64,000 nt of DNA, from NCBI GenBank assembly GCA_028030915.1, contig GCA_028030915.1_4867.1; one strand, 5' to 3'. Source of the stretch: a phage. Every line of letters starts with the position of its first letter. Position 1 is the stretch's first letter. The position numbers and the translations under genes were made by a program. The notes beneath the pieces are model-generated. The model ran no database searches and was not told the origin of the DNA. It saw only the letters and a program-made list of their open reading frames with translations. This document shows, in pieces, positions 1 through 64,000 of this stretch.

Positions 1-311
1 ATCGTCAAACATTCATCATCGGTAAGTTTATACTTACGTTTGAGCACTGGCTTGTTATCCAGTATCCAGCTATACCCTTTGATGTGGTGCGACGCACGGT
101 CTTCTTTGGTAGAGAAGATATCGTGAGCTGCCACCGCAATCAGTATCAGCTTCAGGTGTTCGGTTTGCCCAAGCATATACGCGATACGAATCGCATTTGA
201 TTTAACTGAGTTGATGTGATCCATGCGATGCGCACTATCAGTATAACGATAGAAGTCGCGGAATTGACGAACCAGTTTTTCCCAAAGTTTGTTGAGTTCA
301 GTGCCCTGCAT
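1..311 (-). CDS. HD-domain-like phosphohydrolase, N-terminal part (gene continues beyond window edge)
   Basis: ATG at 311-309 on minus strand; frame stays open to position 1. Own translation MQGTELNKLWEKLVRQFRDFYRYTDSAHRMDHINSVKSNAIRIAYMLGQTEHLKLILIAVAAHDIF shows H...HD spacing typical of HD hydrolases. Not in ORF track because truncated. Confidence 0.4.
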   Translation of the reverse strand, partial: MQGTELNKLWEKLVRQFRDFYRYTDSAHRMDHINSVKSNAIRIAYMLGQTEHLKLILIAVAAHDIFSTKEDRASHHIKGYSWILDNKPVLKRKYKLTDDECLT

Positions 312-345
312 GTAAATATTCCTTACGATAATGGTCGATTAACTA

Positions 346-735
346 CTACGAGAATGTGTGATAACAACGTGTCAGTGTAACCTTCACGTTATCAGAATGG
401 TCTTCGTTGGTATACACCACCGGCCAGATAATGTTATCAGACGAAAGCGCCTTTGATAACCCTTCAATCAATTCCTTCATTGAGGTTCCCTTCAGCCGAT
501 GGGTCGTACGCCACCTGTGTGACGTCATACGGCTATAAACCACCATATCTGGTGTAAGGGTACTACTTTCCTCTTTAATCTCCTCTAAACGCTTCTCCTC
601 GCTTTCTACGAAGCTTAGTAAAGCATCCGGATTTCGAACAAACTCACCGAAACGATCGTCTCGGCGCAAGCCACAAAGAACCCATAGCGTGAATGGGTCT
701 CTGCACGCGTCCACTAACCCCTCTGCGATTTTCAT
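346..735 (-). CDS. hypothetical protein (129 aa)
   Basis: ORF track; co-oriented and tightly spaced with neighbours; no recognisable motif. Confidence 0.5.
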   Translation of the reverse strand: MKIAEGLVDACRDPFTLWVLCGLRRDDRFGEFVRNPDALLSFVESEEKRLEEIKEESSTLTPDMVVYSRMTSHRWRTTHRLKGTSMKELIEGLSKALSSDNIIWPVVYTNEDHSDNVKVTLTRCYHTFS

Positions 736-789
736 TTTATTCCTTCCTACACAGTCAAAGGATTTGTACGATTCGTGATTTTTGAGAGA

Positions 790-1188
790 TCAGATTAGCT
801 GCTCAGCGCGCAAACGTTTCAAAGTGTTCGTTGCTGTAACAAGAACATCTTGCAGTTCTTGCATTGCTTTACCAACAAAGAACGGTTTAAGATGCAGGTC
901 GCTAGTGATGAGTCCGCCGTATTTGTACGGTAGGTCTGTAATATCACAGACGATGGGATTTTTTGCTCGCCACTCTTCATCAGCAACGAGAATAAGAAAC
1001 TTCCAGGCGTCTTGATTGCCGAGCGATTCACCGGTTTCTGGCTTGTAGAGTTCTTTTAAACGTTTATCGCGCTCGGAGATAAGGTATTCGTCATCAGTCA
1101 ACAGACGAATTAAATCGGCTTCGTTGCTCTCGGCTTTAGCACAAAGCATCATGGCAACAAACGGGTCTTGGCGTAGTTGGTTAGTCAT
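790..1188 (-). CDS. hypothetical protein (132 aa)
   Basis: ORF track; SD-like aggag upstream of ATG 1188; preceded by conserved motifs at 1239-1263 and 1208-1220. Confidence 0.55.
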   Translation of the reverse strand: MTNQLRQDPFVAMMLCAKAESNEADLIRLLTDDEYLISERDKRLKELYKPETGESLGNQDAWKFLILVADEEWRAKNPIVCDITDLPYKYGGLITSDLHLKPFFVGKAMQELQDVLVTATNTLKRLRAEQLI

Positions 1189-1207
1189 TGTAAATACTCC
1201 TTCTGGG

Positions 1208-1220
1208 TAATAGTCGATTA
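1208..1220 (-). promoter_or_regulatory. conserved start-proximal motif B (AATCGACTATTA on minus strand), copy 1
   Basis: Plus-strand taatagtcgatta about 20 nt upstream of ATG 1188. Confidence 0.3.
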
Positions 1221-1238
1221 AAGCGTTAACGTGTAACG

Positions 1239-1263
1239 CTCACCTAAGTAATATATATCTCAG
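1239..1263 (-). promoter_or_regulatory. conserved intergenic motif A (candidate phage promoter), copy 1
   Basis: Plus-strand ctcacctaagtaatatatatctcag; minus-strand reading ctgagatatatattacttaggtgag contains TATATTAC; the 22-mer ctcacctaagtaatatatatct is identical to 60430-60451; lies between a terminator and the next start codon. Confidence 0.4.
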
Positions 1264-1282
1264 TTCTTTTTGAATGCAATTA

Positions 1283-1324
1283 ATAAAATAAAAAGACTCA
1301 CCCGTATCCGAAGATAGGATGAGC
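1283..1324 (-). terminator. intrinsic terminator (UUCG-tetraloop hairpin plus U-tract on minus-strand RNA)
   Basis: Plus-strand aataaaataaaaaga then ctcacccgtatccgaagataggatgag; on minus RNA this is a hairpin with UUCG loop followed by a U-rich tract, just after the stop of gene 1335-1928. Confidence 0.6.
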
Positions 1325-1334
1325 CTAGTGGAGC

Positions 1335-1928
1335 TTAGACTTGCAGTAGTGTCCCCGAGTAAGTAATCGGGTCATTGTAGAACGCTTCACACTGGAGGCA
1401 AATACCATCAATGTTCGGTTCTTCAGTTCGCGACCATATCGCCGCACCACCTTGCAAAATCCATTCTCGACAGTTACGACCATAATCGTCGACAAGCAAA
1501 TTACCTCGCGAGGCGTAAGCTTTCTTCTGCCCTGAACTTTCGGTGACGATGACTTTGTCAGCTGGTACCCCAAAGTGCTTCATGAACCACCGTTGTTTTG
1601 AATCCACAACCAATTGGTGGTCGTAGTGATCTTCTGACCCAGAGGTGAGTATTGCCCAACTGTCGCAAAGTCTATCTACCGTTTCCAGGATTCGCTCTAC
1701 ACCCTCAATTGGTTCGAGTTTGTAAAACAAGTCAGGATCGTTCTGATACATCGAACGAACCAAACTACGACGACGGAGTTCAGGTAATGCGTTAAACTCT
1801 TTAATCGTCATTCCGGGAAAATGTGTGGATAAAACGTATTTACGCCAGCGTGCAAAAACGCCATCGCTATCCAGATAAAACATTTTCTTGTCCTTATTTT
1901 GTTCCCCAACACATGAAACCAACGTCAT
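1335..1928 (-). CDS. HAD-superfamily 5'(3')-deoxyribonucleotidase-like protein
   Basis: ORF track 197 aa; motif YLDSDGV (HAD motif I DxDG) near N-terminus and LVDDY near C-terminus; probable true start at internal Met (about 1883). Confidence 0.55.
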   Translation of the reverse strand: MTLVSCVGEQNKDKKMFYLDSDGVFARWRKYVLSTHFPGMTIKEFNALPELRRRSLVRSMYQNDPDLFYKLEPIEGVERILETVDRLCDSWAILTSGSEDHYDHQLVVDSKQRWFMKHFGVPADKVIVTESSGQKKAYASRGNLLVDDYGRNCREWILQGGAAIWSRTEEPNIDGICLQCEAFYNDPITYSGTLLQV

Positions 1929-1936
1929 GTAAAAAA

Positions 1937-2281
1937 TTACATCTGCTTTATTGCCATATTCGAACGATACGGCTCAGTGAGTAGAAAGTAAGTACGGCGA
2001 TAGTCGATTGTCACTCCAGCCTCTTTAATGTCGCAATAGAGTGCCATGATATCTAGCGACGCGATTCCGGAGATAATGTTATTAACCTTGCGTTTTGTAT
2101 CAAAACGTTCCGATAAGATTTCGGCAAGCACTTCCTTACCAGCCTTTCCTTGGATGGCGTAGATCGCTAACGCTTTCAGTTCTTCCGGCGTCAAACAACG
2201 AAGGGTCGGAGGTATTGCGATGTTAACGACCTTCATGCGTCCCCCTACTGTAGTGGTTTTTAGTTGTGATTTGCAGACCAC
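1937..2281 (-). CDS. hypothetical protein (114 aa)
   Basis: ORF track; gene array context. Confidence 0.5.
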   Translation of the reverse strand: MVCKSQLKTTTVGGRMKVVNIAIPPTLRCLTPEELKALAIYAIQGKAGKEVLAEILSERFDTKRKVNNIISGIASLDIMALYCDIKEAGVTIDYRRTYFLLTEPYRSNMAIKQM

Positions 2282-2291
2282 GAACTAGGCA

Positions 2292-2921
2292 CTACGGTGA
2301 AACGACGTATTCGTTCAGTGCGTTATCAAAAGCAGTACGCGCAGTGGCGACCGCCTCCGAGACCTTAACTTCACCGCGCTCCCAGTTGACGCTGATAATC
2401 AGCCGATAAAACTCGCCGGCTTTCAGCAGTTGACTGGTAGACAGGCGCACATCTTGTCCGAAACTTAAGTGATAGACAAAAACATGACCACCGTTGCGAA
2501 GTTCTGACAATCGCATCTCGCCCAGGTAAATCGGTTTGATATCCCAGTTCGACATGCGGTGTGGTACAATCCATACTTCACCCGCCCGATTCGGTTCCTG
2601 TGTCAGGTTGACCGAAGGCTGCGCTACATCACGTTCATCAAAACCGTAAAGATATAATCGTGTGGGTATTTCGATTGCAGAGAAGTTGTGACGTGCACCC
2701 TTAATCGCTCGCTCTAAATCTACCGAGCAGCAAATCCTGGGCACGGTCTTGTCTTCATCTGGCGCGCACGAAAGTGGGATACGCGGCGAAAACGTCGGTA
2801 TCTTACACTTGCTTAAATGCAGCGGCTGTTCAGTCAGTTTACGTAACGTCAACTTTTTGGCGACGTGCGGCATCTGGCGTTCACACCACCGCTCTAATGA
2901 CGGGTCGACATGTTCTGCCAT
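2292..2921 (-). CDS. hypothetical protein (209 aa)
   Basis: ORF track; gene array context. Confidence 0.55.
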   Translation of the reverse strand: MAEHVDPSLERWCERQMPHVAKKLTLRKLTEQPLHLSKCKIPTFSPRIPLSCAPDEDKTVPRICCSVDLERAIKGARHNFSAIEIPTRLYLYGFDERDVAQPSVNLTQEPNRAGEVWIVPHRMSNWDIKPIYLGEMRLSELRNGGHVFVYHLSFGQDVRLSTSQLLKAGEFYRLIISVNWERGEVKVSEAVATARTAFDNALNEYVVSP

Positions 2922-2924
2922 TTT

Positions 2925-3728
2925 TTACCAGCTCCTTACACCCATGCCCATTACCCGCAGATTGGACACTTTCGGAGCCAGCTGCAGGTATTCCTGCGCG
3001 AGTTGCTGGAGAGCACCACGACGGGACTCAGTGGCAACAGCGCTGGTCGTTGTCGGATTGTACAGAATGTCTTCCAACACTTGACGACTGATAGGGCGGT
3101 CGACGTAAGTGCGAGTAGATTCCTGTGCCACTTTACTACCGCGTTGAATCGCAGAGTATTTGTTACAGATTTGCAGGCCATCTTCAATAACCCAGTCAAA
3201 GGTGACCAGTTTATCGATGCGGCGTACGATAGTCGTACCCAGACGACCTTCACGAACGATAGCACGCAGCGAGAAACACACGTTCTGATGTGGGTTCTCT
3301 AGTGCTTCCGCCAGAAGCGGACCACGTTCACGGTTAGGTTTAATCCAACCCCAAATTTCCATCACCGGCAGACCGTTACACATCTGGTCGGTCGGCTTCA
3401 CTTCTACTTCGCGAATGTGCATACACACGTTACGCGTTTCGATCCATTCGTTACGTTCGATCCACTGGGCTTCGCTCATGCCTTGTTCGTATTGCGGATG
3501 GTCTTCTTCACCGAAGAGATTCCCCGCCAAAACTTTACGCATGAAAACGTTAGAGCGCTCGAAGACATGTTTTGACTCGTTATAGGCGTAGTAAATATTC
3601 TCAGAGTTGAAAATATTCAGTGCACCTAACAGGACGTAGTAATATCCGTCCGCATCTTTCTTTAGCGTTGCCCCTTTATTGACCCCAGCGAGTGCCACGC
3701 AGTTATAACGTAGTGACAAGTTTTCCAT
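2925..3728 (-). CDS. hypothetical protein (267 aa)
   Basis: ORF track; long ORF, tight spacing. Confidence 0.6.
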   Translation of the reverse strand: MENLSLRYNCVALAGVNKGATLKKDADGYYYVLLGALNIFNSENIYYAYNESKHVFERSNVFMRKVLAGNLFGEEDHPQYEQGMSEAQWIERNEWIETRNVCMHIREVEVKPTDQMCNGLPVMEIWGWIKPNRERGPLLAEALENPHQNVCFSLRAIVREGRLGTTIVRRIDKLVTFDWVIEDGLQICNKYSAIQRGSKVAQESTRTYVDRPISRQVLEDILYNPTTTSAVATESRRGALQQLAQEYLQLAPKVSNLRVMGMGVRSW

Positions 3729-3790
3729 TGGTTTCCCCAGTTGTTATTACCGAAGCGGGTTATTGGGGACGTACAATAACCCTACCTCAG

Positions 3791-4519
3791 TTACCTCATA
3801 TACAAATCCTCGAGTGGCTCTGCACGTACCGGATCGACCTGGAGTGCAGAACGGATACCCTGTTTCAGTTCCACATCTGCAATCTTGGCCAACCGGGAAG
3901 TTTTGTTCAATGAACCTGAACGCAGCGGAATAAACTGCACCCGATTCATCAAATCGCTGTCTTTTTTCAGGGTGTAGCGGAAATACGTCCGCGGGTCGCC
4001 AACCTTACGCTGTGTGTGGGCAGCATAACAGTCAGCGGTGATCTGGTCGTTAAAGACCGTAAAGCCGTTCCACGTCTTAGTGTCAGACAATAGCTCAGCG
4101 TCATCTACTGCGGTGTACCAGAAAGGCCGGTTTCCGAAGTCGTAGATGTACGAAGCGATGTTGTAGACTGGCGAGGATAGCACTTGCAGCATTCGGTTGG
4201 GGAACACCACCGTGCCGGGGTCAAAACGGAACTCGTAATACGGCACACCCTGAACGTCAATTTCCTCAAACGCCGACGGGGTAATTTCAATGAACGTCGT
4301 GACGTTCGATACCCCGTAGGTTTTGCGGTCAGTGGAGATAGCGAAAATACCGACGATTTCTACTTGCGAAGAAATTACCGCCAGCTCTTTAGCCACGAAG
4401 CCAACAGGGATGTAAATGTAACATCCCCCTTTGGTGATGGTGGCCGTGCCTTGGTCCACTAAATCTGCATGAATTTTCGTCGCGTCACGACGTGCTGTTT
4501 CAATGGCGCTCACGACCAC
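3791..4519 (-). CDS. hypothetical protein (242 aa)
   Basis: ORF track; long ORF. Confidence 0.6.
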   Translation of the reverse strand: MVVSAIETARRDATKIHADLVDQGTATITKGGCYIYIPVGFVAKELAVISSQVEIVGIFAISTDRKTYGVSNVTTFIEITPSAFEEIDVQGVPYYEFRFDPGTVVFPNRMLQVLSSPVYNIASYIYDFGNRPFWYTAVDDAELLSDTKTWNGFTVFNDQITADCYAAHTQRKVGDPRTYFRYTLKKDSDLMNRVQFIPLRSGSLNKTSRLAKIADVELKQGIRSALQVDPVRAEPLEDLYMR

Positions 4520-4528
4520 CTCTCTTTA

Positions 4529-6004
4529 TTAAACTTTGCTCGGTACAGAAATAACCACACCGCCACAAATCCAATCCAGGACGTAGTTAATCATCCAGTC
4601 GGTTGCCACCTCGTCAGGTTGACGGTTAGCAATCATACCACGATGAATATCCAGCATCAGCTTGGACAGTTCGTATTCGCCGAAGACCTCAGTCGCGGAG
4701 ACTTTGATAACGAACTCAGTGATGTCTGTGGTGTCGGTTGTGAAGAACGAATCGATGAAGCTTGCCGTTGATTTCTTAACGAACTCCGGCGTTGCTACCT
4801 GACCGTCCTGTCCACGCCAGAACAGTTCAGGATCGGTTGCATCGATGGCCACGTTAAACGCTTGTTTCAGTGACTGGCGATTGCGTGTTACCCAACTGCT
4901 GTCGAGCTTAGCACGCTGAATCGCAGAACGGTGTCCCCAGGCAGCGATGTAGTCTTTCTGTTTTTCCAACAGTGAAGCTACACGCGTGGAGACATTGGTG
5001 TCACCTTCGTCCAGCTGGTAGATAGCGCCCAGCAACGCTTCAACGCTACCGCCTTTTTCCAGATAGTCGTCCATCACTTCCTGACAGATATACACTTTCT
5101 TCTCAACGTTGTCGTATCCGAAGACAATGTTACCGGTCTTGATGCGGGTAACGATGTTCTGGGTGTAGGCGTAAACCCAACCGATATAGCTGTAATGCAA
5201 CGGCAGCATCTGTGCTTTCCACTGCCCGCTATTCAGACCAGAGTCTTTCCACGGCATTTCCAGGTAGTAGCCAGAAAGCAGCATAAACAGAATGTTGCGT
5301 TTCAGGTTGTGCGGTGCCTGGTCGCTTACCGGAGAGAGCATGTTCCCTTCGAGCATGTTGCGAACGGCTTCGTTGATATTCCAACCCAGCGCATTCAACA
5401 GTTCTTTAACCAGATCGTCGTATGCTTTGCTGCCGGTTTCTGGCAGTTCGATATCGGCAGGGACGTTGGCTTTAACTGCAGGGTGCGTAGTACCATTGCC
5501 CAGCGGGTTTTCTACCGAATCAATTAATGCCTGTACCACCGGGGAGTTCAACGCCGGGTCCATACCTGCAGGCACAAGTGCCCATTCTTCGCTAACTGCC
5601 TGGTTTTCAATACCCTGGTTGTTTTGGATAACCAGTTGAACAAACGGCTGAATAACGTTACGGGCAAAGTCAAGCATACCCTGACAACGTTGGATAGCCA
5701 TACGTTTCAGTTCGAACAGTGTCGGTTCGTGGTCTTCGACGTTCAGCGTTTCTGGACCCGCTGCAGTATCTGCGATTACAGACGCTTCGCCTGTACCGGC
5801 CTGCGGCGTTTTCAGTGCAGTGATATCCGGCAGAGACTGGAAGAACTCTTCGTCAGTTATCTGCGTATCGAAAACGCTCTGCTGCGTAGTCGCTTTTGTC
5901 AGTAGACCAACAGGACTGTCAACGTCAGCTTCCAAACGAATCTGGTGTTGTTTCGCCAGTTTCATTGCGTTGGTGACAGCATTAAGTGAATATAAGTTGA
6001 TCAT
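4529..6004 (-). CDS. hypothetical protein (491 aa), possibly virion-associated
   Basis: ORF track; long ORF in operon with the large 1401-aa gene; no motif recognised. Confidence 0.65.
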   Translation of the reverse strand: MINLYSLNAVTNAMKLAKQHQIRLEADVDSPVGLLTKATTQQSVFDTQITDEEFFQSLPDITALKTPQAGTGEASVIADTAAGPETLNVEDHEPTLFELKRMAIQRCQGMLDFARNVIQPFVQLVIQNNQGIENQAVSEEWALVPAGMDPALNSPVVQALIDSVENPLGNGTTHPAVKANVPADIELPETGSKAYDDLVKELLNALGWNINEAVRNMLEGNMLSPVSDQAPHNLKRNILFMLLSGYYLEMPWKDSGLNSGQWKAQMLPLHYSYIGWVYAYTQNIVTRIKTGNIVFGYDNVEKKVYICQEVMDDYLEKGGSVEALLGAIYQLDEGDTNVSTRVASLLEKQKDYIAAWGHRSAIQRAKLDSSWVTRNRQSLKQAFNVAIDATDPELFWRGQDGQVATPEFVKKSTASFIDSFFTTDTTDITEFVIKVSATEVFGEYELSKLMLDIHRGMIANRQPDEVATDWMINYVLDWICGGVVISVPSKV

Positions 6005-6294
6005 GCCTGACCCCCGTTTTTGGTGCTGATGGAATCCTGGATGCGACCAGTAATGCGCGCACCCACCATATCAGCGATGTCTCGTTTCAGCAAACGCTGA
6101 TCGCCCATGCGGTCAGACAGGCCATTGCTGCCCTTCAGCAGTCCGTGAATAATTTCGGTGGCCAATTCAACCGCATTGCCCAGAACAACAAAGTTCATGC
6201 GTTGCTGTGGGGAATAACCTTCCGTTTCCGGATTCGTGCTATTACGGCCCACCGGAATCCCATGCTGCTGCTTGAGCGTATCTAAAATTCCCAT
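6001..6294 (-). CDS. hypothetical protein (97 aa)
   Basis: ORF track; 4-nt overlap with downstream gene suggests translational coupling. Confidence 0.45.
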   Translation of the reverse strand: MGILDTLKQQHGIPVGRNSTNPETEGYSPQQRMNFVVLGNAVELATEIIHGLLKGSNGLSDRMGDQRLLKRDIADMVGARITGRIQDSISTKNGGQA

Positions 6295-6341
6295 TATTAA
6301 CTCCGGAGTTTATTTACCGGGCGGGAGCGACCCGCCCTACA

Positions 6342-9300
6342 TTAGTTGATTTTAGCCGGCAAGGCTGGGACGTCTTCACCATCTAAGATGCGTCCGATGT
6401 TCTCCCCACCACGATACCCGACAGCGTTGGTGGTTCCGATGCGCATGATAGAACCCACGATACGTGCGTCGACGGAATCACGACCAAAGATAATGTCGAG
6501 TTCCTGCCCGTCTTCCGTTTTGTTGGTTCCATACATCACTTCCTGAACCGTCGTTTTCAGCTGGTTAGCAATAACCATCTTATCCGCTGCTGCCATCTCT
6601 ACCCGGTGTGTGATGTAGAATCGGACACACAGGCTATTGTACGCTAACGGCACCCCCTCAACACGAAAATCACCGTTGACTCGACCGTCCTTCGGCTCGT
6701 CACGTTTGAGAGCCAGCGCAGTCTTCCGACGTATACGGTCGTATTTACGAACCATCTCCGCCAAAGACGGGGTCATATCTTCAACCTCGCCGTGGTAAAC
6801 CACTTCGATTTTGTCGATAAACCCACGAACACCAGAGCGTGGTGCAAAGGAGCTTAACTCACGCAGCGTTTCCGCTGCTTCTTTACTGAACCCGCTCATA
6901 TCGCCGGTCAGGTTGTCGGTGAAGGTGCATAGAATTGAATCCACGTCTACGTGGTCCCCTTCTTTTACCATCTCCAACAGGTTCTGGGTAAACGTCATTG
7001 TGACTTCTTTGAGTTTGGTAACATCGGCTTCAGCCTTAGCAGCGAACCGCTCACTAATGGCGTTGGAGTCCTCAATTACTTCTTCCCCTTCAATCAAAGC
7101 GACAGTTGCCAGTATCCCGTTTTTAAAGCTGACCTGCGTTGGATCGTAGATGTCTGGTTCAAAGTGTTGTTCGTTGTACGTGATAACGGCACCGGCGGGG
7201 AGTTTATCTCCGCGCTTCCATTTCGTTACCAGGGTGTGTGGGTAGTAAGTCCCTTCGTGTGGACCGAACCAACGGCCCAGTGGGAAAGCTTCTTCCTCTC
7301 CGTCGTCGTATTTGATTTTAACGTGGTCGTTAAGAACCTCCACAATCTTGCCTGGTTTATCGATTACGCGTGCGTGCTTCACAGAAGTACGGTGTGCCAC
7401 GAACTTTTCTTGCTCGGTACGATACGGTGTGGTGGTTGCGCCAACACAACTGGTCGCAGAACCGAATTGAATCCCAACGAAGTTCTGACGCTTAGCATCG
7501 TCCATCAGGGTATCCGGCACCAAGCCATCAATAAATGACAGTGCCTCACCTGGCTTCAGTTTATCGAGGTCCTTTTTAAAGGTCGTGCCGTCCACGGTGT
7601 CGTAACGCGGATTGTTTGTTGCAAAGGCGGTGATACCTACGTCGCCGTTATCGACCGTGTTACCGGAGACAATCCCCAGGTCGCTCGGTTGGAATTCACG
7701 GGTACTGTAGACCATGGTTTTGCGGTTACGACCGCCTGTACCGCCCATGGTAACGACATCCTTTTCTTTGATGTTCTGTACCGGGTTTGCGCCAGGTGCC
7801 AGCAGAACAGACGGGTCGGAGTTAATTGCACCCCACACCATGTCCTGCGTCAACTCAAACTTACGATTCGAGTTAGGCGCGTTGTTGTAGTTACGCATCG
7901 CCCGCACCATCGCGGTGTAGATGTGATACGAAATACGTTGGTTCCCGATGAACATCATTTCGTCACCGTTAATTTCCGGTAACGTGTGGTCCGTCTGCAG
8001 CAGTTCGTTAGAACGCTCCAGTAAGCCGATAAAGGTTTCCGGCTCGCCCATTTTCCTGAGGATACGCGCGTGCATGTCATCAACAAATGCGGTCCGCATC
8101 AGTTTCAGCTCTTTGATGTAGCGAGGTGTTAGCCCATCTGCATCACGTAACAGGTTCAGATAAATGTCTTCCCGGTCAACTTCCGACTCGGTATACGTGG
8201 TAAAGTGTTTGATGTAACGGTCTAAGCCGTTGACAATCATCCTCTGTTGATCGTTCTCGCAGACAATTGCAATTTTCGCATCCTGGAGACGAATAATGGA
8301 GTCGAACTGACCTTTATCGATACGTTGTCCGACAGAGAGAACCTCGTAACTGATACCAAAGTGTTTCAACATCCCGGTTAACCCGAGATAGTACGCAAAC
8401 ACAAAGCCCAGCGAGATTGATTTGCCCATCAGTGACAGTTCGGTCATTTCTCGTGGAGCCTTAGAGGTGTCCACGCCAAAGACCTCGGCGAGTGTACCCA
8501 GTGGTTCGGTCTTATCCTTATCCACTCGATAAAGCTGGGAGTTTTTATCCATACCGACGATGACATGACTCCGCGGTTTCTTCGCCACAGGTACCAGCTC
8601 GACACGGTCCGCGTCTGCCAGTTGCCCTTCGTTAAAGAATGCCGCTTTCTGTTTAATGTCAAAGCTCCATTGGTACCCAATTGCGTTGAACGCTGCTACA
8701 CGACGCGCCACTTCGGTGTACTGACGCGGCAGTTTAGACAACGGATCGAACACATTCGCCAGTTTTGCATCAGTGATTTCGGTGTTCTTTGGATCGACCG
8801 CGCGAGTAATAATCGCGTTAGTGAGCCAACGTCCGTAATCATTGACGACTTTATCACTGCGACGGACAAAGTTCTTCCCGTAGGCAGTGGTTAACGCTAC
8901 AGTATCGTGGGACACTTTACGGATAGGAAGATCAACACGCTGACGACGCATTGTATATTCCACACCATTTGCAACCCAAGTACCGTCTTCGGTTAATGCA
9001 GGAATTGAGAAACGTACCGTGGTTGGTTCTCCGCCAATCGGCTGAATACGCAACGTGTGGTGTTCGATATTCCCGGTAACGGAAATCTCTTTCTCAACAG
9101 TGTGATTGTGAATCGCCAAACCGAGACGCTGAGATGACGCTACTGCCCCCAGAATATCTTTCGGGAAGATTTCCTGGTTGTACTGACGAATGATTTGGTC
9201 GGTGGTATTTTCCGCCCAGGCTTCATCCGTAACTAAGCGTTCAATCTTCTTAGGCTCGGCTTTAACTTCGAGTTTCTTCGGATCGATGGTCAGACCTTCG

Positions 9301-10547
9301 CCGTACGTCTCTTTAGGATTGTACGGGTTGGGTAAGTTTACGAAACGTTTAGAAGATTCGTTCAGGAACTGATACGCTTTGGCGGTGACGCGGCCCGCTT
9401 CTGCCAGGCGCTCAACTTCCTGTTTAATCACAGCATCGTGTGGGATGGTGCGTTCTACGACGATGGTGGTTGGTTTGACATCTTCTTTCGGCGCTTCGAT
9501 GACCAGATCTTCTTTCTCATCGAACTCATGATCGTTCAATATATCGTCAACGTTGTCGCTTTGTGTTGCTTCATCGTCGACGATATCGAGGCTTTCTTCC
9601 GGTTTGCTGGTAACAGATTCAACAACATCGTCGTCCTCTCCCAGATGTACGCGTTCGTCCCCTTCCGGTGTAACGAACTCGTCATCTTCGTAGTCGGTAG
9701 ACGGCGGTGTGGTCATCACCGTAGTCAGTGTACGGTAGAACATTCTGCCCATCTGCACGTCAGTCAAACGACCGCCGGCAGACTTACGCATTCTTTCAAT
9801 TACACCCATGTTCATGGATGTAAAACCACCGTTGTGTGTGAAGATAAAGTTCACACGTGACAGCTGGTTCATGTCCATACCGTCAAACAGTGTTGCTTGC
9901 TGATCGCCGTACACCCAACCGAACAACTCCAGTAACCACAGGAGATTAAAGTCCTTAAAGCGCTCCAGTTTGGTTTTAACACGATCGTTATACGTCATTT
10001 TAAAACGATCGAAAGAAGGCAGTACGTTACCCAGTTCGATGATGTAGTAGTTCTGACGCATGTACTCACGTGAGTCAGTTTTCATCTGGTTAGTTATCAG
10101 TAGCTGAATGTTGTGCAGACGTTCGTACCAGGACATCAGAGTATCAGGGTAGAAATAATGCGGCAGCATCGGGGTGTAGTTTTCGATGAGCAGCACTTTT
10201 GGATCGGAACGTACCACGCCGTCTTCAATCATGCGACGAATACGACGGTTGTTACGATGGTACTGGAAGATTTGACGTTCTTGGCCAACAACAGGTTTCT
10301 TACGCGGATGGCCAATAATGCCGTCTTCAGGTAGCTGGAAGTGATGGCGAATCATCGCCGGTTTTTCCAGCTGGCCAAAACACGGTGTAGTTAACGGTGG
10401 CGCTAAAACCACCTGGTCTAAATCGATGGTGTGGTAGATAGAACCACGTGGGAGCTGGAGCTTCTCCAGCGGGATAATACGCGGGCGACCGAACTCATCG
10501 GTCTTGCGCACGGTAAAGCGCTGGTTAAACTGTTTCAGAAAAATCAT
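6342..10547 (-). CDS. large protein (1401 aa); possibly second RNA polymerase large-subunit-like or virion protein, family not resolved
   Basis: Uninterrupted 4.2-kb ORF starting 19 nt downstream of the beta'-like gene; acidic low-complexity segment (DYEDDEFVTPEGDERVHLGEDDDVVESV); no canonical beta/beta' motif confirmed by eye. Confidence 0.75.
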   Translation of the reverse strand: MIFLKQFNQRFTVRKTDEFGRPRIIPLEKLQLPRGSIYHTIDLDQVVLAPPLTTPCFGQLEKPAMIRHHFQLPEDGIIGHPRKKPVVGQERQIFQYHRNNRRIRRMIEDGVVRSDPKVLLIENYTPMLPHYFYPDTLMSWYERLHNIQLLITNQMKTDSREYMRQNYYIIELGNVLPSFDRFKMTYNDRVKTKLERFKDFNLLWLLELFGWVYGDQQATLFDGMDMNQLSRVNFIFTHNGGFTSMNMGVIERMRKSAGGRLTDVQMGRMFYRTLTTVMTTPPSTDYEDDEFVTPEGDERVHLGEDDDVVESVTSKPEESLDIVDDEATQSDNVDDILNDHEFDEKEDLVIEAPKEDVKPTTIVVERTIPHDAVIKQEVERLAEAGRVTAKAYQFLNESSKRFVNLPNPYNPKETYGEGLTIDPKKLEVKAEPKKIERLVTDEAWAENTTDQIIRQYNQEIFPKDILGAVASSQRLGLAIHNHTVEKEISVTGNIEHHTLRIQPIGGEPTTVRFSIPALTEDGTWVANGVEYTMRRQRVDLPIRKVSHDTVALTTAYGKNFVRRSDKVVNDYGRWLTNAIITRAVDPKNTEITDAKLANVFDPLSKLPRQYTEVARRVAAFNAIGYQWSFDIKQKAAFFNEGQLADADRVELVPVAKKPRSHVIVGMDKNSQLYRVDKDKTEPLGTLAEVFGVDTSKAPREMTELSLMGKSISLGFVFAYYLGLTGMLKHFGISYEVLSVGQRIDKGQFDSIIRLQDAKIAIVCENDQQRMIVNGLDRYIKHFTTYTESEVDREDIYLNLLRDADGLTPRYIKELKLMRTAFVDDMHARILRKMGEPETFIGLLERSNELLQTDHTLPEINGDEMMFIGNQRISYHIYTAMVRAMRNYNNAPNSNRKFELTQDMVWGAINSDPSVLLAPGANPVQNIKEKDVVTMGGTGGRNRKTMVYSTREFQPSDLGIVSGNTVDNGDVGITAFATNNPRYDTVDGTTFKKDLDKLKPGEALSFIDGLVPDTLMDDAKRQNFVGIQFGSATSCVGATTTPYRTEQEKFVAHRTSVKHARVIDKPGKIVEVLNDHVKIKYDDGEEEAFPLGRWFGPHEGTYYPHTLVTKWKRGDKLPAGAVITYNEQHFEPDIYDPTQVSFKNGILATVALIEGEEVIEDSNAISERFAAKAEADVTKLKEVTMTFTQNLLEMVKEGDHVDVDSILCTFTDNLTGDMSGFSKEAAETLRELSSFAPRSGVRGFIDKIEVVYHGEVEDMTPSLAEMVRKYDRIRRKTALALKRDEPKDGRVNGDFRVEGVPLAYNSLCVRFYITHRVEMAAADKMVIANQLKTTVQEVMYGTNKTEDGQELDIIFGRDSVDARIVGSIMRIGTTNAVGYRGGENIGRILDGEDVPALPAKIN

Positions 10548-10565
10548 ACATGTGCCTTATGGGTA

Positions 10566-12179
10566 TCATTTCAACAGCGCAGCAGTCGTTCTTTTAATCA
10601 CGTTGTTAACCGGATTGATTTTGAAACTGCCGTCTGTTGCAAACCAGTAGTTTTTCGAACTGACCCACTTCCGATTTTCCTCGAGCGCTTCGGTTGACAT
10701 CGGGCAGTTTGCTGAGCCGGTGTCACCATCGTAGTCACCACCCAATCCACCTAATCGGGATGGATGTGGTGCCATGGATTCCACAAAGGTTTTCACGGTA
10801 CGGTCAGGGAAGCTAATTGCACCCTTCTCTTTTAACGTGACCCAATCGTCTTCCAGTTCATGCAAATAGAGGGAAGAGGTGGTGGTCTCCAATCTTATGG
10901 TCGAGGAGTAAGTCGAACCGCGTCCCGTAACCGGATAACGCGTGATGAACGAGAAGTAGTCATTCCAAATATCGTAACCTGACAAATAGAGGAGTTCTGC
11001 TAAGCTCAGTCCGCGGACAAGCTTACGGTCACGTCCTTCCGGCAGGTCTTCAATATCGTAAAAGATTTTGAAGCTGCGTTTGTCTTGGTAGATTAATGCC
11101 ACGTAATGGTCCGGATCAATCATCAGCGGTTTATGTCGAAGCTCGCGCGCTTCCATTCTGTTGATGAGTGTTTCGATGCCATCGTCGGTAGTGAAAAGGT
11201 CATACACCCGCCCGGAGACTTCCAGGAACTCACGCTTGAGTGTTTTGGTGTTAACGCCGTATAAGTTGCCGTCCCCTGCCCGGATGTTACTGAGGTAACG
11301 TTCACGGATGTGGTATTGAGCCACAGGCAGTAATGCCTTCAGGGTTTGGTACAAACCGATACGGGTATCCGTTGGACGAATCGCATCTTCGCGACCCATG
11401 ACCTTGGAACCGGTTGAGAATGAAGACAGTACGTTACGCGTACCGTTCATTAACTTACGTGACGTCACTTTACGACGTGCAAAACCACCTTTACCGTCTT
11501 GGATGTTGAAAAAGTACATCCAGATGTCATTAAAGGTTTGTTGGAGCTTCCAGCGAACCGGGTCAGTCAGTTCCGTTCGCGTACTGCGGTCGGGGATTGC
11601 ACGTGCCAGAGAAATCAGACGGCGGTAGAGTCCGCCAATCTCTTCTTCTTGGTCGCGGCCATCCTGACGAATGACCAAATCACGTAATCCCGCAGGCAGA
11701 ACCAGCACATAGCGGCTGAGACTGACCGGACGGAACTTATTGAAGAAATCGACTGTCTCGTCGCGACGCATTGATTCGTTGCGTCCTGGCGTCAGTTGTT
11801 CGTAGTAGCGTAGGAAGAAGTTGAAGCCGGTGTCTGCACCTTTATCACTGGGCAGAGCCGGCTCGAAATCTTTTTCTTTCTCATTCCAGATAGCGAATCG
11901 CTTCCCGGAACAGATTTCTTCGTACAGCTGTTTCAGCTGGAACAACGCCAAACAAACGGTCGGCGAAATGATATCCAGTTTGATATCAATGTACGAGAAC
12001 GTTGAGTCTCGTGCCTCGCTCCCTGTGAGGCCAAATATTTCAGTTGAATACAGTCCTTCAGGGTGAAAGTTTTTCGTCAGTCCCTGAAAGGTGTCTGTTG
12101 TTGTAACTGGTTTTAAATGCGACACCAGGGACTTGTTGACGTTTAACAAGTAAAAGTCAACCCAGTTTAGCTTTCTCAC
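10566..12179 (-). CDS. multisubunit RNA polymerase beta'-like subunit, N-terminal fragment
   Basis: 537 aa; GTG start at 12179 with aggag SD; motifs aligned by eye to bacterial beta' N-terminus: EIFG (beta' KIFGP region), VLVLPAGLRDLV (beta' VLPVLPPDLRP), and GGDYDGD about 65 residues from the C-terminus (beta' NADFDGD Mg-binding motif near residue 460). Confidence 0.7.
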   Translation of the reverse strand: MRKLNWVDFYLLNVNKSLVSHLKPVTTTDTFQGLTKNFHPEGLYSTEIFGLTGSEARDSTFSYIDIKLDIISPTVCLALFQLKQLYEEICSGKRFAIWNEKEKDFEPALPSDKGADTGFNFFLRYYEQLTPGRNESMRRDETVDFFNKFRPVSLSRYVLVLPAGLRDLVIRQDGRDQEEEIGGLYRRLISLARAIPDRSTRTELTDPVRWKLQQTFNDIWMYFFNIQDGKGGFARRKVTSRKLMNGTRNVLSSFSTGSKVMGREDAIRPTDTRIGLYQTLKALLPVAQYHIRERYLSNIRAGDGNLYGVNTKTLKREFLEVSGRVYDLFTTDDGIETLINRMEARELRHKPLMIDPDHYVALIYQDKRSFKIFYDIEDLPEGRDRKLVRGLSLAELLYLSGYDIWNDYFSFITRYPVTGRGSTYSSTIRLETTTSSLYLHELEDDWVTLKEKGAISFPDRTVKTFVESMAPHPSRLGGLGGDYDGDTGSANCPMSTEALEENRKWVSSKNYWFATDGSFKINPVNNVIKRTTAALLK

Positions 12180-12208
12180 TTTTAAGCTCCTGAATTGGAA
12201 GAAACATT

Positions 12209-15200
12209 ATGGCAAAAAGAGGCAAAGACGGTTTCGATGATATCGATTTAGATAGACTCGACGACTGGGATGATTTCGGTGAACCACCCCGTCCCAAAGA
12301 CGAGAAAAAACGAAGCCCGATACTCAGTACCCTGAATGTTGCCAGGAAGTCGGCGTTGTCAACTATCTGGCCAGAAGGGAAACGTGACCAAGTTATCCTC
12401 AAGGGGATGCCTAAGCCGGCAGCTGATGCATACGAGGGCTATCAGTCAGCGGCAGCTGCAGCAAAGGACATTTACGCCCATACGAAAGGGGAGCTTGAGA
12501 AGACCGAGCGCACGCTGAAGATGCAAGCACGCCAACTCGGTCCGACGATGAAGAAATACTTGCCGGATGCAGTTACTAAGCGCTTCGACAAGTGGTCAAA
12601 ATCTGACCAGTTGGATTACCAAAATTACGATCCTAATCAGGCGTTGATGGATCGTGAACTGGGCGACGTTTTCTCAGGTGTGCCAAAGGACGCCGAAGAA
12701 CAACGTCAGCTGCAGGACAGCATGGTAGAGGATAAGCTCCGCGACAGCATCAAAGAGATGCGTGCGGATGCAATGCACCAAACCATGATTGGGATGGCGA
12801 AAGACATTAACCTGCTAACCGGGTTAAGCCGCGGGGTATTCTTAAACATCGAGCGTAAGAAACTCGAACTGCAATACCGTACCCTGTTCGCCATTCAAGA
12901 CATCGTGAAGATGAAGCAGTCGGAGTTCGATCGTAACACGCCTGCTTTAGAAGCCATCGTGAAGAACACGGCGCTGCCAGACTACGCGAAGGAAGATTTC
13001 TCAGAAGTCCGTTGGGCAAACGTTAAACGCCAGGCTGCGGAATGGATGAACCCGTTGCGTTATGCTGACGGGTTTATGGACATGATTCGCGAAAATACCA
13101 AGAAGAAAATTTCTGGTATATTTGGCGAAGGTCGTGGTTTGTTAGAGTCTGTTCTCGGCATGGGTGTTGAAGACGATTTCGGCATGAGCGACAGCTCTTC
13201 GTTGACTGCCGAACGTCGCAAAACAAATGCTCGCGATAAAGCAACTGCATGGGGTAGCGGATTCCTTGCGAAGAAACTACTCGGCCCACAAATCGAGAAA
13301 CTCCAGAAATGGACTCGTGAGGAGATGGAGAAAAATCCAGAGGTCATGAAACGCCTGCAGAAGGGCGCGTTCACCTTTGGTAATCTTTCCTCTATCTCGA
13401 ACTCAGCCATCGCAGGCGAAACGCAAGGACCGTTGGCGGATTTGTTCCGGGTACTGAATGAACTCGGTATTGTCCAACCGTTAAACCGTGAGAAAGCCTT
13501 CCTTGATGAGCGTAATGGCGAAACGTTAAGCCGTTCGGCGAAATTTGACCGTAAAGCATATCTTAGCCTGGTTGAAGTTATTCCTGCCTGGCTGGCAGAG
13601 ATTAACAAATCTGTTCGTCGGGGTTATGGCGAACATGCCGATCTGGAATACGACATCACTAGTCGTGGGTTCGTAGACCGTAAAGTGGTCGGTAACCGCG
13701 TACGCAAAGCGGTTGCAAACGATGAGCAGCGCCTGCGTCTCCAAAATTCCATTAACAGCACTGTGGATTTTGTTGACCGTGGCAAAACGCTCTCGCAGAA
13801 GGATCGACAGCATCTTGCCGACTATATCGAGTCACGTGCCTCGCAGGGCCGCGCATTCGACGTAGAAGCGATTCTGAAAGACCCGATGCATCTTCATCGG
13901 TATATGCCAGGAAACGCCGCAGAACGCATTAAGGAAGCGTTACAGGGGCATTCAGACAGTCTTACTGGTGGTAGCAACGAATTAAGTAACGAGCTGGCCC
14001 GCAAAATCTCCACAGTGCAGTCATCTATCACCCAACGTCAGGCAATTATCGACGAGGCGGTGAATATTTACGGTGAGCGAGCATTGCGCGATGCGGGTAT
14101 CTTTAACTACGACGCGAAGAGTGACACTTTCGGCGTGGATAAAGACCTGTCCGATCCCTATACCTTGTTTAATGACTTGGCAATGGGTAAGACACGCAGC
14201 GGTCGTGCGTTGACTCGTGAGCAGGAGATTCAACGTAAGCTGCAAAACGGTTCGGCGTTAGGCGACTATCTGCGCCGAATGAACCAAGGGGCAAGTGGTG
14301 GTGCCGATGACACATCGTTGCCGCCGGCTTTACGTGGCGGTGGTAAAGGTCGCGGAATGTCGCCTCGGCAGTTAGCCGCAGTTCTCTACGGTGAAACCTC
14401 GACTAACTTTGTTGAATTGCTAAGCCAACGTAACCGTGGCGAAGAAGCACCACGGAATAACTTTGACGGCATCATCGAAGCGATTCGGGGTAATAACAAC
14501 AGTGACACCCTCCAGAAAATTCTGGAACACGTCAGAAGTATGGACGAAGAAGGGGTTCTCCTGGCTTCGTTAGCAGGGGGTGCTGGTTCTGGTGATGAAG
14601 AGATGGGACCACCTCGTCCTGGTGGTGGTAGCGGTGGCGGTAAACGCCGCCGTATTATCATCGGTGAGGATGGGCTTATTCGTCGTTGGGGCGGTGTGTT
14701 GTTCGACACTGCAGCAGGAATCGGTGGCTTTGCAAAACGTGGTGTTAAAGGTGCCTGGAATAAACTGAATCAGTTCGGTGGCTGGGCGCGCGGTAAAATC
14801 GCGGGGATGGGCGGCGGAGAAGGTCCTGGTTTCTTAACCCGGATGCGTGGCCTTATCAGCGGTAGTGTCCGTGGGGGCTTTGAAGCGGTAAGCTCTTTCG
14901 GTAAAGGATTGCTGGGTATCCGCGACGTTTACGATGACCACGGTAATGTTGTTCTGCAAGGTGCACGTCTGGAAGCTGGAGAATACTATCAGGTCATTGA
15001 TGGTAAAATGGTTCAGCTGAAAACGCTGGACGACATCAAACTGGGGAGTGATATTGTTGACTCCGCAGGTAACCTGATACTAGCGGCCGCTGACTTAGCC
15101 GCTGCGGGTAAACTCCGCTACTATAAAGGCGGGAAAATCCAAGCACTGACCCAAGGTCTGGCCAGTAAGATTGGCTTAGGCTTTAATAAGGTGGCTAAGC

Positions 15201-18200
15201 TACCGAAACGGTTCCTGGATTTCCTGTCACCGAAAGCGGGCAGCATCGTTGGTAAGATTAAGGACTGGCTGAACGAGATTCCGGAAGGCGAAGAAAAGAC
15301 ACGTCTCCAGAAAGCGTTCAACCGCGTAACGAGCTTACCGGGTAAAGTGCTCGGTTTTGCGAAACGTGGTGTCGACCGTCTGAAAGACATGATTACCGAC
15401 AACCCACTGACGCGTTGGTGGAAAGGCCGTAAAGATGGTGGGGGTGGTGGTTTCAGTATCTTCTCATCAACCGGCAAGAAAACCAACCACATCCTTATCC
15501 GTATCTATAAACTGTTGAACCAACGTTTACCGGGCGAACCGGAAGACGAAAGTTGGACAGAAGAAATGGAGAAGGGTGTCGGTGGCGGTGGTAGTACGAT
15601 CGGCCGTGCAGTTCGCGGGGCGTATAATCGTGCGAAATCGTCGTTGTCTGAACGTTTTGGTGGACGTTGGTCAAGAACAAAAGCGTTCTTTGGTCGTGGA
15701 CGTGACCGTCTGCGTGGTTGGTTCAGTGGTTTCCGAGGCCGGGCTGGGGATATGCTCGATGGGTATCGTGGAGCACGGCACGACATTGCTACACGCTACG
15801 AAGTTGAACGTCGGTTGGCTGGACGCGATGATGATGTCGCTGAATTCTATCGCAGCCATTTGAACGCGAAAGGTGGCCTTTCTGGTCGTAAAGTCTACGG
15901 TGACGCGAAGGACGACCTTGAGACCGCGCGCGATGCAGCAGGTCGGGTTATCAACAAAGGGAAGAACGCTGCCAAATCTGCAGGTGCAAGATTGTTTGAA
16001 CGCTTGGACCGAATGATTGGCTTGCAAGAGATGTCATGGTTTAACACCATGCGCGAATCAGTATCCCGCGCAGGCGGTGACGATGGCATCATCCGTACCA
16101 TGTTTGCGAAGTTCGGTAAACGTAACAAGCCACCTGAAAGTGATGAAAAACGCGACTACTTTAACTTCTTCAAACGTTGGCGTGAGAAACGTAAGGAGAA
16201 GAAAGAGAAAGCGCAGGGCTCCAAAGGGAAATCTGGCGGTCTGTGGGATATGGTGAAAGGCTTACCTATCATCGGTCCCATCGTCAGTATCTTGGGAACT
16301 GTGGGTAATATACTCGGTTCTATCACGAAATGGGGTGTGTTAAAACCCGTAGGTCTTTTAGGTAAGGCTGCGTGGAATGTTGGTAAGTTCGCAGTAACCC
16401 GTTTGGCGGCACCCGCGGTGTCCGCTGTGGCAACTGCGGCATCTGCCGTCGTGACAGCAGTGGGCTGGCCGGCAATTCTTATCGGTGGTGCGATCGCCGC
16501 GGCAGGTTACGCCGCGTACAAGATCGCAACGACTACCTATACCCAGTACCTGGATAAGATGCGTTTAGCTCAGTACGGTTTCCGTGATTACGATAAGTGG
16601 TCGTCGGATGACGGGGCGAAAGCGCGTTACTTAGAAGACGCATTGCGTGAGTATGTGTCTTACGCGGAAGATGGCCAAGCCAGTCTCCGTGGGCTAGGTG
16701 GAAAAGACGTTCAGAAGTTAGCTGAAGGGTTCGGTATTAACGTTGAGGAAAAAGGCGAGATGTTGGCCTTCCAAGCGTTTATGCTTCAGCGCTTTATTCC
16801 GATTTATCTCCGCTGGATTACGGCACTGAAATCAATGCCGAACAGTATCCAGTTGGCTGACGTCGGCGATGCTAAGAAAGTATCGAAAGAGGACATGCAG
16901 ACACTCTTCAACAAAATGAAGATGACTAAGGATGCAAAAGCGTTCTCTTCGTTAACAGACCCACGCAAAGTCAACCAAGGTTTCTTCTCGAAAGCCTGGG
17001 ACGTCGTAACCTTTACACCGAAGGAGTTTTTGAGCGGTGAAGAGGTTATGGAAGTGCAGAATGAAGTCGAGCGTGCAATCAAGTTCAGAATGGATGATAA
17101 GAAAGCACGTAAGTACGGAATGGCACCGGCCGTGGAGGGGATTAAGTCCGCGGGCGTTGATGAAGCTATCAACAAACTCGGACAGTTGGATAACGAACGT
17201 AACAAAAATCTGGCGAAGGTAGAAGGTTGGGAAGACGGAACAGAGCAGGTTCAGATTCAGGTAGACTGGAATGCGGTGCTCGACCAGAAAGACATGAATG
17301 CGATGGAGTCGGTACGTTGGAAGACTTATGGTTTTACCACCATCGACAACGCCACACGCACGTTGATTACGGTATTCGAGAAGAACGTCATCAAAGACAT
17401 CGACGTGAAAACCGCAAGCTATAAAGGTGACTGGAAGAAAGCTATCGCTTCGATGGTTCCAGACGCTATCGGCACACCGAAAGAAGATCGTTTGAAGCGG
17501 TGGTTCTTTGACCGCTTCTTACCGGTATTCATGACGTACTTGGTTGGGGTGAAACGCTACCTGCCAACAGCCGATCCGCTGAACTTGAAACTGACCGGCG
17601 GTTACCTGTACGAAATCAGTTTGATGATGTCAACAGCTTATAGCTTGAAAGGTGGTATAAGACAGTCGGTGTGGGAAGTGAATATCAACCCATTAGGGGG
17701 CGATGCTAACACGAACCCATCGTCTATCAAAGCCGAGCTGGAAACGCTGAAGCTGTTGTCAAAAGAAGCTGACCTTGCCGTGCGTAACATGATTAAAGCC
17801 ATTAAAAACAATGGCAAGCGTGCACGCTGGAAGGATCGTAACAAGAACCGCAGTTCTCTGGAAGTTACCGGTGAAGATGAAGAAGACTCGAACATCAGTT
17901 CGGGAGATTCTTTGTCATCTGACGGTGCTCGCGCCTCAGGCTACATTCCATCGGGTACGAGTGGTGGTGTGCCGGGTAACTTGGGTCAAGTCGTCGATGC
18001 GGTTGGTGGTGTGCGGAACTACGCTGCAATGACCACTGGTTCGTCTTCGATTAACCTGAGTGATGTGAAAGACGGTGATTATAAGTCACTGGCTGAAAAA
18101 TACCCGATAGAAATGTTGGGTAGAAAGGGTGCGTTGAACGTTCCGAATATCAAAGCATTGATTACCGATGCAGCGAACATGATGGGCGTGCCACCTGCAG

Positions 18201-19330
18201 TGGCGTTAGCAATGGCTAAGGCGGAGTCCGGATTTAACTACACCGCTAAAAACCCGTATGCTTCGGCATCTGGGTTGTTCCAGTTTGTTAACGGCACGTG
18301 GGACGGGATGATGAAGGGGTATTCGCGGAAGTTTGGTATTCCGCGTGTTAACCAAATGGACCCGTGGGCGAATGCTATATTGGGTGTACAGTTCATTCGT
18401 GACAACATCCAACAAGCACAACGTGACCTGGGCGGTAAAGCACCACCTCCAGCCGTGGCTTATCTGTACCACTTCCTGGGTGCAGGCGGCGGTAAGAAAT
18501 TCCTGGAAGCATGGAAGCGTAATCCGAATATGGCGGCATCGAGTGCTCCTGGGATTACATCCGCAATACTGAGAGGGAATGCCAACGTCTTCTACAGCAA
18601 CGGTCGTATACGTAGCGTAGACGGGGTTATTCAGGAACTGAACCGCCGCATGGGCGCAATTTCCGCCAACGAAGTCGCTGCCGATCCGAGCAAGACGAAG
18701 GATATGGTTGCAGGCTTGTCGCCTAATTCACCAACCAACCCGGCAGCAGCAATGGGTGCACCGGCCGCTAATGACCCGAGTCTGTCGCCAGCAGATAACC
18801 TGCCAGCAGATAATGCTAATCGTCGTGATGACGCATTGACGCAGAAAGGGGCCATGGCGGCACAAGATGCAATGGCTACCGCCGCAGGTAATGTAGGACC
18901 AGCAGCGCCTACACCAACCACAGGCGGTACCGGAACATCCGATGCCTCAACAACGGCCGAAACCGTAGCGTCGCAAGCTGCAGCAGAAGGATTGTCTGCG
19001 ACGGATGTTGCTAAAGTGAAAGCAGGCGCGGAAGCGCAGGTTAACGCAGCAGCTCGTCCAGTTGCCGCTCCAACTTCTGATGCTACAGCATCGACGCCAA
19101 CGCTGAATGGTGACCCGATAGATGTTCAGCAGCTCAAGGTACTGATTCAGTCTCGCGATTACTTGAAAGAGATTCGTGATATTTTGAAATCAAATCCAAG
19201 AGCGGCAAACGACACACGGGGTGGTAGTATCCAGCAAGCGGCAAATGTGCCTCCTCCGGGCTCAGCTGCACGTAGGCAGGAAATAACCCAACCGACACCG
19301 TCGTTAAACGTAAGTCGGAAAGCAAGCTAA
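12209..19330 (+). CDS. giant virion-associated protein (2373 aa) with lytic transglycosylase (SLT) domain
   Basis: 7.1-kb ORF; SLT-like motifs AMAKAESGFNYTAKNPYASASGLFQF...AYLYHFLGAGGG encoded around 18180-18500; glycine-rich tracts (GGGGG), many K/R, Ala/Pro/Thr-rich C-terminus. Resembles the giant transglycosylase-bearing inner-virion/tail proteins of jumbo phages (from memory, e.g. phiKZ gp181). Confidence 0.85.
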   Translation: MAKRGKDGFDDIDLDRLDDWDDFGEPPRPKDEKKRSPILSTLNVARKSALSTIWPEGKRDQVILKGMPKPAADAYEGYQSAAAAAKDIYAHTKGELEKTERTLKMQARQLGPTMKKYLPDAVTKRFDKWSKSDQLDYQNYDPNQALMDRELGDVFSGVPKDAEEQRQLQDSMVEDKLRDSIKEMRADAMHQTMIGMAKDINLLTGLSRGVFLNIERKKLELQYRTLFAIQDIVKMKQSEFDRNTPALEAIVKNTALPDYAKEDFSEVRWANVKRQAAEWMNPLRYADGFMDMIRENTKKKISGIFGEGRGLLESVLGMGVEDDFGMSDSSSLTAERRKTNARDKATAWGSGFLAKKLLGPQIEKLQKWTREEMEKNPEVMKRLQKGAFTFGNLSSISNSAIAGETQGPLADLFRVLNELGIVQPLNREKAFLDERNGETLSRSAKFDRKAYLSLVEVIPAWLAEINKSVRRGYGEHADLEYDITSRGFVDRKVVGNRVRKAVANDEQRLRLQNSINSTVDFVDRGKTLSQKDRQHLADYIESRASQGRAFDVEAILKDPMHLHRYMPGNAAERIKEALQGHSDSLTGGSNELSNELARKISTVQSSITQRQAIIDEAVNIYGERALRDAGIFNYDAKSDTFGVDKDLSDPYTLFNDLAMGKTRSGRALTREQEIQRKLQNGSALGDYLRRMNQGASGGADDTSLPPALRGGGKGRGMSPRQLAAVLYGETSTNFVELLSQRNRGEEAPRNNFDGIIEAIRGNNNSDTLQKILEHVRSMDEEGVLLASLAGGAGSGDEEMGPPRPGGGSGGGKRRRIIIGEDGLIRRWGGVLFDTAAGIGGFAKRGVKGAWNKLNQFGGWARGKIAGMGGGEGPGFLTRMRGLISGSVRGGFEAVSSFGKGLLGIRDVYDDHGNVVLQGARLEAGEYYQVIDGKMVQLKTLDDIKLGSDIVDSAGNLILAAADLAAAGKLRYYKGGKIQALTQGLASKIGLGFNKVAKLPKRFLDFLSPKAGSIVGKIKDWLNEIPEGEEKTRLQKAFNRVTSLPGKVLGFAKRGVDRLKDMITDNPLTRWWKGRKDGGGGGFSIFSSTGKKTNHILIRIYKLLNQRLPGEPEDESWTEEMEKGVGGGGSTIGRAVRGAYNRAKSSLSERFGGRWSRTKAFFGRGRDRLRGWFSGFRGRAGDMLDGYRGARHDIATRYEVERRLAGRDDDVAEFYRSHLNAKGGLSGRKVYGDAKDDLETARDAAGRVINKGKNAAKSAGARLFERLDRMIGLQEMSWFNTMRESVSRAGGDDGIIRTMFAKFGKRNKPPESDEKRDYFNFFKRWREKRKEKKEKAQGSKGKSGGLWDMVKGLPIIGPIVSILGTVGNILGSITKWGVLKPVGLLGKAAWNVGKFAVTRLAAPAVSAVATAASAVVTAVGWPAILIGGAIAAAGYAAYKIATTTYTQYLDKMRLAQYGFRDYDKWSSDDGAKARYLEDALREYVSYAEDGQASLRGLGGKDVQKLAEGFGINVEEKGEMLAFQAFMLQRFIPIYLRWITALKSMPNSIQLADVGDAKKVSKEDMQTLFNKMKMTKDAKAFSSLTDPRKVNQGFFSKAWDVVTFTPKEFLSGEEVMEVQNEVERAIKFRMDDKKARKYGMAPAVEGIKSAGVDEAINKLGQLDNERNKNLAKVEGWEDGTEQVQIQVDWNAVLDQKDMNAMESVRWKTYGFTTIDNATRTLITVFEKNVIKDIDVKTASYKGDWKKAIASMVPDAIGTPKEDRLKRWFFDRFLPVFMTYLVGVKRYLPTADPLNLKLTGGYLYEISLMMSTAYSLKGGIRQSVWEVNINPLGGDANTNPSSIKAELETLKLLSKEADLAVRNMIKAIKNNGKRARWKDRNKNRSSLEVTGEDEEDSNISSGDSLSSDGARASGYIPSGTSGGVPGNLGQVVDAVGGVRNYAAMTTGSSSINLSDVKDGDYKSLAEKYPIEMLGRKGALNVPNIKALITDAANMMGVPPAVALAMAKAESGFNYTAKNPYASASGLFQFVNGTWDGMMKGYSRKFGIPRVNQMDPWANAILGVQFIRDNIQQAQRDLGGKAPPPAVAYLYHFLGAGGGKKFLEAWKRNPNMAASSAPGITSAILRGNANVFYSNGRIRSVDGVIQELNRRMGAISANEVAADPSKTKDMVAGLSPNSPTNPAAAMGAPAANDPSLSPADNLPADNANRRDDALTQKGAMAAQDAMATAAGNVGPAAPTPTTGGTGTSDASTTAETVASQAAAEGLSATDVAKVKAGAEAQVNAAARPVAAPTSDATASTPTLNGDPIDVQQLKVLIQSRDYLKEIRDILKSNPRAANDTRGGSIQQAANVPPPGSAARRQEITQPTPSLNVSRKAS

Positions 19331-19378
19331 TCGTAGGGGGTGGCAACACCCCCTAATCATCTTACAGAGAGGTTTTAC

Positions 19379-21601
19379 GTGGAAGCAAGACAACTAAAAG
19401 ATTCAGGATGGGTAACCGGCCTGTTTGGCGGTACAACCGCACAACGCGATGAGCGTTTCCTGGGTTTGCGTCGTTACTCTAACGCGATGCTCTCGTTTGA
19501 AGATACCACGATGGGTGGTTCGCAAGCGTTAAATGCGCCGCCGCAGTTTACGATGTTTGCTGATCCGAGTTCAACAGGTGCTTTTGCACAACCTGATGCA
19601 GGTCGTGGCTCGTACTCAAAGTACGTTAAAGGTCAAGACCAACGTGGTTCCTATCGTTTAGGGACTTTCTATTACGAAGCTATTAACCAAAACAGTTTTT
19701 ATCTTCATTGTCGTTTCGGTAAACCTCGATATATCGGGGTCGCTGCATTCTTCGCGAATATGTACGATTCCAACCTAGCGTATCTGGCACGCACAGGTGA
19801 CTACCCAGGTATGTTACGTGCGATGGGGACGTATGTTGCCGCCGCAGCAATATGGGCCGCAGTAGGCACGGTTGCCTTTGCGGTTATTCTGATTACGCCA
19901 CGTATGTTGAAGATGGTGCTGAATAAGCAGACTTCTCGCTACTACTACGTGAAACCGACAATGCACTTGTATCTGCGCGCTGTGCAGAATATGGTCAACA
20001 CCCAGTTAGTTTATCGCCGATTGGTACCAACGGGTGTGTTAGGGACTTTCCAGCTTGCTAACGCTGTAGATGGGTCTGAGAAAGGCGGTACTGCTAATAA
20101 GTACAACGGCGACCGCAAAGAGTGGTACTCCATGCTGCCAGAAATCTGGACAGCTGATGGTGAGTTCGATATCTATCGAATGATTAACCGCTACCAAACA
20201 TTAGCCAACTACCAGGCGAAAACCATCGATAAAATTCGTAAAGAGTCGAGTAACGAAGAGGACATGGCTCGACGTTTGCGAAACTTCTATCTGGAAGCGA
20301 CGTACTCAACAACCCATTTGGAGAAAGCTGCGCAGTACGAGGTTTCTTTACGTAACCTTGAATACGTAGCCAAAGCCGGTAAAGGGTACGATGCCGGTTT
20401 TGAAAACGTCGATAACAAAGAAGACGAACTGGTAGCAGGGATGAACGGAAGCATTCAGGATGCTCAGTCACAAGGAGGTAAAGCTGAAAACTTCGAAAAC
20501 GAAGGTGACGCGCAACGTAAAGAGCTTGCCGAGCGTATGGCACAGGTTGAAAAGAACCAGGCTCAGGTTGCTAAAAGTCAGACCGAAGCAAACTCAATGG
20601 ATGAGAATAATCTCGACATTGGGAAGATTGAAAACTGGATGGACCAAGGCCAGAAAGAATCTGTCGGTAGCGTCTTCAAAGACTATATCGATATTTTAGA
20701 AGGCGCTATGGATGGGTTAACTTCGAACATCGCTTCGGAGATACGCAATGGTTCGCAGTGGATTACTTGGCGTGTTGATGGACGTGATACCGTAGGGCGT
20801 TCGTTCTCCAACACCACCAAAGAACCTGAAATCTCTGGCACGGTTAACTCCGCCACACAGAAAGCACGTTCTTTGGAAGTAAACCTCTCTGGTGGTAAGA
20901 CTGGTTTCGACGCAGTCGATGGTCTCATTACTGGGTTGAAGTCCGCCTTTACAGGCGCACTCGATTTCTTGCATTTATCAGGGATTATGTCGCTGTACAA
21001 CTCGTCAGTGATTGACTTCCCGGAAGTGTGGGACTCCTCAGACACCTCAGGTGACGATATCTCGCTAAGCATTCCCCTTCGCTGTTGGTCGGGTAACGAC
21101 TTAGATGTGTTCCAGGATCTGATTGTCCCTTTGTCGTTCTGGTTAGCGGCAGTTTGCCCGTTAGCAACCGGTAAACAATCGTTTACGCACCCGTTCTATC
21201 TGGAGTGTTATTCTCGTGGTCGTTATTCCATGCGTAATGCCATGGTAACTAACTTGAGTCTCCAGTTTGGTACAGGTGGGTTAGGGTGGCGTGCAGACGG
21301 CCTGCCGTTGTCGTGTGATATTCAGGTAACCATTCGCGACCTGTCACGCGTTATGTACATGCCGATTGTAACTGATATTGGTGTGTTTGATGATGATAAC
21401 AAGTTCAGTGAATTTATGTCTGTGTTGGGTGCTGCCACGCTTTACGAGCGTACCAACGGTATCGCGCAGGCTAAAATCAACGCGTCTATCTGGGCGCAGA
21501 ACTGGGCAAGTGCCTGGTCACAGGGCAGCATCGTCAACGCCGCGTTAGATATCATACCGGCACGACAAATCGCGAACATTTTCCTACCACAAGCGCGATA
21601 G
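19379..21601 (+). CDS. hypothetical protein, probable virion protein (about 740 aa)
   Basis: ORF track 19340-21601; preferred start is GTG 19379 preceded by agagagg SD, because the 19340 start lies inside a hairpin; immediately downstream of giant gene. Confidence 0.65.
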   Translation: MEARQLKDSGWVTGLFGGTTAQRDERFLGLRRYSNAMLSFEDTTMGGSQALNAPPQFTMFADPSSTGAFAQPDAGRGSYSKYVKGQDQRGSYRLGTFYYEAINQNSFYLHCRFGKPRYIGVAAFFANMYDSNLAYLARTGDYPGMLRAMGTYVAAAAIWAAVGTVAFAVILITPRMLKMVLNKQTSRYYYVKPTMHLYLRAVQNMVNTQLVYRRLVPTGVLGTFQLANAVDGSEKGGTANKYNGDRKEWYSMLPEIWTADGEFDIYRMINRYQTLANYQAKTIDKIRKESSNEEDMARRLRNFYLEATYSTTHLEKAAQYEVSLRNLEYVAKAGKGYDAGFENVDNKEDELVAGMNGSIQDAQSQGGKAENFENEGDAQRKELAERMAQVEKNQAQVAKSQTEANSMDENNLDIGKIENWMDQGQKESVGSVFKDYIDILEGAMDGLTSNIASEIRNGSQWITWRVDGRDTVGRSFSNTTKEPEISGTVNSATQKARSLEVNLSGGKTGFDAVDGLITGLKSAFTGALDFLHLSGIMSLYNSSVIDFPEVWDSSDTSGDDISLSIPLRCWSGNDLDVFQDLIVPLSFWLAAVCPLATGKQSFTHPFYLECYSRGRYSMRNAMVTNLSLQFGTGGLGWRADGLPLSCDIQVTIRDLSRVMYMPIVTDIGVFDDDNKFSEFMSVLGAATLYERTNGIAQAKINASIWAQNWASAWSQGSIVNAALDIIPARQIANIFLPQAR

Positions 21602-21623
21602 TACACCACAGAGGTAGCGCATT

Positions 21624-22175
21624 ATGAGTTTATTTGGAAAGACCGCAAAAGAGTTGGTTTACGATCTTATCGTGTCCCAGAATCCCGGACTGACTGGTAA
21701 GGGCGTGACCATCGATAAATTGTCGTTCGGTAACCCGTCGCACATCACCGCAGCCGATCCTGACCCAGAACAGTACACCAGACTGAACACCAGTCTCGAT
21801 GTTTCTGGTATCGTTGAGAAAGGTACGTTTGGTAAGATGGGTCTTACTTACCGTCGACTGGACGTAGCCCACCTGTTTGAAAACGTGGTGCTGTCTGTGG
21901 ACGGTAGTAGCGCCAATACAGCCGCCGACCTCGTTCCGTTGTTACAGGCCAAGTACAATTGGTTGATTGATGCGAGCGAGATTTATGCGACGGAGTCAAT
22001 GACGTCTTCCACGAAACACAATTTGCGTTTCAATGGAAAGTCACTGGCGTGGACGGGTACGGTTGAAGTTTATTTGACCGAAGTTCCGAGCGATGGTGTC
22101 GATATCAGTAAACTGATCACCGTTACTGAGTTGAACGGTCTGGTTTATGACATCTCCGACATGACTCAAGCGTAA
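21624..22175 (+). CDS. hypothetical protein (183 aa)
   Basis: ORF track; SD gaggt upstream; followed by bidirectional terminator. Confidence 0.6.
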   Translation: MSLFGKTAKELVYDLIVSQNPGLTGKGVTIDKLSFGNPSHITAADPDPEQYTRLNTSLDVSGIVEKGTFGKMGLTYRRLDVAHLFENVVLSVDGSSANTAADLVPLLQAKYNWLIDASEIYATESMTSSTKHNLRFNGKSLAWTGTVEVYLTEVPSDGVDISKLITVTELNGLVYDISDMTQA

Positions 22176-22176
22176 C

Positions 22177-22232
22177 AAAAAAATAAGTAACGCGAGTACC
22201 CCTAACGGGGTACTCGTTTGCTTTTATTTTTA
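22177..22232. terminator. bidirectional intrinsic terminator between convergent genes
   Basis: caaaaaaataagtaa cgcgagtacccc taac ggggtactcg tttgcttttatttt: 10-bp stem flanked by A-tract on one side and T-tract on the other. Confidence 0.65.
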
Positions 22233-22667
22233 GCGTTCGATAATCACTTTCACGATGTCTTTTACCGGAGGGTAATACCACAGTACCACGCTGTTTCGTC
22301 CCAAGTCTTTTGGGAACGTTTGACAGTATGCAATGTCGGTGCCGAAGCGCTCAGAGAGCTTTAGAACGTTCTCTGGGAACTGACAACCACCACGCCAGTC
22401 ATGCGTATAGAGTACCTGCTGTAATAACTTCACATTAGCATCGAAGAAGTACAGATTTTCTACCGGCGCAATGTGAGGTACCGGAATAGGTGTGTCGGTA
22501 AGTACGAACTCCAAACCACCGTATTGTTCTGAACGCTCCGCTAGGAGTTTCAGATGCCACGGCATTAGACCGTGGTCTTCCCAGACGATATTGTTGACCA
22601 GTAAACGATCAACGTATTCGTCGTAATCAACCGTGAACAGTTTCTTCGCCATCGGTAAACGCCTCAT
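22230..22667 (-). CDS. hypothetical protein (145 aa)
   Basis: ORF track; true start may be internal Met (MAKKLF). Confidence 0.5.
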   Translation of the reverse strand: MRRLPMAKKLFTVDYDEYVDRLLVNNIVWEDHGLMPWHLKLLAERSEQYGGLEFVLTDTPIPVPHIAPVENLYFFDANVKLLQQVLYTHDWRGGCQFPENVLKLSERFGTDIAYCQTFPKDLGRNSVVLWYYPPVKDIVKVIIER

Positions 22668-23583
22668 CTTTTACAGTAAGGGAACCGTTTACTTCGATTT
22701 CAGCAGCGGTCATGTCTGCTTCTTTAACGAAGATACCGTCCGCATTCAGGAAACCCTTACGGTCTTTGATTTCATCCCAAGCCAGTGAGAAGCACTGTTC
22801 CAGGGTAATGTTGTACGCTCGCGCCAGTGCTTCCATGTAATAGAGTGCCACGGTCATCTGCTCTTCGTATTCGATAATCAGATCGTCGTCACTCTCGGTA
22901 AAACGATAAGTGCCCTGGTGCTGGTTACGACGATCGGCCCCTTGATAGACAATGTCGTGCATCAACGTGAAGGCCAATCGCATTTTGTGGAACAAGCGAT
23001 GGGCATCGCCAAATGGAACGTTCTTTTCGAGACGTGCGCGCCCACGGGACAGCATGACAGAAACCAACTTGGATGGCATACCTACCAAGGCGTTGACGTT
23101 AACCAGTACCACCATTGCATCGCCTAGGCCGTCCATGATAAGACGTTCTTTGGTTTTGCTGATGCCGGTTGCTGCTTCACCGTCTTCTTCGTAGAGTTTG
23201 GTGGCTTGGCTATACCAGACGCCGTTATCCAGAATACCACGCGCTTTAGACCAACCCATAACGTTAGTAATACATTGTGGGATGGTGTACAAAGGTACGT
23301 AACGCGGGCGATCAACCGTACCACGATACTCGACACCTTCCAACGTCCATGGCATTTCGAAATCATTTATTTCCAAACGCTGGTCGCCTGTGAAGACTTT
23401 ACCTTCGACGTAAGTGTGACCGGTTTCACTGTTCACGCACAGGGTGTACAGTTTCTCAAAGGACCACGGTTTAACAAACTGACGTTGGCAGAATCCAGCC
23501 AGAAGCTCATTAATCTGTGCCAGGTACTGGTTAGGTTCAACAATAACGTTATACGGAATCTGGATAATGAAACGTTCGCCCAT
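22627..23583 (-). CDS. hypothetical protein (318 aa)
   Basis: ORF track; long ORF; SD aggag upstream of start. Confidence 0.6.
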   Translation of the reverse strand: MGERFIIQIPYNVIVEPNQYLAQINELLAGFCQRQFVKPWSFEKLYTLCVNSETGHTYVEGKVFTGDQRLEINDFEMPWTLEGVEYRGTVDRPRYVPLYTIPQCITNVMGWSKARGILDNGVWYSQATKLYEEDGEAATGISKTKERLIMDGLGDAMVVLVNVNALVGMPSKLVSVMLSRGRARLEKNVPFGDAHRLFHKMRLAFTLMHDIVYQGADRRNQHQGTYRFTESDDDLIIEYEEQMTVALYYMEALARAYNITLEQCFSLAWDEIKDRKGFLNADGIFVKEADMTAAEIEVNGSLTVKDEAFTDGEETVHG

Positions 23584-23600
23584 TTTGATAGCTCCTTAAA

Positions 23601-23636
23601 CAAAAAAATAAGTAGGGTGTCCATATGGACACCCTA
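23601..23636 (-). terminator. intrinsic terminator
   Basis: caaaaaaataagt agggtgtcc ata ggacaccct: perfect 9-bp stem, U-tract on minus strand. Confidence 0.6.
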
Positions 23637-23645
23637 ATACGTATT

Positions 23646-23834
23646 TTAAATCTTGCACGCACCACCGGTGCAGTTGTCGTCGTCTTTCGACGGGTCAACG
23701 CCACCTTCCACACCTGCGTCCGGGTCAAGTCCAGGGATAACCATCTCGTCATCCGGAGACATGTTTACATCCGCACCTAACCCATCACGATACATGAACG
23801 TTGTGGCTTGCCCACGACCGAGTTCTCCAGCCAT
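23646..23834 (-). CDS. small hypothetical protein (62 aa)
   Basis: ORF track; fills gap between genes and is followed by a hairpin terminator; acidic Gly/Asp-rich. Confidence 0.3.
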   Translation of the reverse strand: MAGELGRGQATTFMYRDGLGADVNMSPDDEMVIPGLDPDAGVEGGVDPSKDDDNCTGGACKI

Positions 23835-23846
23835 ATTTTCCTCTAC

Positions 23847-24326
23847 TTAATTAATCAGGTGTATCACAACGTCTGGCGTTACTACGTCGACCAGACTGCG
23901 ATAGATTTTATCGTAACTGAACTTGTTGAAGAAGAAACCCGCTTCGTCGACAATAACCAAACCGAATTTCTCGTAGCCTGATACACCAGCACCCGTCGCG
24001 CGTTTCCAACCCTCAGGCAAGTAGTTACAGTGTACGGTCAACCAACCGTTCCCGGCGGCCTTTTCATGGAACTTCTCCACTACTTCGTTTCGTAACGATT
24101 CATTGTGGACCAGATACAGAACGCTGCCGTGGAACTTTGCTGACATATCAACGGCGTGTGTTGTAACGCCCTTCTGACGACCGGCACCATAACGGATGGT
24201 ACGGAACTCACTCAGTGCAATGTGTGGCAGGAAGCCACAGCTGCGGGCTTCACCGGAGTCCAGTTCGATAAGACCTTTGGACAGTTCTTTTACTACGGCA
24301 CGATAATCGATCCGAGTTATAGACAT
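23847..24326 (-). CDS. hypothetical protein (159 aa)
   Basis: ORF track. Confidence 0.55.
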   Translation of the reverse strand: MSITRIDYRAVVKELSKGLIELDSGEARSCGFLPHIALSEFRTIRYGAGRQKGVTTHAVDMSAKFHGSVLYLVHNESLRNEVVEKFHEKAAGNGWLTVHCNYLPEGWKRATGAGVSGYEKFGLVIVDEAGFFFNKFSYDKIYRSLVDVVTPDVVIHLIN

Positions 24327-24337
24327 CTGTTTTCACC

Positions 24338-25105
24338 TTATTTGTAGTTAACCATATACGGCGCGCCCTGCTTAGTAAAGCCAACCGTCAGCTTGCTCGC
24401 CTCTTCTTTTACCCATGCGGGTAATTCTTCACGGAAAGCCGGGTTCAGGAACCAAATCTGCTCATAGCGCCCGTCAATCTTTTCAACAACACGTTCCCAA
24501 CCTTCGACGTACGTCAACGAGAACCATTTAGAACGCGCCTGGCGTGCCCAGTAGTGGTATTCGATGGTTCGACCGACGTGAGTCAAGACATCAATCAGAA
24601 CTTGGTAGAAGCTCGGCTTTCCGATGACATGGGTATACTCGAAGATAACAGACTCTTCGCCAGGGACGAAGTTATCTTCAAAATTCTTCTCCCCTGTTAA
24701 CGGTACCATTATCGTGTCGTTGTTGATACACAGCAACCAGTGCTTATTCGAAAATATCGGCGTATCGCCTGAGAAACGAGCCCAGCGATAATTTTCAATC
24801 GCGACGCCAATCTGTGGCCGTAGTGTATCGACCACTTTCGCTATCGCTGCAGGGTCTATCGGCTCATAAACCAGACAAATCGCTTGCGCTTGCTCTCTTT
24901 CCTGCTCAGGTTCCGCAGGTCGTGGTCGCCGCCCCAGCATCAGAATCCCACTAAGATTAGTTTCCCCAATCTCAATGATTTCTATTTCGCTAGTGGGAAG
25001 CTGCCGTTTAGCGTCTTCCATGTCGACGGCCCCTAATAACCCGTATTCGTAGTCGTCGAATTCCACTGTGTAGAATTCATCGGAGAACGCAAAGAGTTTC
25101 ATCAT
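24338..25105 (-). CDS. hypothetical protein (255 aa)
   Basis: ORF track. Confidence 0.6.
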   Translation of the reverse strand: MMKLFAFSDEFYTVEFDDYEYGLLGAVDMEDAKRQLPTSEIEIIEIGETNLSGILMLGRRPRPAEPEQEREQAQAICLVYEPIDPAAIAKVVDTLRPQIGVAIENYRWARFSGDTPIFSNKHWLLCINNDTIMVPLTGEKNFEDNFVPGEESVIFEYTHVIGKPSFYQVLIDVLTHVGRTIEYHYWARQARSKWFSLTYVEGWERVVEKIDGRYEQIWFLNPAFREELPAWVKEEASKLTVGFTKQGAPYMVNYK

Positions 25106-25106
25106 C

Positions 25107-25370
25107 TTATTTCTCCATTGTTTTAAAGAGAACGTCTACGCTGTTACGGAGCATATTCAGTTCTTCTTCTTTCTTACGCAGCAGCATTTCAGGAGCGTTC
25201 TTTGCAAACTCCTTCAATGCCATTTGGACGACATGCGAATCGGTTTCGTCCGGGAACAGGGCCTTTAATGCAACCCATTCTTCCGCCGTGAAAACATCGC
25301 CTTTGCGAACATTACGCTGTTGTGGTAGTCGAATTGTTTTACTGAGTCGGTCAGTCATAGCTCCACCCAA
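25107..25370 (-). CDS. hypothetical protein (87 aa)
   Basis: ORF track; tight spacing. Confidence 0.45.
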   Translation of the reverse strand: MGGAMTDRLSKTIRLPQQRNVRKGDVFTAEEWVALKALFPDETDSHVVQMALKEFAKNAPEMLLRKKEEELNMLRNSVDVLFKTMEK

Positions 25371-25891
25371 ATCAGTTTAAAGGTATTACCTTCTAAGCCG
25401 GTCGGATGGATAATCATCGCTTCGGTATAGATAGGCTCTTCTTCTGCAATGCGGTGCTCAGTTGCCAAACCCGAAAGATGCATGTAGAGGTCTTCATCCA
25501 TATCCCCGTTAAAAGATGAGGTCAGGATGAAAGGTGTGGATTCTGCGATTTGCAAAAGCGTTTCTTTGCTAATCTGCATCTCCATTGTCCGACGTCGTTC
25601 CATCCAACTGCCTTGTTCGTGGATATACGGGTCGGTATTAATGCGAACGACAGGTTCCGTAGACACACCCAGACCACGCGACATCATCTGGATGGCCAGA
25701 AGCGTCCACCATTCTTGTTCAGCTATCGGGAAACCGATAGCTTTCATCGTCCCGTCCGGTTGTGGAACGTGCAATTGTCCACGATGTTCGTCTGGAAACT
25801 CGATGATCTTCTGTCCATTGACAGGAATAAACGGCGGTTCGTCCGTAGCAACCACCACTTTAGGTTTGAATGGAACGACGTTGTCAACCAT
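25355..25891 (-). CDS. hypothetical protein (178 aa)
   Basis: ORF track. Confidence 0.55.
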   Translation of the reverse strand: MVDNVVPFKPKVVVATDEPPFIPVNGQKIIEFPDEHRGQLHVPQPDGTMKAIGFPIAEQEWWTLLAIQMMSRGLGVSTEPVVRINTDPYIHEQGSWMERRRTMEMQISKETLLQIAESTPFILTSSFNGDMDEDLYMHLSGLATEHRIAEEEPIYTEAMIIHPTGLEGNTFKLIWVEL

Positions 25892-25903
25892 AAACGCTCC
25901 TAA

Positions 25904-26200
25904 TTAGATAGCGACAGGCGCAGAGATTTTTTCATGAGACTGATACCCAACGATCTCAAAATCTTCGAATTTATAATCGAAGATAGATTCCGGTTTACGC
26001 TTGATGATCAGTTTCGGTAAAGGTAACGGCTCACGCGTCAGCTGCAGCTTGGCCTGCTCCAGATGATTAGAGTAGAGATGTGTGTCACCGCCCGTCCAAA
26101 TGAAATCACCCGGCACCATGTTAACCTGCTGGGCAACCATGTGCACGAGTAATGCGTAAGACGCGATGTTGAACGGCACGCCGAGGAAAAAATCCGCACT
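25904..26200 (-). CDS. thyA: thymidylate synthase, exon 2 (C-terminal 98 aa)
   Basis: Translation [25 protein letters not shown]...[16 protein letters not shown]...[41 protein letters not shown] matches the conserved ThyA C-terminus; no ATG, so it must be joined to exon 1 by splicing. Confidence 0.8.
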
Positions 26201-27294
26201 CAAAACGTTCAGATGTGGTCGTTAATCACATCCCGCGCCATTACGCGCAGCTGCATGTCGCCATGCAGATCAGACTATATCACCATCTGCGAAACTGCTG
26301 CGCAGATGCTCTCCCATTTCGAGGACACTTGTCCCCTACGAACAATCACGTTCTAGTCGTTGGGCATTTATCTAACCACTGCCATGCGGTGTACTTTGGA
26401 TTTTCACTATTAATTCGCCAAAGCACGACAGAAGGGCTTTTACCAAGTTTCCTTCCTGCGTCAGTGATACTCTCGTACACTACGTCGTCGATTAATACTG
26501 GCCGGATATTAGGCGGTTTGTTACCGAGCTTTTTCTCCGCTATGCGCTTGCGAGTTTCCTCGCTGTGGGTTTTGCCAAAGAACGAATTCTTCTCTCCCAC
26601 ACGCCCTGCGGCATGGAGAGAGATTTTCCTACGATGCTCGTCACTAAACTTCCGCCCCAAATGAGGGCTGTCATTAGTGAGATACCACTCGGTGACTTTA
26701 CGCCTGATTTTCTCACGCGCTTCGTCCGAATGTGTTTTACCAAACATCCCATTCATTTTACCAATCCTGCCGTAAACCTTTTTACGTTCAGATGGCGACA
26801 TCGAGTCATATCGTTCGCGAAGCGTTGCTGTTATTTTCGCGATTATTTCATCTCGTCTTGGATGGTTGGTAATACAGTCGTAATAATTCTCAATGTTGAC
26901 GAAAGATTGATCTAAAGCAATCTGTTCTTGTTCTCTCGCACGTGCTTCTGCTTTAGAGGCACAACGAATTAACGTAGGATTGCCATCGAATACAAATCCT
27001 TCATCCCATGCTTTTTGCAGGAACCAGTTATGGTGCTTACCTTGACGCAACTCTTTCAGGTGGCGTTTTAGCCGCTTTTTGAATTGCGTGGTTTCACCAA
27101 TGTATCGACGCTTCTCATCACCTTTTACAAAGGTGAGAATGTACAATATTGCCATGATGTTGTCCTCTTAAATCAGATTAAAAGGTACACCTAGCAATGG
27201 TTAGAATTTAGCAACGGGTTCTCTCCGTAGAGTGCTTCCCGTTTTAGGGAGTGTTTTTCGACTAGGGTCGCCCCTAGAAGGCGCAGCTTAGTTT
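26201..27294 (-). mobile_element. group I intron (T4 td-like) interrupting thymidylate synthase, carrying a homing endonuclease gene
   Basis: 1094 nt between ThyA exons; exon 1 ends with U (cag cgt), intron ends with G (gttttg), and joining restores ...[17 protein letters not shown]. The 5' part contains aaacgggaagcactctacggagagaacccgttgctaaatt, very close to the T4 td intron core; the 3' part contains gatatagtc (P7-like). Confidence 0.8.
26346..27155 (-). CDS. GIY-YIG homing endonuclease (I-TevI-like), intron-encoded
   Basis: 269 aa; N-terminus ILYILTF...RYIGETTQFKKRLKRHLKELRQGKHH aligns with I-TevI GIYQI...VYVGSAKDFEKRWKRHFKDLEKGCH; C-terminal repeated NUMOD-like motifs (MNGMFGKTHSDEAREKI, NSFFGKTHSEETRKRI); SD aagagga before ATG 27155. 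Confidence 0.85.
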   Translation of the reverse strand: MAILYILTFVKGDEKRRYIGETTQFKKRLKRHLKELRQGKHHNWFLQKAWDEGFVFDGNPTLIRCASKAEARAREQEQIALDQSFVNIENYYDCITNHPRRDEIIAKITATLRERYDSMSPSERKKVYGRIGKMNGMFGKTHSDEAREKIRRKVTEWYLTNDSPHLGRKFSDEHRRKISLHAAGRVGEKNSFFGKTHSEETRKRIAEKKLGNKPPNIRPVLIDDVVYESITDAGRKLGKSPSVVLWRINSENPKYTAWQWLDKCPTTRT

Positions 27295-28035
27295 ACGCTG
27301 ATAGAGCTGACATGAAAGAATGCGGCGAGGTATTTCAAGTGCGTCCATCTCAACGTGGAACACTGCGTCGTCTGCAACAGCTTCATTACTAAAGCGGGAA
27401 TCGTTAAATTGATCTGGAAGGTTCTTTTCAAACCAATCAAGACGCTCGTCGATAGACAGCTCACGAGTGTAGAACTGAAAGAACGCATGACACGGCGCTA
27501 ACGCCATTTGATCCAACTCACCCACATTCCATGCGCTGACAATAATACGGCGACTGTCAGGATCGTTACGCAGTTGGTCAATCACCTTAGAGATTTGGTC
27601 GTGTAGTTTCAGAAGTACACGCGCATCGAACATTTGTGAACCGTCGTCCGCGTCGCCATAATCCACGTATCCTGCATCTTGCAGTTTCTCGAGTAAAGCT
27701 GCATTTTTCTTAGGCACCAGTTTCACATCTTTCCAACGTCTCCATTGTGCACCATAGATTTCACCTAGGTCACCGTTCTCATCTTGCCACTCACGCCAGA
27801 TTGTGACCCCGTTATCTTCCAGATATTTGGTGTTGGTATCGCCACTAAGGAACCACAGCAGTTCGTGAATAATAGAACGCAGGTGGAGTTTTTTAGTCGT
27901 GACTAACGGGAAACCTTTGCGCAAATCAAAACGCATTTGGCGACCAAAGACGGAGAGCGTCCCTGTCCCAGTACGATCGCCCTTAACATGACCCTCGTCC
28001 AGAATGTTCTGCATCATCTCAAGATACTGTTTCAC
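27295..28035 (-). CDS. thyA: thymidylate synthase, exon 1 (N-terminal 247 aa)
   Basis: GTG start 28035 with aaggaaa SD; [16 protein letters not shown]...DRTGTGT...[24 protein letters not shown]...[31 protein letters not shown]...SCQLYQR matches ThyA; the frame then runs 6 codons into the intron to a stop at 27274. Confidence 0.85.
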
Positions 28036-28037
28036 AA

Positions 28038-28976
28038 TTATTTTCCTTTCAATAAATTCAAAATGTCTCTTAAATCGTCGTTCGCACATATGTTTACAGC
28101 GTTACCATCGAACTTAACATCAACGCGAGGGTTACGATTGAACAACATTTGTTTTCTTACTATCCACGGTTCAAAGTGCGCCTTGAGAAGCTCTTGCAGC
28201 TTTTCGTTCATAATGTCCTCCATCCGCAGCAATAGCTGCGGCATGGCGACTTCACCGTTATGCTCGGTTTGTAAATCATTCGATGTGGCCAAAAGACAAT
28301 TTACAATAATGTCGTGAACTGACTCGTTGGTTTTGTACACCGTCTGATAGGTTTGTTTCGCCAAATCGTCGTCGGATAACGGCAACGATGCTTTGAGCAG
28401 TTCGCCGAGCGTGCTTTTCGTTTCAGGCGTTTTAACGAGCTTACGATGGCCATTAAAAACAACACGGTCAAACTCCAGCCCGCAACGACACGCCAACAAT
28501 TGATACTGTCTCATCAACTTACGAAGCAGCGCGCTATAACTCTTAGGGTCAGGTTCTGGTTCACGCAAAACAACACTAACGGTCTCGACTGCAATTAACA
28601 TGAGCTGCTGCAGTTGTCCTTCTTTCGTGCCAGTTGTAGTACGAAGAGACACCGCATCACTCAACGGAACGACAATATCACCGAGGTTAGAATGTGGACC
28701 GAGGTGTAGCAGCGCGGCAAATGTCCAAATCGATTCACCGATACCGGCAGCCACCTTTAAGTTATCCAGTTCATCGACACCTGCTGAGATCCTGCCGAGT
28801 GTGACGTAATACTTTACCAACTGACGCTCAGTCGCTTTCTGTTGGTAGATATCCGTCTTGCGAAACCACTCTTCGACCGCTTGAACTTGCTGAATGATAC
28901 TAAACACAGGCTTCCTCCTCCTGATACGCGTAGCAGATTGCAAAGTTAAGCTGGCCGGTTGCGCGAGAAACGACAA
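28038..28976 (-). CDS. hypothetical protein (up to 312 aa)
   Basis: ORF track; overlaps upstream ORF by 77 nt, so the true start is probably internal. Confidence 0.5.
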
Positions 28977-29322
28977 CGGCGATAGTCTGGTCTTCTACAC
29001 CCGACATCGGTGTTCCCTGGTTAACCATTTGACCTGCGGCTTTACTTACCGGACCTAGTAAACGCCAGCTGTACAGACGGCTACGTAACGCGGCGTTTTG
29101 TAAGAAAGCGGAGCCGCAATCATAGTCGACATTAAACGCTGCAAACATTGGACCACAGTCTGCCATCGTGCCGTTTAACGGCAGCTCGCTCGTTACCACA
29201 ATCTTCACAGGCTTGTCTTTGAGACGCTGTGCTAACGCTTCCCAGTTAGCATTATTAGTGCCAGCGACGATGGTGTTGTTCAGAAGTAAGCCAACGCCTT
29301 TTTCAAACGCGATATTGTTCAT
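28900..29322 (-). CDS. hypothetical protein (140 aa)
   Basis: ORF track. Confidence 0.5.
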   Translation of the reverse strand: MNNIAFEKGVGLLLNNTIVAGTNNANWEALAQRLKDKPVKIVVTSELPLNGTMADCGPMFAAFNVDYDCGSAFLQNAALRSRLYSWRLLGPVSKAAGQMVNQGTPMSGVEDQTIAVVVSRATGQLNFAICYAYQEEEACV

Positions 29323-29370
29323 TATAGTTCTCCTTGAGGTCTTTTACATACGTACAGCCGCGGCCGTAAA

Positions 29371-29733
29371 TTATCGAAGAATAAGAATTTGACTACAGTC
29401 GTGCACATTGTACGTATTCATCCTGGGCTTGCTAGGCGGGTTGAATCCCATCAATAATTCGCTCAATACACGACCAGGCTGCCCACTGAAGATAACCAGG
29501 TGTGTGGTGTCTTCACTGTCCCCAAGCCTAGAGAAAGCCACGCGTGGCGACGCAGCTTGCGTGTAGAGCTGCAGCAGTTGAAACTTACCTTCTGCGAAGG
29601 GAGCAAGTTTCTCTTTCCATTCAACTTTAGACGCTTCGTCTAGTTCCAGCGTGCGTACACGTCTCCCGTCACTATCCGGAACACCACAAACAAACACGAT
29701 TCCGTGACGATTAAAGAAGAAGCCGATTTGCAT
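29371..29733 (-). CDS. hypothetical protein (120 aa)
   Basis: ORF track; SD aaggag upstream. Confidence 0.5.
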   Translation of the reverse strand: MQIGFFFNRHGIVFVCGVPDSDGRRVRTLELDEASKVEWKEKLAPFAEGKFQLLQLYTQAASPRVAFSRLGDSEDTTHLVIFSGQPGRVLSELLMGFNPPSKPRMNTYNVHDCSQILILR

Positions 29734-29750
29734 TTACATACTCCTTAAGA

Positions 29751-29786
29751 TAAAAAATAAAGATACCCTCTCCCGAAGGAGAGGGC
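29751..29786 (-). terminator. intrinsic terminator (UUCG loop)
   Basis: taaaaaataaagata ccctctcc cgaa ggagaggg; downstream of HNH-like endonuclease gene. Confidence 0.65.
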
Positions 29787-29807
29787 ACGACTTAGATGCG
29801 GGTTTCA

Positions 29808-30743
29808 TTACTTCGGCTGCCAATAACAGTTTTCTTTATTAAAGACTTTTTCTCCATCCTTAATTTTAAGGGCGAAATTTTTATTTTCTGGCTCGCCCAT
29901 ATCAGCTAGAAAGTTTTCGTACTTAGACCAGCGTTCACAGCATGTATAGCCAGCACCACCTCCACGACGATAAGATTCGTGTTTTGTATTGATGAGTTTG
30001 GTTCTCATTGATTGCCATGCGTTGTACGATACTCGAGATCGGTATCCTTTGCCATAGCCACGTAACTCACGTTCTTTGCGAAGCTCGCAACCACAAGAGG
30101 GCGTTATACGTTGCCGCACCTGCCTCGTTTCCGAGGTTATACGATTTCCACACTCACACAACCACTCGTATGAAACGATACCGATCTTGTTAACTTTTAC
30201 TGCTCTAACTGAGGTTAATTTACCAATCGACTGACCTACAGGTATGTCGCCGGGTGGTGTTTTGCTAAAAAGTACAAAGACTGCTATACCGTTTCGACTT
30301 TCAACAAACCTGACACCGCCTTCGGCTCTCGACAGTGGATAGCGCTGCTGCCATTTTTCGATCATCTCGTTTAAATCTTTGATATTACGATAATTTTTTA
30401 ACTCATCATCAGTAAAGGAGTTTACATTATCGTAATATAACGTAAGCCAGTGGCCATTACGCCGATTGTAAGACTGTAAAGATCTGCCCGCCCAACGGCA
30501 GTTTTCCGGTGTATAATCTAACTTACTGTCGATGCGGTCAAGCGTCGTACCTTGTGGTCGAACACCCATATCTTCAAGAAAATTAGAGTAGGACTTTAAC
30601 CAGCGATCGCAGATCTTAATACCCCTTCCGCCGTAGTAAGGGTAGTTGTGATTTTTCTTATTTAGACAACGATTTAGCATTTGCCTATAACTACTGTAAG
30701 TGCGCAAATCTCTAGCCATTGCTATTTCCCATGGTGCAAACAA
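29808..30743 (-). CDS. free-standing HNH-like homing endonuclease with two tandem copies of the domain
   Basis: 311 aa; YYGGRGIKICDRW..F..DMG.RP....LDRID....Y.PENCRWA is a phage HNH-endonuclease signature; a second copy AGYTCCERW..YENFLADMGEP...NCYW sits in the C-terminal half; flanked by hairpin terminators at 29751-29786 and 30745-30776. Confidence 0.6.
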   Translation of the reverse strand: MFAPWEIAMARDLRTYSSYRQMLNRCLNKKNHNYPYYGGRGIKICDRWLKSYSNFLEDMGVRPQGTTLDRIDSKLDYTPENCRWAGRSLQSYNRRNGHWLTLYYDNVNSFTDDELKNYRNIKDLNEMIEKWQQRYPLSRAEGGVRFVESRNGIAVFVLFSKTPPGDIPVGQSIGKLTSVRAVKVNKIGIVSYEWLCECGNRITSETRQVRQRITPSCGCELRKERELRGYGKGYRSRVSYNAWQSMRTKLINTKHESYRRGGGAGYTCCERWSKYENFLADMGEPENKNFALKIKDGEKVFNKENCYWQPK

Positions 30744-30744
30744 T

Positions 30745-30776
30745 TAAAAAAGACCCTTGTCGCATTAGCGACAAGG
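30745..30776 (-). terminator. intrinsic terminator
   Basis: aaaaaaga cccttgtcgc atta gcgacaaggg; between gene 30784-31443 and the endonuclease gene. Confidence 0.6.
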
Positions 30777-30783
30777 GTGAAGT

Positions 30784-31443
30784 TTATATTTTAGCCTCAG
30801 AATCCCAAAACGTCGAAATAACTAACTGGGACTCCGCATCCGACGGGTTGCCTGGAATAGCGTCTTCTACTGCAAACGGCAATACGTCCTTGATAGACGT
30901 CAGCTCAAATCGCTCAACTTCCAGTTCGACTTTCACCCACTCGCCGAATGTAGTGGAGTCGCGCAGTTCGTTGACAAGGTCTTCGAAACCTGCCTGCGAT
31001 TCGATAACTGGGTGACCTGCCAGTTTAAAGAACAGATCAATATCCCAATGCTTCGCACCTTGCTCTGCCAGTTCACCTGGTTCGAGTTTGATACGGCGCA
31101 CGAGATGTGCCAGATTGCCATCTTCGTAGAAGGTCAGACCCGAAGCAAACCCGATATCCGAGTTCTCTTCGATACGACCATCAGATGCTTGTCGTTTTAA
31201 CGTTAAGACTGCGGTTTTATCGGTGGACAAACGCACACGGCGTTTGCCGTTAACGACCGGCATAATCACATCCAGGAACGTTTCACCTGTCTGACCAAAC
31301 AGCCATTGCCAACCTTCTTCAGTGGGTTTAACCCACATGCAATACTCACGTTCCTTCTCCGTAGAGATGGACTCACGCGCAACAGTAATGACTTCTTTTT
31401 CCTGCTGCTCGTCGAGGTTTTTGAGAATATCAAATAGTCCCAT
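30784..31443 (-). CDS. hypothetical protein (219 aa)
   Basis: ORF track. Confidence 0.55.
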   Translation of the reverse strand: MGLFDILKNLDEQQEKEVITVARESISTEKEREYCMWVKPTEEGWQWLFGQTGETFLDVIMPVVNGKRRVRLSTDKTAVLTLKRQASDGRIEENSDIGFASGLTFYEDGNLAHLVRRIKLEPGELAEQGAKHWDIDLFFKLAGHPVIESQAGFEDLVNELRDSTTFGEWVKVELEVERFELTSIKDVLPFAVEDAIPGNPSDAESQLVISTFWDSEAKI

Positions 31444-32281
31444 CGTCGATTCCTAGTTTCTTCAAAAGTTCGGTTCGATCAAACGTACTGTCCTCAGGAT
31501 CGATATGTTCGGCTATCATCTCAATCAGATTCGGTAGCCAGTCCCAGTGTGCCGGGAATATCTTACGCCCTTGCATCATGTAATAATGCTTAAGCGGGAT
31601 ACGTGCCCGCAGAATCTCCGCAAACACATTACCTAACGAAGTCCCGTCGACCGACAGTATAAAGAGCTTATTTACCAGCGCATGGATAAAACGGCTTTCT
31701 GTAACCGGGGTAAATGAACCGGGCTTATAACTGGTTCCTCCGTAGATTTCCGCTTTCAGATTACGGCCTAACCGGATACAGTCGGTGCCATCTAGCGCAC
31801 GTAACTTCTCAATATCTGGCCAGGTGTTCACCGCTTGTCGCATGATATCAAATTCCATCACCAAAGTGCGGTTATCAATTTCACGCATTAAGTAATCCAG
31901 AATACGCAGGTAATGATAATAACCTTCGAGCGTCCGGAAAGGTCCGTGGGGGGTAACAAAATACTCACCAGGGCGAGCATAAAAGTTGCTCGCCATTCGA
32001 CCTATCTCAGTTCGCCCCTGCGAATAGATGTTGAAGTGATTCAGACCGTCTGTAGACGGCGTGATATCCACCAAGGTACTCTGGTAACCCATACGCAGTA
32101 AATAGCGTACAAAGGCTTCCTTTTCTTCTGGTGGGAGGATGGGACGTAAAACAGGATATGTGGTTTCTGCCGAGGCGGGCAACGTAAACCCAAAAGCAGC
32201 CGCCAAAGCATCCACCGATGCACCATCGACACGTAGACGTTCCAACGCACTACGCAAAAACTTACCTTCATCTTTCGACAT
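31430..32281 (-). CDS. hypothetical protein (283 aa)
   Basis: ORF track. Confidence 0.6.
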   Translation of the reverse strand: MSKDEGKFLRSALERLRVDGASVDALAAAFGFTLPASAETTYPVLRPILPPEEKEAFVRYLLRMGYQSTLVDITPSTDGLNHFNIYSQGRTEIGRMASNFYARPGEYFVTPHGPFRTLEGYYHYLRILDYLMREIDNRTLVMEFDIMRQAVNTWPDIEKLRALDGTDCIRLGRNLKAEIYGGTSYKPGSFTPVTESRFIHALVNKLFILSVDGTSLGNVFAEILRARIPLKHYYMMQGRKIFPAHWDWLPNLIEMIAEHIDPEDSTFDRTELLKKLGIDDGTI

Positions 32282-32290
32282 AGAGGTACC

Positions 32291-33565
32291 TTACAAGGCG
32301 AAATAGCTCTGCACCAGCGTACTGGCAGACTGATATTGGACACTACCACCGGCGATAACGTACGGACGTTTCTCGGTGGTCAGGAGTGCTTGAATCGCAT
32401 TACTGTTGGCGTACGTGTAAAGCTTAAGCTCAACCATTCCAGGATTCGTTTTAGAGATATCCCAGTTTGGATTAAGCGCATTAAACAACGTCAACAGTCG
32501 TTGGCCGTAGGTGCTGTAACCCACCCCCGGCTCAACGTTAAGGTTCATCAGAAGATTCTGAATAACAGTATCTGCAATCTCAGCACCTTGACCTGGCTGT
32601 AGTTTAGGCAAGTAATACTCAACGGAATTGAGATTGCCAGCAGCCGCAGCCTGTATCATCAGTTCGCCGTACAACGCTTGTTGTGCAATAGGATCGGTGA
32701 TAGCCTGAATCATCGGATCGATGCGATTCGGCAGACCGTATTGATTGAGCTTTGTGGACATACCGTATATCAACGCAGACGAGGTGTTGATATCCAGCGA
32801 GGAGAAATTCCCACTCCCGCCCGTAAAGCTATCAATGATCCCGTCGATAGACAAGAAGTCGTCCAGGTCCTTAAAGCTATCAAACGTGTGCGTAACATCG
32901 TCAATCAGTGCGGTGACTTGCCACTTGGCGCTATTGGCCATATCGACGTAGTTACCGATTTCACGCTGTACCTCACCAGGCAGTTTGGCAAGCTGTCCCG
33001 CGATGTTCATCGTGGACTCCAGGCGAGCTTTCACTGACGCATAATCTGTCCCGACCGCGCTTAAAGCGCTATCACGAAGATCAGTCAGTGTATCCCATCC
33101 CTTACTTAACAGACTACCTGCGCCGCCCGGTGAGAGATAGCTCAGTGCAGTTTTCCCTTCCTGGTTTACCTTCTGAAAGGGTTCGGACACATCGCGCTTC
33201 TGTGGATCGATAACTGGCAGCGCTTCTTTCGTGTTGGAAGCAAAAGTAGGCACACGTTGAGGCGGCGATACTCCGGAAGCCGCTGAACCTGCTGCCTTTT
33301 TACCACCTACCGTGACTTGGTCGCCACCCCCGAACACGTTACCAAATTTTTCACTTATCGTGTTGCCAATGTTGGAGATCTTGTCGAAAGTTTCCCCTGC
33401 TTTGGCGGTTACGTTATTGTACAAATTTTGAGCACTTTCAATACCGCGCTCGGCATTACCAATCGTTGACTGGACACGGTTTTGAACATCGTTAACTTTG
33501 TTCTCTATTGCGCCCGTTGTGCTGCTTATCTGGTTGGTAATCCCATCAAGGTTGTTCAGTTTCAT
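32291..33565 (-). CDS. hypothetical protein (424 aa), possible virion/fibre-like protein
   Basis: ORF track; N-terminal Asn/Gln/Ser-rich helical repeats and Gly-rich linker; function not resolved. Confidence 0.6.
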   Translation of the reverse strand: MKLNNLDGITNQISSTTGAIENKVNDVQNRVQSTIGNAERGIESAQNLYNNVTAKAGETFDKISNIGNTISEKFGNVFGGGDQVTVGGKKAAGSAASGVSPPQRVPTFASNTKEALPVIDPQKRDVSEPFQKVNQEGKTALSYLSPGGAGSLLSKGWDTLTDLRDSALSAVGTDYASVKARLESTMNIAGQLAKLPGEVQREIGNYVDMANSAKWQVTALIDDVTHTFDSFKDLDDFLSIDGIIDSFTGGSGNFSSLDINTSSALIYGMSTKLNQYGLPNRIDPMIQAITDPIAQQALYGELMIQAAAAGNLNSVEYYLPKLQPGQGAEIADTVIQNLLMNLNVEPGVGYSTYGQRLLTLFNALNPNWDISKTNPGMVELKLYTYANSNAIQALLTTEKRPYVIAGGSVQYQSASTLVQSYFAL

Positions 33566-34424
33566 TGGAACTCCAGAATCTATACGTCGCTAACGGAACG
33601 TCGTCGCTGACCTCATATTCTCTACCACTACGATGACGAACTTTGAATGTGATTTCGAACTCACGTACGTCCAGCGCTTGTAAGATTATTAGAAACCAAC
33701 GCCAGGTGATTGCCTCGGTGTGACGCATCGCCTGTTTCATGTTGTTTCGTCTGTCCCCACGTTTGGATGATGTGCCTGGGCACAACTTAGGGTTGTTGAC
33801 GTAGTTCGTCGTCCACCGTTCCAGTTTATCACCATCGATTTTATACCCACGAATAACTTTGTAGATTAAACGCAGGAGAATGTGCTTCATCACATGTTCG
33901 ATAGTGTGGTCGATGTTCGCGACATACTCGTTAACGTCGTAAGATGCAGGATGCTCGAAACGCTCTTTACGTTTCTTCCTGTTCTCATTACGTAAGTTCT
34001 TAATGAAGTCCTCACGCACAAACGTACTGTCGAATACAAAACACTTCGTGTCAAAGCTTCCCCGCTTAGTCAGCAGGGTGACTGTTAGCGTTTGCATCTC
34101 CAGGATAACTAATCCCTCGATGAAACGTTTCCACGTAAAATCGACTGTCAGGTTACGTACCGAACCACCCGTAAGTGAGGTGTTCAGCCGGTTAACGCGG
34201 TCGGTCATCGTGGTCAGTTTGCTGTCGCGAAACTGTTTCAGATACTCCGGGTCGTTGACATGTTGACGGATAAGGTTTTTCCATATCCCGTCGCTAATAC
34301 CCATCAACTTAACCAGATTCCAATAAGCTTTCCTTAACGGGTAGCTGGAATCTGACGCCGGTGGCGTACCGTGCCAAATTTGCTCGCGTGTGCTATTCAG
34401 CGGCGGCTTTTTCTCATCATCCAT
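33546..34424 (-). CDS. hypothetical protein (292 aa)
   Basis: ORF track. Confidence 0.6.
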   Translation of the reverse strand: MDDEKKPPLNSTREQIWHGTPPASDSSYPLRKAYWNLVKLMGISDGIWKNLIRQHVNDPEYLKQFRDSKLTTMTDRVNRLNTSLTGGSVRNLTVDFTWKRFIEGLVILEMQTLTVTLLTKRGSFDTKCFVFDSTFVREDFIKNLRNENRKKRKERFEHPASYDVNEYVANIDHTIEHVMKHILLRLIYKVIRGYKIDGDKLERWTTNYVNNPKLCPGTSSKRGDRRNNMKQAMRHTEAITWRWFLIILQALDVREFEITFKVRHRSGREYEVSDDVPLATYRFWSSNETEQP

Positions 34425-34457
34425 ACATCACCTTGTTACAAGGGAATAGATTAAAAG

Positions 34458-34988
34458 TTAGAGATAGTGTTCCACTATCACTTCTAACTCGCGGAAGATA
34501 TGTGCGGTTTGATTAAACAGCGTATCCTGTTCGGGTGTTTGTTTATCAAATGCACGCTGATACAGTTCTAACATAGCGAAGACTGTGCGCAGTTTATCGC
34601 GCGCGACTTCAGGATCGGATGCACCGAAATAATGATCAAGCCATCGTGGTTCTGAACTCTCTCCTTTTCTATCGATTGCCTCAGGCAACTCTAACCAACG
34701 TTGATTGGGAATGTTGCTACTGGATACACGGTTATACTCAGAAATGAAGAATTCCAATCGCTCCACCAACGTGTCAAAATCTCGAATACGTAATTCGAGT
34801 TGTCCACGCAATGAAAAAGGAAGGTATTCTTTCCCATTATATTCCAGAGGCTCTGTAATGAGTTCTAAGCCCACCATCACTCTGTGCAGGGTGTTATGGG
34901 TATTCTTATGAAACTCAGCCTCCAAAGAGCGTCTGCGAGCTTCTACAGCCTTACGACGCAGGAGTGTTGAAAGCCATTTAAAAAGCAT
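34458..34988 (-). CDS. hypothetical protein (176 aa)
   Basis: ORF track; conserved motif 35019-35040 lies upstream. Confidence 0.55.
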   Translation of the reverse strand: MLFKWLSTLLRRKAVEARRRSLEAEFHKNTHNTLHRVMVGLELITEPLEYNGKEYLPFSLRGQLELRIRDFDTLVERLEFFISEYNRVSSSNIPNQRWLELPEAIDRKGESSEPRWLDHYFGASDPEVARDKLRTVFAMLELYQRAFDKQTPEQDTLFNQTAHIFRELEVIVEHYL

Positions 34989-35018
34989 AGGTGTTATCCT
35001 ATTATGAGATGTTGTCTC

Positions 35019-35040
35019 GGATAGATAATATCTGTCTGAG
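35019..35040 (-). promoter_or_regulatory. conserved intergenic motif A, copy 2
   Basis: ggatagataatatctgtctgag; about 30 nt upstream of start 34988. Confidence 0.35.
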
Positions 35041-35064
35041 TTCTTTTTGAGATGAGGTTATCCC

Positions 35065-35535
35065 ATGAGCGAAGAAGTGAAATACCAAGCGTTCGACGGA
35101 GATGTGGACAACGAAGATTCGCTTCTCCGCCAAACACAACAGCTACGCGTTAAGCTCGTCACGGATATGGTGAATGACGGTGAAGTACACAAAGACTTAA
35201 AAGCCGTCGACCGAATCGAACGCCTAATCAACGGCATCGACAAACAGGTCATGACGAAGCGGAAAATTAAAGCTGCTGAGAAAGGCGCTGAGGCGACTCA
35301 AGATTTGGCCAACAGTTTAAACGGCTTCTTAATGACCCGTGCAGGCGTTGGTATCAAACGTCACGACGATGAAGAAGATTTAAATAACGGATACCAACCC
35401 ACCGTCCCACAGATTGCCGCAGTACGGCCTCCGAAAGAAGGTGAGTTGGCACCAGTAGGCGAAAAGATTGACGTTGACCAGATCATGGCGTCTGCGTTTG
35501 CGAGTCGTCGTCCTGCTGATGACGACGAAGACTAA
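35065..35535 (+). CDS. hypothetical acidic protein (156 aa)
   Basis: ORF track; SD gaggt before ATG; acidic C-terminus; 3' end overlaps the convergent gene 35483-36211. Confidence 0.5.
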   Translation: MSEEVKYQAFDGDVDNEDSLLRQTQQLRVKLVTDMVNDGEVHKDLKAVDRIERLINGIDKQVMTKRKIKAAEKGAEATQDLANSLNGFLMTRAGVGIKRHDDEEDLNNGYQPTVPQIAAVRPPKEGELAPVGEKIDVDQIMASAFASRRPADDDED

Positions 35536-36211
35536 ACAGCGCAGTGTCCTTTACGTCAGTACCGACGTATTGAGCAAGAAAACGGGTGGACTCCTTAAAG
35601 GGGTTCACCTTATCTCTTTTTATTTGCGCGATGGCTTCTTCCGTTAATTCGCTGGTCAGCATACTCGGTCGGGTAATGGTGAAATCCGGAATCGGTTTCT
35701 GGAAATGGCCCGCGTGTTGTTCTATCCACGGGTACCAGTCGTACATTATCCAACCGTCCCATGCAGAAGCAAGTCGTCCTGGTGTAAGATCGCTGTGAGG
35801 AATAACAACGACGTCTACTTGCACTTCGTTATAGTAGTAACGCAGTTCTTCCAAAAACACATGACGTTCTTCATCATCGAGATCAGCGTATGGCCACAGG
35901 TTAAACGTTAAGACTGGCCGCTCGATAGGAGCGTGCATCTGTATCGTCATTAACATTGCCTGTACTTCGTTCTTTAGCGTAAGCAACATTTCTGTTGGCT
36001 GCGCGTTCTGCAACGCGCGTTTATCACGCTCCGCGAACTTTTTATTCCAGTCCTGAATTCCTACCACTTCGGCCCACGCATCCGTGAACCGCATCCGATA
36101 CACTTCTAAATCAAGCTTCTCTAATACATCAGGCTGCAGCACTTTCGCCCAACCAATTCGTGTATCGAAGATTGTGTCGATATCGACTAAGAAACGGCGT
36201 CCTAATCTCAT
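35483..36211 (-). CDS. hypothetical protein (242 aa)
   Basis: ORF track; 4-nt overlap with upstream gene. Confidence 0.55.
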   Translation of the reverse strand: MRLGRRFLVDIDTIFDTRIGWAKVLQPDVLEKLDLEVYRMRFTDAWAEVVGIQDWNKKFAERDKRALQNAQPTEMLLTLKNEVQAMLMTIQMHAPIERPVLTFNLWPYADLDDEERHVFLEELRYYYNEVQVDVVVIPHSDLTPGRLASAWDGWIMYDWYPWIEQHAGHFQKPIPDFTITRPSMLTSELTEEAIAQIKRDKVNPFKESTRFLAQYVGTDVKDTALFSLRRHQQDDDSQTQTP

Positions 36212-36876
36212 TCCGGGCGTCCTAAGTTGTTACCGATGTGCATTGCTTTAAAGTACGAAGACCATGTACGCGGCGCTTTTGAACTGGTACGCTCAGCCCC
36301 TTCCAGGTTGATGCGACCTTTACCGGTTTGCCGTAGCGATTGATAGAACGCACGTTGTAACGTATCGTTACCACCACGCGCCCACAGGAACTCCTGGAGC
36401 GTTGAGTCGTGTCCATCCGAGTACATGATGTACGCTTCTGGAAACGAAACACCCGAAGCTTTGGAAGGCCCTACTACCTGACCTGAGAGTTTATCGCGGA
36501 CTTTATCGTTCTTCGCCACCGCCATTTTCTTCTCTTGCATCTGCGTCTGGCGACGTGCAGGTAGCCGGAAGACTAAATGGGGGTAACGGGTACGCTGTAG
36601 GATACCGGTTTTCGGTTCCGTGAGCCACAGGCGCTGACACAAGTTCAGTCCCATCGCTTCGCAAATTTTAATATTGCGCATATGGTCAATTTTGACCTTG
36701 CCGCCAGTTGGGTTGTAAACAGGCAACCCTTCGCGCAGACGATTGAACTCTTCGTCAGACATTCGTGAGAAAGCGCGCTTGGCAGCTTCCGCGTTAATCC
36801 CGGTCGGGTCAACTAAGTTCAGTAACTGTAAAGCATAAGCTTCTGCTTTTTTTCGCCGTGCCGGGTCTAATCTCAT
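36208..36876 (-). CDS. hypothetical protein (222 aa)
   Basis: ORF track. Confidence 0.55.
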   Translation of the reverse strand: MRLDPARRKKAEAYALQLLNLVDPTGINAEAAKRAFSRMSDEEFNRLREGLPVYNPTGGKVKIDHMRNIKICEAMGLNLCQRLWLTEPKTGILQRTRYPHLVFRLPARRQTQMQEKKMAVAKNDKVRDKLSGQVVGPSKASGVSFPEAYIMYSDGHDSTLQEFLWARGGNDTLQRAFYQSLRQTGKGRINLEGAERTSSKAPRTWSSYFKAMHIGNNLGRPE

Positions 36877-37148
36877 TTTTTCATCCTCTCACGGAGCACT
36901 GGAAGAACCACACGTTCCAGGTCTTCAATCCAGTACGGGATATCTTCATTGTGTTCAGGCACACCGACCGCATCAACCTTCGGTTTATCATTAATCAGGT
37001 TGCCGTAATGGGCATTTACCTGATGACTAAATTCAGACAGTGCATGTCGCGGTGCTGAGAACTCGTTATGGAACGCGGTGCTAAGTTCCTGGCTAATACC
37101 AGCGAGACCCAGACACAGACGCTCTACAATATCTTTCTGATAACGCAT
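36873..37148 (-). CDS. hypothetical protein (91 aa)
   Basis: ORF track; SD gagga upstream. Confidence 0.45.
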   Translation of the reverse strand: MRYQKDIVERLCLGLAGISQELSTAFHNEFSAPRHALSEFSHQVNAHYGNLINDKPKVDAVGVPEHNEDIPYWIEDLERVVLPVLRERMKK

Positions 37149-37160
37149 CGCTAATCCTCA

Positions 37161-37190
37161 GGGGAAAAAAACAGGCGGGTTGCCCCGCCC
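37161..37190 (-). terminator. intrinsic terminator
   Basis: ggggaaaaaaaca ggcggg ttgc cccgcc; GC stem plus U7 on minus strand right after stop of gene 37195-38688. Confidence 0.65.
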
Positions 37191-37194
37191 GTGC

Positions 37195-38688
37195 TTATTT
37201 CTTCTTAGTCAAGAACTTAGGTTCCAGACCATCCACGGCCATCGCCAGTAATGACATTGCTGTTAAGCAACGCTTACCACCTTTGACTTCCTGATCCTTG
37301 AACATCCAGTATTCCACTGTATTGTCCAGAATTTCATTCCAGTCCCACTTTTCGTCGATAACTTTATAAAGCTCCGCCGGTGAGAGATGGTACTTCATTT
37401 CCAGTCGGTGGTAGTTATTCTGCATGTACGCTAGTGCGGCGGTGATTTCCAACGCACGGCGCAAACGCGGGTTGCTGTCACACATGTCGCGAATCGTGGT
37501 ACGCATGAAAGATGTACCAGGTAGCAAATCGAGGGTATAGTTAGCACCACTACGTTTGTAGCCCCATTCATCTTTCAGTGTGTCGCTCAGGTAATGCCAC
37601 AGAGAGAGGTGATAAAGCAGACCCATCTCCTGCGAGAAGACCATTTTGAACTTAACGCCTGTGTGACCACCCTTCGCACGGTACTGCGTGAAAACAATTT
37701 CTTTCAGGTCGTTCACCGAAGCATTCATTGCTTTCGAACGCGCAGTCGGGTATTTCTCTTCGTTTACACCGGTCTTCGCGTTGTAAGTCTGATCCTGCTT
37801 CAACTCACCAGACTTGGTTGCAACCAGCAGGGAGTTAGTTAAGAACGACAACTGACGGCGCGGGATACCCGCAAACTTCAGATCATCGCCTGCATCGTCC
37901 AACAGTTTACCGTTCGCCTTCGGTCCACCACGGCCACCTGCCGCCATTGCTTTACCCGCATCGTCGGCCAACTGAGCAACGAAGCCCATATAGAAACCAC
38001 CACGCGCAAACGCAGACGGCCAACGGCTCATCATGTTCGATTTCTGCAGCGCATCGTGGGCGTTCAGGATGTTCTGTTCAGAATCACCGACCTCTGATTT
38101 GGCGTGTTTCTCTTCCAGGGAAGAGGTGTGCCATTCGGACAGGGAGTCAATCGAGTACAACCACGGGTCGAGAATCTTTTTCGCAGAGCGACGGATTGGG
38201 TCCGGGAACGGTGTTTCACGTGCCTTACCAGCCATATACTCTTTGAAACGTTTTTCGACTTCGTCACGGATATAAGCAGAGTAATACTCCTCACCTGCCA
38301 TGATATCCGAGCCAACCATGTTGTAACGACCTTCGTGGATCAGGTCCAGCACGCCGCCTGTTGGTGATACTTCTAATCCGTTTGCTTTCGCTGCGGAAAT
38401 GTACCCCGTTTCCAGACGACTTAATGCTGCCGTAACTTCGGTATCGTATTTCGATCCCCAGGCTGCATTATAACGTTGCAGAATCATGAAAATACAGAAG
38501 TCCAATAAGGTAGACTTAAAGGTATTCCCACGACCTGCGAAGCCCATGATGTGGGCAAAACCACCGTTGAGGTAGTACAAACCATCTTCCCCGCGCTCGT
38601 AGTTACCGAGAGCGTGGTCCATGATGGTATATACGTTAAAACGAGGGCGAATCACTTCACCCATGACTTGTTTAGCTGGACCTGCCAT
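37195..38688 (-). CDS. hypothetical protein (497 aa)
   Basis: ORF track; long ORF followed by a strong hairpin/U-tract terminator; GRGNTFKST is not a canonical P-loop. Confidence 0.7.
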   Translation of the reverse strand: MAGPAKQVMGEVIRPRFNVYTIMDHALGNYERGEDGLYYLNGGFAHIMGFAGRGNTFKSTLLDFCIFMILQRYNAAWGSKYDTEVTAALSRLETGYISAAKANGLEVSPTGGVLDLIHEGRYNMVGSDIMAGEEYYSAYIRDEVEKRFKEYMAGKARETPFPDPIRRSAKKILDPWLYSIDSLSEWHTSSLEEKHAKSEVGDSEQNILNAHDALQKSNMMSRWPSAFARGGFYMGFVAQLADDAGKAMAAGGRGGPKANGKLLDDAGDDLKFAGIPRRQLSFLTNSLLVATKSGELKQDQTYNAKTGVNEEKYPTARSKAMNASVNDLKEIVFTQYRAKGGHTGVKFKMVFSQEMGLLYHLSLWHYLSDTLKDEWGYKRSGANYTLDLLPGTSFMRTTIRDMCDSNPRLRRALEITAALAYMQNNYHRLEMKYHLSPAELYKVIDEKWDWNEILDNTVEYWMFKDQEVKGGKRCLTAMSLLAMAVDGLEPKFLTKKK

Positions 38689-38703
38689 TTAGCGCTCCGT
38701 CAA

Positions 38704-39003
38704 TTAGCGTTTTTTCAGTGGGAGTAACAGACGACGTTTATGCCAAACTTCGAAATGCACTTCTGCCCACTCGGTGACATGGTTGTCATCCTTAGGATTG
38801 ATGTTAGAAATGCTTTTGAAGCGGTTACGGTTACGTTCGTCGATTTCGATTTCCAGAACGCGTTGACCATCAGCACGTGTGGTCACGTTCAGGATTTTAC
38901 CAACCACGATCGGACTACCATCGGTATTCTTCTTCGTCGGGGTGGTGTAAATCTCAGGTTCGATACGAGAGGTTAAAGCGCGAGTCAGTAATTTGATTCT
39001 CAT
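38704..39003 (-). CDS. hypothetical protein (99 aa)
   Basis: ORF track. Confidence 0.45.
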   Translation of the reverse strand: MRIKLLTRALTSRIEPEIYTTPTKKNTDGSPIVVGKILNVTTRADGQRVLEIEIDERNRNRFKSISNINPKDDNHVTEWAEVHFEVWHKRRLLLPLKKR

Positions 39004-39101
39004 CAGATGTTACCTTTTTGCAGTTCTCGTACATAAGGTTTGGGTGATACGTAAAAGACTTACTATGTAGCCCAATCCCTTATATATTCGAGGTTGATAG
39101 A

Positions 39102-39857
39102 ATGAATGTTAATCCACTTGCAGCGTTGTCGGGCTTTGTTGCCAAAGCATCCACGATTCTGCCTAAAGCCTTTAGCGGCTCTCAACAGGAACTCGCGCTG
39201 ACCACCTATGACGACATGTCTGATGTGTCCAAGTGGATGCAGCAAGAGAAGTTTTTAAACTTTACCGGAATGCTTGTACCCGTACCTCCGGGCTTCAACA
39301 CGTATGTGATGGACCACATAGAACGGTTGGAATCTGTATGGGCTGTGCTCCAGAAGATTCAGGAAGGGGTTTTAAGTCCCATCGACAAACGTTTCGGCGC
39401 GATGACACACGACCTGGGTATGCTGACACTGCCTATCGGATTTAAGTTCAAAGACCTGAACTATCCACTGAAAAACATCAATCCGAAAGACCTGGTTGAA
39501 AAACTGGCGAAGTCGTACACCAACAATGTGATCGACCAGCGTGCGATTGAAAAGACCTACCACAGTGCAGGTGAGATTGACGTTGCGTTTAATCGTGCCA
39601 AAGCGCTGAACCTGGAAGTGACTAAGAAACTCCAGAAAGGTATTGACCGTACAGTTGAAAGCATCAACGTCTCTGTAGACATTATCTCTAATTCACAAGT
39701 CCATCCTAACGTGGCGGCAGAGTTAGTGAAAATGGCTGACATGGGTGCTGACTGGGTTGAGCTGTTCGGACTGTTTATGAAACAGATTAATGAACTGACA
39801 GAATGCTTGAACGTAACCGGTGATCGCCTCAAGACCCTGAAAGCAAACAAAAAATAA
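39102..39857 (+). CDS. hypothetical protein (251 aa)
   Basis: ORF track; SD gagg upstream; followed by bidirectional terminator. Confidence 0.6.
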   Translation: MNVNPLAALSGFVAKASTILPKAFSGSQQELALTTYDDMSDVSKWMQQEKFLNFTGMLVPVPPGFNTYVMDHIERLESVWAVLQKIQEGVLSPIDKRFGAMTHDLGMLTLPIGFKFKDLNYPLKNINPKDLVEKLAKSYTNNVIDQRAIEKTYHSAGEIDVAFNRAKALNLEVTKKLQKGIDRTVESINVSVDIISNSQVHPNVAAELVKMADMGADWVELFGLFMKQINELTECLNVTGDRLKTLKANKK

Positions 39858-39912
39858 AAAGTAAGCAGTACCCACTCCCCCTACGGGAGTGGGTAGGCTT
39901 TATTTTATTTCG
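39849..39912. terminator. bidirectional intrinsic terminator
   Basis: aaaaaataaaaagtaagcag tacccactccc cctac gggagtgggta ggctttattttattt; between convergent genes. Confidence 0.65.
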
Positions 39913-39919
39913 GACCGAT

Positions 39920-40462
39920 TTAGAATTTACTAATAGCGAGTGGCTGCATTGGCTCAATCACAATCAGTATTTCTTTCAGACGTGAAACGATATGCTCCCA
40001 GACCTGTGCTTCGAGGTGACGTAGCATGGTGGTGAACTCACCCATGTACATCTCTTTATACTCGTCGCGGTTGAGATGTTCCCACGCTTCTTTCAATGGG
40101 CCTGCTTCCGGTCCAGACATCTTAATCATCATTTCGATGTCCTTCATTTCATCAAAGGCTTTACCGACCTTATCAATAACCTCATCGGTCTTGAGTTCGA
40201 GTGAGAAGCGACCCATCTTAGACTGCAGGAAGCCGTCTTCAATGTCTTCGTCGTTGTATTCGAAACACGCAATACGTTGCGCGAGTTGATGAACTTCATT
40301 TACCGCGATATTGACATACGCTGCAGAGATAAGCCCAGCGAGGTGTTGACGATCGATATTCTTCGGTATCAGATAGTCTTCACACTTACGCTTAAACTCG
40401 AACAACGCCGCTGGAAATATTTCACGAAATTCGTCATCGAGTAAATCAATGAATATTTTCAT
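39920..40462 (-). CDS. hypothetical protein (180 aa)
   Basis: ORF track. Confidence 0.55.
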   Translation of the reverse strand: MKIFIDLLDDEFREIFPAALFEFKRKCEDYLIPKNIDRQHLAGLISAAYVNIAVNEVHQLAQRIACFEYNDEDIEDGFLQSKMGRFSLELKTDEVIDKVGKAFDEMKDIEMMIKMSGPEAGPLKEAWEHLNRDEYKEMYMGEFTTMLRHLEAQVWEHIVSRLKEILIVIEPMQPLAISKF

Positions 40463-40998
40463 TCAATAGGTTTCCCGTATTTCTCACCGAGGTATAACAA
40501 CTCACGGCGACAGATAGCCAGCACTTTCATTTCTGCTTCACGATACAATTTGGTGATTTTGTCAATGATTGGCTGGTCAACGATATCGGACCATGTTACC
40601 GTGTCCGTAACGTTCGACGTTTGCCCGTTAATGACCACAGCAACATATGTCTCGCCCAGGTTCTCTTGATGTAACCCCGCCAGAGATTCACCAACCTTAT
40701 CAAAGGCTTCACTCAATAAGTCGGTGATTTGGTCCGTCCCTTCTACCAGTTCAAAACGATGGGGATAGTTCAGAATGTTACGCAGCCGCGTGAACATACG
40801 TTCAATAAGCTGATTTACCATATCCCCAGTGTCACAGATAGCCACATCTACGCCTGAACCCATTTCGTCAGACAAACGATTTTCATGGACGGCCAACGCA
40901 TCGTGAAGTTCAAATTCCACGTCTCGTTTTAATCCTAACAGAATTTCATCTAGCTGACGTCTCGACTCCGACAGAGCGAAGTCAATTACGATTTGCAT
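40459..40998 (-). CDS. hypothetical protein (179 aa)
   Basis: ORF track; 4-nt overlap with downstream gene. Confidence 0.55.
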   Translation of the reverse strand: MQIVIDFALSESRRQLDEILLGLKRDVEFELHDALAVHENRLSDEMGSGVDVAICDTGDMVNQLIERMFTRLRNILNYPHRFELVEGTDQITDLLSEAFDKVGESLAGLHQENLGETYVAVVINGQTSNVTDTVTWSDIVDQPIIDKITKLYREAEMKVLAICRRELLYLGEKYGKPIE

Positions 40999-41008
40999 CT
41001 AATGCTCC

Positions 41009-41482
41009 TTAAAAGTTACTTACCTCGGGCTGCGTATACCAGTATCTGCACGCTACGAGATCCACAACGTTATATTTCAGTTGTCCACCGTGCTGTGACG
41101 TGTCTGCCAATTCATGCGCAAGCTTGTACGCCAAGTCTTCACGGTTGTCGAGGATAAGCAACACAACACGCTGCACCTCATTAAAGATATCCGGTTCACG
41201 TAAACAACTGTAGCGCTCGCTAAGATGCTTAATAACGCCTTTATAAACATCTCCTGGTACAGCAGTGCCATTTTCTGCTACGTGGAATGAAACAAGCACG
41301 ATTTTAATTAAAATCTCGACAACCATGGAGTATATCATTCCACGGTTGCCGTTAATTTCCACATGCTTTAGATACTCTTGCAAGTCCATCAATGACTCGC
41401 TATACACCTTTAACATAGCGACCACCTCTAGTTGGTTGCCGGCCACACCCCTGGCGATGGGATTGCATCGTATCCACGCCAT
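41009..41482 (-). CDS. hypothetical protein (157 aa)
   Basis: ORF track. Confidence 0.5.
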   Translation of the reverse strand: MAWIRCNPIARGVAGNQLEVVAMLKVYSESLMDLQEYLKHVEINGNRGMIYSMVVEILIKIVLVSFHVAENGTAVPGDVYKGVIKHLSERYSCLREPDIFNEVQRVVLLILDNREDLAYKLAHELADTSQHGGQLKYNVVDLVACRYWYTQPEVSNF

Positions 41483-41805
41483 TTCTTAATCACGACAAGG
41501 TTCGAGCCTGGAAGACCATCTAAATCAAAACCAACAGTAGCAACGACATCAACTTCAGCATCCAGCGATACCTGATCGCGACCCTGTGTTCTGAAATGCG
41601 CAAGAGACACCAGTTTACCGCCAGTAATCGCAGTATCGCGAATAAGACGTGCCATATTGCGCATCTCTACTGTCACTTCTCCACGAATAGCGACACTCAG
41701 CGTTGCTTTATTTAACCAGGCTTCTTGTCCCGGTTCGACAATATAGAGAATCACACCTTCTTTGTAATACTGTTTTACCATCGTTTCAAATTCGTCTTGC
41801 GTCAT
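41428..41805 (-). CDS. hypothetical protein (125 aa)
   Basis: ORF track. Confidence 0.5.
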   Translation of the reverse strand: MTQDEFETMVKQYYKEGVILYIVEPGQEAWLNKATLSVAIRGEVTVEMRNMARLIRDTAITGGKLVSLAHFRTQGRDQVSLDAEVDVVATVGFDLDGLPGSNLVVIKKWRGYDAIPSPGVWPATN

Positions 41806-41818
41806 TTTAAATACTCCT

Positions 41819-42553
41819 TCAGTAGTTTATTTTCTCAGCGACTTCTTTACGGATGCGACACATCACCACCATCGCACCATTCGGAATTTGGCTCACGCAG
41901 TTATCCGTGTAAAACTTACCTTCACACAGATAAAAGTCCAGACACATGGCATCGGTCAGCTCGTGCCACAGGGTGCCGAAACCATACTGCCAAGGGCCGG
42001 AATGAACGACATCGTAATCGCCATCAGTTATGCCAAATGCGGCAGTAGCGGAAGACCACAGTATTGAGGAAGTGGTATAAGTGTCATACCAGTAACCGAG
42101 CAGACGATGGTTACGACGTATCTCAGCTAACCGCTCGTACATTGGGATGAATACATCTTCCACCTGCGTGACAAAATCAGCCAGCATCAACTTTTCCGTG
42201 AACCACTCGATCCACGCAAAGATTTGTTCTTCAACGTCTTGTTGGCTTAACCCCGTGGCAGTAATGCCTTCTTCGTAGGTGTAACCTTCGTAGACGTCAA
42301 CAACATTAATCTCTACATGTTCTAGCGTGAACAACCGTTCGGTGTTGATGCAGTCGTACATCTCTTGTAACCACGCAGTGAAGACTTCTATACAGACGTT
42401 GATGGCTGTGTACTTGAATTCATCGCGCAGTGGATACCACTGTGGGTTATCCTTTAGTTCGTTCTTCGCGAACGCGGGCCAATGCTTTTCGAACAACGCT
42501 TCAAAGAACTGGGGCGTGAGGTTTAAAAGCACTGGCACTTCGACTTTAAGCAT
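41819..42553 (-). CDS. hypothetical protein (244 aa)
   Basis: ORF track; SD aaggag; conserved motif 42586-42607 upstream. Confidence 0.55.
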   Translation of the reverse strand: MLKVEVPVLLNLTPQFFEALFEKHWPAFAKNELKDNPQWYPLRDEFKYTAINVCIEVFTAWLQEMYDCINTERLFTLEHVEINVVDVYEGYTYEEGITATGLSQQDVEEQIFAWIEWFTEKLMLADFVTQVEDVFIPMYERLAEIRRNHRLLGYWYDTYTTSSILWSSATAAFGITDGDYDVVHSGPWQYGFGTLWHELTDAMCLDFYLCEGKFYTDNCVSQIPNGAMVVMCRIRKEVAEKINY

Positions 42554-42585
42554 CGTGAATAAATTCTCCTTAAGGTTACGTCCCT

Positions 42586-42607
42586 GTAGATAATATCTAT
42601 CTCAGAT
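42586..42607 (-). promoter_or_regulatory. conserved intergenic motif A, copy 3
   Basis: tgtagataatatctatctcaga; about 35 nt upstream of start 42553, followed by SD aaggag. Confidence 0.35.
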
Positions 42608-43407
42608 TACTTTAAGAGATGCAAGAAGCGTGCTGCCTGTTCTGTAAAGTGAAAATACTCGATGGTATCAGGTTCGTCCGAGTGAATGTCATCCGGGTCC
42701 AGCAGGTAGCCCGAGATATCATCCGTTAAAACCCAAGCGTCTCCCTGCAGGAAAATACCCATCGGTTTTTCTACCACGGGCATCACCAAGTCGGAATAAG
42801 AGTTACCTTCTGCAACCTTTACAATGTCTTCACACGGGTCAACAATATACAGGTTGCAGAGACTACGATCTTTAAGACTGCGATGAAACATCGCTCGATC
42901 GTACCAAATAACCTGAGAACAATTATCTTCGTCACCCGCCACATCGACCAACTCTGTCCAGAAACGATGTAAGAACCAGTTCAACGCACCGGTTATTAGC
43001 TCGTTCGGTTTCAGCATTCTAACGTGTTCGTCGTACAACTCTTCCATTGTCCAGATTCGACAATGCTCACGATCGATTGTCGGTAGCGGAGGTATTTGCG
43101 GCGGGACTTGTTTAGGCATCGGTTCATCACATCTTGCGTTGTAACGCGCAATTGTTTCGGTAACCAGCTCTGCCACAACATCACAAGCCGCTTCAAATCC
43201 CCACTTGTACAACACGTCGTAATCTTCCATGGGCGCAGCACCAAACTCACGGTTCGTTGCCATCCACGACATCCATCCGTATTGCTCCACACAGTTAATC
43301 AGACTTTGTGTGTGGAGCGTGAGCGATTCACTCACGACTCGCAACATGTTACACCTCTTCTTCTCGCAGTATGCGACGGTTTGCGTAATACGCACACCAC
43401 AACCCAT
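42607..43407 (-). CDS. hypothetical protein (266 aa)
   Basis: ORF track. Confidence 0.55.
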   Translation of the reverse strand: MGCGVRITQTVAYCEKKRCNMLRVVSESLTLHTQSLINCVEQYGWMSWMATNREFGAAPMEDYDVLYKWGFEAACDVVAELVTETIARYNARCDEPMPKQVPPQIPPLPTIDREHCRIWTMEELYDEHVRMLKPNELITGALNWFLHRFWTELVDVAGDEDNCSQVIWYDRAMFHRSLKDRSLCNLYIVDPCEDIVKVAEGNSYSDLVMPVVEKPMGIFLQGDAWVLTDDISGYLLDPDDIHSDEPDTIEYFHFTEQAARFLHLLK

Positions 43408-44863
43408 GATACTCTTTACCGATATAGATTAAGAAGTAACGGATGTAGTATTTTTCAGGACGACACACCGCGATGTAATAACGGCCTTCGGGTTCTTTAA
43501 TACGGTTGATTTCCGTACGCGATGGAATATCGATACCACGCGTCAAAATAACCGAGACAGGTCGTTTACCCATCGGAAAGTCAATCTTTAACGTTATTGA
43601 CTTATCGACGCTACGGTAGTATTCCTTAACAGGCTTACCTTTGTCATCGAACAACAAGTCAGTAATATCATTTAAGACATAACCCTTTTCCTGATGCAGA
43701 ACATCTCTCAACGTTGTAGCGAGTTCGTCACGAATATCCAGCGCACGGTACGACAATAAGGGCGGGCGAAGCATTCTGGAGATGGCCAGGTCTTCAAAGA
43801 ACCAGACATTGGAATCTTCTCCACTGAAATGCATCTTGTCTGCCGGTAATCCATCACCTGCCACGTCAACGAACTTCTTACGTTTAACGAACTCATTGTT
43901 AACAACACCGATTGGATCATACTGCCGCATCTTCGGTGTATCTTTCCATGCCAGGGCGGCGTGGTTGTTTACAATCGTGTAGATGTTATCCCACGGTTGT
44001 TTAGTGAACATTACGGAAAAGTGTGCATCAGGAATCATTTTCCCAATAAACACCAAGTCGTCCTTGTTCTTTGCATGGTTGCCACCAAACATGTAATAGA
44101 AAGTTTCATCTTTCACTTTTACAGTAGGATGGTCCTCGTTCACCAACGGATAGCAATATTTAACCGTACAAATCGGCGGATATGCCGCAAGGTTCATCCC
44201 AGCGGCGATGGGCTCGGGTTCCGCGGATGCAGGCAACTCATCCTTCGACCAGTACGGCTGATATGGAACGCCGTCGTTGGTCGCTGTGATGGCTGAACCT
44301 TTTCTAGCCAATTCGTCCGCCCGGTCGTTACCGTAGTGGCCGGAGTGTCCTTTGATTTTGATAACCTTAACACCCCGTCCTTCTTTTTTCATCTGCTGTT
44401 TGATTTCCCAGATACGAACAATAAGTTCTTTGTTCGCCAGCGGAGTACCGTCAGCACGAACCCAACCACGTTTATGCCAGCCGTCTATCCACTCGTTAAA
44501 AGTGTTTACAACGTAACTGGCATCCACGTAGATGATATAGTTCTTCGCGCGGAAGGGCGCGTTCTCAAACAACGTGATGAAGGCGATTAACTCGCCCACA
44601 TCTGAGTAGAACTCTTTCGGAACGGGAATAACGGCGTCGACAAATTGAACGGTGTCCGGCAACTCCGGACAATTCACATCCTGCGGCACTTTTTTGTATC
44701 CAACAGTGGTAATCCGTTCTGAAACACCCGGATGGCTATAAGCCTGACTGTCTTCCAAATCTCCGTTGTTGAATAAATAACCATGAATACCAGCCCCCGA
44801 ACCTTTCGGGGACTCAGTATGACTACCATCGGTATAAATAACCGCTACGTCGACGTCTTTCAT
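43349..44863 (-). CDS. RNase H-domain protein with about 310-aa C-terminal extension of unknown function
   Basis: 504 aa; N-terminal about 195 aa carry RNase HI signatures (IYTDGS, GAGIHGY, YVDASYV..F.EWIDGWHKRGW, KGHSGHYGNDRADELARKG); the remaining C-terminal part matches nothing I recognise. Confidence 0.75.
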   Translation of the reverse strand: MKDVDVAVIYTDGSHTESPKGSGAGIHGYLFNNGDLEDSQAYSHPGVSERITTVGYKKVPQDVNCPELPDTVQFVDAVIPVPKEFYSDVGELIAFITLFENAPFRAKNYIIYVDASYVVNTFNEWIDGWHKRGWVRADGTPLANKELIVRIWEIKQQMKKEGRGVKVIKIKGHSGHYGNDRADELARKGSAITATNDGVPYQPYWSKDELPASAEPEPIAAGMNLAAYPPICTVKYCYPLVNEDHPTVKVKDETFYYMFGGNHAKNKDDLVFIGKMIPDAHFSVMFTKQPWDNIYTIVNNHAALAWKDTPKMRQYDPIGVVNNEFVKRKKFVDVAGDGLPADKMHFSGEDSNVWFFEDLAISRMLRPPLLSYRALDIRDELATTLRDVLHQEKGYVLNDITDLLFDDKGKPVKEYYRSVDKSITLKIDFPMGKRPVSVILTRGIDIPSRTEINRIKEPEGRYYIAVCRPEKYYIRYFLIYIGKEYHGLWCAYYANRRILREEEV

Positions 44864-45582
44864 TATTCTCCTCGCAACTGCGGTGGAATGTATTCACCTG
44901 TGCACATTTCGCGGTGGGCTTCTAACATGCGTTCGAAGCCGTACGTACGCGCGACCAGGGCCAAATGATAGATGCGTGCCGTAGAATACGCTTCCTTCGC
45001 AGCATCAAAGCTAGCGTTATGCTCGTACGCTTCTTTGCCACGGGTCCAATGGTGCGCTTCTGCGTGCCAGTTCGGTTCCAGGCCAAACGCATATGCAATA
45101 CGTTCTGCAGTCCGGTCAGAGTCCAATATAGAAAACTTGCGGTACTTGCCCGGCGGGATATCGCACTGCGCGAATGCGTTCATCAGAATTGGAGCATCGA
45201 AATCGGGACCGCGCATGGTGATAACCATTTTCACGTTGCCCAGATCATCCAACCATTTTTTGGCCGCCCACAGTGCTTCTGGCAGTGGAGTGGTCCCAGA
45301 AAACGCTTCAATACGTGCTTTCTCGCTCGGTGCGTATTCGGGGTCGCCTTTACCTTCCCAATAACCGACCGTTTGTGGATCGATGTAGAAGATTTCTTTT
45401 GCTTTTGCATCATTGGGGTCGATTTTGTGGTAACATGAACCGATCATTTTCATTGTCGGAACATCGAATGCCACGTTTGCCAACGTTAAGATGTAGGCAT
45501 CTGGACGTAAAGCCAGGGTCTCTAAGTCCGTCCCAACAACAACGGTGGGCGTTAAAACAGGCAGAATTTTAGGATATGTCAT
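44863..45582 (-). CDS. DEDDh-type 3'-5' exonuclease (DnaQ-like)
   Basis: 239 aa; Exo I-like VVGTDLETLAL and Exo III-like HNASFDAAKEAY motifs; 1-nt overlap with RNase H gene start. Confidence 0.65.
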   Translation of the reverse strand: MTYPKILPVLTPTVVVGTDLETLALRPDAYILTLANVAFDVPTMKMIGSCYHKIDPNDAKAKEIFYIDPQTVGYWEGKGDPEYAPSEKARIEAFSGTTPLPEALWAAKKWLDDLGNVKMVITMRGPDFDAPILMNAFAQCDIPPGKYRKFSILDSDRTAERIAYAFGLEPNWHAEAHHWTRGKEAYEHNASFDAAKEAYSTARIYHLALVARTYGFERMLEAHREMCTGEYIPPQLRGE

Positions 45583-45628
45583 TTCAACTCTCCACGAGAT
45601 TATATATCACACTATTGACTATTAACGT

Positions 45629-45667
45629 AAAAAAAGGAAATCCCCTCTTACCCGAAGGTAAGAGGGA
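45629..45667 (-). terminator. intrinsic terminator (UUCG loop)
   Basis: aaaaaaaggaaat cccctcttacc cgaa ggtaagaggg; after lipoprotein gene. Confidence 0.6.
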
Positions 45668-45671
45668 GTTT

Positions 45672-46151
45672 TCATTGCACAAGGCAACTACTTTTGTGCC
45701 GTTCGTAGGCATGATTAAAAGACTCTCTGTCTTCGCGATAGCTGCGAATGAGAGACTTAATCTGTCGTGACAAATCACGACTAATGTCCTGAGGGCTACG
45801 AGAACCAGGGTCGAGATATATCCCGGAGGGTATATCATGAAGAGTGGGGCGAATAAACTCTTCACAAAGCGGTGCGGCCATCGGGGTGCGCCACCCCTTA
45901 GCTTCTGCGTAATTGTTCAACGACTTAGCGTACAGATAAACGTAATAAGCATAAGCGTTCACATCCGCAACAAACATTTTCCCTGCCAACTTTTTCGCCT
46001 CAGGACTGTTCCCACCAGCATAAACTGGTGGGTGTTCTAAAGGACGAAAAGGCCAATCTCCGGTTGAGGAGTAATCTGGGTCTACGTGACGGACGGCTCC
46101 AGGACATCCTGTCAACAATAGCACCAGTATCGCCACCAAAAATAACTTCAT
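45672..46151 (-). CDS. putative lipoprotein (159 aa)
   Basis: N-terminus MKLFLVAILVLLLTGC is a signal peptide with a lipobox (LTGC); immediately downstream of a membrane-protein gene. Confidence 0.55.
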   Translation of the reverse strand: MKLFLVAILVLLLTGCPGAVRHVDPDYSSTGDWPFRPLEHPPVYAGGNSPEAKKLAGKMFVADVNAYAYYVYLYAKSLNNYAEAKGWRTPMAAPLCEEFIRPTLHDIPSGIYLDPGSRSPQDISRDLSRQIKSLIRSYREDRESFNHAYERHKSSCLVQ

Positions 46152-46160
46152 GTATGCTCC

Positions 46161-46676
46161 TCATGGATTATTAAGCGTACTGATAATCTCCTGTCGGAAA
46201 TCATTTGCCTCCTGCGACCCTACCGGGCGAGAAGCGGCCTGGTATTTCTTGGCAGGTGGGCTAGACGGATTTAACGGTGCCGGCGGTGTTACCGGCTTGA
46301 GTTCTACAGGCGGAACCGCGGCCTCAGTGCCTGTTCCTGTTGGAGATTTGGTACCATCATATGGCGGTCGAGAACCCAGGCACGTGAAGAGACGATCGTA
46401 CAACTTATTGTTCTCCACTTCGCTATGATCGGACTTCTCTTTTAGCTCCTTATAGGATATCTCCAGATACTGAGTACGCGATTGAACGCTAACCAGTGTG
46501 TGGTATTGAACAATGTAGGCGTATGAGACAAATGCAGAGAACGCGATCAGTGCCACTATCACTAGTGTCACTATTTTCCCGGCTCGTGTTACTTTCTCCC
46601 CCTCGCCCGGTTTAAATGCTTCCCACAGCATTTGTAAGAATGGAAGCAGTTTGAAAACTGATGCTATCATGCTCAC
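46161..46676 (-). CDS. membrane protein with one TM helix and Pro-rich C-terminus (171 aa)
   Basis: Hydrophobic segment IVTLVIVALIAFSAFVSYAYIV, then charged helical segment and Pro/Thr-rich tail; paired with the downstream lipoprotein. Confidence 0.5.
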   Translation of the reverse strand: MSMIASVFKLLPFLQMLWEAFKPGEGEKVTRAGKIVTLVIVALIAFSAFVSYAYIVQYHTLVSVQSRTQYLEISYKELKEKSDHSEVENNKLYDRLFTCLGSRPPYDGTKSPTGTGTEAAVPPVELKPVTPPAPLNPSSPPAKKYQAASRPVGSQEANDFRQEIISTLNNP

Positions 46677-46694
46677 CTCGGAGAGTTTTTAATT

Positions 46695-48074
46695 ATGTAT
46701 GATTTACAAGGCTTTATTCAAATAGCGGCTCTGATTGATAATGGCCCTGGCAACACCGCTCCGGTAGGTGAGTTGTCTGAGCTGTCATATTCGTTCGCTA
46801 AAAGCAAGCAGTATTTTACTAAAGAAAATCTGCAGGTGGAACTGGTTGCTTTTACTTCTAAACGTGACGAGTTACCTATTAAGACCCCGGCCGTCTTTAG
46901 CGACCACGTTCTTACTGTTTCCCAATGGATCTACCAACAGTCTATCCTGGGCAACTTAAGAAACGACGAAGTTGAATTCCAGCGTTTGCTGTTGGGGCAA
47001 TTTAATAGTGTCATCAGCGGTGTTCAGTCTGGCGCGATGATTCAGACTAACAGTAACTGGTTCCCACGTTGGGTCAGTTGGAAACTTGAAACCACAGCAG
47101 ATAAAGTCGAAGACCCATCTGATGTGAATAACCAGATTATTCTCTGGTTTGCTGATGAAGATTTCAATCAGGACTATACCGGATTTGAAATTGAAGTCCA
47201 AATGCCGATATTACCGGTTGATACTTTCTTGGCTGTGAAATCTGTAGTCGAAAAGGCAATGGAAGGGTTCAACCTTCCGGATCACCATAATAAGATTAAC
47301 GAATTAGCTGACGGTTATCCGTACACTAGCCTGATTACTAACATCTATACTTGGCACGACCAGGAAGACTTTGATTCCACCTTACCGATACCGATGTCGG
47401 CTATCATCTACGGACGCGCGGGTCGTAACCCGAGCAGGATTAAACAAGCGTTGCGTGATTACATTTTGGCAAACTCCAGTTTTACTGTGGCGTTGGGTGT
47501 CAAGGTGTTCCCAGAAATCTTTACGACCACCAAGTTCACAATTGTTCCCGGTTGGTCAATTCGTGGGATTCCAAATGAGGAAGACGTTGCGGCATTATAC
47601 TCGCCGATTCTCCCATATGATTTCTGGGTCAAAGCAATCTCCCGATTTGGGGAGTGGACTGTTCAAACCATTACGGAAAAAAATAGTGGAGCAATCTCAA
47701 CTCCAACTACCGATGTAACGGATTTACCGTCCATCTATAAATCACTAAACGCTGTAGTTATCGCAGGCCCTGAAAACGATTCACGCAAAACGACCCTGCA
47801 CGATACGATTCCCGACTACGCATTAATCGGCACTAACAATGCAGATATTGCGAGAATGTCGAAGAAAACCACCGAGTGGCTGGACTTGTTCTTCCAGGCG
47901 TTAATCGCAGCGGAAGAGTATCACCCACATTCCACCCCGCTGGATATCGTGAAGCTCGTAGACGACGTCGATCCTAACGTTTACTTCTACGTCTTCGAAT
48001 TCGATAACGTGGAGTATCGTGTCTTGGCCCGCAAAGCTGTTTGGGATGTCCCTGCGGCAGAGCCAGAAGCCTAA
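46695..48074 (+). CDS. hypothetical protein (459 aa), possibly structural
   Basis: ORF track; SD ggagag upstream. Confidence 0.65.
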   Translation: MYDLQGFIQIAALIDNGPGNTAPVGELSELSYSFAKSKQYFTKENLQVELVAFTSKRDELPIKTPAVFSDHVLTVSQWIYQQSILGNLRNDEVEFQRLLLGQFNSVISGVQSGAMIQTNSNWFPRWVSWKLETTADKVEDPSDVNNQIILWFADEDFNQDYTGFEIEVQMPILPVDTFLAVKSVVEKAMEGFNLPDHHNKINELADGYPYTSLITNIYTWHDQEDFDSTLPIPMSAIIYGRAGRNPSRIKQALRDYILANSSFTVALGVKVFPEIFTTTKFTIVPGWSIRGIPNEEDVAALYSPILPYDFWVKAISRFGEWTVQTITEKNSGAISTPTTDVTDLPSIYKSLNAVVIAGPENDSRKTTLHDTIPDYALIGTNNADIARMSKKTTEWLDLFFQALIAAEEYHPHSTPLDIVKLVDDVDPNVYFYVFEFDNVEYRVLARKAVWDVPAAEPEA

Positions 48075-48084
48075 GGAGGGTTAA

Positions 48085-48708
48085 ATGGCACAACTGTTGC
48101 CTAACACGCCTCAGGTTAACCTTGAGGGGTTGTTCAAGGTTAAGGCACCTTATACGTTGCCAGATAAAGTGATTTACCGTGTTGACGCGGTACAGAACTT
48201 TCCGAAACTCCAACGTAATAATATTGACGTTTATAACAAGTATTATAAACCTGTCGGCCTAACTCGTGACGACTATATCAGCGACGCTAATGTCGAAGCC
48301 TCGATTGTAACATTAAAGTCGAGGGACGGTCAAGTCTACGAGTTGCCTGATACGTACATTGAGACGTATCCTGGACTGAACGGGTTAAATTATAGACGCA
48401 ATGTGGTGGTTATTGACCTGGCATTAATACCCGAATACGTCGATGTCACACTGCTAACGAACGACCTGAAAAGCATCTTAGAACGCGGTTTAGGAATCGA
48501 TGCACGTGTGGACATCACATCGATGGATTACGAAGGGACGGTGACGGAAGAAGAACACTTGCAAATGGAAGCGGTGCGTAAAGCCAAAATCCGTGAGCAG
48601 GTTCCTCTGACAGAACAAGTTGCAACACTCACTAAGCAGAATCAAGAACTGCAGGCGTTGAATGATGCGATGTTGAAAATCCTGAAAGATAACGGGTTAA
48701 CAAATTAA
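48085..48708 (+). CDS. hypothetical protein (207 aa)
   Basis: ORF track; strong SD aggaggg 6 nt before ATG; followed by bidirectional terminator. Confidence 0.65.
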   Translation: MAQLLPNTPQVNLEGLFKVKAPYTLPDKVIYRVDAVQNFPKLQRNNIDVYNKYYKPVGLTRDDYISDANVEASIVTLKSRDGQVYELPDTYIETYPGLNGLNYRRNVVVIDLALIPEYVDVTLLTNDLKSILERGLGIDARVDITSMDYEGTVTEEEHLQMEAVRKAKIREQVPLTEQVATLTKQNQELQALNDAMLKILKDNGLTN

Positions 48709-48709
48709 A

Positions 48710-48761
48710 GAAAAAAAGAACTACCTACTCCCTTGGGAGTAGGTAGGCTTTTATTTTTTAT
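48710..48761. terminator. bidirectional intrinsic terminator
   Basis: aagaaaaaaagaa ctacctactccc ttg ggagtaggtag gcttttatttttta; stem sequence closely related to the 39869-39895 hairpin. Confidence 0.65.
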
Positions 48762-48765
48762 CGCA

Positions 48766-49923
48766 TTACTTGCCGATAATTTCACGCATCATTGCTTTGA
48801 TTGTGGCAGCAGTACGTTTCTTTTTCGGCTGCTTGCGGATTTCCGCGTACAGTTTATCCAGGTTCAGAGTTTTCTGTACCTGTGCAACGATATGCATTTG
48901 CTCTTCGTCGATTTTCACTTCGACGGTCTGCTCCTGCATCTTGCCCAGTTCCTGAATAACGCTGGCAACCGATACCGGATATGCGGTTGATTTCGGACGC
49001 TCAATGCCGAGGGTGATGAAGATTTCATCATCGATGAACACGTTTTCGATATCAGCCAGGTTTTCCAGAATGATTTCATCGTGGTCTTCATCTTCCGACG
49101 CATTCGGGTATGGACGTTTGTAGGTGTAATCCCACACGTCATAACCGAGTTTATCTGCGAGTTGTACGAAACCTTCCCAGGTTACTTCGCCGGGGTTGAT
49201 AGTCTGGCCACGGAAACCGGGGTTGGCCGTAAAGACTTTCACCCAGTCGATGTTCGCGATGTTACGACACTCTTCCAGCGGCGCGTAACGATCTCCCACT
49301 TCGTCATTGTCAGTCTCTTCAACATGCTCTGCTTCACAACGCTCGAAAGTAACTGAGTGTGGTTTACCGTCGCCGAAGATAACGGAGGCAGCACGCCAGT
49401 CTTCGATAGTCCACTGGACATGAGTCAATTCAATGTAACAATGCCCAACCTTAGCACGGCCTTGTGGGGCACTTACTGGTTTAATCAACTCACCTGGTTC
49501 GAAGAAGAATCCGTCAGAATGTGCAATGGCATACCAGACACCATCAACGCCTTCAACGAGAATAGACCAGTTATAAGGCGCGTGGCAATTTTGGAAAGCT
49601 ACACCCAGCATACTTCCCCAACGGTCATCTGGCGAATATTTCAGTGGTGGCAGGTTATCAAACTGAAGAGTTTGAGAAGAAAGGCACAACTTATTACGCA
49701 GGTGCGGCAGCGGCAGATAAGCCTCCACATTGTTATCGACCAGCGCATTGTAAAGATCCGGGTTGATAACACCGGTGCCAGTGACGTGTTGTGCAATCAG
49801 AGCTTCTGAATATGCACGAATACCTTCGTAGCTAAGCACATACGCACGGTCACGTACTACACGAGCCATATCTTCGATTACGGAAATTGGAAATTGCATG
49901 TTAATAGTCCTTATAAAAGTCAA
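48766..49923 (-). CDS. hypothetical protein (385 aa)
   Basis: ORF track. Confidence 0.6.
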   Translation of the reverse strand: MTFIRTINMQFPISVIEDMARVVRDRAYVLSYEGIRAYSEALIAQHVTGTGVINPDLYNALVDNNVEAYLPLPHLRNKLCLSSQTLQFDNLPPLKYSPDDRWGSMLGVAFQNCHAPYNWSILVEGVDGVWYAIAHSDGFFFEPGELIKPVSAPQGRAKVGHCYIELTHVQWTIEDWRAASVIFGDGKPHSVTFERCEAEHVEETDNDEVGDRYAPLEECRNIANIDWVKVFTANPGFRGQTINPGEVTWEGFVQLADKLGYDVWDYTYKRPYPNASEDEDHDEIILENLADIENVFIDDEIFITLGIERPKSTAYPVSVASVIQELGKMQEQTVEVKIDEEQMHIVAQVQKTLNLDKLYAEIRKQPKKKRTAATIKAMMREIIGK

Positions 49924-49959
49924 TGGTATTTTCAGATGATTAGTTACTGCTGTAAAAAA

Positions 49960-50226
49960 CTAGTTACGGTCGGAATTAAAGACGTGCCAGGTACTACGCC
50001 AGCGGAAGAATCGGGTTATGAAACCACGTATGTGGTAGCCTGAGAACAACATCCAGATGGTAAGAAAGAGTTGCGCCCATGGGGACGTGAGTTCCATCAG
50101 ATGTGCGACAATCGCACCGATTACCAACATTACCGTGGAGAATAACAAACTATACATCATCGGAATGTTGTGGCTATAGCGTTTCTCCATCCAGTAGAGA
50201 AAATTTATTAAACGTTTCACGAACAC
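49960..50226 (-). CDS. small membrane protein with two predicted TM segments (88 aa)
   Basis: Hydrophobic stretches LLFSTVMLVIGAIVAHL and LFLTIWMLFSGY; a holin-like role is speculative. Confidence 0.45.
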   Translation of the reverse strand: MFVKRLINFLYWMEKRYSHNIPMMYSLLFSTVMLVIGAIVAHLMELTSPWAQLFLTIWMLFSGYHIRGFITRFFRWRSTWHVFNSDRN

Positions 50227-50239
50227 ACACCCAAGAATT

Positions 50240-50273
50240 AAATAAAAGGTGGTCAGACCCGAAGGTCTGACCG
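50240..50273 (-). terminator. intrinsic terminator (UUCG loop)
   Basis: aaataaaaggt ggtcagacc cgaa ggtctgacc. Confidence 0.6.
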
Positions 50274-50277
50274 TTAA

Positions 50278-50871
50278 TTACGCTTCGGCCTCAAAGAACG
50301 GCTGGTTCGGTACCACTGCATATTCGAGCACGAAAAGATGTTCTGGGGCATCTTCTGCTCGCCACAGTTTGTGACACGTTGCCAGTTTTTCCAGGATGGT
50401 CAACCAGCTGAGCTGGCAGAAAGCACGATCGCCGAAGAACAGTTTCTGCAGTGCAATCGACACATCCATATACGCCTGTTTGAAGTCGAGTTCTTTATCG
50501 TAACCCGCCGACTGTCGCCACGTCAGCACGAAGCCTGCTTCGGTTTCGTTAATTGCTGGACGTAAACCACAAATCCACATCAGCGCCAGATTAACGTTCC
50601 AGTCGAATTCGATACCTTCGTCTTCGTCATCACCAAACGCCGCGTTTAACGCATCGTAGAAACCGTGGTTCTCTGCGAACCATTCGCCGTACTCAACGTA
50701 TACCGGTGCTTCGACAGCTTCCCCATCGACTTCACCGATAGGACGCTCTACATAGTTCGGGTTGGTTTGAACGTGTTCCGCACCCGCGCGAATTAATTCG
50801 TAGACATCTTTGGCGGTGATTTGTGCGGCTGTTTTAAGACCTGGATACCAGGGGCGTGTTACGAGTGTCAA
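50278..50871 (-). CDS. hypothetical protein (197 aa)
   Basis: ORF track. Confidence 0.55.
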   Translation of the reverse strand: MTLVTRPWYPGLKTAAQITAKDVYELIRAGAEHVQTNPNYVERPIGEVDGEAVEAPVYVEYGEWFAENHGFYDALNAAFGDDEDEGIEFDWNVNLALMWICGLRPAINETEAGFVLTWRQSAGYDKELDFKQAYMDVSIALQKLFFGDRAFCQLSWLTILEKLATCHKLWRAEDAPEHLFVLEYAVVPNQPFFEAEA

Positions 50872-51590
50872 AGCAATGCTCCTTTCATGATAGTGTTATT
50901 TGCCAGTAGTGTACCGGCCGCAGGTGATATTTTGGTGTACAGCGTATCCCAGATTTTCTGAAGTTCAGCGACGCGTTGGTCGTGGTCTTCCTTCGCAAAA
51001 GCAAGCTGACGTGTTTCAGCTTTCGGTGGTGTCATTTTCGCACCGTAGAATGCTGCGTCTTTTCGGTAGCTGGCCATCCAGCGTTTCCCGACCGGTGATT
51101 TCTTTTTAATCATCGCAACAGCAGCACCCTCACCGAAGCGGTAGCCTAAAGCGATTTCGGCTGTGCTCGGCTTGCGTTTGAGTTGTTTTGTCAGATGATC
51201 CTCGATGTGTTTCATGTAAACGGCAGCAAGCTGTACAGCATACTTCGGTTTATTAAGGTCCGCATTCTTTGGGATGTTAAGTTGTTTCCCATACAGACGT
51301 ATCATGGAGCGTTTAGTGCCTGTCGTCATTTGGACAACACTACTAGCACTGCTCGATTTATTCTTACCCACGTTTTTATTAAAACGGGATTCACGATAAA
51401 TGGTGGTCGCGAGCATCCCGGCATGTACGCCTTGTTTTCGAGATGCGGTGACGATGAGAGGTTTAATCTCATTGAACTGGTCCTGGATAAGGACGAATTC
51501 TTTTTGGTGTTTGTTACTGGTGGTCTGGTAAGAAGCGTTGCTGTTGAACGTAGTCATTGCTACCAGAAGAAACAAAATGGTGCGAAACAT
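50868..51590 (-). CDS. secreted lytic transglycosylase-like protein (SLT domain with N-terminal signal peptide)
   Basis: 240 aa; N-terminal MFRTILFLLVAMTTFNSNA is signal-peptide-like; SLT-like motifs TTIYRESRFN...SSASSVVQM and ALGYRFGEGAA. Confidence 0.6.
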   Translation of the reverse strand: MFRTILFLLVAMTTFNSNASYQTTSNKHQKEFVLIQDQFNEIKPLIVTASRKQGVHAGMLATTIYRESRFNKNVGKNKSSSASSVVQMTTGTKRSMIRLYGKQLNIPKNADLNKPKYAVQLAAVYMKHIEDHLTKQLKRKPSTAEIALGYRFGEGAAVAMIKKKSPVGKRWMASYRKDAAFYGAKMTPPKAETRQLAFAKEDHDQRVAELQKIWDTLYTKISPAAGTLLANNTIMKGALL

Positions 51591-51677
51591 GGATGTATCT
51601 CCAAACGGATTTATACTTTTCCGTTCCCAATCCGGGAAGACGGCGCGGACGGCATTGTGCTCCTTTGTAATGTGCCC

Positions 51678-51697
51678 TGATGATAATATCTATTTGA
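51678..51697 (-). promoter_or_regulatory. conserved intergenic motif A, copy 4
   Basis: tgatgataatatctatttga; overlaps stop of macrodomain gene, about 95 nt upstream of start 51590. Confidence 0.3.
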
Positions 51698-52190
51698 AAC
51701 TATTTGGGATGATTTTCTCTGCTTCCCTCAGCAGGGTGTCCGGTAAATAGAATCGATAAGTCTGCTCCGTGTGCTGTAGTCGTTTCTGTAAGTGTATAAA
51801 GATTTCCAATCGCTCATGGTAACGTAACCAACCGTTAGCCATCCCTAGGGGCGGTATCGCAATCCCTCCTTCTAAGTCTTCCCCTAGTCGCGCCAGCGCA
51901 TCAATGCCGGACGTGACATAGTAAATCTGCGATTTATAGCGAAAATGGGTTTTAGTAGGAAGGAGTATTACCCCTTCCTCAGGATAACAATAGACCTCAC
52001 CGATAACGATTTGCTCTTTACGGCATTTCTGGCGATAGTCATTATAAAGCGATGGGAAGCGTTCTCGGCACGCCAAAGCAATACCCCTTCCCATCGCACC
52101 AACGCAATTAACTGTAACGACCTTGAAGCGCTCAGGCGCGTTAAACAGGTCGTGGGAGATAACGGCCTCGTCGATCAGTTCTAGTGACAT
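51690..52190 (-). CDS. macrodomain protein (DarG/TARG1-like ADP-ribose-binding or hydrolase fold)
   Basis: 166 aa; VVTVNCVGAMGRGIALACRERFP...IGEV...IAIPPLGMANG matches the NC.G.MG.GIAL...FP glycine-rich ADP-ribose-binding loop of DarG/TARG1-type macrodomains (recalled from memory). Confidence 0.65.
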   Translation of the reverse strand: MSLELIDEAVISHDLFNAPERFKVVTVNCVGAMGRGIALACRERFPSLYNDYRQKCRKEQIVIGEVYCYPEEGVILLPTKTHFRYKSQIYYVTSGIDALARLGEDLEGGIAIPPLGMANGWLRYHERLEIFIHLQKRLQHTEQTYRFYLPDTLLREAEKIIPNSFK

Positions 52191-52389
52191 CTATTGCCAT
52201 ACCCCATTGTGAAATAACCGGAGACTGAAGCAACGATTCCAGCTCAGTAAGAACTCTGGCTTTTGCTTCTTCGCGCAACTTACGGACTTCCGGGTCAGGT
52301 TTGCCTGCGCCCAAATATTGGGGTTCTGTTTGTGGGGTAGGGAAGCCACAGAAAGAACCAACCGTTATTCCGATGATTGTTTTTTGCAT
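52141..52389 (-). CDS. small hypothetical protein (82 aa), doubtful
   Basis: ORF track; overlaps macrodomain gene start by 50 nt; hydrophobic N-terminus. Confidence 0.3.
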   Translation of the reverse strand: MQKTIIGITVGSFCGFPTPQTEPQYLGAGKPDPEVRKLREEAKARVLTELESLLQSPVISQWGMAIDVTRTDRRGRYLPRPV

Positions 52390-52812
52390 TTAGCTATTCC
52401 TTTTCACCCAGGCTTGTACCGCTGACTCGAAACCTTCGTGTTCGATACCGAGCCGTTTCATTGCCAACATAGTGTTGAGGCTATTCGTAATTTCTTCACG
52501 GTAGCGATGGTCGTCCATCTTACGCCAACACTTCTCCGGGTCAACACCTAAGCGTTGGAGTAGATACGCCTCACGCACCATACCAGGCCGCCAGAATTTA
52601 GGGCGGGTAATCGCGATTTCAATCATGGGCGTCATGTCCAACGTGTGCGCGAGAATACTAACCGGCGTTTCCCCAACTTTATCACGTAGCGCTAAACGTA
52701 ACCACCACTGAACATTTGCTTTGGTTTCAGGTAACAGGTCGTAGAATAAGGCTGTTTCTTCTTCTGATAAATGATCGTATAGTGATTTTGTTTCGCGAAT
52801 AGCGGTAACCAT
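52390..52812 (-). CDS. hypothetical protein (140 aa)
   Basis: ORF track. Confidence 0.5.
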   Translation of the reverse strand: MVTAIRETKSLYDHLSEEETALFYDLLPETKANVQWWLRLALRDKVGETPVSILAHTLDMTPMIEIAITRPKFWRPGMVREAYLLQRLGVDPEKCWRKMDDHRYREEITNSLNTMLAMKRLGIEHEGFESAVQAWVKRNS

Positions 52813-52823
52813 TTTAATGCTCC

Positions 52824-53087
52824 TTAGGGTAAAGTTGCCTCCCAGTCGTGGTGGTGAGGCTCAGGCAGCGTACCAAGCGCTGCTTTAATACACGTACTCA
52901 GCGGAGTATCATCGAACGCAACACGCCCGATAGTGCCCACGTTGATGTGTTTAGGATTTACGGGTAAGAACTCCTTCACCCGCTCGTACTCAGCCCAACA
53001 GACATCGGTGTTTAAAGCTGAAAACCCAGGACGGTGAAACATAAATAGCACTCCTCGCGTAAAAATACCCCACTCATAGTGAGGCAT
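52824..53087 (-). CDS. hypothetical protein (87 aa)
   Basis: ORF track. Confidence 0.45.
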   Translation of the reverse strand: MPHYEWGIFTRGVLFMFHRPGFSALNTDVCWAEYERVKEFLPVNPKHINVGTIGRVAFDDTPLSTCIKAALGTLPEPHHHDWEATLP

Positions 53088-53112
53088 AATCGTAAGGAGT
53101 GCTAAAACAGGA

Positions 53113-53628
53113 CTATGCTACCGCAGTCCTTAAAGGTTCATCTGCTTCCGCAGGAACCTGCTTCTTAAATTCAAGCCATTGTCCGTCTGTAGAGACGGTC
53201 TTGTCAAAACCGCGAGCGGTAAAGAACGCAATACCAGCTTCCTGGCAAGCGTATATTCCCCCATGCGCACTGGTGAACTGTTCATTCACATCAAGCGCAT
53301 CAAAAATCTGCGTCATCGTTTTACGACGGCGTGCCATTTCAGACACGAACATCGTACGAATCTTCAGAACCCCAGCGATTACGCGATACAAACAGTAACC
53401 AACAGGGGTACCCCCTTCCAGAGCAACACAAGCACGGTTCCCCGCCAACAGTTTCTCCAGAGTGAGGTTCGGAATCTCACCTTTTTCGATATGGAGTATG
53501 GTACGTTGGTGGTTCAGAAATTTATAATGCAGCCCCAACAGCTGTTTATTTTGTGCTTCCGTTAAATCTGAGGATGAGGAAAGAATGACAATTTCGGCCA
53601 TGAGCTGAATTCCTAAGTGAGCTTTCAC
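53113..53628 (-). CDS. hypothetical protein, weakly GNAT-acetyltransferase-like (171 aa)
   Basis: ORF track; VGYCLYRV...MFVSE..RR...T.IFDAL....AC.EAG.AFF is only loosely compatible with a GNAT fold. Confidence 0.45.
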   Translation of the reverse strand: MKAHLGIQLMAEIVILSSSSDLTEAQNKQLLGLHYKFLNHQRTILHIEKGEIPNLTLEKLLAGNRACVALEGGTPVGYCLYRVIAGVLKIRTMFVSEMARRRKTMTQIFDALDVNEQFTSAHGGIYACQEAGIAFFTARGFDKTVSTDGQWLEFKKQVPAEADEPLRTAVA

Positions 53629-53747
53629 CTGCGATGAAAGCGAGTAACGAAGAATTGCGTTTGTGTTTTCTTAAGTTTACCGGTAAAGCTTAGCGGTGTA
53701 TACCGCCAGAGGTGAAGACCAGTTCTCTATCGGAACCGTGTCTTTAA

Positions 53748-54026
53748 TCAGCAACGACGTTGAAAACGTCGCGATGCTGAGGTAACCTTCCGTCGCCACA
53801 TTCGCTCATGGCGCTTCTGATTACCACGCCAGTCTTCCCCGACTGTACGTGAAACTGCAAAATCATCCGGCCCGCAGACTTCCGCGATGTCTGCTAGAAG
53901 GTTCTTTGAAGACCCTATAGCCATCCCCACACTCGAAAGAACGATACGCCGGGTTGGCTCGGCCGCCCCTGAACCCACGACCACGGGATCAGAGACTGTT
54001 TCACTGTCACATGATACTTCTCCCAC
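53748..54026 (-). CDS. hypothetical protein (92 aa)
   Basis: GTG start with aggaggg SD 10 nt upstream; Gly/Ser/Val-rich. Confidence 0.3.
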   Translation of the reverse strand: MGEVSCDSETVSDPVVVGSGAAEPTRRIVLSSVGMAIGSSKNLLADIAEVCGPDDFAVSRTVGEDWRGNQKRHERMWRRKVTSASRRFQRRC

Positions 54027-54138
54027 TTCGTAATTACCCTCCTGTTAAAACCAACCTTGCGTCAATGCAAGGATTGCGCCTAGGGCGTATGCGCCTGCTC
54101 CTAGTACCAGACTACAGATGATACACCCAACCCACTTC

Positions 54139-54270
54139 ACTAAAATAACCATGATGCCAGAAATGCTCCGATTGCACAGATGATAATCGTAATGCCAAGG
54201 TCTGTCCAGGTGGCACCATCATACGCACCTGTTGCAATCATGGCTGCGTTGACACTATTCACGACTGTCA
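54139..54270 (-). CDS. tiny hydrophobic peptide (43 aa)
   Basis: Own translation MTVVNSVNAAMIATGAYDGATWTDLGITIIICAIGAFLASWLF; its ATG overlaps the end of the upstream small ORF; not in ORF track (<60 aa). Confidence 0.3.
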
Positions 54271-54458
54271 TAAGCCGGGTCCCTTAAACGCGGGGGCTTG
54301 CTCCACAGATTACCGAAGTAAACCCCTTCTAAGAACACCAAAACAACTAAGCCCCAAAAGGCAGGCGTAGCGCGAGACATGAAAATACCGAGTAGCACCA
54401 CAGTGTGCATTACCACAACTGCCCAAAACTTTAAACGACCAGGTTTACGTCTTGCCAT
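54255..54458 (-). CDS. small membrane protein (about 67 aa from internal ATG)
   Basis: ORF track 54255-54503; preferred start MARRKPGRLKFWAVVVMHTVVLLGIFM... overlaps the stop of the upstream 34-aa peptide; two hydrophobic segments. Confidence 0.4.
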   Translation of the reverse strand: MARRKPGRLKFWAVVVMHTVVLLGIFMSRATPAFWGLVVLVFLEGVYFGNLWSKPPRLRDPAYDSRE

Positions 54459-54549
54459 GGAATGCCCATCCTTTCGTGCGGATAATCCAACCCCAGGCAC
54501 CACGAATCAACCACAGTGCAATACCGGTTAATACGATACCTTCAATCAT
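54445..54549 (-). CDS. tiny hydrophobic peptide (34 aa)
   Basis: Own translation MIEGIVLTGIALWLIRGAWGWIIRTKGWAFHGKT; start overlaps stop of upstream ORF (ATGA); not in ORF track. Confidence 0.3.
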   Translation of the reverse strand: MIEGIVLTGIALWLIRGAWGWIIRTKGWAFHGKT

Positions 54550-54737
54550 GTCCGTTCTCCTATATCTCGCCACTCACAACGCGTGTCAAAAAGGCGTTCT
54601 TTAAGAGCAGAGGCTAAATAGACAACTGCAGCGATAACCACCACGGCTGCACAAAAGGAGAGGTACAGTACCATCACAACAAACTGAAGGAACTGAAAAC
54701 CCCACCAAGCCCATAAGCGCCAACCTTTATGATGCAT
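54546..54737 (-). CDS. small membrane protein (63 aa)
   Basis: ORF track; hydrophobic core FVVMVLYLSFCAAVVVIAAVVYLA; overlaps the 3' end of the Rad50-like gene. Confidence 0.4.
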   Translation of the reverse strand: MHHKGWRLWAWWGFQFLQFVVMVLYLSFCAAVVVIAAVVYLASALKERLFDTRCEWRDIGERT

Positions 54738-57237
54738 ATTTGATTATTACCCCTTCGTTATACACCGGTGGAAGCGTTACACCTTCTGGTTCTACGACAC
54801 AGTAGGTGGCTTCGTTAAGTTTAGAATGAACTTCCGCTTCATGCGAAACGACCAGCAATTGAGAAAACTCTCCCGACAACGCCAACGATTTAATGAAGTT
54901 AACTAATCGGTTTTTGTGTTCTTCATCCATGCCTTCAGATGGTTCATCCAATAACAAAGGATAATTTTGTAAACCAAGTGCTTTATACGCCGTTAAACGA
55001 AACATCATGTTGAAAATGATACGCTGTGCTTTTGAACCTTTCTTCACGTCAGGTACCAGTTCTTCATGGTCTTTTAATCGTACCGGGAATGTGTAATCCA
55101 AATCCCCGTCGGTTAAATCGCACGGAATAACCTGCATCGGATATGCCCACACCATTTCGATATACCGATTCATTAAATCCATGATGCGTGTAATCGCAGC
55201 ATAAAAGTAACGACGCAATAATCCTTTTTCGGGGGAGACGGCATTGATAATCAATCTGGCATGGTGATGCTCTTTGAGCAGTTCAGCTTGTTCCTTTTCC
55301 AGTTCCGCTAAACGTGCAATAGCCCCTTCCATTTGACGAAACCGTTCACGAGCTGAAGTATACGCATCGAGCTTCGCTTCGCGTCGGTTTAACAACTCGC
55401 GAACCACGACGTTGTTAACGGAGATGTTCATTTCCGATACCAGATGTTCGTAGCCCTTTTGGAAACGTTCGATTGCTTCTTTGGTTTGTTGCAGTTGGAT
55501 GGTTTCGCGTTCCAGCTCATTGGCTTGTCTGCGGTATTCTATCAGTCGACGGTTAGCCCCGTCTAGTTGTGAACGGATATGTTCAATTTTCTGACTCAGC
55601 GCACCATCAACATTACCTACTGCGGCAACAGCCTCTTGCCATTCCCGTTCCGCTGTTGCAAGCTTCGCTGATTGACGCAGATACATCATGGCCGAATCTA
55701 ACTCTTCGGTAAAGGCACGTGCAATGGCACCATAACGATCCCGCGACGTGGTGAAGATATCCAACTCTTGCAGTTTACGGAAAAACAAACCGACAACGGG
55801 ATGGTTGGAATACGACATGACAATTTCGCGAATCGTACGTAAGCTACGGACGTCCTCTTCAATCTCTTTGCGGTCACGCAAAAGACTATCCATTTCGTCT
55901 TTCAGCTGTTTTTTCCAACCTTCATTATCGTTGATGGCCTTTTCAGTTTCAGGTAACGACTTACGAATCCCAGGACGGAAACGGTGGTTACACTGTGGAC
56001 AATCAACTTCTGCAGTTTCTAAGAAGTGTTGACGGTCGTGGTATAAACCGTGTAGCACATTCTCACAACGTTGCAACTTTTCAGATAGACCCGCAGAGGT
56101 TAAATCCATACCCTGTAAACGCTTCTCTAACGCTCCCAGGCGCTCTGTTGTCTTTAACTGGTCCAGATGCATGGACAACGGTAAATTCCAGTTACAGGCG
56201 TCGTTTAACGCGTTCTGAATGCTATCCACGTCGATGCGGGTACCTTCAAACAGAGCCGGGAACATCCAGTTCTGTTGGAACGTTGCCAGTTCCTGTTTTA
56301 AGCTGTCGATTGTTTGTTTTAGACCGGTATGGTTGCGCATCAGATATGTTTGACGCGACTCCTCATCCAGTAGCTGTGACAACTCTTTATTGTACATGTT
56401 GCATTCAGTTTCAGCAGAGGCAGCTTGCTCACGCCAGGCAACCACACGACTTTGAAACTCGTTAATCAGTTCGTCAGAAGGCAGAACGCCATAACGTTCC
56501 ATAATGAGTTTTACAGCCGGTTGCAACGAAGCAATGCGTTTCCGGATACTGTCAACCGAAACAGCGTTATCTAAACCGGGCCTTGCTTCAATTGTGCGGT
56601 TTAATTCTTGAAGCTCAGCATCGAGTTCTTTCAAACGAACTTCTAAACGTGCACGATCTTCTTCATCGTCAACGACGCGCATTTTTGCTTCGCCGATTTT
56701 TCGTCCGGTGTGTTCGATGGCCCCGCTTAAACTGGAAGCGAGTTTACGCAAACGTCGATAGCAGCCAACAACGTATGTCAGATCAGATTCTGACATTAAC
56801 GTAAACCATTTGCGACGAACTTCGGTAGTGGCGTCAGTTAATAAGGTCTCGCCATTAATTAACTCTTTGATTTCTTTGGTGATTCCGGTTAACTGTTCCA
56901 CCATGGAGTTGTAAACTTTGGCGTTTACCGAGTCCACAATGGGGACGCCTTTGGTGATATTGAAAATACTACAAGACAAAGAAGACCCACGTCGCAGGAC
57001 TTCAAATTTAAGACGGTCGTCCCCGACTAACGCGTAGTTAGTGTAAGAACCGCCTTCGCGGAATTCAGATTTTGCTGGAGCTAAGGGGAGAAAAACAGAC
57101 AGGAGGCTTGTTTTACCGCAACCATTGCCACCGAGGATGATGGTAACGGTTGACTTAAGGGTGAAATCAAACGTTTCGATTTCGTGTAACCCCATGCCGG
57201 TAAATCCTTTCAAAATGATACGTTCGACCTTGAGCAT
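54727..57237 (-). CDS. Rad50/SbcC-like ATPase (836 aa)
   Basis: Walker A ILGGNGCGKTSLL near N-terminus; long central coiled-coil-like region with CPQC zinc-hook-like motif; Walker B/D-loop LLLDEPSEGMDEE and H-loop VVSHE near C-terminus. Confidence 0.8.
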   Translation of the reverse strand: MLKVERIILKGFTGMGLHEIETFDFTLKSTVTIILGGNGCGKTSLLSVFLPLAPAKSEFREGGSYTNYALVGDDRLKFEVLRRGSSLSCSIFNITKGVPIVDSVNAKVYNSMVEQLTGITKEIKELINGETLLTDATTEVRRKWFTLMSESDLTYVVGCYRRLRKLASSLSGAIEHTGRKIGEAKMRVVDDEEDRARLEVRLKELDAELQELNRTIEARPGLDNAVSVDSIRKRIASLQPAVKLIMERYGVLPSDELINEFQSRVVAWREQAASAETECNMYNKELSQLLDEESRQTYLMRNHTGLKQTIDSLKQELATFQQNWMFPALFEGTRIDVDSIQNALNDACNWNLPLSMHLDQLKTTERLGALEKRLQGMDLTSAGLSEKLQRCENVLHGLYHDRQHFLETAEVDCPQCNHRFRPGIRKSLPETEKAINDNEGWKKQLKDEMDSLLRDRKEIEEDVRSLRTIREIVMSYSNHPVVGLFFRKLQELDIFTTSRDRYGAIARAFTEELDSAMMYLRQSAKLATAEREWQEAVAAVGNVDGALSQKIEHIRSQLDGANRRLIEYRRQANELERETIQLQQTKEAIERFQKGYEHLVSEMNISVNNVVVRELLNRREAKLDAYTSARERFRQMEGAIARLAELEKEQAELLKEHHHARLIINAVSPEKGLLRRYFYAAITRIMDLMNRYIEMVWAYPMQVIPCDLTDGDLDYTFPVRLKDHEELVPDVKKGSKAQRIIFNMMFRLTAYKALGLQNYPLLLDEPSEGMDEEHKNRLVNFIKSLALSGEFSQLLVVSHEAEVHSKLNEATYCVVEPEGVTLPPVYNEGVIIKYAS

Positions 57238-57259
57238 GTTTGCCTTCTAATGAGAAAGT

Positions 57260-57269
57260 ATTAGTCGTT
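57260..57269 (-). promoter_or_regulatory. motif B variant (AACGACTAAT on minus strand)
   Basis: Plus-strand attagtcgtt about 23 nt upstream of Rad50-like gene start, downstream of terminator 57291-57322. Confidence 0.25.
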
Positions 57270-57290
57270 CATATCCAAAAGGCCATGCGT

Positions 57291-57322
57291 AAAAAAGAAG
57301 AAATGGAACCCCGAAGGGTTCC
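57291..57322 (-). terminator. intrinsic terminator (UUCG loop)
   Basis: aaaaaagaagaaat ggaaccc cgaa gggttcc. Confidence 0.55.
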
Positions 57323-57333
57323 AGAGAGGAGAG

Positions 57334-57960
57334 TTACTGCGGAATAAACTTACGGTGTCCGAGCGATTCCCAAAAACTGTCGGTGCGCTCTTTGGTTAAT
57401 TCATACCACGCACGCCCGGCATCAGAATCGACAACCTTTAACGTTTCAGTAAGCAGGAATTTGAACAGTTCAGCGCTACGACCGGGTGCTACACCGTCGA
57501 GATATATCGGAATTAAATAACCGGTTTTGATTTCTTCGTACGGTTGCGATTGGTGTTGACCAACAACCCAGGCATCAGCAGCGCTACCGACCAAAGTGGT
57601 GTTTACAGTTAACTCATCAGAAATCCAGTTAACTGTATCAGCCATTATTGAATCGCCATTGACGTAGAAGAAAACTAAACGTTTAGGTTGCTCCACCGAA
57701 CCAGCCAAATCTAATGCAGTAGTTCCGGTGAAGATCGTATTATTGGGATTACGTTCTGCAATAGGTAGAGCAAACCACGCTTCGAGCTGCCCCCAGCTAC
57801 GCGGCAGTGCTTCTTTAAACCACTTCACCAATCGCGGGTATTCCAGAAACCCTTCTACCTCTTCTTCCATCAGATTGATACGCAGTTTGGTATCCTGACG
57901 ATTCGCTTTCTGACACGTCACCATGTCGTCGATGAAACGAATCAGGGTAATCTCGTTCAT
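57334..57960 (-). CDS. hypothetical protein (208 aa)
   Basis: ORF track; flanked by terminator hairpins. Confidence 0.55.
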   Translation of the reverse strand: MNEITLIRFIDDMVTCQKANRQDTKLRINLMEEEVEGFLEYPRLVKWFKEALPRSWGQLEAWFALPIAERNPNNTIFTGTTALDLAGSVEQPKRLVFFYVNGDSIMADTVNWISDELTVNTTLVGSAADAWVVGQHQSQPYEEIKTGYLIPIYLDGVAPGRSAELFKFLLTETLKVVDSDAGRAWYELTKERTDSFWESLGHRKFIPQ

Positions 57961-57978
57961 GTTTAATCCTTCTTCAAC

Positions 57979-58007
57979 AAAAAAAGAAGGTAGCCCGTAG
58001 GCTACCT
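57979..58007 (-). terminator. intrinsic terminator
   Basis: aaaaaaagaa ggtagcc cgta ggctacc. Confidence 0.55.
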
Positions 58008-58014
58008 CTCGTAT

Positions 58015-58521
58015 TTACAGCCCCATATGCATAAGGGAAATGATTGGGACCTTACGGCCACGAATCATTGCATACGGTTCGTACATTTGTGCGTTAGTTT
58101 CGAATAACTCACAGGCCGGAATGCGGTCACCGGTAGAGAGTTGCAAGACTTCAATTTGGTCGCCCCAGAAGTTATTCACCAATACATGGTCGACAGTGTT
58201 GTCTTCACGACCTTCAGGGGTGTTGCAATAAGTGGCTGCAGCGTACCAGCCCTTACGGTATACTTCATAACCCGCATGAAGCATCCGGTAGTACGGACGT
58301 AGTTGTGGGGCATTCAACGCAGCATCTAGCCACTCGCTGTGAATGCTGTTAATCAATACGGTCGCTTCTTCTGGCCAGTCGGTGCGGTTTAGGGTTAACT
58401 CGCCTAACAGCTTTAACTTCCAGCCAGTGGAAAGAATAGCGCGGGTACGTTCGGGATTGACGTTCATCTGAGTAAAGAAAGTAGAACGGGTATCGTCGAG
58501 AATGTTCATGTTCATTTGCAT
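58015..58521 (-). CDS. hypothetical protein (about 168 aa)
   Basis: ORF track 58015-58581; preferred start MQMNMNILDD at 58521 with aagga SD, because the 58581 start lies inside a hairpin. Confidence 0.55.
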   Translation of the reverse strand: MQMNMNILDDTRSTFFTQMNVNPERTRAILSTGWKLKLLGELTLNRTDWPEEATVLINSIHSEWLDAALNAPQLRPYYRMLHAGYEVYRKGWYAAATYCNTPEGREDNTVDHVLVNNFWGDQIEVLQLSTGDRIPACELFETNAQMYEPYAMIRGRKVPIISLMHMGL

Positions 58522-58534
58522 AATCCTTACGAGT

Positions 58535-58545
58535 AATAGTCGATT
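58535..58545 (-). promoter_or_regulatory. motif B, copy 2
   Basis: Plus-strand aatagtcgatt about 14 nt upstream of ATG 58521, downstream of hairpin 58553-58590. Confidence 0.3.
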
Positions 58546-58644
58546 AAAAAGGACCCTGCGGCTAAGTGTTGGGGATATCACCGCAGGGCCAAAGTGAGAT
58601 GGGTCGTCATCTCACGTTATAACATCTGTCTGAAAACTTTTCGG

Positions 58645-59028
58645 TTACTGGTCGAGCGCTACTGAACCACGCACCACCCCTTGCTGTTCAATAACCAGGA
58701 GGCGTTGTTTGGTTTTCGTATTGTAAGCGAGCGACGCGCGAAGCGTCGGGTCGCACGTTATTGTCTCTACTGGCACAATCTCTTGTGCCTTTGAGTTCAA
58801 CAGAAAGTAGTAACCTGCCGGACAAGTTTCCTCGCCCTTTGCGTGGACTAGGATGTACTCGTCGTGCCGGCTGACTTCTTCACATCTACCATCGTCGCCA
58901 GTACAGACTTCGAACGAAGGCGGGTTGTACTGATACGGTGTGCCTGGTAGTAAATCTTCTACGCTAGTTGTAGCTGAAGCAGAAGCGGTAAAGAACACCG
59001 CCACGATAATACCCATAAATCCACGCAT
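58645..59028 (-). CDS. small secreted Cys-containing protein (127 aa)
   Basis: N-terminal MRGFMGIIVAVFFTASASA looks like a cleavable signal peptide; 6 Cys in the mature part. Confidence 0.55.
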   Translation of the reverse strand: MRGFMGIIVAVFFTASASATTSVEDLLPGTPYQYNPPSFEVCTGDDGRCEEVSRHDEYILVHAKGEETCPAGYYFLLNSKAQEIVPVETITCDPTLRASLAYNTKTKQRLLVIEQQGVVRGSVALDQ

Positions 59029-59041
59029 GTTGTTTCCTTAC

Positions 59042-59452
59042 TTAAAAGTCGAGTTTATTGATGCCTACATTTTTCTTAATCGTAGGGTCATACATGATAA
59101 CCGTCAGGGCATTGTCGCCTGGGTCGCGTGTAAACTCAGCAACGGCTTCACCACTGCAGGCTTGGTTATCATTATAGTTCATGGATTCGGCTTGCCCGGT
59201 TGCCATGTTAATAACCCCGTATTCAGGGTCGCCACATGCGACACCGCCCATCGTTTTCACTAACAGGTAACGGTTGTTATCGGACATCGCAACGATCTGG
59301 CAGCTACCGCCTTGTACGTCAGAGTTCTGGCACCAGAACGGCCCGCCGTATTCGTGATCGTTAACAACTTTTGGTAACTCGATACTCCCAGCGCGAGCGA
59401 AGAAGCTAATGGCTAGAGTAGCAAGTAAAACTGGTAATAAAAAATGTTTCAT
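59042..59452 (-). CDS. small secreted Cys-containing protein (136 aa)
   Basis: Signal peptide MKHFLLPVLLATLAISFFARA; shares PFWC...C.(I/V)V motif with the next gene upstream. Confidence 0.6.
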   Translation of the reverse strand: MKHFLLPVLLATLAISFFARAGSIELPKVVNDHEYGGPFWCQNSDVQGGSCQIVAMSDNNRYLLVKTMGGVACGDPEYGVINMATGQAESMNYNDNQACSGEAVAEFTRDPGDNALTVIMYDPTIKKNVGINKLDF

Positions 59453-59474
59453 AATAGCACCTCAATTTTTTGAG

Positions 59475-59966
59475 TTATTCTGAATAGTCGATTGTTTTGA
59501 TGGTTTCCATACCGTAGTACATAGCGATGGAGGCCAGAGTTTTGGTATCCGGTCGCTGTACAAAACCGGCTCTGAAATCTTTGCTGCAAATTTTCTCCAC
59601 TGATAGTTCATCACGATTAGGGATAAGCCATAACGCGTCACCATTGTGACGGTCGACTGCACCCCACCAACCACCTGGGCAATCTTTATCGCCCGGACGG
59701 TGTACGATAGCGACACGACCGTTGAAGGATATGTCAACTACACGACACTGTTTCTTAAGCAGCTTACGCGCATTGCACCAGAACGGCTTATCATTAAGAT
59801 TGATGGTGCGGGTATATGCTGGAATGCTGCCGTTAATACTGCCCTGGAACCCGCTGAATTCGTCAGCGCGTGCCTTAGAAATCCGTAGCCCAACAACAAC
59901 TGCCATCAACAGCACAGTAAAAAGCACCACTTTGGCCAAGTGGCGATTAACGTTATTGCATTTCAT
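59475..59966 (-). CDS. small secreted Cys-containing protein (about 163 aa)
   Basis: ORF track 59475-60011; preferred start MKCNNVNRHLAKVVLFTVLLMAVVVGL (signal peptide); DKPFWCNARKLLKKQCRVV motif paralogous to 59042-59452. Confidence 0.55.
   Translation of the reverse strand: MKCNNVNRHLAKVVLFTVLLMAVVVGLRISKARADEFSGFQGSINGSIPAYTRTINLNDKPFWCNARKLLKKQCRVVDISFNGRVAIVHRPGDKDCPGGWWGAVDRHNGDALWLIPNRDELSVEKICSKDFRAGFVQRPDTKTLASIAMYYGMETIKTIDYSE
59483..59493 (-). promoter_or_regulatory. motif B, copy 3
   Basis: Plus-strand aatagtcgatt about 30 nt upstream of ATG 59452. Confidence 0.3.
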
Positions 59967-60354
59967 TTTTGATATCTCCACGATTGAGGGTGATGCGACC
60001 GACGAGCACATCGTTGTGATAAAAGCTCACAGCAACCAAATTCGGTAATTCCAGTGGCGATACACTGACCGAGGTGACTTTTGGTTGATTGCACGATATG
60101 TCGATTAACCGCTGATACATTTTCAATTTCTTATCAGCGATAACCAGCCCTGTGCAGTTCTTACCGTCCGTCAGTCTGTAGATTTGTAACTGTTCGACCT
60201 CACGCATCAGTTCCGGTTTTTCATTCGGTGCAATGCCATAATCCGAATCAGCTGATGTGTATTCAGTCACGTCTGGCTTATCGAAAGCATAAGTTGCTGC
60301 AATACCACATGCGGCCAGAACTACTACTGCTTGTAAGAACTTCTTGATAGTCAT
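59953..60354 (-). CDS. putative lipoprotein (133 aa)
   Basis: N-terminus MTIKKFLQAVVVLAACG with lipobox-like LAAC. Confidence 0.55.
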   Translation of the reverse strand: MTIKKFLQAVVVLAACGIAATYAFDKPDVTEYTSADSDYGIAPNEKPELMREVEQLQIYRLTDGKNCTGLVIADKKLKMYQRLIDISCNQPKVTSVSVSPLELPNLVAVSFYHNDVLVGRITLNRGDIKNEMQ

Positions 60355-60363
60355 GTTTTACTC

Positions 60364-60374
60364 TATAGTCGATT
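60364..60374 (-). promoter_or_regulatory. motif B, copy 4
   Basis: Plus-strand tatagtcgatt about 10 nt upstream of ATG 60354, downstream of hairpin 60380-60408. Confidence 0.3.
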
Positions 60375-60379
60375 GGTTT

Positions 60380-60408
60380 AAAAAAGAATAGGCTACCCGA
60401 GGGTAGCC
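60380..60408 (-). terminator. hairpin plus U-tract (terminator-like) in the 5' region of gene 59953-60354
   Basis: aaaaaagaata ggctacc cgag ggtagcc; lies between conserved motif 60430-60454 and the start codon, so it may act as a leader structure rather than a terminator. Confidence 0.45.
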
Positions 60409-60429
60409 AGTTGAGTTAATCTCTTAACT

Positions 60430-60454
60430 CTCACCTAAGTAATATATATCTGAG
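60430..60454 (-). promoter_or_regulatory. conserved intergenic motif A, copy 5
   Basis: ctcacctaagtaatatatatctgag; immediately after stop of gene 60460-61056. Confidence 0.4.
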
Positions 60455-60459
60455 ATATT

Positions 60460-61056
60460 TTACAATGTGAACGTTGTGTTAAGAATACGAAAACCCAATG
60501 CTCGCTTAGCGATTTGCATATTTGCAGGCGTGAAGTCCACCAGTTTGATTTGAACGATCGATAAATCGTAAAGCTTGTGAAGCACTTCGATTTTGTGTCG
60601 CCAATCTGTTTTTTGGTGCAGCTCTATCGTCGTTGGTATCTCGCCTAGTCTCGGCAACTGTGCTCCAAGTAAACGATGATGGACTTTACCGTTTATAGTT
60701 GGGGTGCCTTCCGTGACCATCAGTCGCGCATCGATGTAGTTATTTCGCTTAGCGTACTCCATAAAAGTTTTGACATTTATCTTTTCCTCGTATAGAATGC
60801 TGCGAAAGTATTCGTAAATGATGTGTCCTGCCTCCCTACCGCTTTCCGAGTCTGGAATAACCTTATCGATGAAAATCGCAGAGACCACTTCGCTCCCACG
60901 CGAATGCATTGTAATGACCCTATCCCCGTGCTCTGCGGCGGTTAATAATCCACTCACATCAAGCCCCACCGGAAACAAGCCACGACTACGCATTACGTGC
61001 AGGTCTTCTAACTTGTTCTCTTGCAGTCGTAAAATACGTTCTGTCATATACCACAC
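60460..61056 (-). CDS. hypothetical protein (198 aa)
   Basis: ORF track; SD gaggtg upstream. Confidence 0.55.
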   Translation of the reverse strand: MWYMTERILRLQENKLEDLHVMRSRGLFPVGLDVSGLLTAAEHGDRVITMHSRGSEVVSAIFIDKVIPDSESGREAGHIIYEYFRSILYEEKINVKTFMEYAKRNNYIDARLMVTEGTPTINGKVHHRLLGAQLPRLGEIPTTIELHQKTDWRHKIEVLHKLYDLSIVQIKLVDFTPANMQIAKRALGFRILNTTFTL

Positions 61057-61080
61057 CTCAAATTAATTTGAGTTAAGTGT

Positions 61081-61121
61081 AAAAAATAAGAGGACTCCAG
61101 TAACCACGAGGGTTACTGGAG
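61081..61121 (-). terminator. intrinsic terminator
   Basis: aaaaaataagagga ctccagtaacc acgag ggttactggag. Confidence 0.6.
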
Positions 61122-61126
61122 ATAAA

Positions 61127-61654
61127 CTACACACTCAACGTTTCAATGAATTTGATGCGCGCTGGGTGAAATGTGTGATAAACAGTTACCGGCGCGTGCG
61201 GGCCTTCGGCTGCGTGTATTGCGCCATCGTATCCGCTCAGCAACAGATGGTCATATATCGCACTACAGTTATACGCCACCGATGCCCATAGTGGTAACTT
61301 GTCAAACTCTTTAGGGTGTTGGTGGTAAACCTCCATCAAACCCTTTTCAGGATGACGCTCTTGGATACGCTCCCACTCATTTGTTTCAATGAGCAAGTTC
61401 CCTTTCTTCTGTGCAACTGTCTGGTATTGATGCGGGGAAAGAATCTCGCGGAAATTACCGATATCGACGAACGGGTCAGTAGGATCGTTGATAAATGGAT
61501 TGGTGATTTCCAAAGAAACGTGGTTGATTAGCCAGCTGGGATTCGCTTTAACAATTTCAGCAGGGACATCGATGTCTTTATAGACAACTTGAGAACGTGA
61601 AAGGTTAGCCTCAACAAACGGCTTATCAGTAACAATATAACCTTCGAGTTTCAT
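61127..61654 (-). CDS. hypothetical protein (175 aa)
   Basis: ORF track; followed by hairpin terminator. Confidence 0.55.
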   Translation of the reverse strand: MKLEGYIVTDKPFVEANLSRSQVVYKDIDVPAEIVKANPSWLINHVSLEITNPFINDPTDPFVDIGNFREILSPHQYQTVAQKKGNLLIETNEWERIQERHPEKGLMEVYHQHPKEFDKLPLWASVAYNCSAIYDHLLLSGYDGAIHAAEGPHAPVTVYHTFHPARIKFIETLSV

Positions 61655-62217
61655 TATAAGGCTCCTTTAAAGTGATATGTTAAGCTTTCTACGAGATGGC
61701 AGGTTTGGCTTTCAAAGAAGTGTAAAATGGGTTCAATGGGCACACCGCCGAGATTATAGACGATTACGTCCTGCTTTAATCCGGCCTCGACTTCGCTAAG
61801 AAACGATTCGGTTGCGAGTTCACTCTCTGACGAGGAAAGGGTAATCGTTGTTTCCCCATCGTCGCTACTACCAGAGACATCCTGTAAACGCAAAACGGTC
61901 GGTACAGTTTTACTGATACGAATATCTGGCGGGAGTGTAACCTCCAGTAGCGGTGTACGGACTTTACGCGCAAGATAGTTGGTGAATAGATTGGGATCAA
62001 GCTCGCTGACGCCACAGCAAATGCAGTTCAGTAAGGTCGACAAGCTTGTCGTTTTGCGTTCAAATATCCCCTTGATCTGTTTGGCTTTATCGCTATAAAG
62101 GAACACCAACAGCTGGTCGGGGTTATCCGGTAAATCACGTTCAACTCCTTCCCACTCCGGATCGTTGCGGATGTGCTCTTGCCAGATATCGTTTCGAATT
62201 TCTAGTAAACGGGACAT
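61654..62217 (-). CDS. hypothetical protein (187 aa)
   Basis: ORF track; 1-nt overlap with downstream gene. Confidence 0.55.
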   Translation of the reverse strand: MSRLLEIRNDIWQEHIRNDPEWEGVERDLPDNPDQLLVFLYSDKAKQIKGIFERKTTSLSTLLNCICCGVSELDPNLFTNYLARKVRTPLLEVTLPPDIRISKTVPTVLRLQDVSGSSDDGETTITLSSSESELATESFLSEVEAGLKQDVIVYNLGGVPIEPILHFFESQTCHLVESLTYHFKGAL

Positions 62218-62226
62218 ACACTCACC

Positions 62227-62808
62227 TTACGCAATGTAAATACCACGGTGGTTACGGAAACCGTGTTCTTCGGTAAGGTAACGCGCATAGGTGTGCTCAA
62301 CGGATGGAGTGTAGCAAACCAGATGCAATTCCTGACCTTCAGCTAGGCCCGGTAACATGACGTTTAGCCAATCCATCCCGCCGTTCTGCTGTAACGTATC
62401 TTGCGACAGCGTTAGTGGCTGAACAATATGCGCTGGGTTACTGTCGTCTTCGCTTTTCGTAAAACGAAGAATAGCCGGACGGGAACCATCTACTAGTACC
62501 GTGCGTGGTAAGTCAAAAGCAACCACCTTCGCTTTCTGTTCGTAGGATGATTTATAACGACGTAACAGCCCAATATCGGTATCTAGTACGGTAGCCATCA
62601 CGTTATACAACATCACTAGACGGGCGTCGTTATCGGTGGTGACGTGTTTTACGAACACCATCATCGGAATACCTTCGCGTTGGAATACCACGAAGTCTGC
62701 TTCTTTGTATTTCTCGCAACCTTCTACTACCCGTGGGGCTTTCACGCGATAGCGGCGGGTCAGTTCTTCGTAGTTCATTTCATGTTGTTCAATAATTGGT
62801 TGTGGCAT
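62227..62808 (-). CDS. hypothetical protein (193 aa)
   Basis: ORF track. Confidence 0.55.
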   Translation of the reverse strand: MPQPIIEQHEMNYEELTRRYRVKAPRVVEGCEKYKEADFVVFQREGIPMMVFVKHVTTDNDARLVMLYNVMATVLDTDIGLLRRYKSSYEQKAKVVAFDLPRTVLVDGSRPAILRFTKSEDDSNPAHIVQPLTLSQDTLQQNGGMDWLNVMLPGLAEGQELHLVCYTPSVEHTYARYLTEEHGFRNHRGIYIA

Positions 62809-62829
62809 GGTTAAATACTCTTTACGGTT

Positions 62830-62858
62830 AAAAAATAAGAAGGGGGTACAAGACCCCC
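62830..62858 (-). terminator. intrinsic terminator
   Basis: aaaaaataagaa gggggt acaa gaccccc. Confidence 0.5.
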
Positions 62859-62868
62859 GATGACGAGA

Positions 62869-63999
62869 TTACAGTAAACGCAAATCTGCGACAAACAACA
62901 GTTGACGGCCGTACTTAGTCACTTCTTTCCAGCCATTGTTAACACCCCATTTGATGATAGCGTCGTAATGCCACTGTTTCAGTTCGCTGGTACCCCACGC
63001 ATCCCGTACCGCCTTCGCCGACATCAAATAAGCAGGTTCGGCAACGGAGCGCATTTCAGAATCTGGCAGGCGAGAAACAACGGAACTGTTCACACGCTGC
63101 AGCGTTCCTGACACCTGTATCCAGAACGCAGGCGATATTGTATTTGTCGGTCGACAGTCAAACACCCAGGCCGTGTCATTTTCACTGGCCGGGGTCTTAC
63201 GCTTATAGATGCTTAACAGTATTTCCGATTGGATAACTTCGCGGAAAACGTTAAGAAGGGTGACGACCTTCTCATTAACCACATCGCCTTTTTCGACCTT
63301 ATGGTAATCTTTAAGGTTTCCGGGCTCTGCTATCGGCATTACTGACCAAACATCGGCGTCTAACATCTCACCGAAATAATGGTTAGCGTTTTCATCAGAT
63401 GTCCAGAACATCGTATTGCCATCATTGGCTATGGTGACTAGATCACGCAGTGCTTCTTTGGTGTCTTCGTCAATTTCCACAGGTTTGGCTGCTTCACGCG
63501 GTGCGTTTTTCGTGTAGAATCTGCGCTTGCTTACCGCTCTATTCCATACGGTAGTAATTTGGTACGCAGTGAATTCGGGGAACTGCTGCACCAACACTTC
63601 CGCATCAACATCGAGTCGCTCTGAATTAAAGTTTTGTAATTTCTCATTAAACCCTGTATTCAGCTCTCCGCCAGTCCACCAGTTGCTATCGCTTAGTGCA
63701 GGCATGTCAGGTGTTAACTCGAACACCGGTTTACCGGTCAGCAGAGTAAGAATGTAGTGCACCCACATTGTGTTACCCTCAGCAATGGCGCGTCCGATGT
63801 TTTGATTACCCGATAGGTAAGCTACCCGCGAATCCCCTTCGAACGTCATGGTTAACTCAACCCACGGCGCTAAGTCAGAGACGTGGTGGCCTAAACGGCA
63901 CTTTACTTCCCCTTTGTCAAGCAGCCGCTTTTCGACAACGGTTGAGAGCTTTTGTGGCAGGTGCGCACAATCCTGCCACGTTACGTCGCTGTAAGCCAT
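62869..63999 (-). CDS. hypothetical protein (376 aa)
   Basis: ORF track; ATG at 63999, complete within window; followed by hairpin terminator. Confidence 0.6.
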   Translation of the reverse strand: MAYSDVTWQDCAHLPQKLSTVVEKRLLDKGEVKCRLGHHVSDLAPWVELTMTFEGDSRVAYLSGNQNIGRAIAEGNTMWVHYILTLLTGKPVFELTPDMPALSDSNWWTGGELNTGFNEKLQNFNSERLDVDAEVLVQQFPEFTAYQITTVWNRAVSKRRFYTKNAPREAAKPVEIDEDTKEALRDLVTIANDGNTMFWTSDENANHYFGEMLDADVWSVMPIAEPGNLKDYHKVEKGDVVNEKVVTLLNVFREVIQSEILLSIYKRKTPASENDTAWVFDCRPTNTISPAFWIQVSGTLQRVNSSVVSRLPDSEMRSVAEPAYLMSAKAVRDAWGTSELKQWHYDAIIKWGVNNGWKEVTKYGRQLLFVADLRLL

Positions 64000-64000
64000 A

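Follow-up and report, generated by a model that had tools for sequence, protein, structure and literature searches.

A giant tail protein with an embedded lytic transglycosylase domain in an SPN3US-like Salmonella jumbo phage

RESULTS

Organization of the locus

The window, i.e., the whole 64,000-nucleotide stretch of phage DNA analyzed here (contig GCA_028030915.1_4867.1), belongs to a Salmonella jumbo phage of the SPN3US type (Seoulvirus). The longest ORF among those listed in its first 30 kb is a gene of ~7.1 kb that starts with ATG and encodes a protein of 2373 aa, with a computed mass of 259.1 kDa and a pI of 9.5 (Table 1). The divergent genes for two virion RNA polymerase (RNAP) subunits lie 29 bp from its start. 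It is followed in the same operon by a homologue of phiKZ gp182 (BLASTP, E=1e-40) and by a third gene, after which a hairpin terminator closes the three-gene unit. In phiKZ, the tube initiator is separated from the baseplate hub by a hexameric 'spacer' ring made of gp182 (PMC13250141). The third gene shows no similarity to phiKZ gp184. phiKZ has the same order of genes, namely, a protease gene, those for the virion RNAP, the giant gene, and gp182, and its gp178/gp180 lie beside gp181; divergence from the RNAP genes and a following gp182-type spacer gene thus place the giant gene in a locus of the PHROG 3201-family type. A sigma-70 promoter scan was uninformative (5 sites versus 9.9 expected); these phages use their own RNAPs.

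Table 1. Features of the giant gene and its surroundings (positions in the window)
Feature	Position (nt)	Strand	Residues (aa)	Basis or remark
Virion RNAP subunit genes, divergent	6342..12179 (6342-10547, 10566-12179)	-		ORFs, PHROG 2986, SPN3US and phiKZ annotation
Giant tail protein gene with lysin domain; orthologue of SPN3US gp239 and phiKZ gp181	12209..19330	+	1-2373	ORF, identity, PHROG 3201, collinear BLASTP, purifying selection
N-terminal conserved helical region	12209..14278	+	1-690	AF2 model, conservation across 30 homologues
Variable basic Gly-rich middle	14279..16237	+	691-1343	Composition, low alignment occupancy and identity
Small beta domain in middle	14921-15088	+	~905-960	AF2
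Hydrophobic Ala/Gly/Val-rich segments	16238..16531	+	1344-1373, 1394-1441	Kyte-Doolittle, homologue positions
Conserved alpha-helical domain of unknown function	16523..17755	+	1439-1849	AF2 pLDDT ~80-90, high conservation, aligns to phiKZ gp181
Ser/Gly/acidic flexible linker	17756..17992	+	1850-1928	pLDDT <50 at aa 1853-1923, poor conservation
SLT/GH23 lytic transglycosylase domain	17993..18715	+	1929-2169	Pfam core aa 1984-2072
Predicted catalytic Glu2006	18224-18226	+	2006	Ser2007 at nt 18227-18229
Ala/Pro/Thr-rich C-terminal tail	18716..19327	+	2170-2373	Composition, variable sequence, AF2
gp182 homologue, next gene in operon	19340..21601	+		Start GTG at 19340, or GTG at 19379 per SPN3US annotation; PHROG 3181
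Third gene of the + strand unit	21624..22175	+		SPN3US annotation 'virion structural protein'
Bidirectional GC-rich hairpin terminator	22192..22217	both		11-bp stem, 7 GC pairs, then T run

Integrity and identity of the giant gene

Comparison with SPN3US-like phages revealed protein identities of 99.2 to 99.7%, the nearest record among the matches listed being phage SPLA3 (99.7% protein, 98.1% DNA). SPN3US gp239 (YP_009153533) is essentially the same protein, differing over its 2373 aa by 13 substitutions and a single Gly indel, with the same neighbors in the same orientation, and an identical published mass, whereas the DNA has diverged by ~2%, nearly all of it synonymously. Specifically, 180 of the 202 nucleotide differences from the SPN3US gene fall at third codon positions, and the codon changes comprise 187 synonymous and 13 nonsynonymous ones besides the in-frame indel. 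Full-length matches (at least 80% of the query covered) were retrieved from 61 phage records, and a set of 93 homologues with identities down to 22% all measure 2094 to 2862 aa (median, 2404). This excess of synonymous changes and the uniform length of the homologues indicate one selected gene. The single uninterrupted frame noted in the sequence-only reading of this DNA thus holds, and no frameshift splits it into several genes. On the same grounds, the antisense ORFs over the gene (93 to 182 aa) are spurious, as had been proposed; they are absent from the SPN3US annotation and clash with the third-position substitution pattern. No internal repeats were detected when the query and three homologues were each compared with themselves by BLAST.

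The protein matches PHROG 3201 over its full length (E=0, 2460 bits). BLASTP against phiKZ gp181 (NP_803747, 2237 aa) yielded collinear alignments in the N terminus, the middle, the hydrophobic segment, the alpha domain, and the SLT domain, and the two genes have the same neighbors, namely, the oppositely oriented virion RNAP subunit genes on the upstream side and gp182 on the downstream side. phiKZ gp181 differs in being 136 aa shorter and only ~24% identical, with an unalignable C-terminal tail and a poorly conserved Gly-rich middle. These alignments and the gene order make the giant protein the SPN3US gp239 orthologue and relate it to phiKZ gp181 as a homologue that is both collinear and syntenic. 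Mass spectrometry has located gp239 in SPN3US virions and tails, where it was named the tail tape-measure protein, and found it absent or >10-fold depleted in tailless particles (PMC5105663, PMC10052503, PMC5694885). The C-terminal domain of phiKZ gp181 is muralytic, with 60,000 U/mg, according to the summary of Briers 2008 in PMC5380687. The proposal of a tape measure-like protein that digests peptidoglycan agrees with both published lines.

The SLT domain

A Pfam search identified PF01464 at aa 1984-2072 (E=2.1e-9; 37.4 bits versus a cutoff of 21.3 bits), confirming the SLT core placed at about residues 1990 to 2100 from its AESGFNY and SGLFQF motifs, both of which are present. Glu2006-Ser2007, within AES, align with the catalytic Glu115-Ser of phiKZ gp144 (PDB 3BKH) and are invariant in a 31-sequence alignment. 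Together with GLFQF and AYLYHFLGAG, they make up the E-S, GLxQ, and AYxxG-like motif series of SLT enzymes, within a lysozyme-like alpha fold. NCBIfam returned LT-type matches only, all below threshold, and the family profile retrieved only lytic transglycosylases from the PDB, apart from a weak match to AopB. By motif and fold, the domain is therefore a GH23 lytic transglycosylase with Glu2006 as the predicted catalytic residue; it would be expected to break MurNAc-GlcNAc bonds and to leave 1,6-anhydroMurNAc. Some homologues carry GH19 in place of SLT at the same position, or have M23 or VanY added, which argues for selection on wall degradation.

Domain anatomy outside the SLT domain

Conservation was assessed on the 31-sequence FFT-NS-2 alignment (MAFFT), in which the query was scored across 30 homologues. 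The N-terminal region consists of long helices (aa 37-420) followed by a compact helical domain (aa ~440-690) and contains an invariant motif, KNTALPDYAKE, at aa 252-262 of the query. AF2 predicted 70% helix for this region, with pLDDT values of 80 to 90 at aa 440-690 but low confidence for the N-terminal part overall (mean pLDDT, 59). A Foldseek search of this model against the PDB yielded no fold match (best E, 0.75).

The middle region (aa 691-1343) is 16% Gly and 18% K+R and holds all the Gly tracts but one. Glycine reaches 16.3% over aa ~700-1350, at least 30% in all 40-aa windows from aa 772 to 907, and forms GGGGG at 1077-1081, whereas the first 700 aa have an ordinary content of 7.1%. 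The description of some 2000 residues rich in Gly tracts and K/R thus stands for K+R, which is ~16% along the protein, but must be narrowed to aa ~700-1350 for the Gly tracts. pLDDT was low across the modeled middle (up to aa 1200) except for the small beta domain; BLASTP aligned a piece covering it, aa 897-958, to phiKZ gp181.

Kyte-Doolittle windows of at least 1.6 occur at aa 1351-1372 and 1399-1433, and an equivalent hydrophobic segment lies at relative position 0.53 to 0.64 in ~85% of the 93 homologues. In absolute terms, its place varies between aa ~1212 and ~1650 in most of them. From its hydropathy, the pair of segments in the query is a candidate for membrane-inserting helices. The resemblance of the region to the T3SS translocator AopB in the profile search was not significant (E=0.009) and was treated as compositional. 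The alpha-helical domain that follows matches, by itself, nothing in Pfam, NCBIfam, or the PDB. It is connected to the SLT domain by the linker, around which Ser and Gly account for 16% and 15% of the residues (aa 1881-1980). As the sequence-only reading had noticed, the protein ends in an Ala/Pro/Thr-rich tail (21.5%, 9.4%, and 9.0%, respectively, at aa 2151-2373), for which AF2 predicted three helices with moderate confidence (aa ~2200-2227, 2246-2281, and 2304-2328).

Protein length and tail length

Classical tape-measure proteins span ~1.5 Å per residue. At this rise, the whole protein would measure 356 nm, ~1.7 times too long for a tail of ~200 nm, and aa 1-1340 would measure 201 nm, in agreement with such a tail. 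The tail is 2000 Å long in phiKZ (PMC13250141) and 160 to 200 nm long in SPFM phages. Spread over a tail of 160 to 200 nm, the full-length protein gives 0.7 to 0.85 Å per residue rather than the classical value, so at most part of it can be a ruler. Consistently with such a role, length is maintained among the homologues despite their divergence, and the hydrophobic segment is conserved at ~0.6 of the length, as in other tape-measure proteins. The protein is also very long and mainly helical (64% predicted helix in aa 1-1200, at low AF2 confidence), and its gene is co-oriented with the spacer gene, as in tape-measure genes encoded with tail and baseplate genes. Pfam and NCBIfam searches returned no tape-measure family, only SLT-type matches at E<=0.1. 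No tail-assembly-chaperone genes with a programmed frameshift lie upstream, where the divergent RNAP gene is found instead.

Neither gp181 nor a tape measure is mentioned in the 2026 phiKZ cryo-EM atlas (PMC13250141), and therefore no structure puts gp181/gp239 in the lumen. gp181 is likewise unmentioned in the 2026 jumbo-phage review and in two Tn-seq preprints, gp239 is not listed in the SPN3US supplementary text, and the literature yielded no genetic length experiments on either protein. The published tape-measure name is an assignment, and the ruler function of gp239/gp181 a presumed one.

DISCUSSION

The giant gene encodes an already described protein of the SPN3US gp239 type. The earlier observation is confirmed, and real but ordinary; its interpretation is supported. 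We consider it probable that the product is a giant tail-internal protein of a Seoulvirus jumbo myophage, combining a ruler with a lysin. A few copies would reside inside the tail tube, with the mostly helical N-terminal ~1340 residues serving as scaffold and ruler for polymerization of the ~200-nm tube, and the gene would be cotranscribed with that of the baseplate spacer ring. Upon sheath contraction, the protein may be expelled ahead of the DNA. Its C-terminal module would then work in the periplasm, where the conserved hydrophobic segments may enter the inner membrane or disturb it, and the GH23 transglycosylase (Glu2006) would cut glycan strands locally, thereby allowing passage of the wide tube and the DNA.

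It is unlikely, but conceivable, that the protein is instead stored in the tube as an 'ejectosome' component, which is expelled, cuts peptidoglycan, and builds a trans-envelope conduit, tail length being set by another factor. Its excess length for a simple ruler, the missing tape-measure family match and chaperone genes, the large conserved domains at aa 440-690 and 1439-1849, unlike helical rods, and the combination of conserved hydrophobic segments with a lysin domain all fit this alternative. The unusually wide 68-Å lumen of the phiKZ tube could also hold folded domains (PMC13250141). However, tight length conservation across very divergent homologues would be expected of a ruler but is not needed in a cargo protein. 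The SPN3US papers examined name no other tape-measure candidate, and, to our knowledge, all contractile-tail phages studied to date use a tape-measure protein.

Older models describe phiKZ gp181 as a 'needle-like cell-puncturing device, putative trimer' or a 'putative cell-puncturing protein' (PMC5380687, PMC5468394), which would make the giant protein an analogue of T4 gp5 under the baseplate, with a lysin as in the latter. This reading is very improbable and is for the most part disproved by the structure of the phiKZ baseplate, in which the spike is gp164, the tip gp163.1, the hub gp101, and the spacer gp182, with no place left for gp181 (PMC13250141). The AF2 models, mainly helical, contain no OB-fold or beta-helix and have no fold match to spike proteins. 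There is next to no chance that the protein is a tail fiber, as it is labeled in SPN3US, phiKZ, most GenBank records, and PHROG 3201: the helical models and the enzymatic SLT domain contrast with the fibrous, beta-rich, trimeric, receptor-binding architecture of that class, fiber-like domains and beta-rich repeats were not found, the phiKZ fibers are gp131/133/134/135, and a Peptidase_S74 chaperone-of-endosialidase motif occurs in one distant homologue only (P0085). Equally negligible is a head-packaged ejection protein akin to the SLT-bearing T7 gp16, the sense in which the 'ejection protein' of the sequence-only reading is contradicted by the tail location of gp239, undetected in gp64 amber mutant heads, which are DNA filled but tailless, and >10-fold down in the tail-tube mutant 255(am107).

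As a presumed tail-internal ruler and lysin protein, the giant protein is alike in outline to the lysin-bearing tape-measure proteins T5 Pb2 (listed in PMC5380687), mycobacteriophage TM4 Tmp, and their staphylococcal and lactococcal counterparts. Boulanger 2008 and Piuri & Hatfull 2006 reportedly describe long helical tail proteins that have hydrophobic segments and, toward the C terminus, a module that degrades the wall during entry. The giant protein nevertheless has no detectable sequence relationship to these proteins, is two to three times longer, and belongs to a contractile-tail jumbo phage, with ~0.8 Å per residue instead of 1.5 and without adjacent chaperone genes. T7 gp16 is an internal core protein stored in the head with its LT domain at the N terminus, whereas gp239 is tail associated and has its LT domain close to the C terminus. 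Among GH23/SLT transglycosylases, Slt70, MltE, MltC, and phi6 P5 are close systems along with the phiKZ endolysin gp144; the latter, in contrast to the domain embedded here within 2373 aa, is a soluble enzyme of 260 aa whose peptidoglycan-binding domain is N-terminal.

Little of this is new, since publications already cover the gene, the location of its product in the virion and tail, the tape-measure name, and the lysin activity of the phiKZ homologue. The 'tail fiber protein' label in GenBank and PHROG is wrong for the PHROG 3201 family and appears to be a propagated annotation. A more speculative and rather improbable extension of the preferred reading is that only the N-terminal ~1340 residues measure the tail, while the C-terminal ~1000 (hydrophobic hairpin, 410-aa alpha domain, SLT domain, and Ala/Pro/Thr tail) form a translocon delivered from the wide tube. 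This would provide an inner-membrane conduit for the DNA and the ejected virion RNAP, possibly seeding the early phage infection vesicle that nucleus-forming jumbo phages derive from membrane. The hydrophobic segment and the alpha domain belong to a protein that has to pass through the envelope before the genome of such phages does.

The giant gene is intact and encodes the orthologue of SPN3US gp239

The source of the window is an SPN3US-like jumbo myophage of Salmonella (genus Seoulvirus), and the product of its giant gene (259.1 kDa, pI 9.5, as computed) is virtually beyond doubt the orthologue of SPN3US gp239 (YP_009153533). The nearest record shares 98.1% DNA and 99.7% protein identity, and matches spanning at least 80% of the protein occur in 61 phage records. 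The sole length difference from gp239 is one additional Gly codon, which keeps the frame and lies at aa 805 within a GGG tract (window 14621-14623); the Gly-rich region is also the richest in indels among homologues. Most of the 202 nucleotide differences from SPN3US fall at codon position 3 (180, against 20 at position 1 and 2 at position 2); 187 of the codon changes are synonymous and 13 non-synonymous. This pattern is inconsistent with the antisense ORFs of 93-182 aa across the gene, which have no annotation in SPN3US and are therefore spurious, as the sequence-only reading had proposed. Its claim of a single 7.1-kb ORF likewise stands, with divergence dominated by synonymous changes and no frameshift splitting the gene. 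The only record that breaks the match, SEGD1 (KU726251), does so in three pieces with two annotated CDS, yet it is 99.4% identical, so that a sequencing or assembly artefact (frameshift or assembly error in the deposited record) is the most likely explanation. The SPFM20 protein (P0052, 2364 aa), whose BLASTP alignment covers only 3% although it scores 1058 bits, also looks like the product of a frameshift or assembly error in the deposited record.

Homologues form 93 cluster representatives with identities down to 22%, all of 2094-2862 aa (median 2404). The distant Pseudomonas phage homologue phiKZ gp181 (2237 aa) is collinear with the giant protein, with BLASTP pieces at aa 12-267, 438-603, 897-958, and 1383-2148, the last at E=1e-29. 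The giant protein belongs to the gp181/gp239 family and to the SLT/GH23 domain family, all testable features of which were found in it. It contains no cysteine in 2373 aa, and every homologue of 2100-2860 aa among the 93 has 0-6; such extreme depletion would be in keeping with a need to remain unfolded or extended and to cross the oxidising periplasm.

Domain organization

Domain boundaries were drawn from a 31-sequence alignment and two AlphaFold2 (AF2) models built on it.

Features of the giant gene, its product, and the downstream junction
Feature	Residues	Window	Strand	Description	Basis
Giant gene		12209..19330	+	single uninterrupted ORF, ATG start, 2373 aa	
N-terminal region	1-690			conserved, ~70% helix	alignment, AF2 model
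KNTALPDYAKE motif	252-262	12962-12994		invariant or nearly so in homologues down to ~20% identity	
Middle region	691-1343			basic, Gly-rich, poorly conserved, gappy	low model confidence; models leave out aa 1201-1339
Hydrophobic segments	1344-1441	16238-16531	+	two Ala/Gly/Val-rich stretches	
Alpha domain	1439-1849			well conserved	confident AF2 model
Linker	1850-1928			Ser/Gly/acidic	composition, AF2 model
SLT domain	1929-2169	17993-18715	+		profile and sequence searches
C-terminal tail	2170-2373			variable, Ala/Pro/Thr, three predicted helices	composition, alignment, AF2 model
Hairpin		22192-22217	both	perfect 11-bp GC-rich stem, flanking T runs on both strands	junction of + strand three-gene unit with - strand genes

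In the AF2 model, the N-terminal region has helices 35-49 residues long in the stretch aa 69-375, followed by a compact domain, also helical, over aa ~440-690 (pLDDT 80-90). The KNTALPDYAKE motif, around which confidence is low (pLDDT <50 over aa 245-267), may be a conserved contact site, e.g., with the tail terminator or tube. A small beta domain within the middle region (aa ~905-960) aligns with phiKZ gp181 too. Hydrophobic stretches equivalent to aa 1344-1441 lie at 0.53-0.64 of the length in ~85% of homologues. The family profile matched this region weakly to the type III secretion translocator AopB (PDB 3WXX; E=0.009); the match is probably compositional, and it points toward a membrane-inserting role. 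Family and fold searches returned no match of its own for the alpha domain.

About 2000 residues rich in Gly tracts and K/R had been described ahead of the enzyme core. K+R content is indeed ~16% along the entire protein, whereas Gly enrichment is confined to aa ~700-1350 (16.3%, against 7.1% in the first 700 aa). The Ala/Pro/Thr-rich tail was borne out (21.5%, 9.4%, and 9.0%, respectively, in aa 2151-2373).

An exchangeable muralytic module

The SLT core read from the sequence was recovered as the sole significant Pfam domain (PF01464, aa 1984-2072, E=2.1e-9, 37.4 bits; cut-off, 21.3 bits), and the quoted motifs are present; we regard the SLT assignment as nearly certain. Among PDB sequences, phmmer found only the phiKZ endolysin gp144 (3BKH, 9XPS; E=2.5e-15), aligning Glu2006-Ser2007 with Glu115-Ser; the family profile strengthened the gp144 match to E=3.5e-56 and added MltC and MltE. 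Glu-Ser, GLFQF, and YLxHFxG are kept in nearly all homologues, including those lacking a precomputed Pfam hit. In a few metagenomic homologues, GH19 (PF00182) replaces SLT at the corresponding relative position (aa 2261-2320 of 2550 in P0040), P0083 has an added M23 peptidase, P0085 an added VanY domain and Peptidase_S74 motif, and P0076 has lost the catalytic Glu; P0043, P0044, and P0093 were also noted for this exchangeable module. Swapping of modules with so little change in overall length suggests that selection acts on peptidoglycan degradation. A review that cites Briers 2008 (PMC5380687) reports an activity of 60,000 U/mg for phiKZ gp181 on permeabilised P. aeruginosa.

Genomic context

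The window phage and SPN3US share with phiKZ the order head protease, two head proteins, two virion RNA polymerase (RNAP) subunit genes on the opposite strand, giant gene, and gp182 homologue (E=1e-40). In the phiKZ cryo-EM atlas of 2026, the gp182 protein is a hexameric spacer ring between tube initiator and hub (PMC13250141). With the gp182 homologue and the gene of a small virion protein, the giant gene makes up a three-gene + strand unit, and the strong hairpin that closes it looks like a bidirectional terminator. Positive GC skew is restricted to 10-22 kb, coinciding with this unit. The start of the gp182 homologue is ambiguous: the first in-frame GTG lies at 19340, 10 nt past the giant-gene stop, and the start annotated in SPN3US corresponds to a GTG at 19379 preceded by GAGAGG. 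Only 29 bp (12180-12208) separate the giant-gene start from that of the divergent virion RNAP subunit gene, so promoters of both directions must overlap or sit inside coding sequence; a sigma-70 promoter scan is uninformative for SPN3US-like phages. The whole window (1-64000) contains no tRNA or tmRNA genes.

A tail protein that may set tube length

SPN3US gp239 (259.1 kDa), named tail tape-measure protein, is found in purified virions, was not detected in tailless, DNA-filled particles of a gp64 amber mutant, and is reduced more than 10-fold in tail-tube mutant 255(am107) (PMC5105663, PMC10052503, PMC5694885). A tail location of the giant protein is thus very likely. The present and published data together show that the protein is part of the virion, is associated with the tail, and carries a lytic transglycosylase that looks functional. 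The published naming, the virion and tail proteomics, and the muralytic report on gp181 support the tape-measure- or ejection-like, peptidoglycan-digesting role first proposed from the sequence; the ruler role itself we infer.

On balance, we favor a ruler, with some reserve. Length is strictly conserved among homologues, the N-terminal part is predicted to be helical, and the gene is linked in an operon to that of a baseplate spacer. Moreover, 1340 residues at 1.5 A would span 201 nm, compared with 2000 A for the phiKZ tail and 160-200 nm for SPFM-phage tails. However, at full length the protein would reach 356 nm, confidence in the N-terminal model is low, and the phiKZ cryo-EM atlas names 40 proteins without mention of gp181 or a tape measure (PMC13250141). 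The protein also departs from two customary tape-measure criteria, in that it matched no curated tape-measure family (Pfam, NCBIfam) and no chaperone genes lie upstream. Against the ruler may be set a tail-stored translocon that does not measure the tube, which we consider unlikely. Negative-stain tail lengths of SPFM phages are 140, 160, and 200 nm (PMC6614189), yet tblastn gives their copies of the protein identical values (99.5% identity, 4153 bits); published TEM lengths are therefore too noisy for testing the ruler hypothesis.

The older model of gp181 as a cell-puncturing needle is countered by the phiKZ atlas, which gives spike, tip, hub, and spacer to gp164, gp163.1, gp101, and gp182, and by the helical models. 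A head-packaged ejection protein like T7 gp16 is contradicted by the SPN3US tailless-particle proteomics. The database label of tail fibre is without support, phiKZ fibres being gp131/133/134/135.

In the most likely mechanism, the giant protein would reside in few copies in the tail-tube lumen, its N-terminal helical part templating tube length. On contraction, it would exit first, the hydrophobic segments would engage the inner membrane, and the SLT domain would open the murein locally. It would work like lysin-carrying tape-measure proteins such as T5 Pb2 and TM4 Tmp, to which no sequence relationship was detectable. The protein has been described before; our additions to published SPN3US and phiKZ work are limited to minor descriptive points: its domain boundaries, a conserved hydrophobic segment, lysin module swaps, and cysteine depletion.

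Follow-up and report, generated by a model that had tools for sequence, protein, structure and literature searches.

A td-like group I intron carrying a GIY-YIG homing endonuclease gene in thyA of an SPN3US-like Salmonella jumbo phage

In the window, a stretch of 64,000 nucleotides of phage DNA, the thymidylate synthase gene thyA is interrupted by a group I intron that contains an endonuclease gene. We consider it very probable that this is a mobile self-splicing intron of the IA2, td-like kind, and a recent arrival in the thyA gene of a nucleus-forming, SPN3US-like Salmonella jumbo phage. This reading is based on the anatomy of the gene, an exact indel against an intron-less relative, a conserved and covarying RNA structure, intact open reading frames and the distribution of the element.

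Results

thyA is interrupted between Arg166 and Ser167

The host phage is an SPN3US-like Salmonella jumbo phage (Seoulvirus), as judged from its 98-99% identity to SPLA1a, with which the window is colinear apart from two insertions. A preliminary description, made from the sequence alone, had also taken it for a jumbo phage. The interrupted gene is organised as follows.

27295-28035, minus strand: thyA exon 1, 247 codons; Pfam PF00303 positions 1-155, E 4e-68
26201-27294, minus strand: group I intron, 1094 nt, IA2-like (td-like core); 1094-nt gap against SPLA1a, covariation, partial RF00028 match
26346-27155, minus strand: homing endonuclease ORF, 269 aa, in the P6 loop; Pfam and PDB matches, invariant residues
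25904-26200, minus strand: thyA exon 2, 98 codons plus stop; PF00303 positions 169-266, E 2e-39

Exon 1 starts with GTG, with AAGGA just upstream, and its N-terminus, VKQYLEMMQ, matches E. coli ThyA from residue 1. It ends in UAU CAG CGU, the last Arg being E. coli R166. Exon 2 opens with AGU GCG GAU (Ser-Ala-Asp) and aligns with E. coli ThyA residues 167-264. Joining the exons restores the frame, as had been predicted, and gives a 345-aa ORF that differs from SPLA1a ThyA by one residue. The alignment to the ThyA family that had been proposed as a check runs end to end along E. coli ThyA (residues 1-264, E 4e-126) and spans the junction without a break. The active-site region (E. coli 159-264, including R166, S167, D169 and N177) is uninterrupted. 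The match to PF00303 is full-length and retains the catalytic Cys146, Arg166, Asp169, Asn177, His207 and Tyr209 (E. coli numbering). Two phage-specific insertions lie at residues 103-145 and 192-239 of the joined protein.

Alignment of thyA to the intron-less allele of SPLA1a leaves one gap only, of exactly 1094 nt. Together with the two Pfam halves, this gap bears out all the exon and intron coordinates of the preliminary description. At the DNA level the gap can slide by 1 nt (an A follows both junctions). The boundaries given above were chosen because they obey the group I rules, with U·G at the 5' splice site and a terminal G. In SPLA1a and SPN3US the sequence around the insertion point is CTCTATCAACGC/AGTGCGGATTTTTTCCTCGGCGTGCCGTTCAAC, where the slash, here and below, marks the intron position or border. 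thyA is uninterrupted in every deposited Seoulvirus examined, and the 42 phage records with similarity to the thyA region (a few of them non-Seoulvirus) all lack the intron, each with query coverage of at most 58%. A 929-nt extra sequence near thyA of SPLA3 was considered as an intron and rejected, because it is a gene in its own right, located upstream of thyA.

Near the junction, out to about 90 nt, the exons carry just two differences, both synonymous, at -4 and -1 (CAACGC to CAGCGT). These are precisely the bases required for a 4-bp P1 with its U·G pair. CAGCGT ends exon 1 in all intron-containing alleles, while intron-less relatives have CAACGC or CAGCGC.

The intron folds into a covarying IA2-type core

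In group I introns the 5' exon ends in a U paired with a G of the internal guide (P1), and the intron ends in G. The preliminary description had recognised the U at the end of exon 1 and the G at the end of the intron, and the borders read CAGCGU/AAAC, after U, and GUUUUG/AGU, after the terminal G. P1 is formed by exon GCGU (27298-27295) and the guide GCGC (27284-27281), and its U·G pair marks the splice site. P10 is formed by guide GCU (27287-27285) and exon 2 AGU (26200-26198). Both are short, P1 having just 4 bp and P10 3 bp, one of them G·U. The structural elements, all on the minus strand, are these.

27281-27298, minus strand: P1/P10 region, from base pairing and splice context
27194-27277, minus strand: 5' ribozyme half (P2, P3 5' strand, P4, P5, J4/6, P6 5' strand), from covariation and MFE fold
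27277-27262, minus strand: P2, with GCGA loop
27251-27247, minus strand: P3 5' strand
27243-27238 with 27218-27213, minus strand: P4
27232-27223, minus strand: P5, with UACG loop
27205-27194, minus strand: P6 5' strand, with J4/6 GCUAAAU
26201-26382, minus strand: 3' ribozyme half, from partial RF00028 match, covariation and MFE fold
26382-26371, minus strand: P6 3' strand
26360-26354 with 26277-26272, minus strand: P7
26353-26340, minus strand: P7.1, 4/4 pairs with compensatory change
26336-26321, minus strand: P7.2, 4/6 pairs with compensatory change
26315-26311, minus strand: P3 3' strand
26308-26284, minus strand: P8, followed by J8/7 GUGAUA
26268-26251, minus strand: P9
26250-26233, minus strand: P9.1, with compensatory changes
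26232-26212, minus strand: P9.2, with compensatory changes
26201, minus strand: terminal G of the intron

The structure was assessed in a hand-built, N-padded alignment of 10 sequences (A2). Since A2 was built around the proposed structure, its pair counts are biased towards that structure: 79 pairs in 14 helices, with 99.3% of cells paired. One mismatch cell arose where MAFFT moved a Nitrincola helix by one column. The G·U at the splice site is present in 10/10 intron-containing alleles, and slid controls do not exceed 45% paired. Compensatory changes on both sides were found in 53/79 pairs, a count matched by 0/500 shuffles, and the covarying set takes in the long-range helices: P3 and P7, which make the pseudoknot, and P6, which spans the ORF. 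Independently, the MFE fold of the ORF-deleted intron recovered P2-P7.2 and P9-P9.2 (10 helices, z = -5.55). The foldable core that the preliminary description called for is thus present in full, from P1 to P10.

Subgroup IA2 comprises introns of the T4 td, nrdB and sunY type, which are marked by additional hairpins: P7.1 and P7.2, placed between P7 and P3', and also P9.1 and P9.2. All four hairpins are found in the window. Judged from its sequence, the group I intron is complete and apparently functional.

Two motifs had been reported in the intron, and both were found: aaacgggaag…cccgttgctaaatt at 27245-27205, and gatatagtc, in the 3' part, at 26281-26273. The accompanying claim of a core nearly identical to that of T4 td has to be corrected, as aligning the two cores by structure gives 59% identity. 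With BLAST, the two introns can be aligned over only some 170 nt in the 3' part, at 71-73%.

The Rfam search suggested for 26201-27294 had a mixed outcome. At the gathering threshold the whole window gave no Rfam match, and a permissive search gave a partial match in the thyA intron only. There, RF00028 matches the 3' half alone (28.2 bits, E 8.5e-5) and does not reach the gathering score of 50. The T4-type td intron likewise falls below that score (40.2 bits). Both introns fall short because an ORF splits the core, the P6 loop of the window intron having 811 nt. Two ORF-less introns at the same thyA site do pass, L089 with 84.6 bits and L105 with 58.5 bits. The thyA introns of jumbo phages are mosaics: L105 and L094 share P1-P3 and P7-P9.2 with the window intron at 97-98% identity, but their P4-P6 domain is of another kind, and the ORF is either replaced by another or absent.

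The P6 loop encodes an I-TevI-related endonuclease

The 269-aa ORF had been described as having an I-TevI-like GIY-YIG N-terminus and NUMOD-like repeats, and the Pfam and PDB matches agree. The following features were found in the protein and upstream of its gene; all three Pfam matches exceed the cut-offs.

Residues about 1-90: GIY-YIG nuclease domain, PF01541, 26.9 bits (cut-off 22.6)
Residues about 132-211: NUMOD3, 2-3 repeats, PF07460, 60.3 bits
Residues 207-258: I-TevI-type helix-turn-helix, PF20987 (I-TevI_DNA-bd), 34.1 bits
27164-27185, minus strand: predicted hairpin CCUUUUAA/UUAAGAGG (its two strands) covering the endonuclease's Shine-Dalgarno sequence, folding energy -11.9 kcal/mol with z -2.6

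Both domains of I-TevI are matched in the PDB, by 1i3j (E 5e-11, residues 183-252) and 1mk0 (E 2e-3). The C-terminal region is of the modular DNA-binding type, which combines NUMOD3 minor-groove helices with a helix-turn-helix. The GIY motif reads ILY. Y5, Y18, G20, R28, H32, E75 and N87 are invariant among 13 homologues, down to 34% identity. The protein has no CxxC motif, and the zinc-finger segment of the T4-type enzyme lies opposite a gap and the NUMOD3 region. The last 12 codons overlap the P6 3' strand, J6/7, P7 and the start of P7.1. The T4-type td intron, Joad, L018 and L019 each have a predicted equivalent, different in sequence, of the hairpin over the Shine-Dalgarno sequence.

The same site is occupied in other phages and in bacteria

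The intron is not confined to the window and also occurs in Erwinia phages, in further jumbo-phage contigs and on bacterial chromosomes. Independent occurrences with the same site and layout are those in the Erwinia jumbo phages Joad and RisingSun, in L005-L013 and L018-L021, and in the bacterial loci L022, L023, L025, L026, L028, L029, L031 and L032. Related bacterial thyA introns were found in Gottfriedia, Bacillus sp. FJAT-25509, Deinococcus and Clostridium. Three of the contigs (L007-L009) come from two NCBI E. coli assemblies and one Logan run, and they combine a Seoulvirus-type exon flank with a 97%-identical intron core. That they represent an intron of host thyA was considered and dropped, because neither complete E. 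coli genomes nor PLSDB plasmids contain a match to the intron; moreover, their exons are of Seoulvirus type. An exact core 27-mer gave zero matches in IMG/VR. A looser pattern of splice site and guide hit 21 contigs, just 5 of which are thyA by tblastn; the remaining 16 look like chance matches.

Discussion

Other explanations of the interrupted gene

ORF callers give a 271-aa ORF and a TTG-initiated 99-aa ORF, and these could be two ThyA polypeptides of a truly split thyA, flanking a free-standing endonuclease gene. Joad and RisingSun are annotated in this way, with two thyA fragments and an endonuclease and no intron; in the Joad GenBank record the two CDSs are called 'putative thymidylate synthase'. 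However, the TTG consists of the last three bases of the intron and has no Shine-Dalgarno sequence upstream, and it is because of this TTG that pipelines call exon 2 as a separate 99-aa CDS. The preliminary description, which had denied exon 2 a start codon of its own, overlooked the in-frame TTG. Besides, the break falls inside the most conserved active-site strand, between R166 and S167, the 284 nt around the ORF make up a group I core with covariation, which would be purposeless in a split gene, and close relatives have an uninterrupted thyA. We thus regard a split gene as highly improbable. An assembly or chimera artefact, as might be suspected from the absence of the insertion from deposited Seoulvirus genomes, has practically no likelihood: the insertion is base-exact, lies in a canonical splice context and is accompanied by fitting exon changes, and L007-L009, from three separate samples, repeat both flank and core.

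Somewhat less improbable, and still very unlikely, is that the element is a decaying relic, either impaired in splicing (thyA then being a pseudogene compensated by host ThyA) or able to splice and immobile. Homing elements commonly degenerate after fixation, and the ILY in place of GIY, the short P1 and a Pfam GIY-YIG score barely over the cut-off could be read in this way. Against this, both exons, the 269-aa ORF and all core helices are intact, and the GIY-YIG catalytic residues are kept throughout the 13 homologues. The element is also polymorphic within the lineage and therefore recent rather than old. A mobile intron that recently entered thyA remains our preferred reading.

Proposed splicing and homing

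From the structure we infer the following course of splicing. In the folded intron, exon 1 GCGU would lie on the guide GCGC, with the U·G wobble marking the 5' splice site, which an exogenous G held in P7 would attack. The guide would then position exon 2 (AGU) through P10, and the terminal G at 26201 would serve exon ligation. The expected outcome is an mRNA for the 345-aa ThyA, with ligated exons …UAUCAGCGU-AGUGCGGAU. In T4, efficient td splicing needs translating ribosomes (PMC3984707), and in a nucleus-forming phage transcription is kept apart from ribosomes (PMC13282480). Efficient splicing is therefore not to be presumed here.

By analogy with I-BmoI and I-TevI, the 269-aa GIY-YIG protein is expected to be the homing enzyme and to act on an intron-less relative present in the same infection. 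It would bind thyA downstream of the insertion site by means of its NUMOD3 repeats and helix-turn-helix, and would cut at CAACG, a motif that immediately precedes this site, or close to it. A cut of the I-BmoI kind would fall 2-5 nt upstream of the insertion site and would require G at -2. Repair from the intron-bearing genome would then copy the intron with a short exon tract. As in T4 td, translation of the endonuclease is probably repressed by the hairpin over its ribosome-binding site.

I-TevI cuts td at CA^AC^G, upstream of its own binding site (PMC5009752), and the position of the window intron falls inside the CAACG(C) codons where this cut is made. This position and the mosaicism of L105 and L094, taken together, might reflect switching of sites and exchange of modules. 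It is tempting, if speculative and on balance unlikely, to propose that thyA/td introns switch site by re-insertion at the endonuclease cut site and then swap ribozyme and ORF modules, the endonuclease further entering the phage nucleus as a weapon against intron-less Seoulvirus (compare PhiPA3 gp210) and the intron splicing without ribosomes.

Consequences for annotation and use

thyA should be annotated as one joined CDS with an intron and a homing endonuclease, instead of two fragments, and the same re-annotation is due for Joad, RisingSun, the Salmonella contig L013 and several metagenomic contigs. The window and SPLA1a, 98-99% identical with an exact 1094-nt difference at thyA, are a natural pair. 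This pair could be used for studying homing, marker exclusion and endonuclease-mediated competition in nucleus-forming phages, and could reveal whether a td-type intron splices when ribosomes are walled off from transcription. The I-TevI/I-BmoI scaffold is used in genome-editing fusions, and the endonuclease is an additional natural variant of it. The element is of a well-known selfish kind, new only in the Seoulvirus lineage, and it extends a textbook system without changing its understanding.

Comparison with known systems

The T4 td intron is also located in a gene of the thymidylate synthase family, and shares with the window intron the IA2 layout with P7.1/P7.2 and P9.1/P9.2. J4/6 GCUAAAU and J8/7-P7 GAUAUAGUC are common to both, whereas the helices differ by compensatory changes. 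In both, the P6 loop holds the ORF, which at its 3' end overlaps with P6'/P7, and a hairpin covers the Shine-Dalgarno sequence of the endonuclease; td is slightly shorter (1016 nt against 1094 nt). The likeness to td announced in the preliminary description holds for the ribozyme and not for the site: the window intron divides YQR/SADFFLG and that of T4 type YQRSVDVFLG/LPFN, so that the former lies 21 nt (7 codons) upstream. The suggested comparison of the ORF with I-TevI revealed related proteins, with a GIY-YIG domain and a homologous C-terminal helix-turn-helix, at 27% identity, the zinc finger of I-TevI being replaced by extra NUMOD3 repeats. With this identity, no zinc finger and an intron off the td site (FLG/LPFN), the enzyme was rejected as an I-TevI orthologue.

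By sequence, the endonuclease resembles bacterial thyA-intron enzymes more than I-TevI, sharing 40% identity with the Gottfriedia enzyme at the same site against the 27% above. The B. mojavensis thyA/I-BmoI intron is inserted after an Arg codon (CGT/), at an Arg/Ser boundary, as in the window (Arg166, YQR/S); this site was derived from the substrate oligonucleotide and numbering in PMC3664794, while the sites in bacterial loci were seen directly. I-BmoI is 266 aa long and contains 3 NUMOD3 repeats (PMC5009752, PMC3664794, PMC2853131). The window enzyme is of similar size and has the same order of GIY-YIG, NUMOD3 and helix-turn-helix, without a zinc finger. With the Arg/Ser site, this makes it, from its sequence features and the published description of I-BmoI, an I-BmoI-like thyA intron endonuclease. 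The intron-less target has G at -2 (CAACGC/), which is missing at the junction of intron and exon 2 (UUUUG/), a pattern that agrees with the discrimination rule of I-BmoI. The I-BmoI ORF is placed within its intron differently from that of I-TevI (PMC5009752), whereas the window ORF lies in the P6 loop as in td. The hosts also differ, a Firmicute chromosome against a jumbo phage of a Gram-negative.

Among phages, the Erwinia jumbo phages vB_EamM_RisingSun and Joad (Risingsunvirus) have the intron at the same site, with a core 79% and an endonuclease 49% identical to those of the window, in another phage genus with divergent exons. In another nucleus-forming jumbo phage, PhiPA3, an essential gene is interrupted by a group I intron that encodes the endonuclease gp210, the precedent for an enzyme of this sort being used as a weapon when related phages infect together (Birkholz et al. 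2024, PMC11620839). That intron carries an HNH enzyme in an RNA polymerase gene of a phage with a Pseudomonas host, whereas the intron described here carries a GIY-YIG enzyme in thyA of a Salmonella phage.

Thymidylate synthase split by an insert

The thyA gene of this SPN3US-like phage is split by a 1094-nt insert. Re-reading of the sequence and Pfam placement of the exons bore out every coordinate, length and quoted motif of the preliminary description for 25904-28035. The features are:

25904-26200, minus strand: thyA exon 2 (Pfam Thymidylat_synt positions 169-266, E 2e-39)
26201-27294, minus strand: 1094-nt insert between the exons, with a 269-aa ORF at 26346-27155 (sequence reading)
27295-28035, minus strand: thyA exon 1 (Pfam Thymidylat_synt positions 1-155, E 4e-68)
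29808-30743, minus strand: free-standing 311-aa gene, 1.8 kb upstream of thyA

As had been proposed, the joined 345-aa product aligns with the ThyA family without a break through the exon junction; in a comparison with solved structures it matches E. coli ThyA residues 1-264 (E 4e-126). The alignment is unbroken over LSCQLYQR and its 18-letter continuation in exon 2, which places the intron between Arg166 and Ser167. The product differs by 1 residue from the ThyA of SPLA1a, an intron-less Seoulvirus reference. With its GTG start at 28035 it is six codons longer than the protein annotated in SPLA1a, and its N-terminus agrees with E. coli ThyA. The annotated start in the deposited SPLA1a (OR413578.1, 208608), SPN3US and SaP7 is an internal ATG. 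Six codons before it, a GTG (28017-28035 in the window) with an AAGGA Shine-Dalgarno restores the conserved MKQYLE N-terminus known from E. coli ThyA.

The empty site and the exon bases around it

In sequence, the thyA region corresponds to that of Salmonella jumbo phages (genus Seoulvirus). None of the 42 phage records matching a 2601-nt query of this region covers the intron, and the best cover 58% of the query, that is, the query minus 1094 nt. Pairwise alignment with SPLA1a leaves a single gap of exactly 1094 nt between flanks that are 99.4% identical; the junction reads …CTCTATCAGCGT[intron]AGTGCGGAT… in the window and …CTCTATCAACGC/AGTGCGGAT… in SPLA1a. The whole 64 kb is colinear with SPLA1a at 98-99% identity, and the thyA intron and the ~1-kb gene at 29808-30743 are the only two insertions.

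Exon 1 ends in CAGCGT in every intron-containing allele examined (the window and loci L003, L005, L007, L010, L013, L018, L019 and L021), whereas the intron-less Seoulvirus alleles have CAACGC (SPLA1a, SPN3US, Proteus phage 7, SPFM19) or CAGCGC (SaP7). Closest to the junction, the exons of the window and SPLA1a differ by two synonymous changes, at -4 and -1, precisely those needed for the 4-bp P1 with its obligatory U. Beyond these, no difference occurs until 93 nt downstream and, on the other side, until more than 500 nt upstream. Such a distribution is consistent with a short co-conversion tract, with selection for splicing, or with both.

A td-like group I ribozyme

The group I reading put forward earlier holds both at the splice ends and in the core. 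The last base of exon 1 is U, and that of the intron is G. The final four bases of exon 1 (GCGU) pair with GCGC at 27284-27281 to form P1 with its U·G wobble, and the adjacent GCU pairs with AGU, the first bases of exon 2, as P10, so that the guide spans the ligated junction without a gap. In the Rfam search proposed as a check, nothing matched the intron at the gathering threshold, and in permissive mode RF00028 aligned to 26251-26478 (28.2 bits, E 8.5e-5), with P8, J8/7-P7 and P9 correct. A low score is expected because the 811-nt ORF-bearing P6 loop parts the two core halves. In calibration, the T4-type td intron (1016 nt) also fails, at 40.2 bits, whereas an ORF-less relative from Nitrincola phage 1M3-16 reaches 64 bits.

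Ten ORF-deleted mini-introns were aligned by structural element: those of the window, three near relatives (L005, L007, L010), Erwinia phage Joad, three divergent thyA loci (L018, L019, L021), T4-type td and Nitrincola. The proposed structure comprises P1, P2, P3, P4, P5, P6, P7, P7.1, P7.2, P8, P9, P9.1, P9.2 and P10. Of its 766 cells 99.3% are paired, and both partners change in 53 of 79 pairs, values reached by 0 of 500 shuffles, although the alignment was fitted by hand and is thus biased towards this structure. Moving the partners by 1-3 columns leaves at most 45% paired. Compensatory changes cover the long-range P3, the ORF-spanning P6 helix and P7, where GACUA/UAGUC becomes GACCA/UGGUC in Joad and L019. 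Independently of this alignment, the minimum free energy fold of the window mini-intron recovered P2, P3, P4, P5, P6, P7.1, P7.2, P9, P9.1 and P9.2 (z = -5.55). The presence of P7.1/P7.2 and P9.1/P9.2 assigns the intron to the td-like IA2 class.

An endonuclease encoded in the P6 loop

The proposal of a GIY-YIG endonuclease was likewise supported. The 269-aa ORF matches GIY-YIG (26.9 bits), NUMOD3 (60.3 bits) and I-TevI_DNA-bd (34.1 bits), all exceeding the curated Pfam cut-offs; residues 183-252 match 1i3j (E 5e-11), its N-terminus matches 1mk0 weakly (E 2e-3), and the GIY-YIG catalytic set (Y5, Y18, G20, R28, H32, E75, N87) is invariant among 13 homologues with identity down to 34%. The last 12 codons, …WQWLDKCPTTRT (AWQWLDKCPTTRT), occupy 26346-26382, which is also the P6 3' strand, J6/7, P7 and the start of P7.1. 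Because this tail is translated from the ribozyme core, it is constrained by RNA structure; it is kept in a homologue 46% identical overall. A predicted hairpin (27185-27164) sequesters the AAGAGG Shine-Dalgarno of the ORF, and the T4-type td intron, Joad, L018 and L019 are predicted to form comparable hairpins from different sequences. Such a hairpin burying the Shine-Dalgarno is documented for the translational control of I-TevI.

Distribution and apparently mosaic relatives

In the Erwinia jumbo phages Joad and RisingSun, thyA is interrupted by the same intron and endonuclease; their records annotate two thyA fragments and an endonuclease. No identical endonuclease was found in the protein database; the nearest (90%, 82% and 80% identical) lie on short contigs, all with a split thyA. 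The intron-bearing contigs L007 and L008, from two NCBI E. coli assemblies, and L009, from a Logan sequencing run, have Seoulvirus-type exons. The intron was not found in complete E. coli genomes or plasmids. A 223-kb, jumbo-phage-sized contig of a Salmonella enterica assembly (GCA_021097485.1; L013, 2139-4240) has the same thyA intron, with a nearly identical ribozyme core and an endonuclease 47% identical; gene callers overlooked both its thyA exons. In IMG/VR, five contigs of 235-254 kb have thyA introns with this splice-site and guide signature; 16 other pattern matches were not in thyA. A scan of species-representative genomes revealed thyA splits at the same boundary in Gottfriedia, Bacillus sp. 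FJAT-25509, Deinococcus and Clostridium, in each case by a td-like intron whose P6 loop encodes a related endonuclease.

In L018, a 4.2-kb ENA metagenome contig, a same-site thyA split adjoins a PAS/HisKA/HATPase/response-regulator hybrid kinase gene, and the ThyA lacks the phage-specific insertions; the contig is probably bacterial chromosome and not phage. Related GIY-YIG genes, free-standing and not intron-encoded, lie directly 3' of an unsplit thyA in Deinococcus caeni (L024, 1654-3241) and a Methylophilaceae MAG (L027).

Two IMG/VR contigs of 237 and 240 kb, L105 (1435-1805) and L094, have thyA introns at the same site as the window intron. Identity to the window intron is 97-98% over the first 51 nt and the last 162 nt, but all of the P4-P6 domain has another sequence. 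The L105 intron is ORF-less (371 nt; 58.5 bits, exceeding the Rfam gathering score), and that of L094 (849 nt) contains an unrelated ORF in which the YGG.G..VC.RW motif of the 311-aa gene recurs. Ribozyme halves and ORFs thus look mosaic. The 311-aa gene itself contains the motif Y..YGGRGI.(I/V)C.RW…F..DMG twice. It matches PHROG 8790 ('restriction endonuclease') as well as PHROGs of HNH endonucleases, and no Pfam family was hit. With a gene directly upstream of thyA in SPLA3 it shares 41% identity, and it probably encodes a mobile, free-standing homing endonuclease. The Nitrincola phage 1M3-16 intron (KJ534580.1; L016, ~1225-1473) is an unannotated 249-nt element interrupting the large terminase gene within Walker A (GRGFG/KT), where orf3 and orf4 are annotated separately.

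Discussion

SPN3US is among the phages experimentally shown to be nucleus-forming (PMC13282480). An intron-encoded endonuclease of PhiPA3 passes into the phage nucleus and severely impairs a relative infecting the same cell (PMC11620839), and T4 intron splicing is aided by translating ribosomes (PMC3984707). Here a td-type intron would have to splice, and its endonuclease would have to reach DNA, in a phage that separates transcription from translation.

The likeness to T4 td and I-TevI stated in the preliminary description stands for the ribozyme class; in insertion site and endonuclease subtype the element is I-BmoI-like instead. The T4-type td intron follows …YQRSVDVFLG, whereas that of the window follows …YQR, 21 nt upstream. 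The randomised I-BmoI substrate GANNNNG(-2)N9C(+9)ATGGCCTTGGGAAATCCCTTCAATGTATTC (PMC3664794) translates from +1 as x-x-D-M-A-L-G-N-P-F-N-V-F and aligns with a 13-residue segment of the window ThyA, which puts the B. mojavensis thyA intron at the same codon boundary. The window endonuclease is 27% identical to T4-type I-TevI (E 4e-27) and 40% to the Gottfriedia thyA intron enzyme (E 2e-58); it has no CxxC motif, and the zinc-finger segment of I-TevI aligns to a gap and a NUMOD3 region. I-TevI cuts CA^AC^G upstream of its binding site, while I-BmoI requires only G at -2 (PMC5009752). The intron-less Seoulvirus target, CAACGC/AGT, thus has both the optimal I-TevI motif and G at -2 just upstream of the insertion point; the intron/exon 2 junction, UUUUG/AGT, has U at -2. 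By I-BmoI-like action, the endonuclease would bind exon 2 and cut 2-5 nt upstream of the insertion site.

In summary, the original observation is confirmed and its interpretation supported, refined to an I-BmoI-like site and endonuclease subtype. The element belongs to a well-known kind, here first seen in Seoulvirus, yet with close homologues already in public records.

Follow-up and report, generated by a model that had tools for sequence, protein, structure and literature searches.

The minus-strand gene at positions 43349..44863 of the window (the whole 64,000-nucleotide stretch of phage DNA analysed here) almost certainly encodes the full-length, syntenic SPN3US-lineage ortholog of ΦKZ gp155 (Nlp2), a core protein of nucleus-forming jumbo phages (Chimalliviridae). 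Its product, SPN3US gp207 / ACQ60_gp059, is a 504-aa two-domain protein, and the assignment draws on the open reading frame, DNA identity, phrog_3265, BLASTP and synteny. The locus as a whole is probably explained by an Nlp2 ortholog with a C-terminal domain (C-domain) that may be clamp-like and an attached RNase HI, together with an accessory exonuclease. The gp155/Nlp2 gene has already been described as a core gene of the nucleus-forming phages and carries annotations in dozens of deposited genomes, and the ΦKZ ortholog was characterised in 2025; the RNase H fusion as described in the first-pass annotation is therefore no discovery. The questions addressed here are how gp155 licenses genome amplification without nuclease activity, and how ΦKZ-like phages, in which neither a sliding clamp nor a primase can be recognised, copy genomes of 200-300 kb. 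A replication factor that is essential and specific to the family would also be a useful handle on chimalliviruses, which withstand DNA-targeting host defences and are candidates for phage therapy.

Orthology and genomic setting

The window is from an SPN3US-type Salmonella jumbo phage (Seoulvirus, Chimalliviridae), and the gp207 gene is 98-99.6% identical at the DNA level to those of SPN3US-type phages. The protein was matched over its full length (1-504) by phrog_3265 (3.7e-189), and BLASTP against ΦKZ gp155 aligned residues 5-494 with residues 3-476 at 26% identity (E=7e-38). The gene adjoins a divergently transcribed gp157 homolog (E=8e-54), followed by a gp161 homolog, and the same arrangement was found in OBP, phiKT1028 and pVa-21. 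Two-domain architecture, genomic neighbourhood, catalytic residues and phrog_3265 are common to gp207, ΦKZ gp155 and ΦPA3 gp176, but gp207 differs from ΦKZ gp155 in sequence (~26% identity), is 22 residues longer and carries a longer insertion in the RNase H domain. Seoulvirus is placed within Chimalliviridae by NCBI taxonomy, and a diverged chimallin with a square lattice has been reported for SPN3US (Laughlin 2022); tblastn searches with chimallin (ΦKZ and Goslar queries) and PicA (ΦKZ and pVa-21 queries) gave no match in SPN3US-type genomes. The SPN3US amber-mutant paper (Thomas 2016) contains nothing on gp206 or gp207.

The two open reading frames were confirmed as first described, at 504 and 239 aa, both on the minus strand and overlapping by 1 nt at TAATG. 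A frameshift or two-gene artefact was ruled out for gp207, because the reading frame is continuous and homologs of 480-550 aa with identical architecture form >150 clusters at 50% identity. Direct reading of the junction with the upstream gene, SPN3US gp206 / ACQ60_gp060 (44863..45582, minus strand), showed a GAGGAG Shine-Dalgarno-like motif followed by TAATG (44861..44873, minus strand; GAGGAGAATAATGAAA), in which base 44863 is common to the exonuclease stop codon TAA (44865-44863) and the RNase H start codon ATG (44863-44861), with GAGGAG closely 5' of this ATG. The overlap and the motif suggest translational coupling of gp206 and gp207. A consensus scan placed a terminator-like hairpin (11-bp stem with 6 G-C pairs, T-rich tail; 45642..45667, minus strand) in the 89-nt gap upstream of the exonuclease gene, which as a pattern match is a possible boundary of an exonuclease plus RNase H expression unit. 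No DNA polymerase is annotated in the SPN3US region equivalent to the window; the first-pass annotation had proposed looking for one nearby in the full genome. Six small downstream open reading frames were considered as tandem paralogs and dropped after BLASTP gave no signal.

The RNase HI domain and the upstream exonuclease

The RNase HI domain spans residues 1-197 (44273..44863, minus strand) and was identified by PF00075, PDB profile search, Foldseek and alignment. The Pfam match scored 78.4 bits (7.7e-22; gathering cut-off 25.8), the profile search recovered E. coli and human RNase H1 at about 1e-24, and Foldseek searches with the AF2 model returned E. coli, Shewanella and human RNase H1 (E~1e-8, probability 1.0, target TM 0.7-0.8). 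The catalytic residues D10/E48/D70/H124/D134 of the E. coli enzyme correspond to D12/E91/D114/H173/D183 of gp207, in columns invariant in alignment A3, and are retained by 95/102 diverse homologs; in some lineages (e.g. OBP and phiKT1028) the active site is degenerate and the C-domain is retained. From these residues, the RNase HI of gp207 is predicted to be catalytically competent.

The fold, the D-E-D-D plus His active site and the basic-protrusion region (W-x-K-R-G-W...ADG.P) are as in cellular RNase HI (E. coli RnhA, human RNase H1), but gp207 differs in an insertion of ~40 residues, a C-terminal extension of ~300 residues and NCBIfam scores below cut-off, with 70.4 bits against the 160 needed for the cellular RnhA equivalog (NF001236). 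Judged by these scores, the domain is a divergent, phage-specific RNase HI and no RnhA equivalog. The first ~195 residues had been called a canonical RNase HI; the enzyme family stood and all five active-site residues are present, but the domain is not fully canonical, since a conserved insertion lies between strands 2 and 3; the RnhA cut-offs were missed as well. This family-specific insertion (about residues 32-72; 44648..44770, minus strand) appears as a gap against E. coli RNase HI in alignment A3 and is flanked in the modelled secondary structure by strands E20-31 and E73-81. It contains G55-Y56, conserved family-wide, with H27 and Y29 just ahead of it, and the GxHGY and GY motifs remain in OBP and phiKT1028 despite the lost catalytic residues.

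The upstream gene had been read as a DnaQ-like 3'-5' exonuclease, and this was borne out: the 239-aa gp206 matched PF16473 (Rv2179c-like; 35.5 bits against a gathering score of 27, E=1e-8) and phrog_255 (4e-53), and in alignment A7 D19 and E21 (ExoI DxE) and D129 (ExoII) are nearly invariant, and H188 and D193 (ExoIII H-x4-D) invariant. PF16473 is also precomputed for nearly all intact gp206 homologs. Although gp206 resembles Rv2179c-like DEDDh 3'-5' exoribonucleases in scoring above the family threshold and in these residues, it belongs to a phage-specific subgroup that lies on jumbo-phage contigs only, and no PDB sequence or NCBIfam match was obtained for it. The exonuclease occurs in only 81 phage records, 0 of them from Pseudomonas. 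It is limited to the SPN3US/Erwinia/Cronobacter/pVa-21 clade, and in Erwinia phages and Vibrio phage pVa-21, too, its gene immediately precedes that of the RNase H. ΦKZ-type genomes differ in lacking the exonuclease gene that precedes and overlaps the RNase H gene in the SPN3US clade; therefore, the pair is not the conserved unit. By its distribution, gp206 is classed as a clade-specific accessory enzyme outside the conserved core. The cytoplasmic location of the RAY gp64 'exonuclease' was rejected as a proxy, because RAY gp64 is not an ortholog of gp206.

The C-terminal domain and its possible likeness to sliding clamps

The two domains are joined by a linker variable in length and sequence (about residues 198-235; 44159..44272, minus strand), which is gap-rich in alignment A1 and where model pLDDT falls to ~51 (around residues 207-216). 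The pTM was 0.56 for full-length gp207 but 0.86 when the C-domain was modelled by itself, a difference that suggests flexibly arranged domains. The C-domain (about residues 236-504; 43352..44158, minus strand) is of an unnamed family with a predicted clamp-like alpha/beta fold. It is conserved as strongly as the catalytic domain, with near-invariant motifs common to the family (G274-K275, D279, P367, D399-I-T401, D445-x-P447-x-R449, Y476 and W489). An analysis of its charge, done with basic DNA-binding character in view, gave a median pI of 6.1.

The first-pass annotation recognised no motif in the ~310 residues beyond the RNase HI, and database searches agreed: no match was found for the C-terminal ~300 residues in Pfam, NCBIfam, PADLOC or PDB sequences with either the single sequence or the full-family profile, 30 divergent C-domains gave no Pfam match even at E<=10, clamp families included, and a 30-member C-domain profile matched no PDB sequence, clamps included. 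No stand-alone C-domain was found among complete genes in the family; the short homologs considered as such were truncated genes (P0129 lies on a 902-bp contig, and P0090 and P0109 begin within the RNase H domain). A 2050-aa match considered as a C-domain fusion was a CARDB-repeat false positive, and a Macro-domain fusion (P0066) was the only real architecture variant found.

In two structure searches, the C-domain model matched sliding clamps and processivity factors, albeit with weak statistics; no other fold family came up in both. Tentatively, and on the strength of the model, the C-domain of the gp155/Nlp2 family may be a diverged sliding-clamp-fold (PCNA/9-1-1/UL42-like) module that acts as a replisome tether or processivity factor with an RNase HI fused to it. 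The likeness to sliding clamps and clamp-fold processivity factors (PCNA, 9-1-1, T4-type gp45, Pol III beta, herpesvirus UL42/UL44/PF-8) is in predicted fold, whereas the C-domain has no sequence membership in the clamp families (PCNA, Pol III beta, gp45, Rad1/Rad9/Hus1, herpes UL42/UL44). An internal repeat was not detected by hhalign at five different splits (halves at probability <1%), which is uninformative on the fold because clamps rarely keep sequence repeats. Herpesvirus processivity factors show that a clamp fold can function without a ring or loader. Archaea and eukaryotes recruit nucleases for primer removal to the clamp (PCNA-tethered RNase HII and FEN1; e.g. PDB 3p83, 1rxm), whereas here the RNase H would be fused to a clamp-like module. 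No literature link between gp155 and a sliding clamp was found.

Genome amplification and competing explanations

The function of the family is known from ΦKZ and ΦPA3 only, which are the source of its phage-nucleus location, Imp1/PicA-dependent import, essentiality and catalysis-independent role. ΦKZ gp155 is located inside the phage nucleus and cleaves the RNA of RNA:DNA hybrids in vitro, an activity shown only for this protein (PMC12571901). Its D102N variant has no RNase H activity in vitro, yet fully complements, and the role in genome amplification survives (PMC12571901). Knockdown of ΦKZ155 specifically blocks DNA amplification, with nucleus-dependent transcription and polymerase import intact. 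Whereas these experiments were done in ΦKZ itself, the SPN3US-type gp207 is known here from sequence and model. By analogy, we infer that gp207 would be imported into the phage nucleus and required for genome amplification, its indispensable part being non-catalytic. The ΦKZ ortholog thereby differs from cellular RNase HI, in that its essential role is not catalytic. ΦKZ gp199 was considered as a redundant second RNase H that would make catalysis dispensable, but this was not supported, as it has no RNase_H Pfam match and reads as a minimal DEDDh exonuclease; its similarity to gp206 was not significant.

In the proposed mechanism, the C-domain would bind DNA, the phage's divergent family-B DNA polymerase or both, and would thereby tether the replisome or make it processive in phages for whose family no sliding clamp is recognised. 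At the fork, the covalently attached RNase HI would remove RNA primers and RNA:DNA hybrids; the gp206 exonuclease, if translationally coupled to gp207, would probably trim 3' ends in the same pathway. Both the clamp-like function and the role of the exonuclease are what we infer from the data above. If true, the clamp reading would explain both the catalysis-independent essentiality and the retention of the C-domain in some lineages while their RNase H active site decays, and the fold matches, taken with natural catalytic-dead lineages that keep the C-domain, turn a domain of "function unknown" into a specific testable hypothesis. A functional analogy is offered by the vaccinia virus D4 uracil-DNA glycosylase (A20-D4 processivity factor), a DNA-processing enzyme whose role in viral DNA synthesis is essential, structural and independent of catalysis, although its fold and enzyme class are unrelated to gp207. 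ΦKZ-type polymerases are closest to poxvirus/NCLDV polymerases (Iyer et al. 2021).

In a second explanation, the C-domain would bind PicA/Imp1 or the nuclear shell as a module for docking or licensing. The essential role would then lie at the nuclear periphery (for example in passing the genome on from the early infection vesicle to the nucleus as it forms, or in gating the start of replication), and the RNase H fold would serve as a nucleic-acid sensor. A sensory instead of a catalytic role is what the authors of the ΦKZ study propose (PMC12571901), selection with EcoRI-Nlp2 gives imp1 mutations, and the statistical weakness of the clamp matches also leaves room for such a module. It is nevertheless rather unlikely: import cargo normally needs a surface patch and not a 270-residue family-wide domain with near-invariant motifs, the knockdown phenotype is confined to DNA amplification and spares nucleus-dependent transcription and polymerase import, and the one fold family on which two methods agree belongs to DNA replication.

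The clamp reading was also weighed against a purely enzymatic pair, in which the RNase H removes primers, the exonuclease proofreads or trims, catalysis is needed and the C-terminal region is passive. Intact active sites in both gp206 and gp207, the catalytic residues kept in 95/102 homologs, the adjacency of the two genes, coupled at their junction, throughout the SPN3US, Erwinia and pVa-21 clade, and the presence of RNase H1 in all Group 1 jumbo phages are in line with such a pair. A homolog of ΦKZ gp199 is also missing from SPN3US-type genomes, and what this clade requires of its enzymes might therefore not be the same as in ΦKZ. Against these points stand the full complementation by ΦKZ155 D102N, a C-domain as conserved as the catalytic domain and kept in lineages with a degenerate RNase H, and the absence of the exonuclease from most of the gp155/Nlp2 family, which together make this explanation improbable. 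Of the earlier proposal of a nucleic-acid processing pair (primer removal or proofreading), a role in replication therefore survives and the simple enzymatic pair does not.

Degradation of host nucleic acids by gp206 and gp207 had also been suggested, which would serve host shutoff or nucleotide recycling. Both proteins are nucleases, and host-shutoff nucleases are frequent in phages; it is very improbable, because no PADLOC or defence-related match was found, the substrate of RNase HI is RNA:DNA hybrids only, and the ΦKZ ortholog sits within the phage nucleus, apart from host DNA and RNA, in infections where the host genome is not seen to be degraded.

Orthology with ΦKZ gp155 and the gp206/gp207 locus

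gp207, a 504-residue protein with an N-terminal RNase HI module and a C-terminal domain (residues ~236–504; C-domain), aligned along its full length with ΦKZ gp155 (also ΦKZ155 or Nlp2; 26% identity, E=7e-38), and matched phrog_3265 end to end (3.7e-189). Its gene also holds the position of ΦKZ gp155, divergent from a homolog of the virion protein gp157 (E=8e-54), with a gp161 homolog beyond. Given this orthology and the published work on ΦKZ155, the gp155/Nlp2 family was already known, as is the gp207 gene itself. ΦKZ155 is located inside the phage nucleus, and Imp1/PicA is needed for its import (bioRxiv 10.1101/2024.03.27.586873). Antisense knockdown of ΦKZ155 or ΦPA3 gp176 arrested infection after initial nucleus formation (PMC12571901) and blocked genome amplification; ΦKZ155 has genuine RNase H activity in vitro, the catalytic mutant D102N complemented fully, and the essential function is described as nuclease-independent and mechanistically unexplained (PMC12571901). 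ΦKZ155 D102 corresponds to gp207 D114. All functional data on the family come from ΦKZ and ΦPA3, and the role of gp207 would be assigned by transfer.

Two minus-strand ORFs were called exactly where the first-pass annotation had placed them, gp207 at 43349–44863 and gp206, a 239-aa DEDDh exonuclease, directly upstream at 44863–45582. At the junction, read directly on the coding strand (...GAGGAGAATAATGAAA...), base 44863 is common to the gp206 TAA stop and the gp207 ATG, and a GAGGAG Shine-Dalgarno-like motif lies immediately upstream of the shared stop/start, by its sequence a classic translational-coupling arrangement. The 89 nt preceding the gp206 gene contain a terminator-like hairpin (45642–45667, minus strand, 11-bp stem; pattern match only), so the two genes may start their own expression unit there. 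A second such hairpin (39869–39895, plus strand, 11-bp stem) lies just past the 3' end of the minus-strand cluster ending at 39920; both were graded strong, and terminator-like sites were over-represented in 39.5–47 kb of the window (16 found, 6.9 expected). Between the gp207 gene and the following block of conserved genes lie six small or medium minus-strand ORFs (39920–43407), against gp154 alone in ΦKZ; because no BLASTP similarity was found among them or to the ΦKZ locus, they are a lineage-specific insertion.

The 3-kb gp206/gp207 region was 98–99.6% identical to ~30 SPN3US-type jumbo phages (Salmonella, E. coli, Proteus). In SPN3US, gp206 is annotated 'putative endodeoxyribonuclease' or '3'-5' exoribonuclease' and gp207 'putative ribonuclease H', and no DNA polymerase is annotated throughout the interval equivalent to the window. 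Both genes matched as 4–13 short pieces, annotated as several 'hypothetical proteins', in the GenBank records of Salmonella phages SPFM1, 5–10, 12, 14 and 20; since sister SPFM genomes are intact and 99.6% identical, these look like frameshift-rich assemblies, not gene decay. In current NCBI taxonomy the family of nucleus-forming jumbo phages, Chimalliviridae, includes Seoulvirus along with Phikzvirus, Petsuvirus, Gorgonvirinae, Goslarvirus and others. Single-sequence tblastn with chimallin (nuclear shell protein) or PicA queries from ΦKZ, pVa-21 and Goslar gave no match in SPN3US-type genomes. SPN3US gp244 was named in 2022 as a highly diverged chimallin (PMC9365700); this is a published claim, and the ORF with that locus tag (SPN3US_0244; 3791–4519, minus strand) is ~240 aa with a 'virion structural protein' PHROG match, adjoining the 491-aa SPN3US_0243 (4529–6004, minus strand; phrog_3841).

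RNase HI module and natural loss of its active site

Residues ~1–197 matched Pfam RNase_H (7.7e-22, 78 bits, cut-off 25.8) and, by profile, cellular RNase HI structures at about 1e-24. Foldseek superposed this part of the AlphaFold2 model (pLDDT 88.5) on the RNase H1 structures of E. coli, Shewanella and human at E~1e-8, with target TM 0.7–0.8. Alignment to the E. coli RNase HI sequence, in numbering that agreed with the known active site, placed D10/E48/D70/H124/D134 at gp207 D12/E91/D114/H173/D183, all present. The description of this module as canonical RNase HI thus stands for the active site and fold, which gp207 shares with the cellular enzymes, but not for an insertion of ~40 residues (about 32–72) between strands 2 and 3, nor for its score, far under the NCBIfam equivalog cut-offs for RnhA.

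All five catalytic residues were kept in 95 of 102 family members, which argues that catalysis is useful in most lineages; the other seven deviate, most at several positions. Two syntenic orthologs with decayed active sites, OBP_261 of Pseudomonas phage OBP (457 aa, L005:3359–4732) and that of Vibrio phage phiKT1028 (510 aa, L006:3203–4735), had no Pfam RNase_H match and, in a small alignment, lacked the D10, D70, H124 and D134 equivalents; both retain the C-domain. Profile alignment confirmed OBP_261 as a member (probability 97.3%, E=2e-11), although the match does not begin until family residue 136 and D183 is replaced by T. The C-domain is therefore the part common to the whole family on these alignments, in agreement with ΦKZ genetics.

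C-domain and candidate mechanism

The C-domain is conserved as well as the nuclease module, with motifs GNHAKNKDD, RKKF, RPPLLSYR, NDITDLL and GIDIPxRTxxNRIKEP in close relatives, and G274-K275, D279, P367, D399-I-T401, D445-x-P447-x-R449, Y476 and W489 conserved across the 102 members at ~20–25% identity. Exhaustive phmmer with the C-domain alone as query against 1.84 billion representatives gave 152 proteins, nearly all of 480–550 aa with the domain C-terminal; the few short matches were truncated genes, and a 2050-aa match was a false positive from CARDB repeats. One real architecture variant carried an extra N-terminal Macro domain: in the metagenomic P0066 (585 aa), PF01661 (8e-11) precedes an RNase H region with deviant catalytic residues ('-ETHE') and then the C-domain. 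Separate macro-domain proteins are encoded a few kb away in SPN3US and pVa-21. The first-pass annotation had recognised no motif here, correctly, as no relative was found in Pfam, NCBIfam, PADLOC or PDB sequences, including when a profile built from 30 divergent members was run at E<=10.

Modelled alone, residues 201–504 gave pLDDT 89.3 and pTM 0.86; the full-length model (pTM 0.56, low-confidence linker 207–216) suggests two flexibly joined modules. Structure search with the C-domain model returned sliding clamps and processivity factors, with partial ATP-grasp matches (~86 residues) interspersed. In Foldseek, a separate method, the top ranks likewise went to Haloferax PCNA, 9-1-1 and Archaeoglobus PCNA, with none at E<=1e-3 (best 1.9e-3, probability 0.57; TM-scores 0.2–0.3). 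The model contains three to four 'helix plus three or four strands' units, an order that in our own reading fits about 1.5–2 clamp domains. Neither the lack of a detectable internal sequence repeat nor the domain's median pI of 6.1, which is not basic, decides the clamp question. This similarity is weak, coming from predicted models with grey-zone scores; a clamp-like fold is a real but weak lead, with the odds on the assignment evenly balanced, and a clamp-type function less likely than not. ΦKZ-like 'group 1' jumbo phages are without a classical sliding clamp or recognisable primase, and all carry RNase H1 (Iyer et al. 2021, PMC7824862). No literature linking gp155 to a clamp or processivity role was found.

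Under the proposed mechanism, the best supported of the accounts considered, gp207 would be imported into the phage nucleus, where its C-domain would supply an indispensable, non-catalytic function in genome amplification, possibly by using a clamp fold to tether the divergent family-B polymerase or keep it processive; the fused RNase HI would remove RNA primers and hybrids, and in the SPN3US clade gp206 would trim 3' ends. PCNA recruiting RNase H2 and FEN1 is an analogue of this arrangement, as are the loader-independent herpesvirus processivity factors of the C-domain role; vaccinia D4 glycosylase, which replication requires for something other than its catalysis, resembles gp207 in logic. 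In the main rival reading the C-domain would be a 'licensing' module that docks to PicA or the shell, which would fit the peripheral punctum of ΦKZ155-GFP. To the known gene, the analysis adds a testable hypothesis for its unexplained domain and natural catalytic-dead variants.

Exonuclease gp206

gp206 scored above the Pfam gathering score for Rv2179c-like 3'-5' exoribonucleases, matched phrog_255, and conserves the DEDDh residues (D19, E21, D129, H188-x4-D193). Its homologs were found only on jumbo-phage-sized contigs. Among phage records 81 had one: SPN3US-type phages (Salmonella, E. coli, Proteus), Cronobacter phages, many phages of Erwinia, Vibrio phage pVa-21 and a few weak outliers, but no Pseudomonas phage. 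In the examined jumbo phages that have it, the gene immediately precedes that for RNase H, in pVa-21 (33% identity) with a 166-nt gap instead of an overlap. Given this distribution, and since ΦKZ, unlike SPN3US, has no gene at that position, gp206 is by its occurrence a clade-specific accessory outside the conserved unit; gene order is so stable in these genomes that conserved adjacency supports a functional link only modestly.

The observation in the first-pass annotation was thus confirmed and its interpretation only in part. A purely enzymatic primer-removal or proofreading pair is poorly supported, as ΦKZ155 D102N complements and gp206 is clade-specific; so is degradation of host nucleic acids.

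ΦKZ gp199 (143 aa, L011:11064–11495), annotated 'Rnase H', had no Pfam RNase_H match; profile comparison with gp206 was not significant, the ExoIII motif alone aligning. Visual inspection showed DEDDh exonuclease motifs in it (FVDTEF, NHVND, HNALFD), and phages of Pseudomonas, Caulobacter and Ralstonia, but not SPN3US-type phages, have homologs of it, a distribution opposite to that of the gp206 type.
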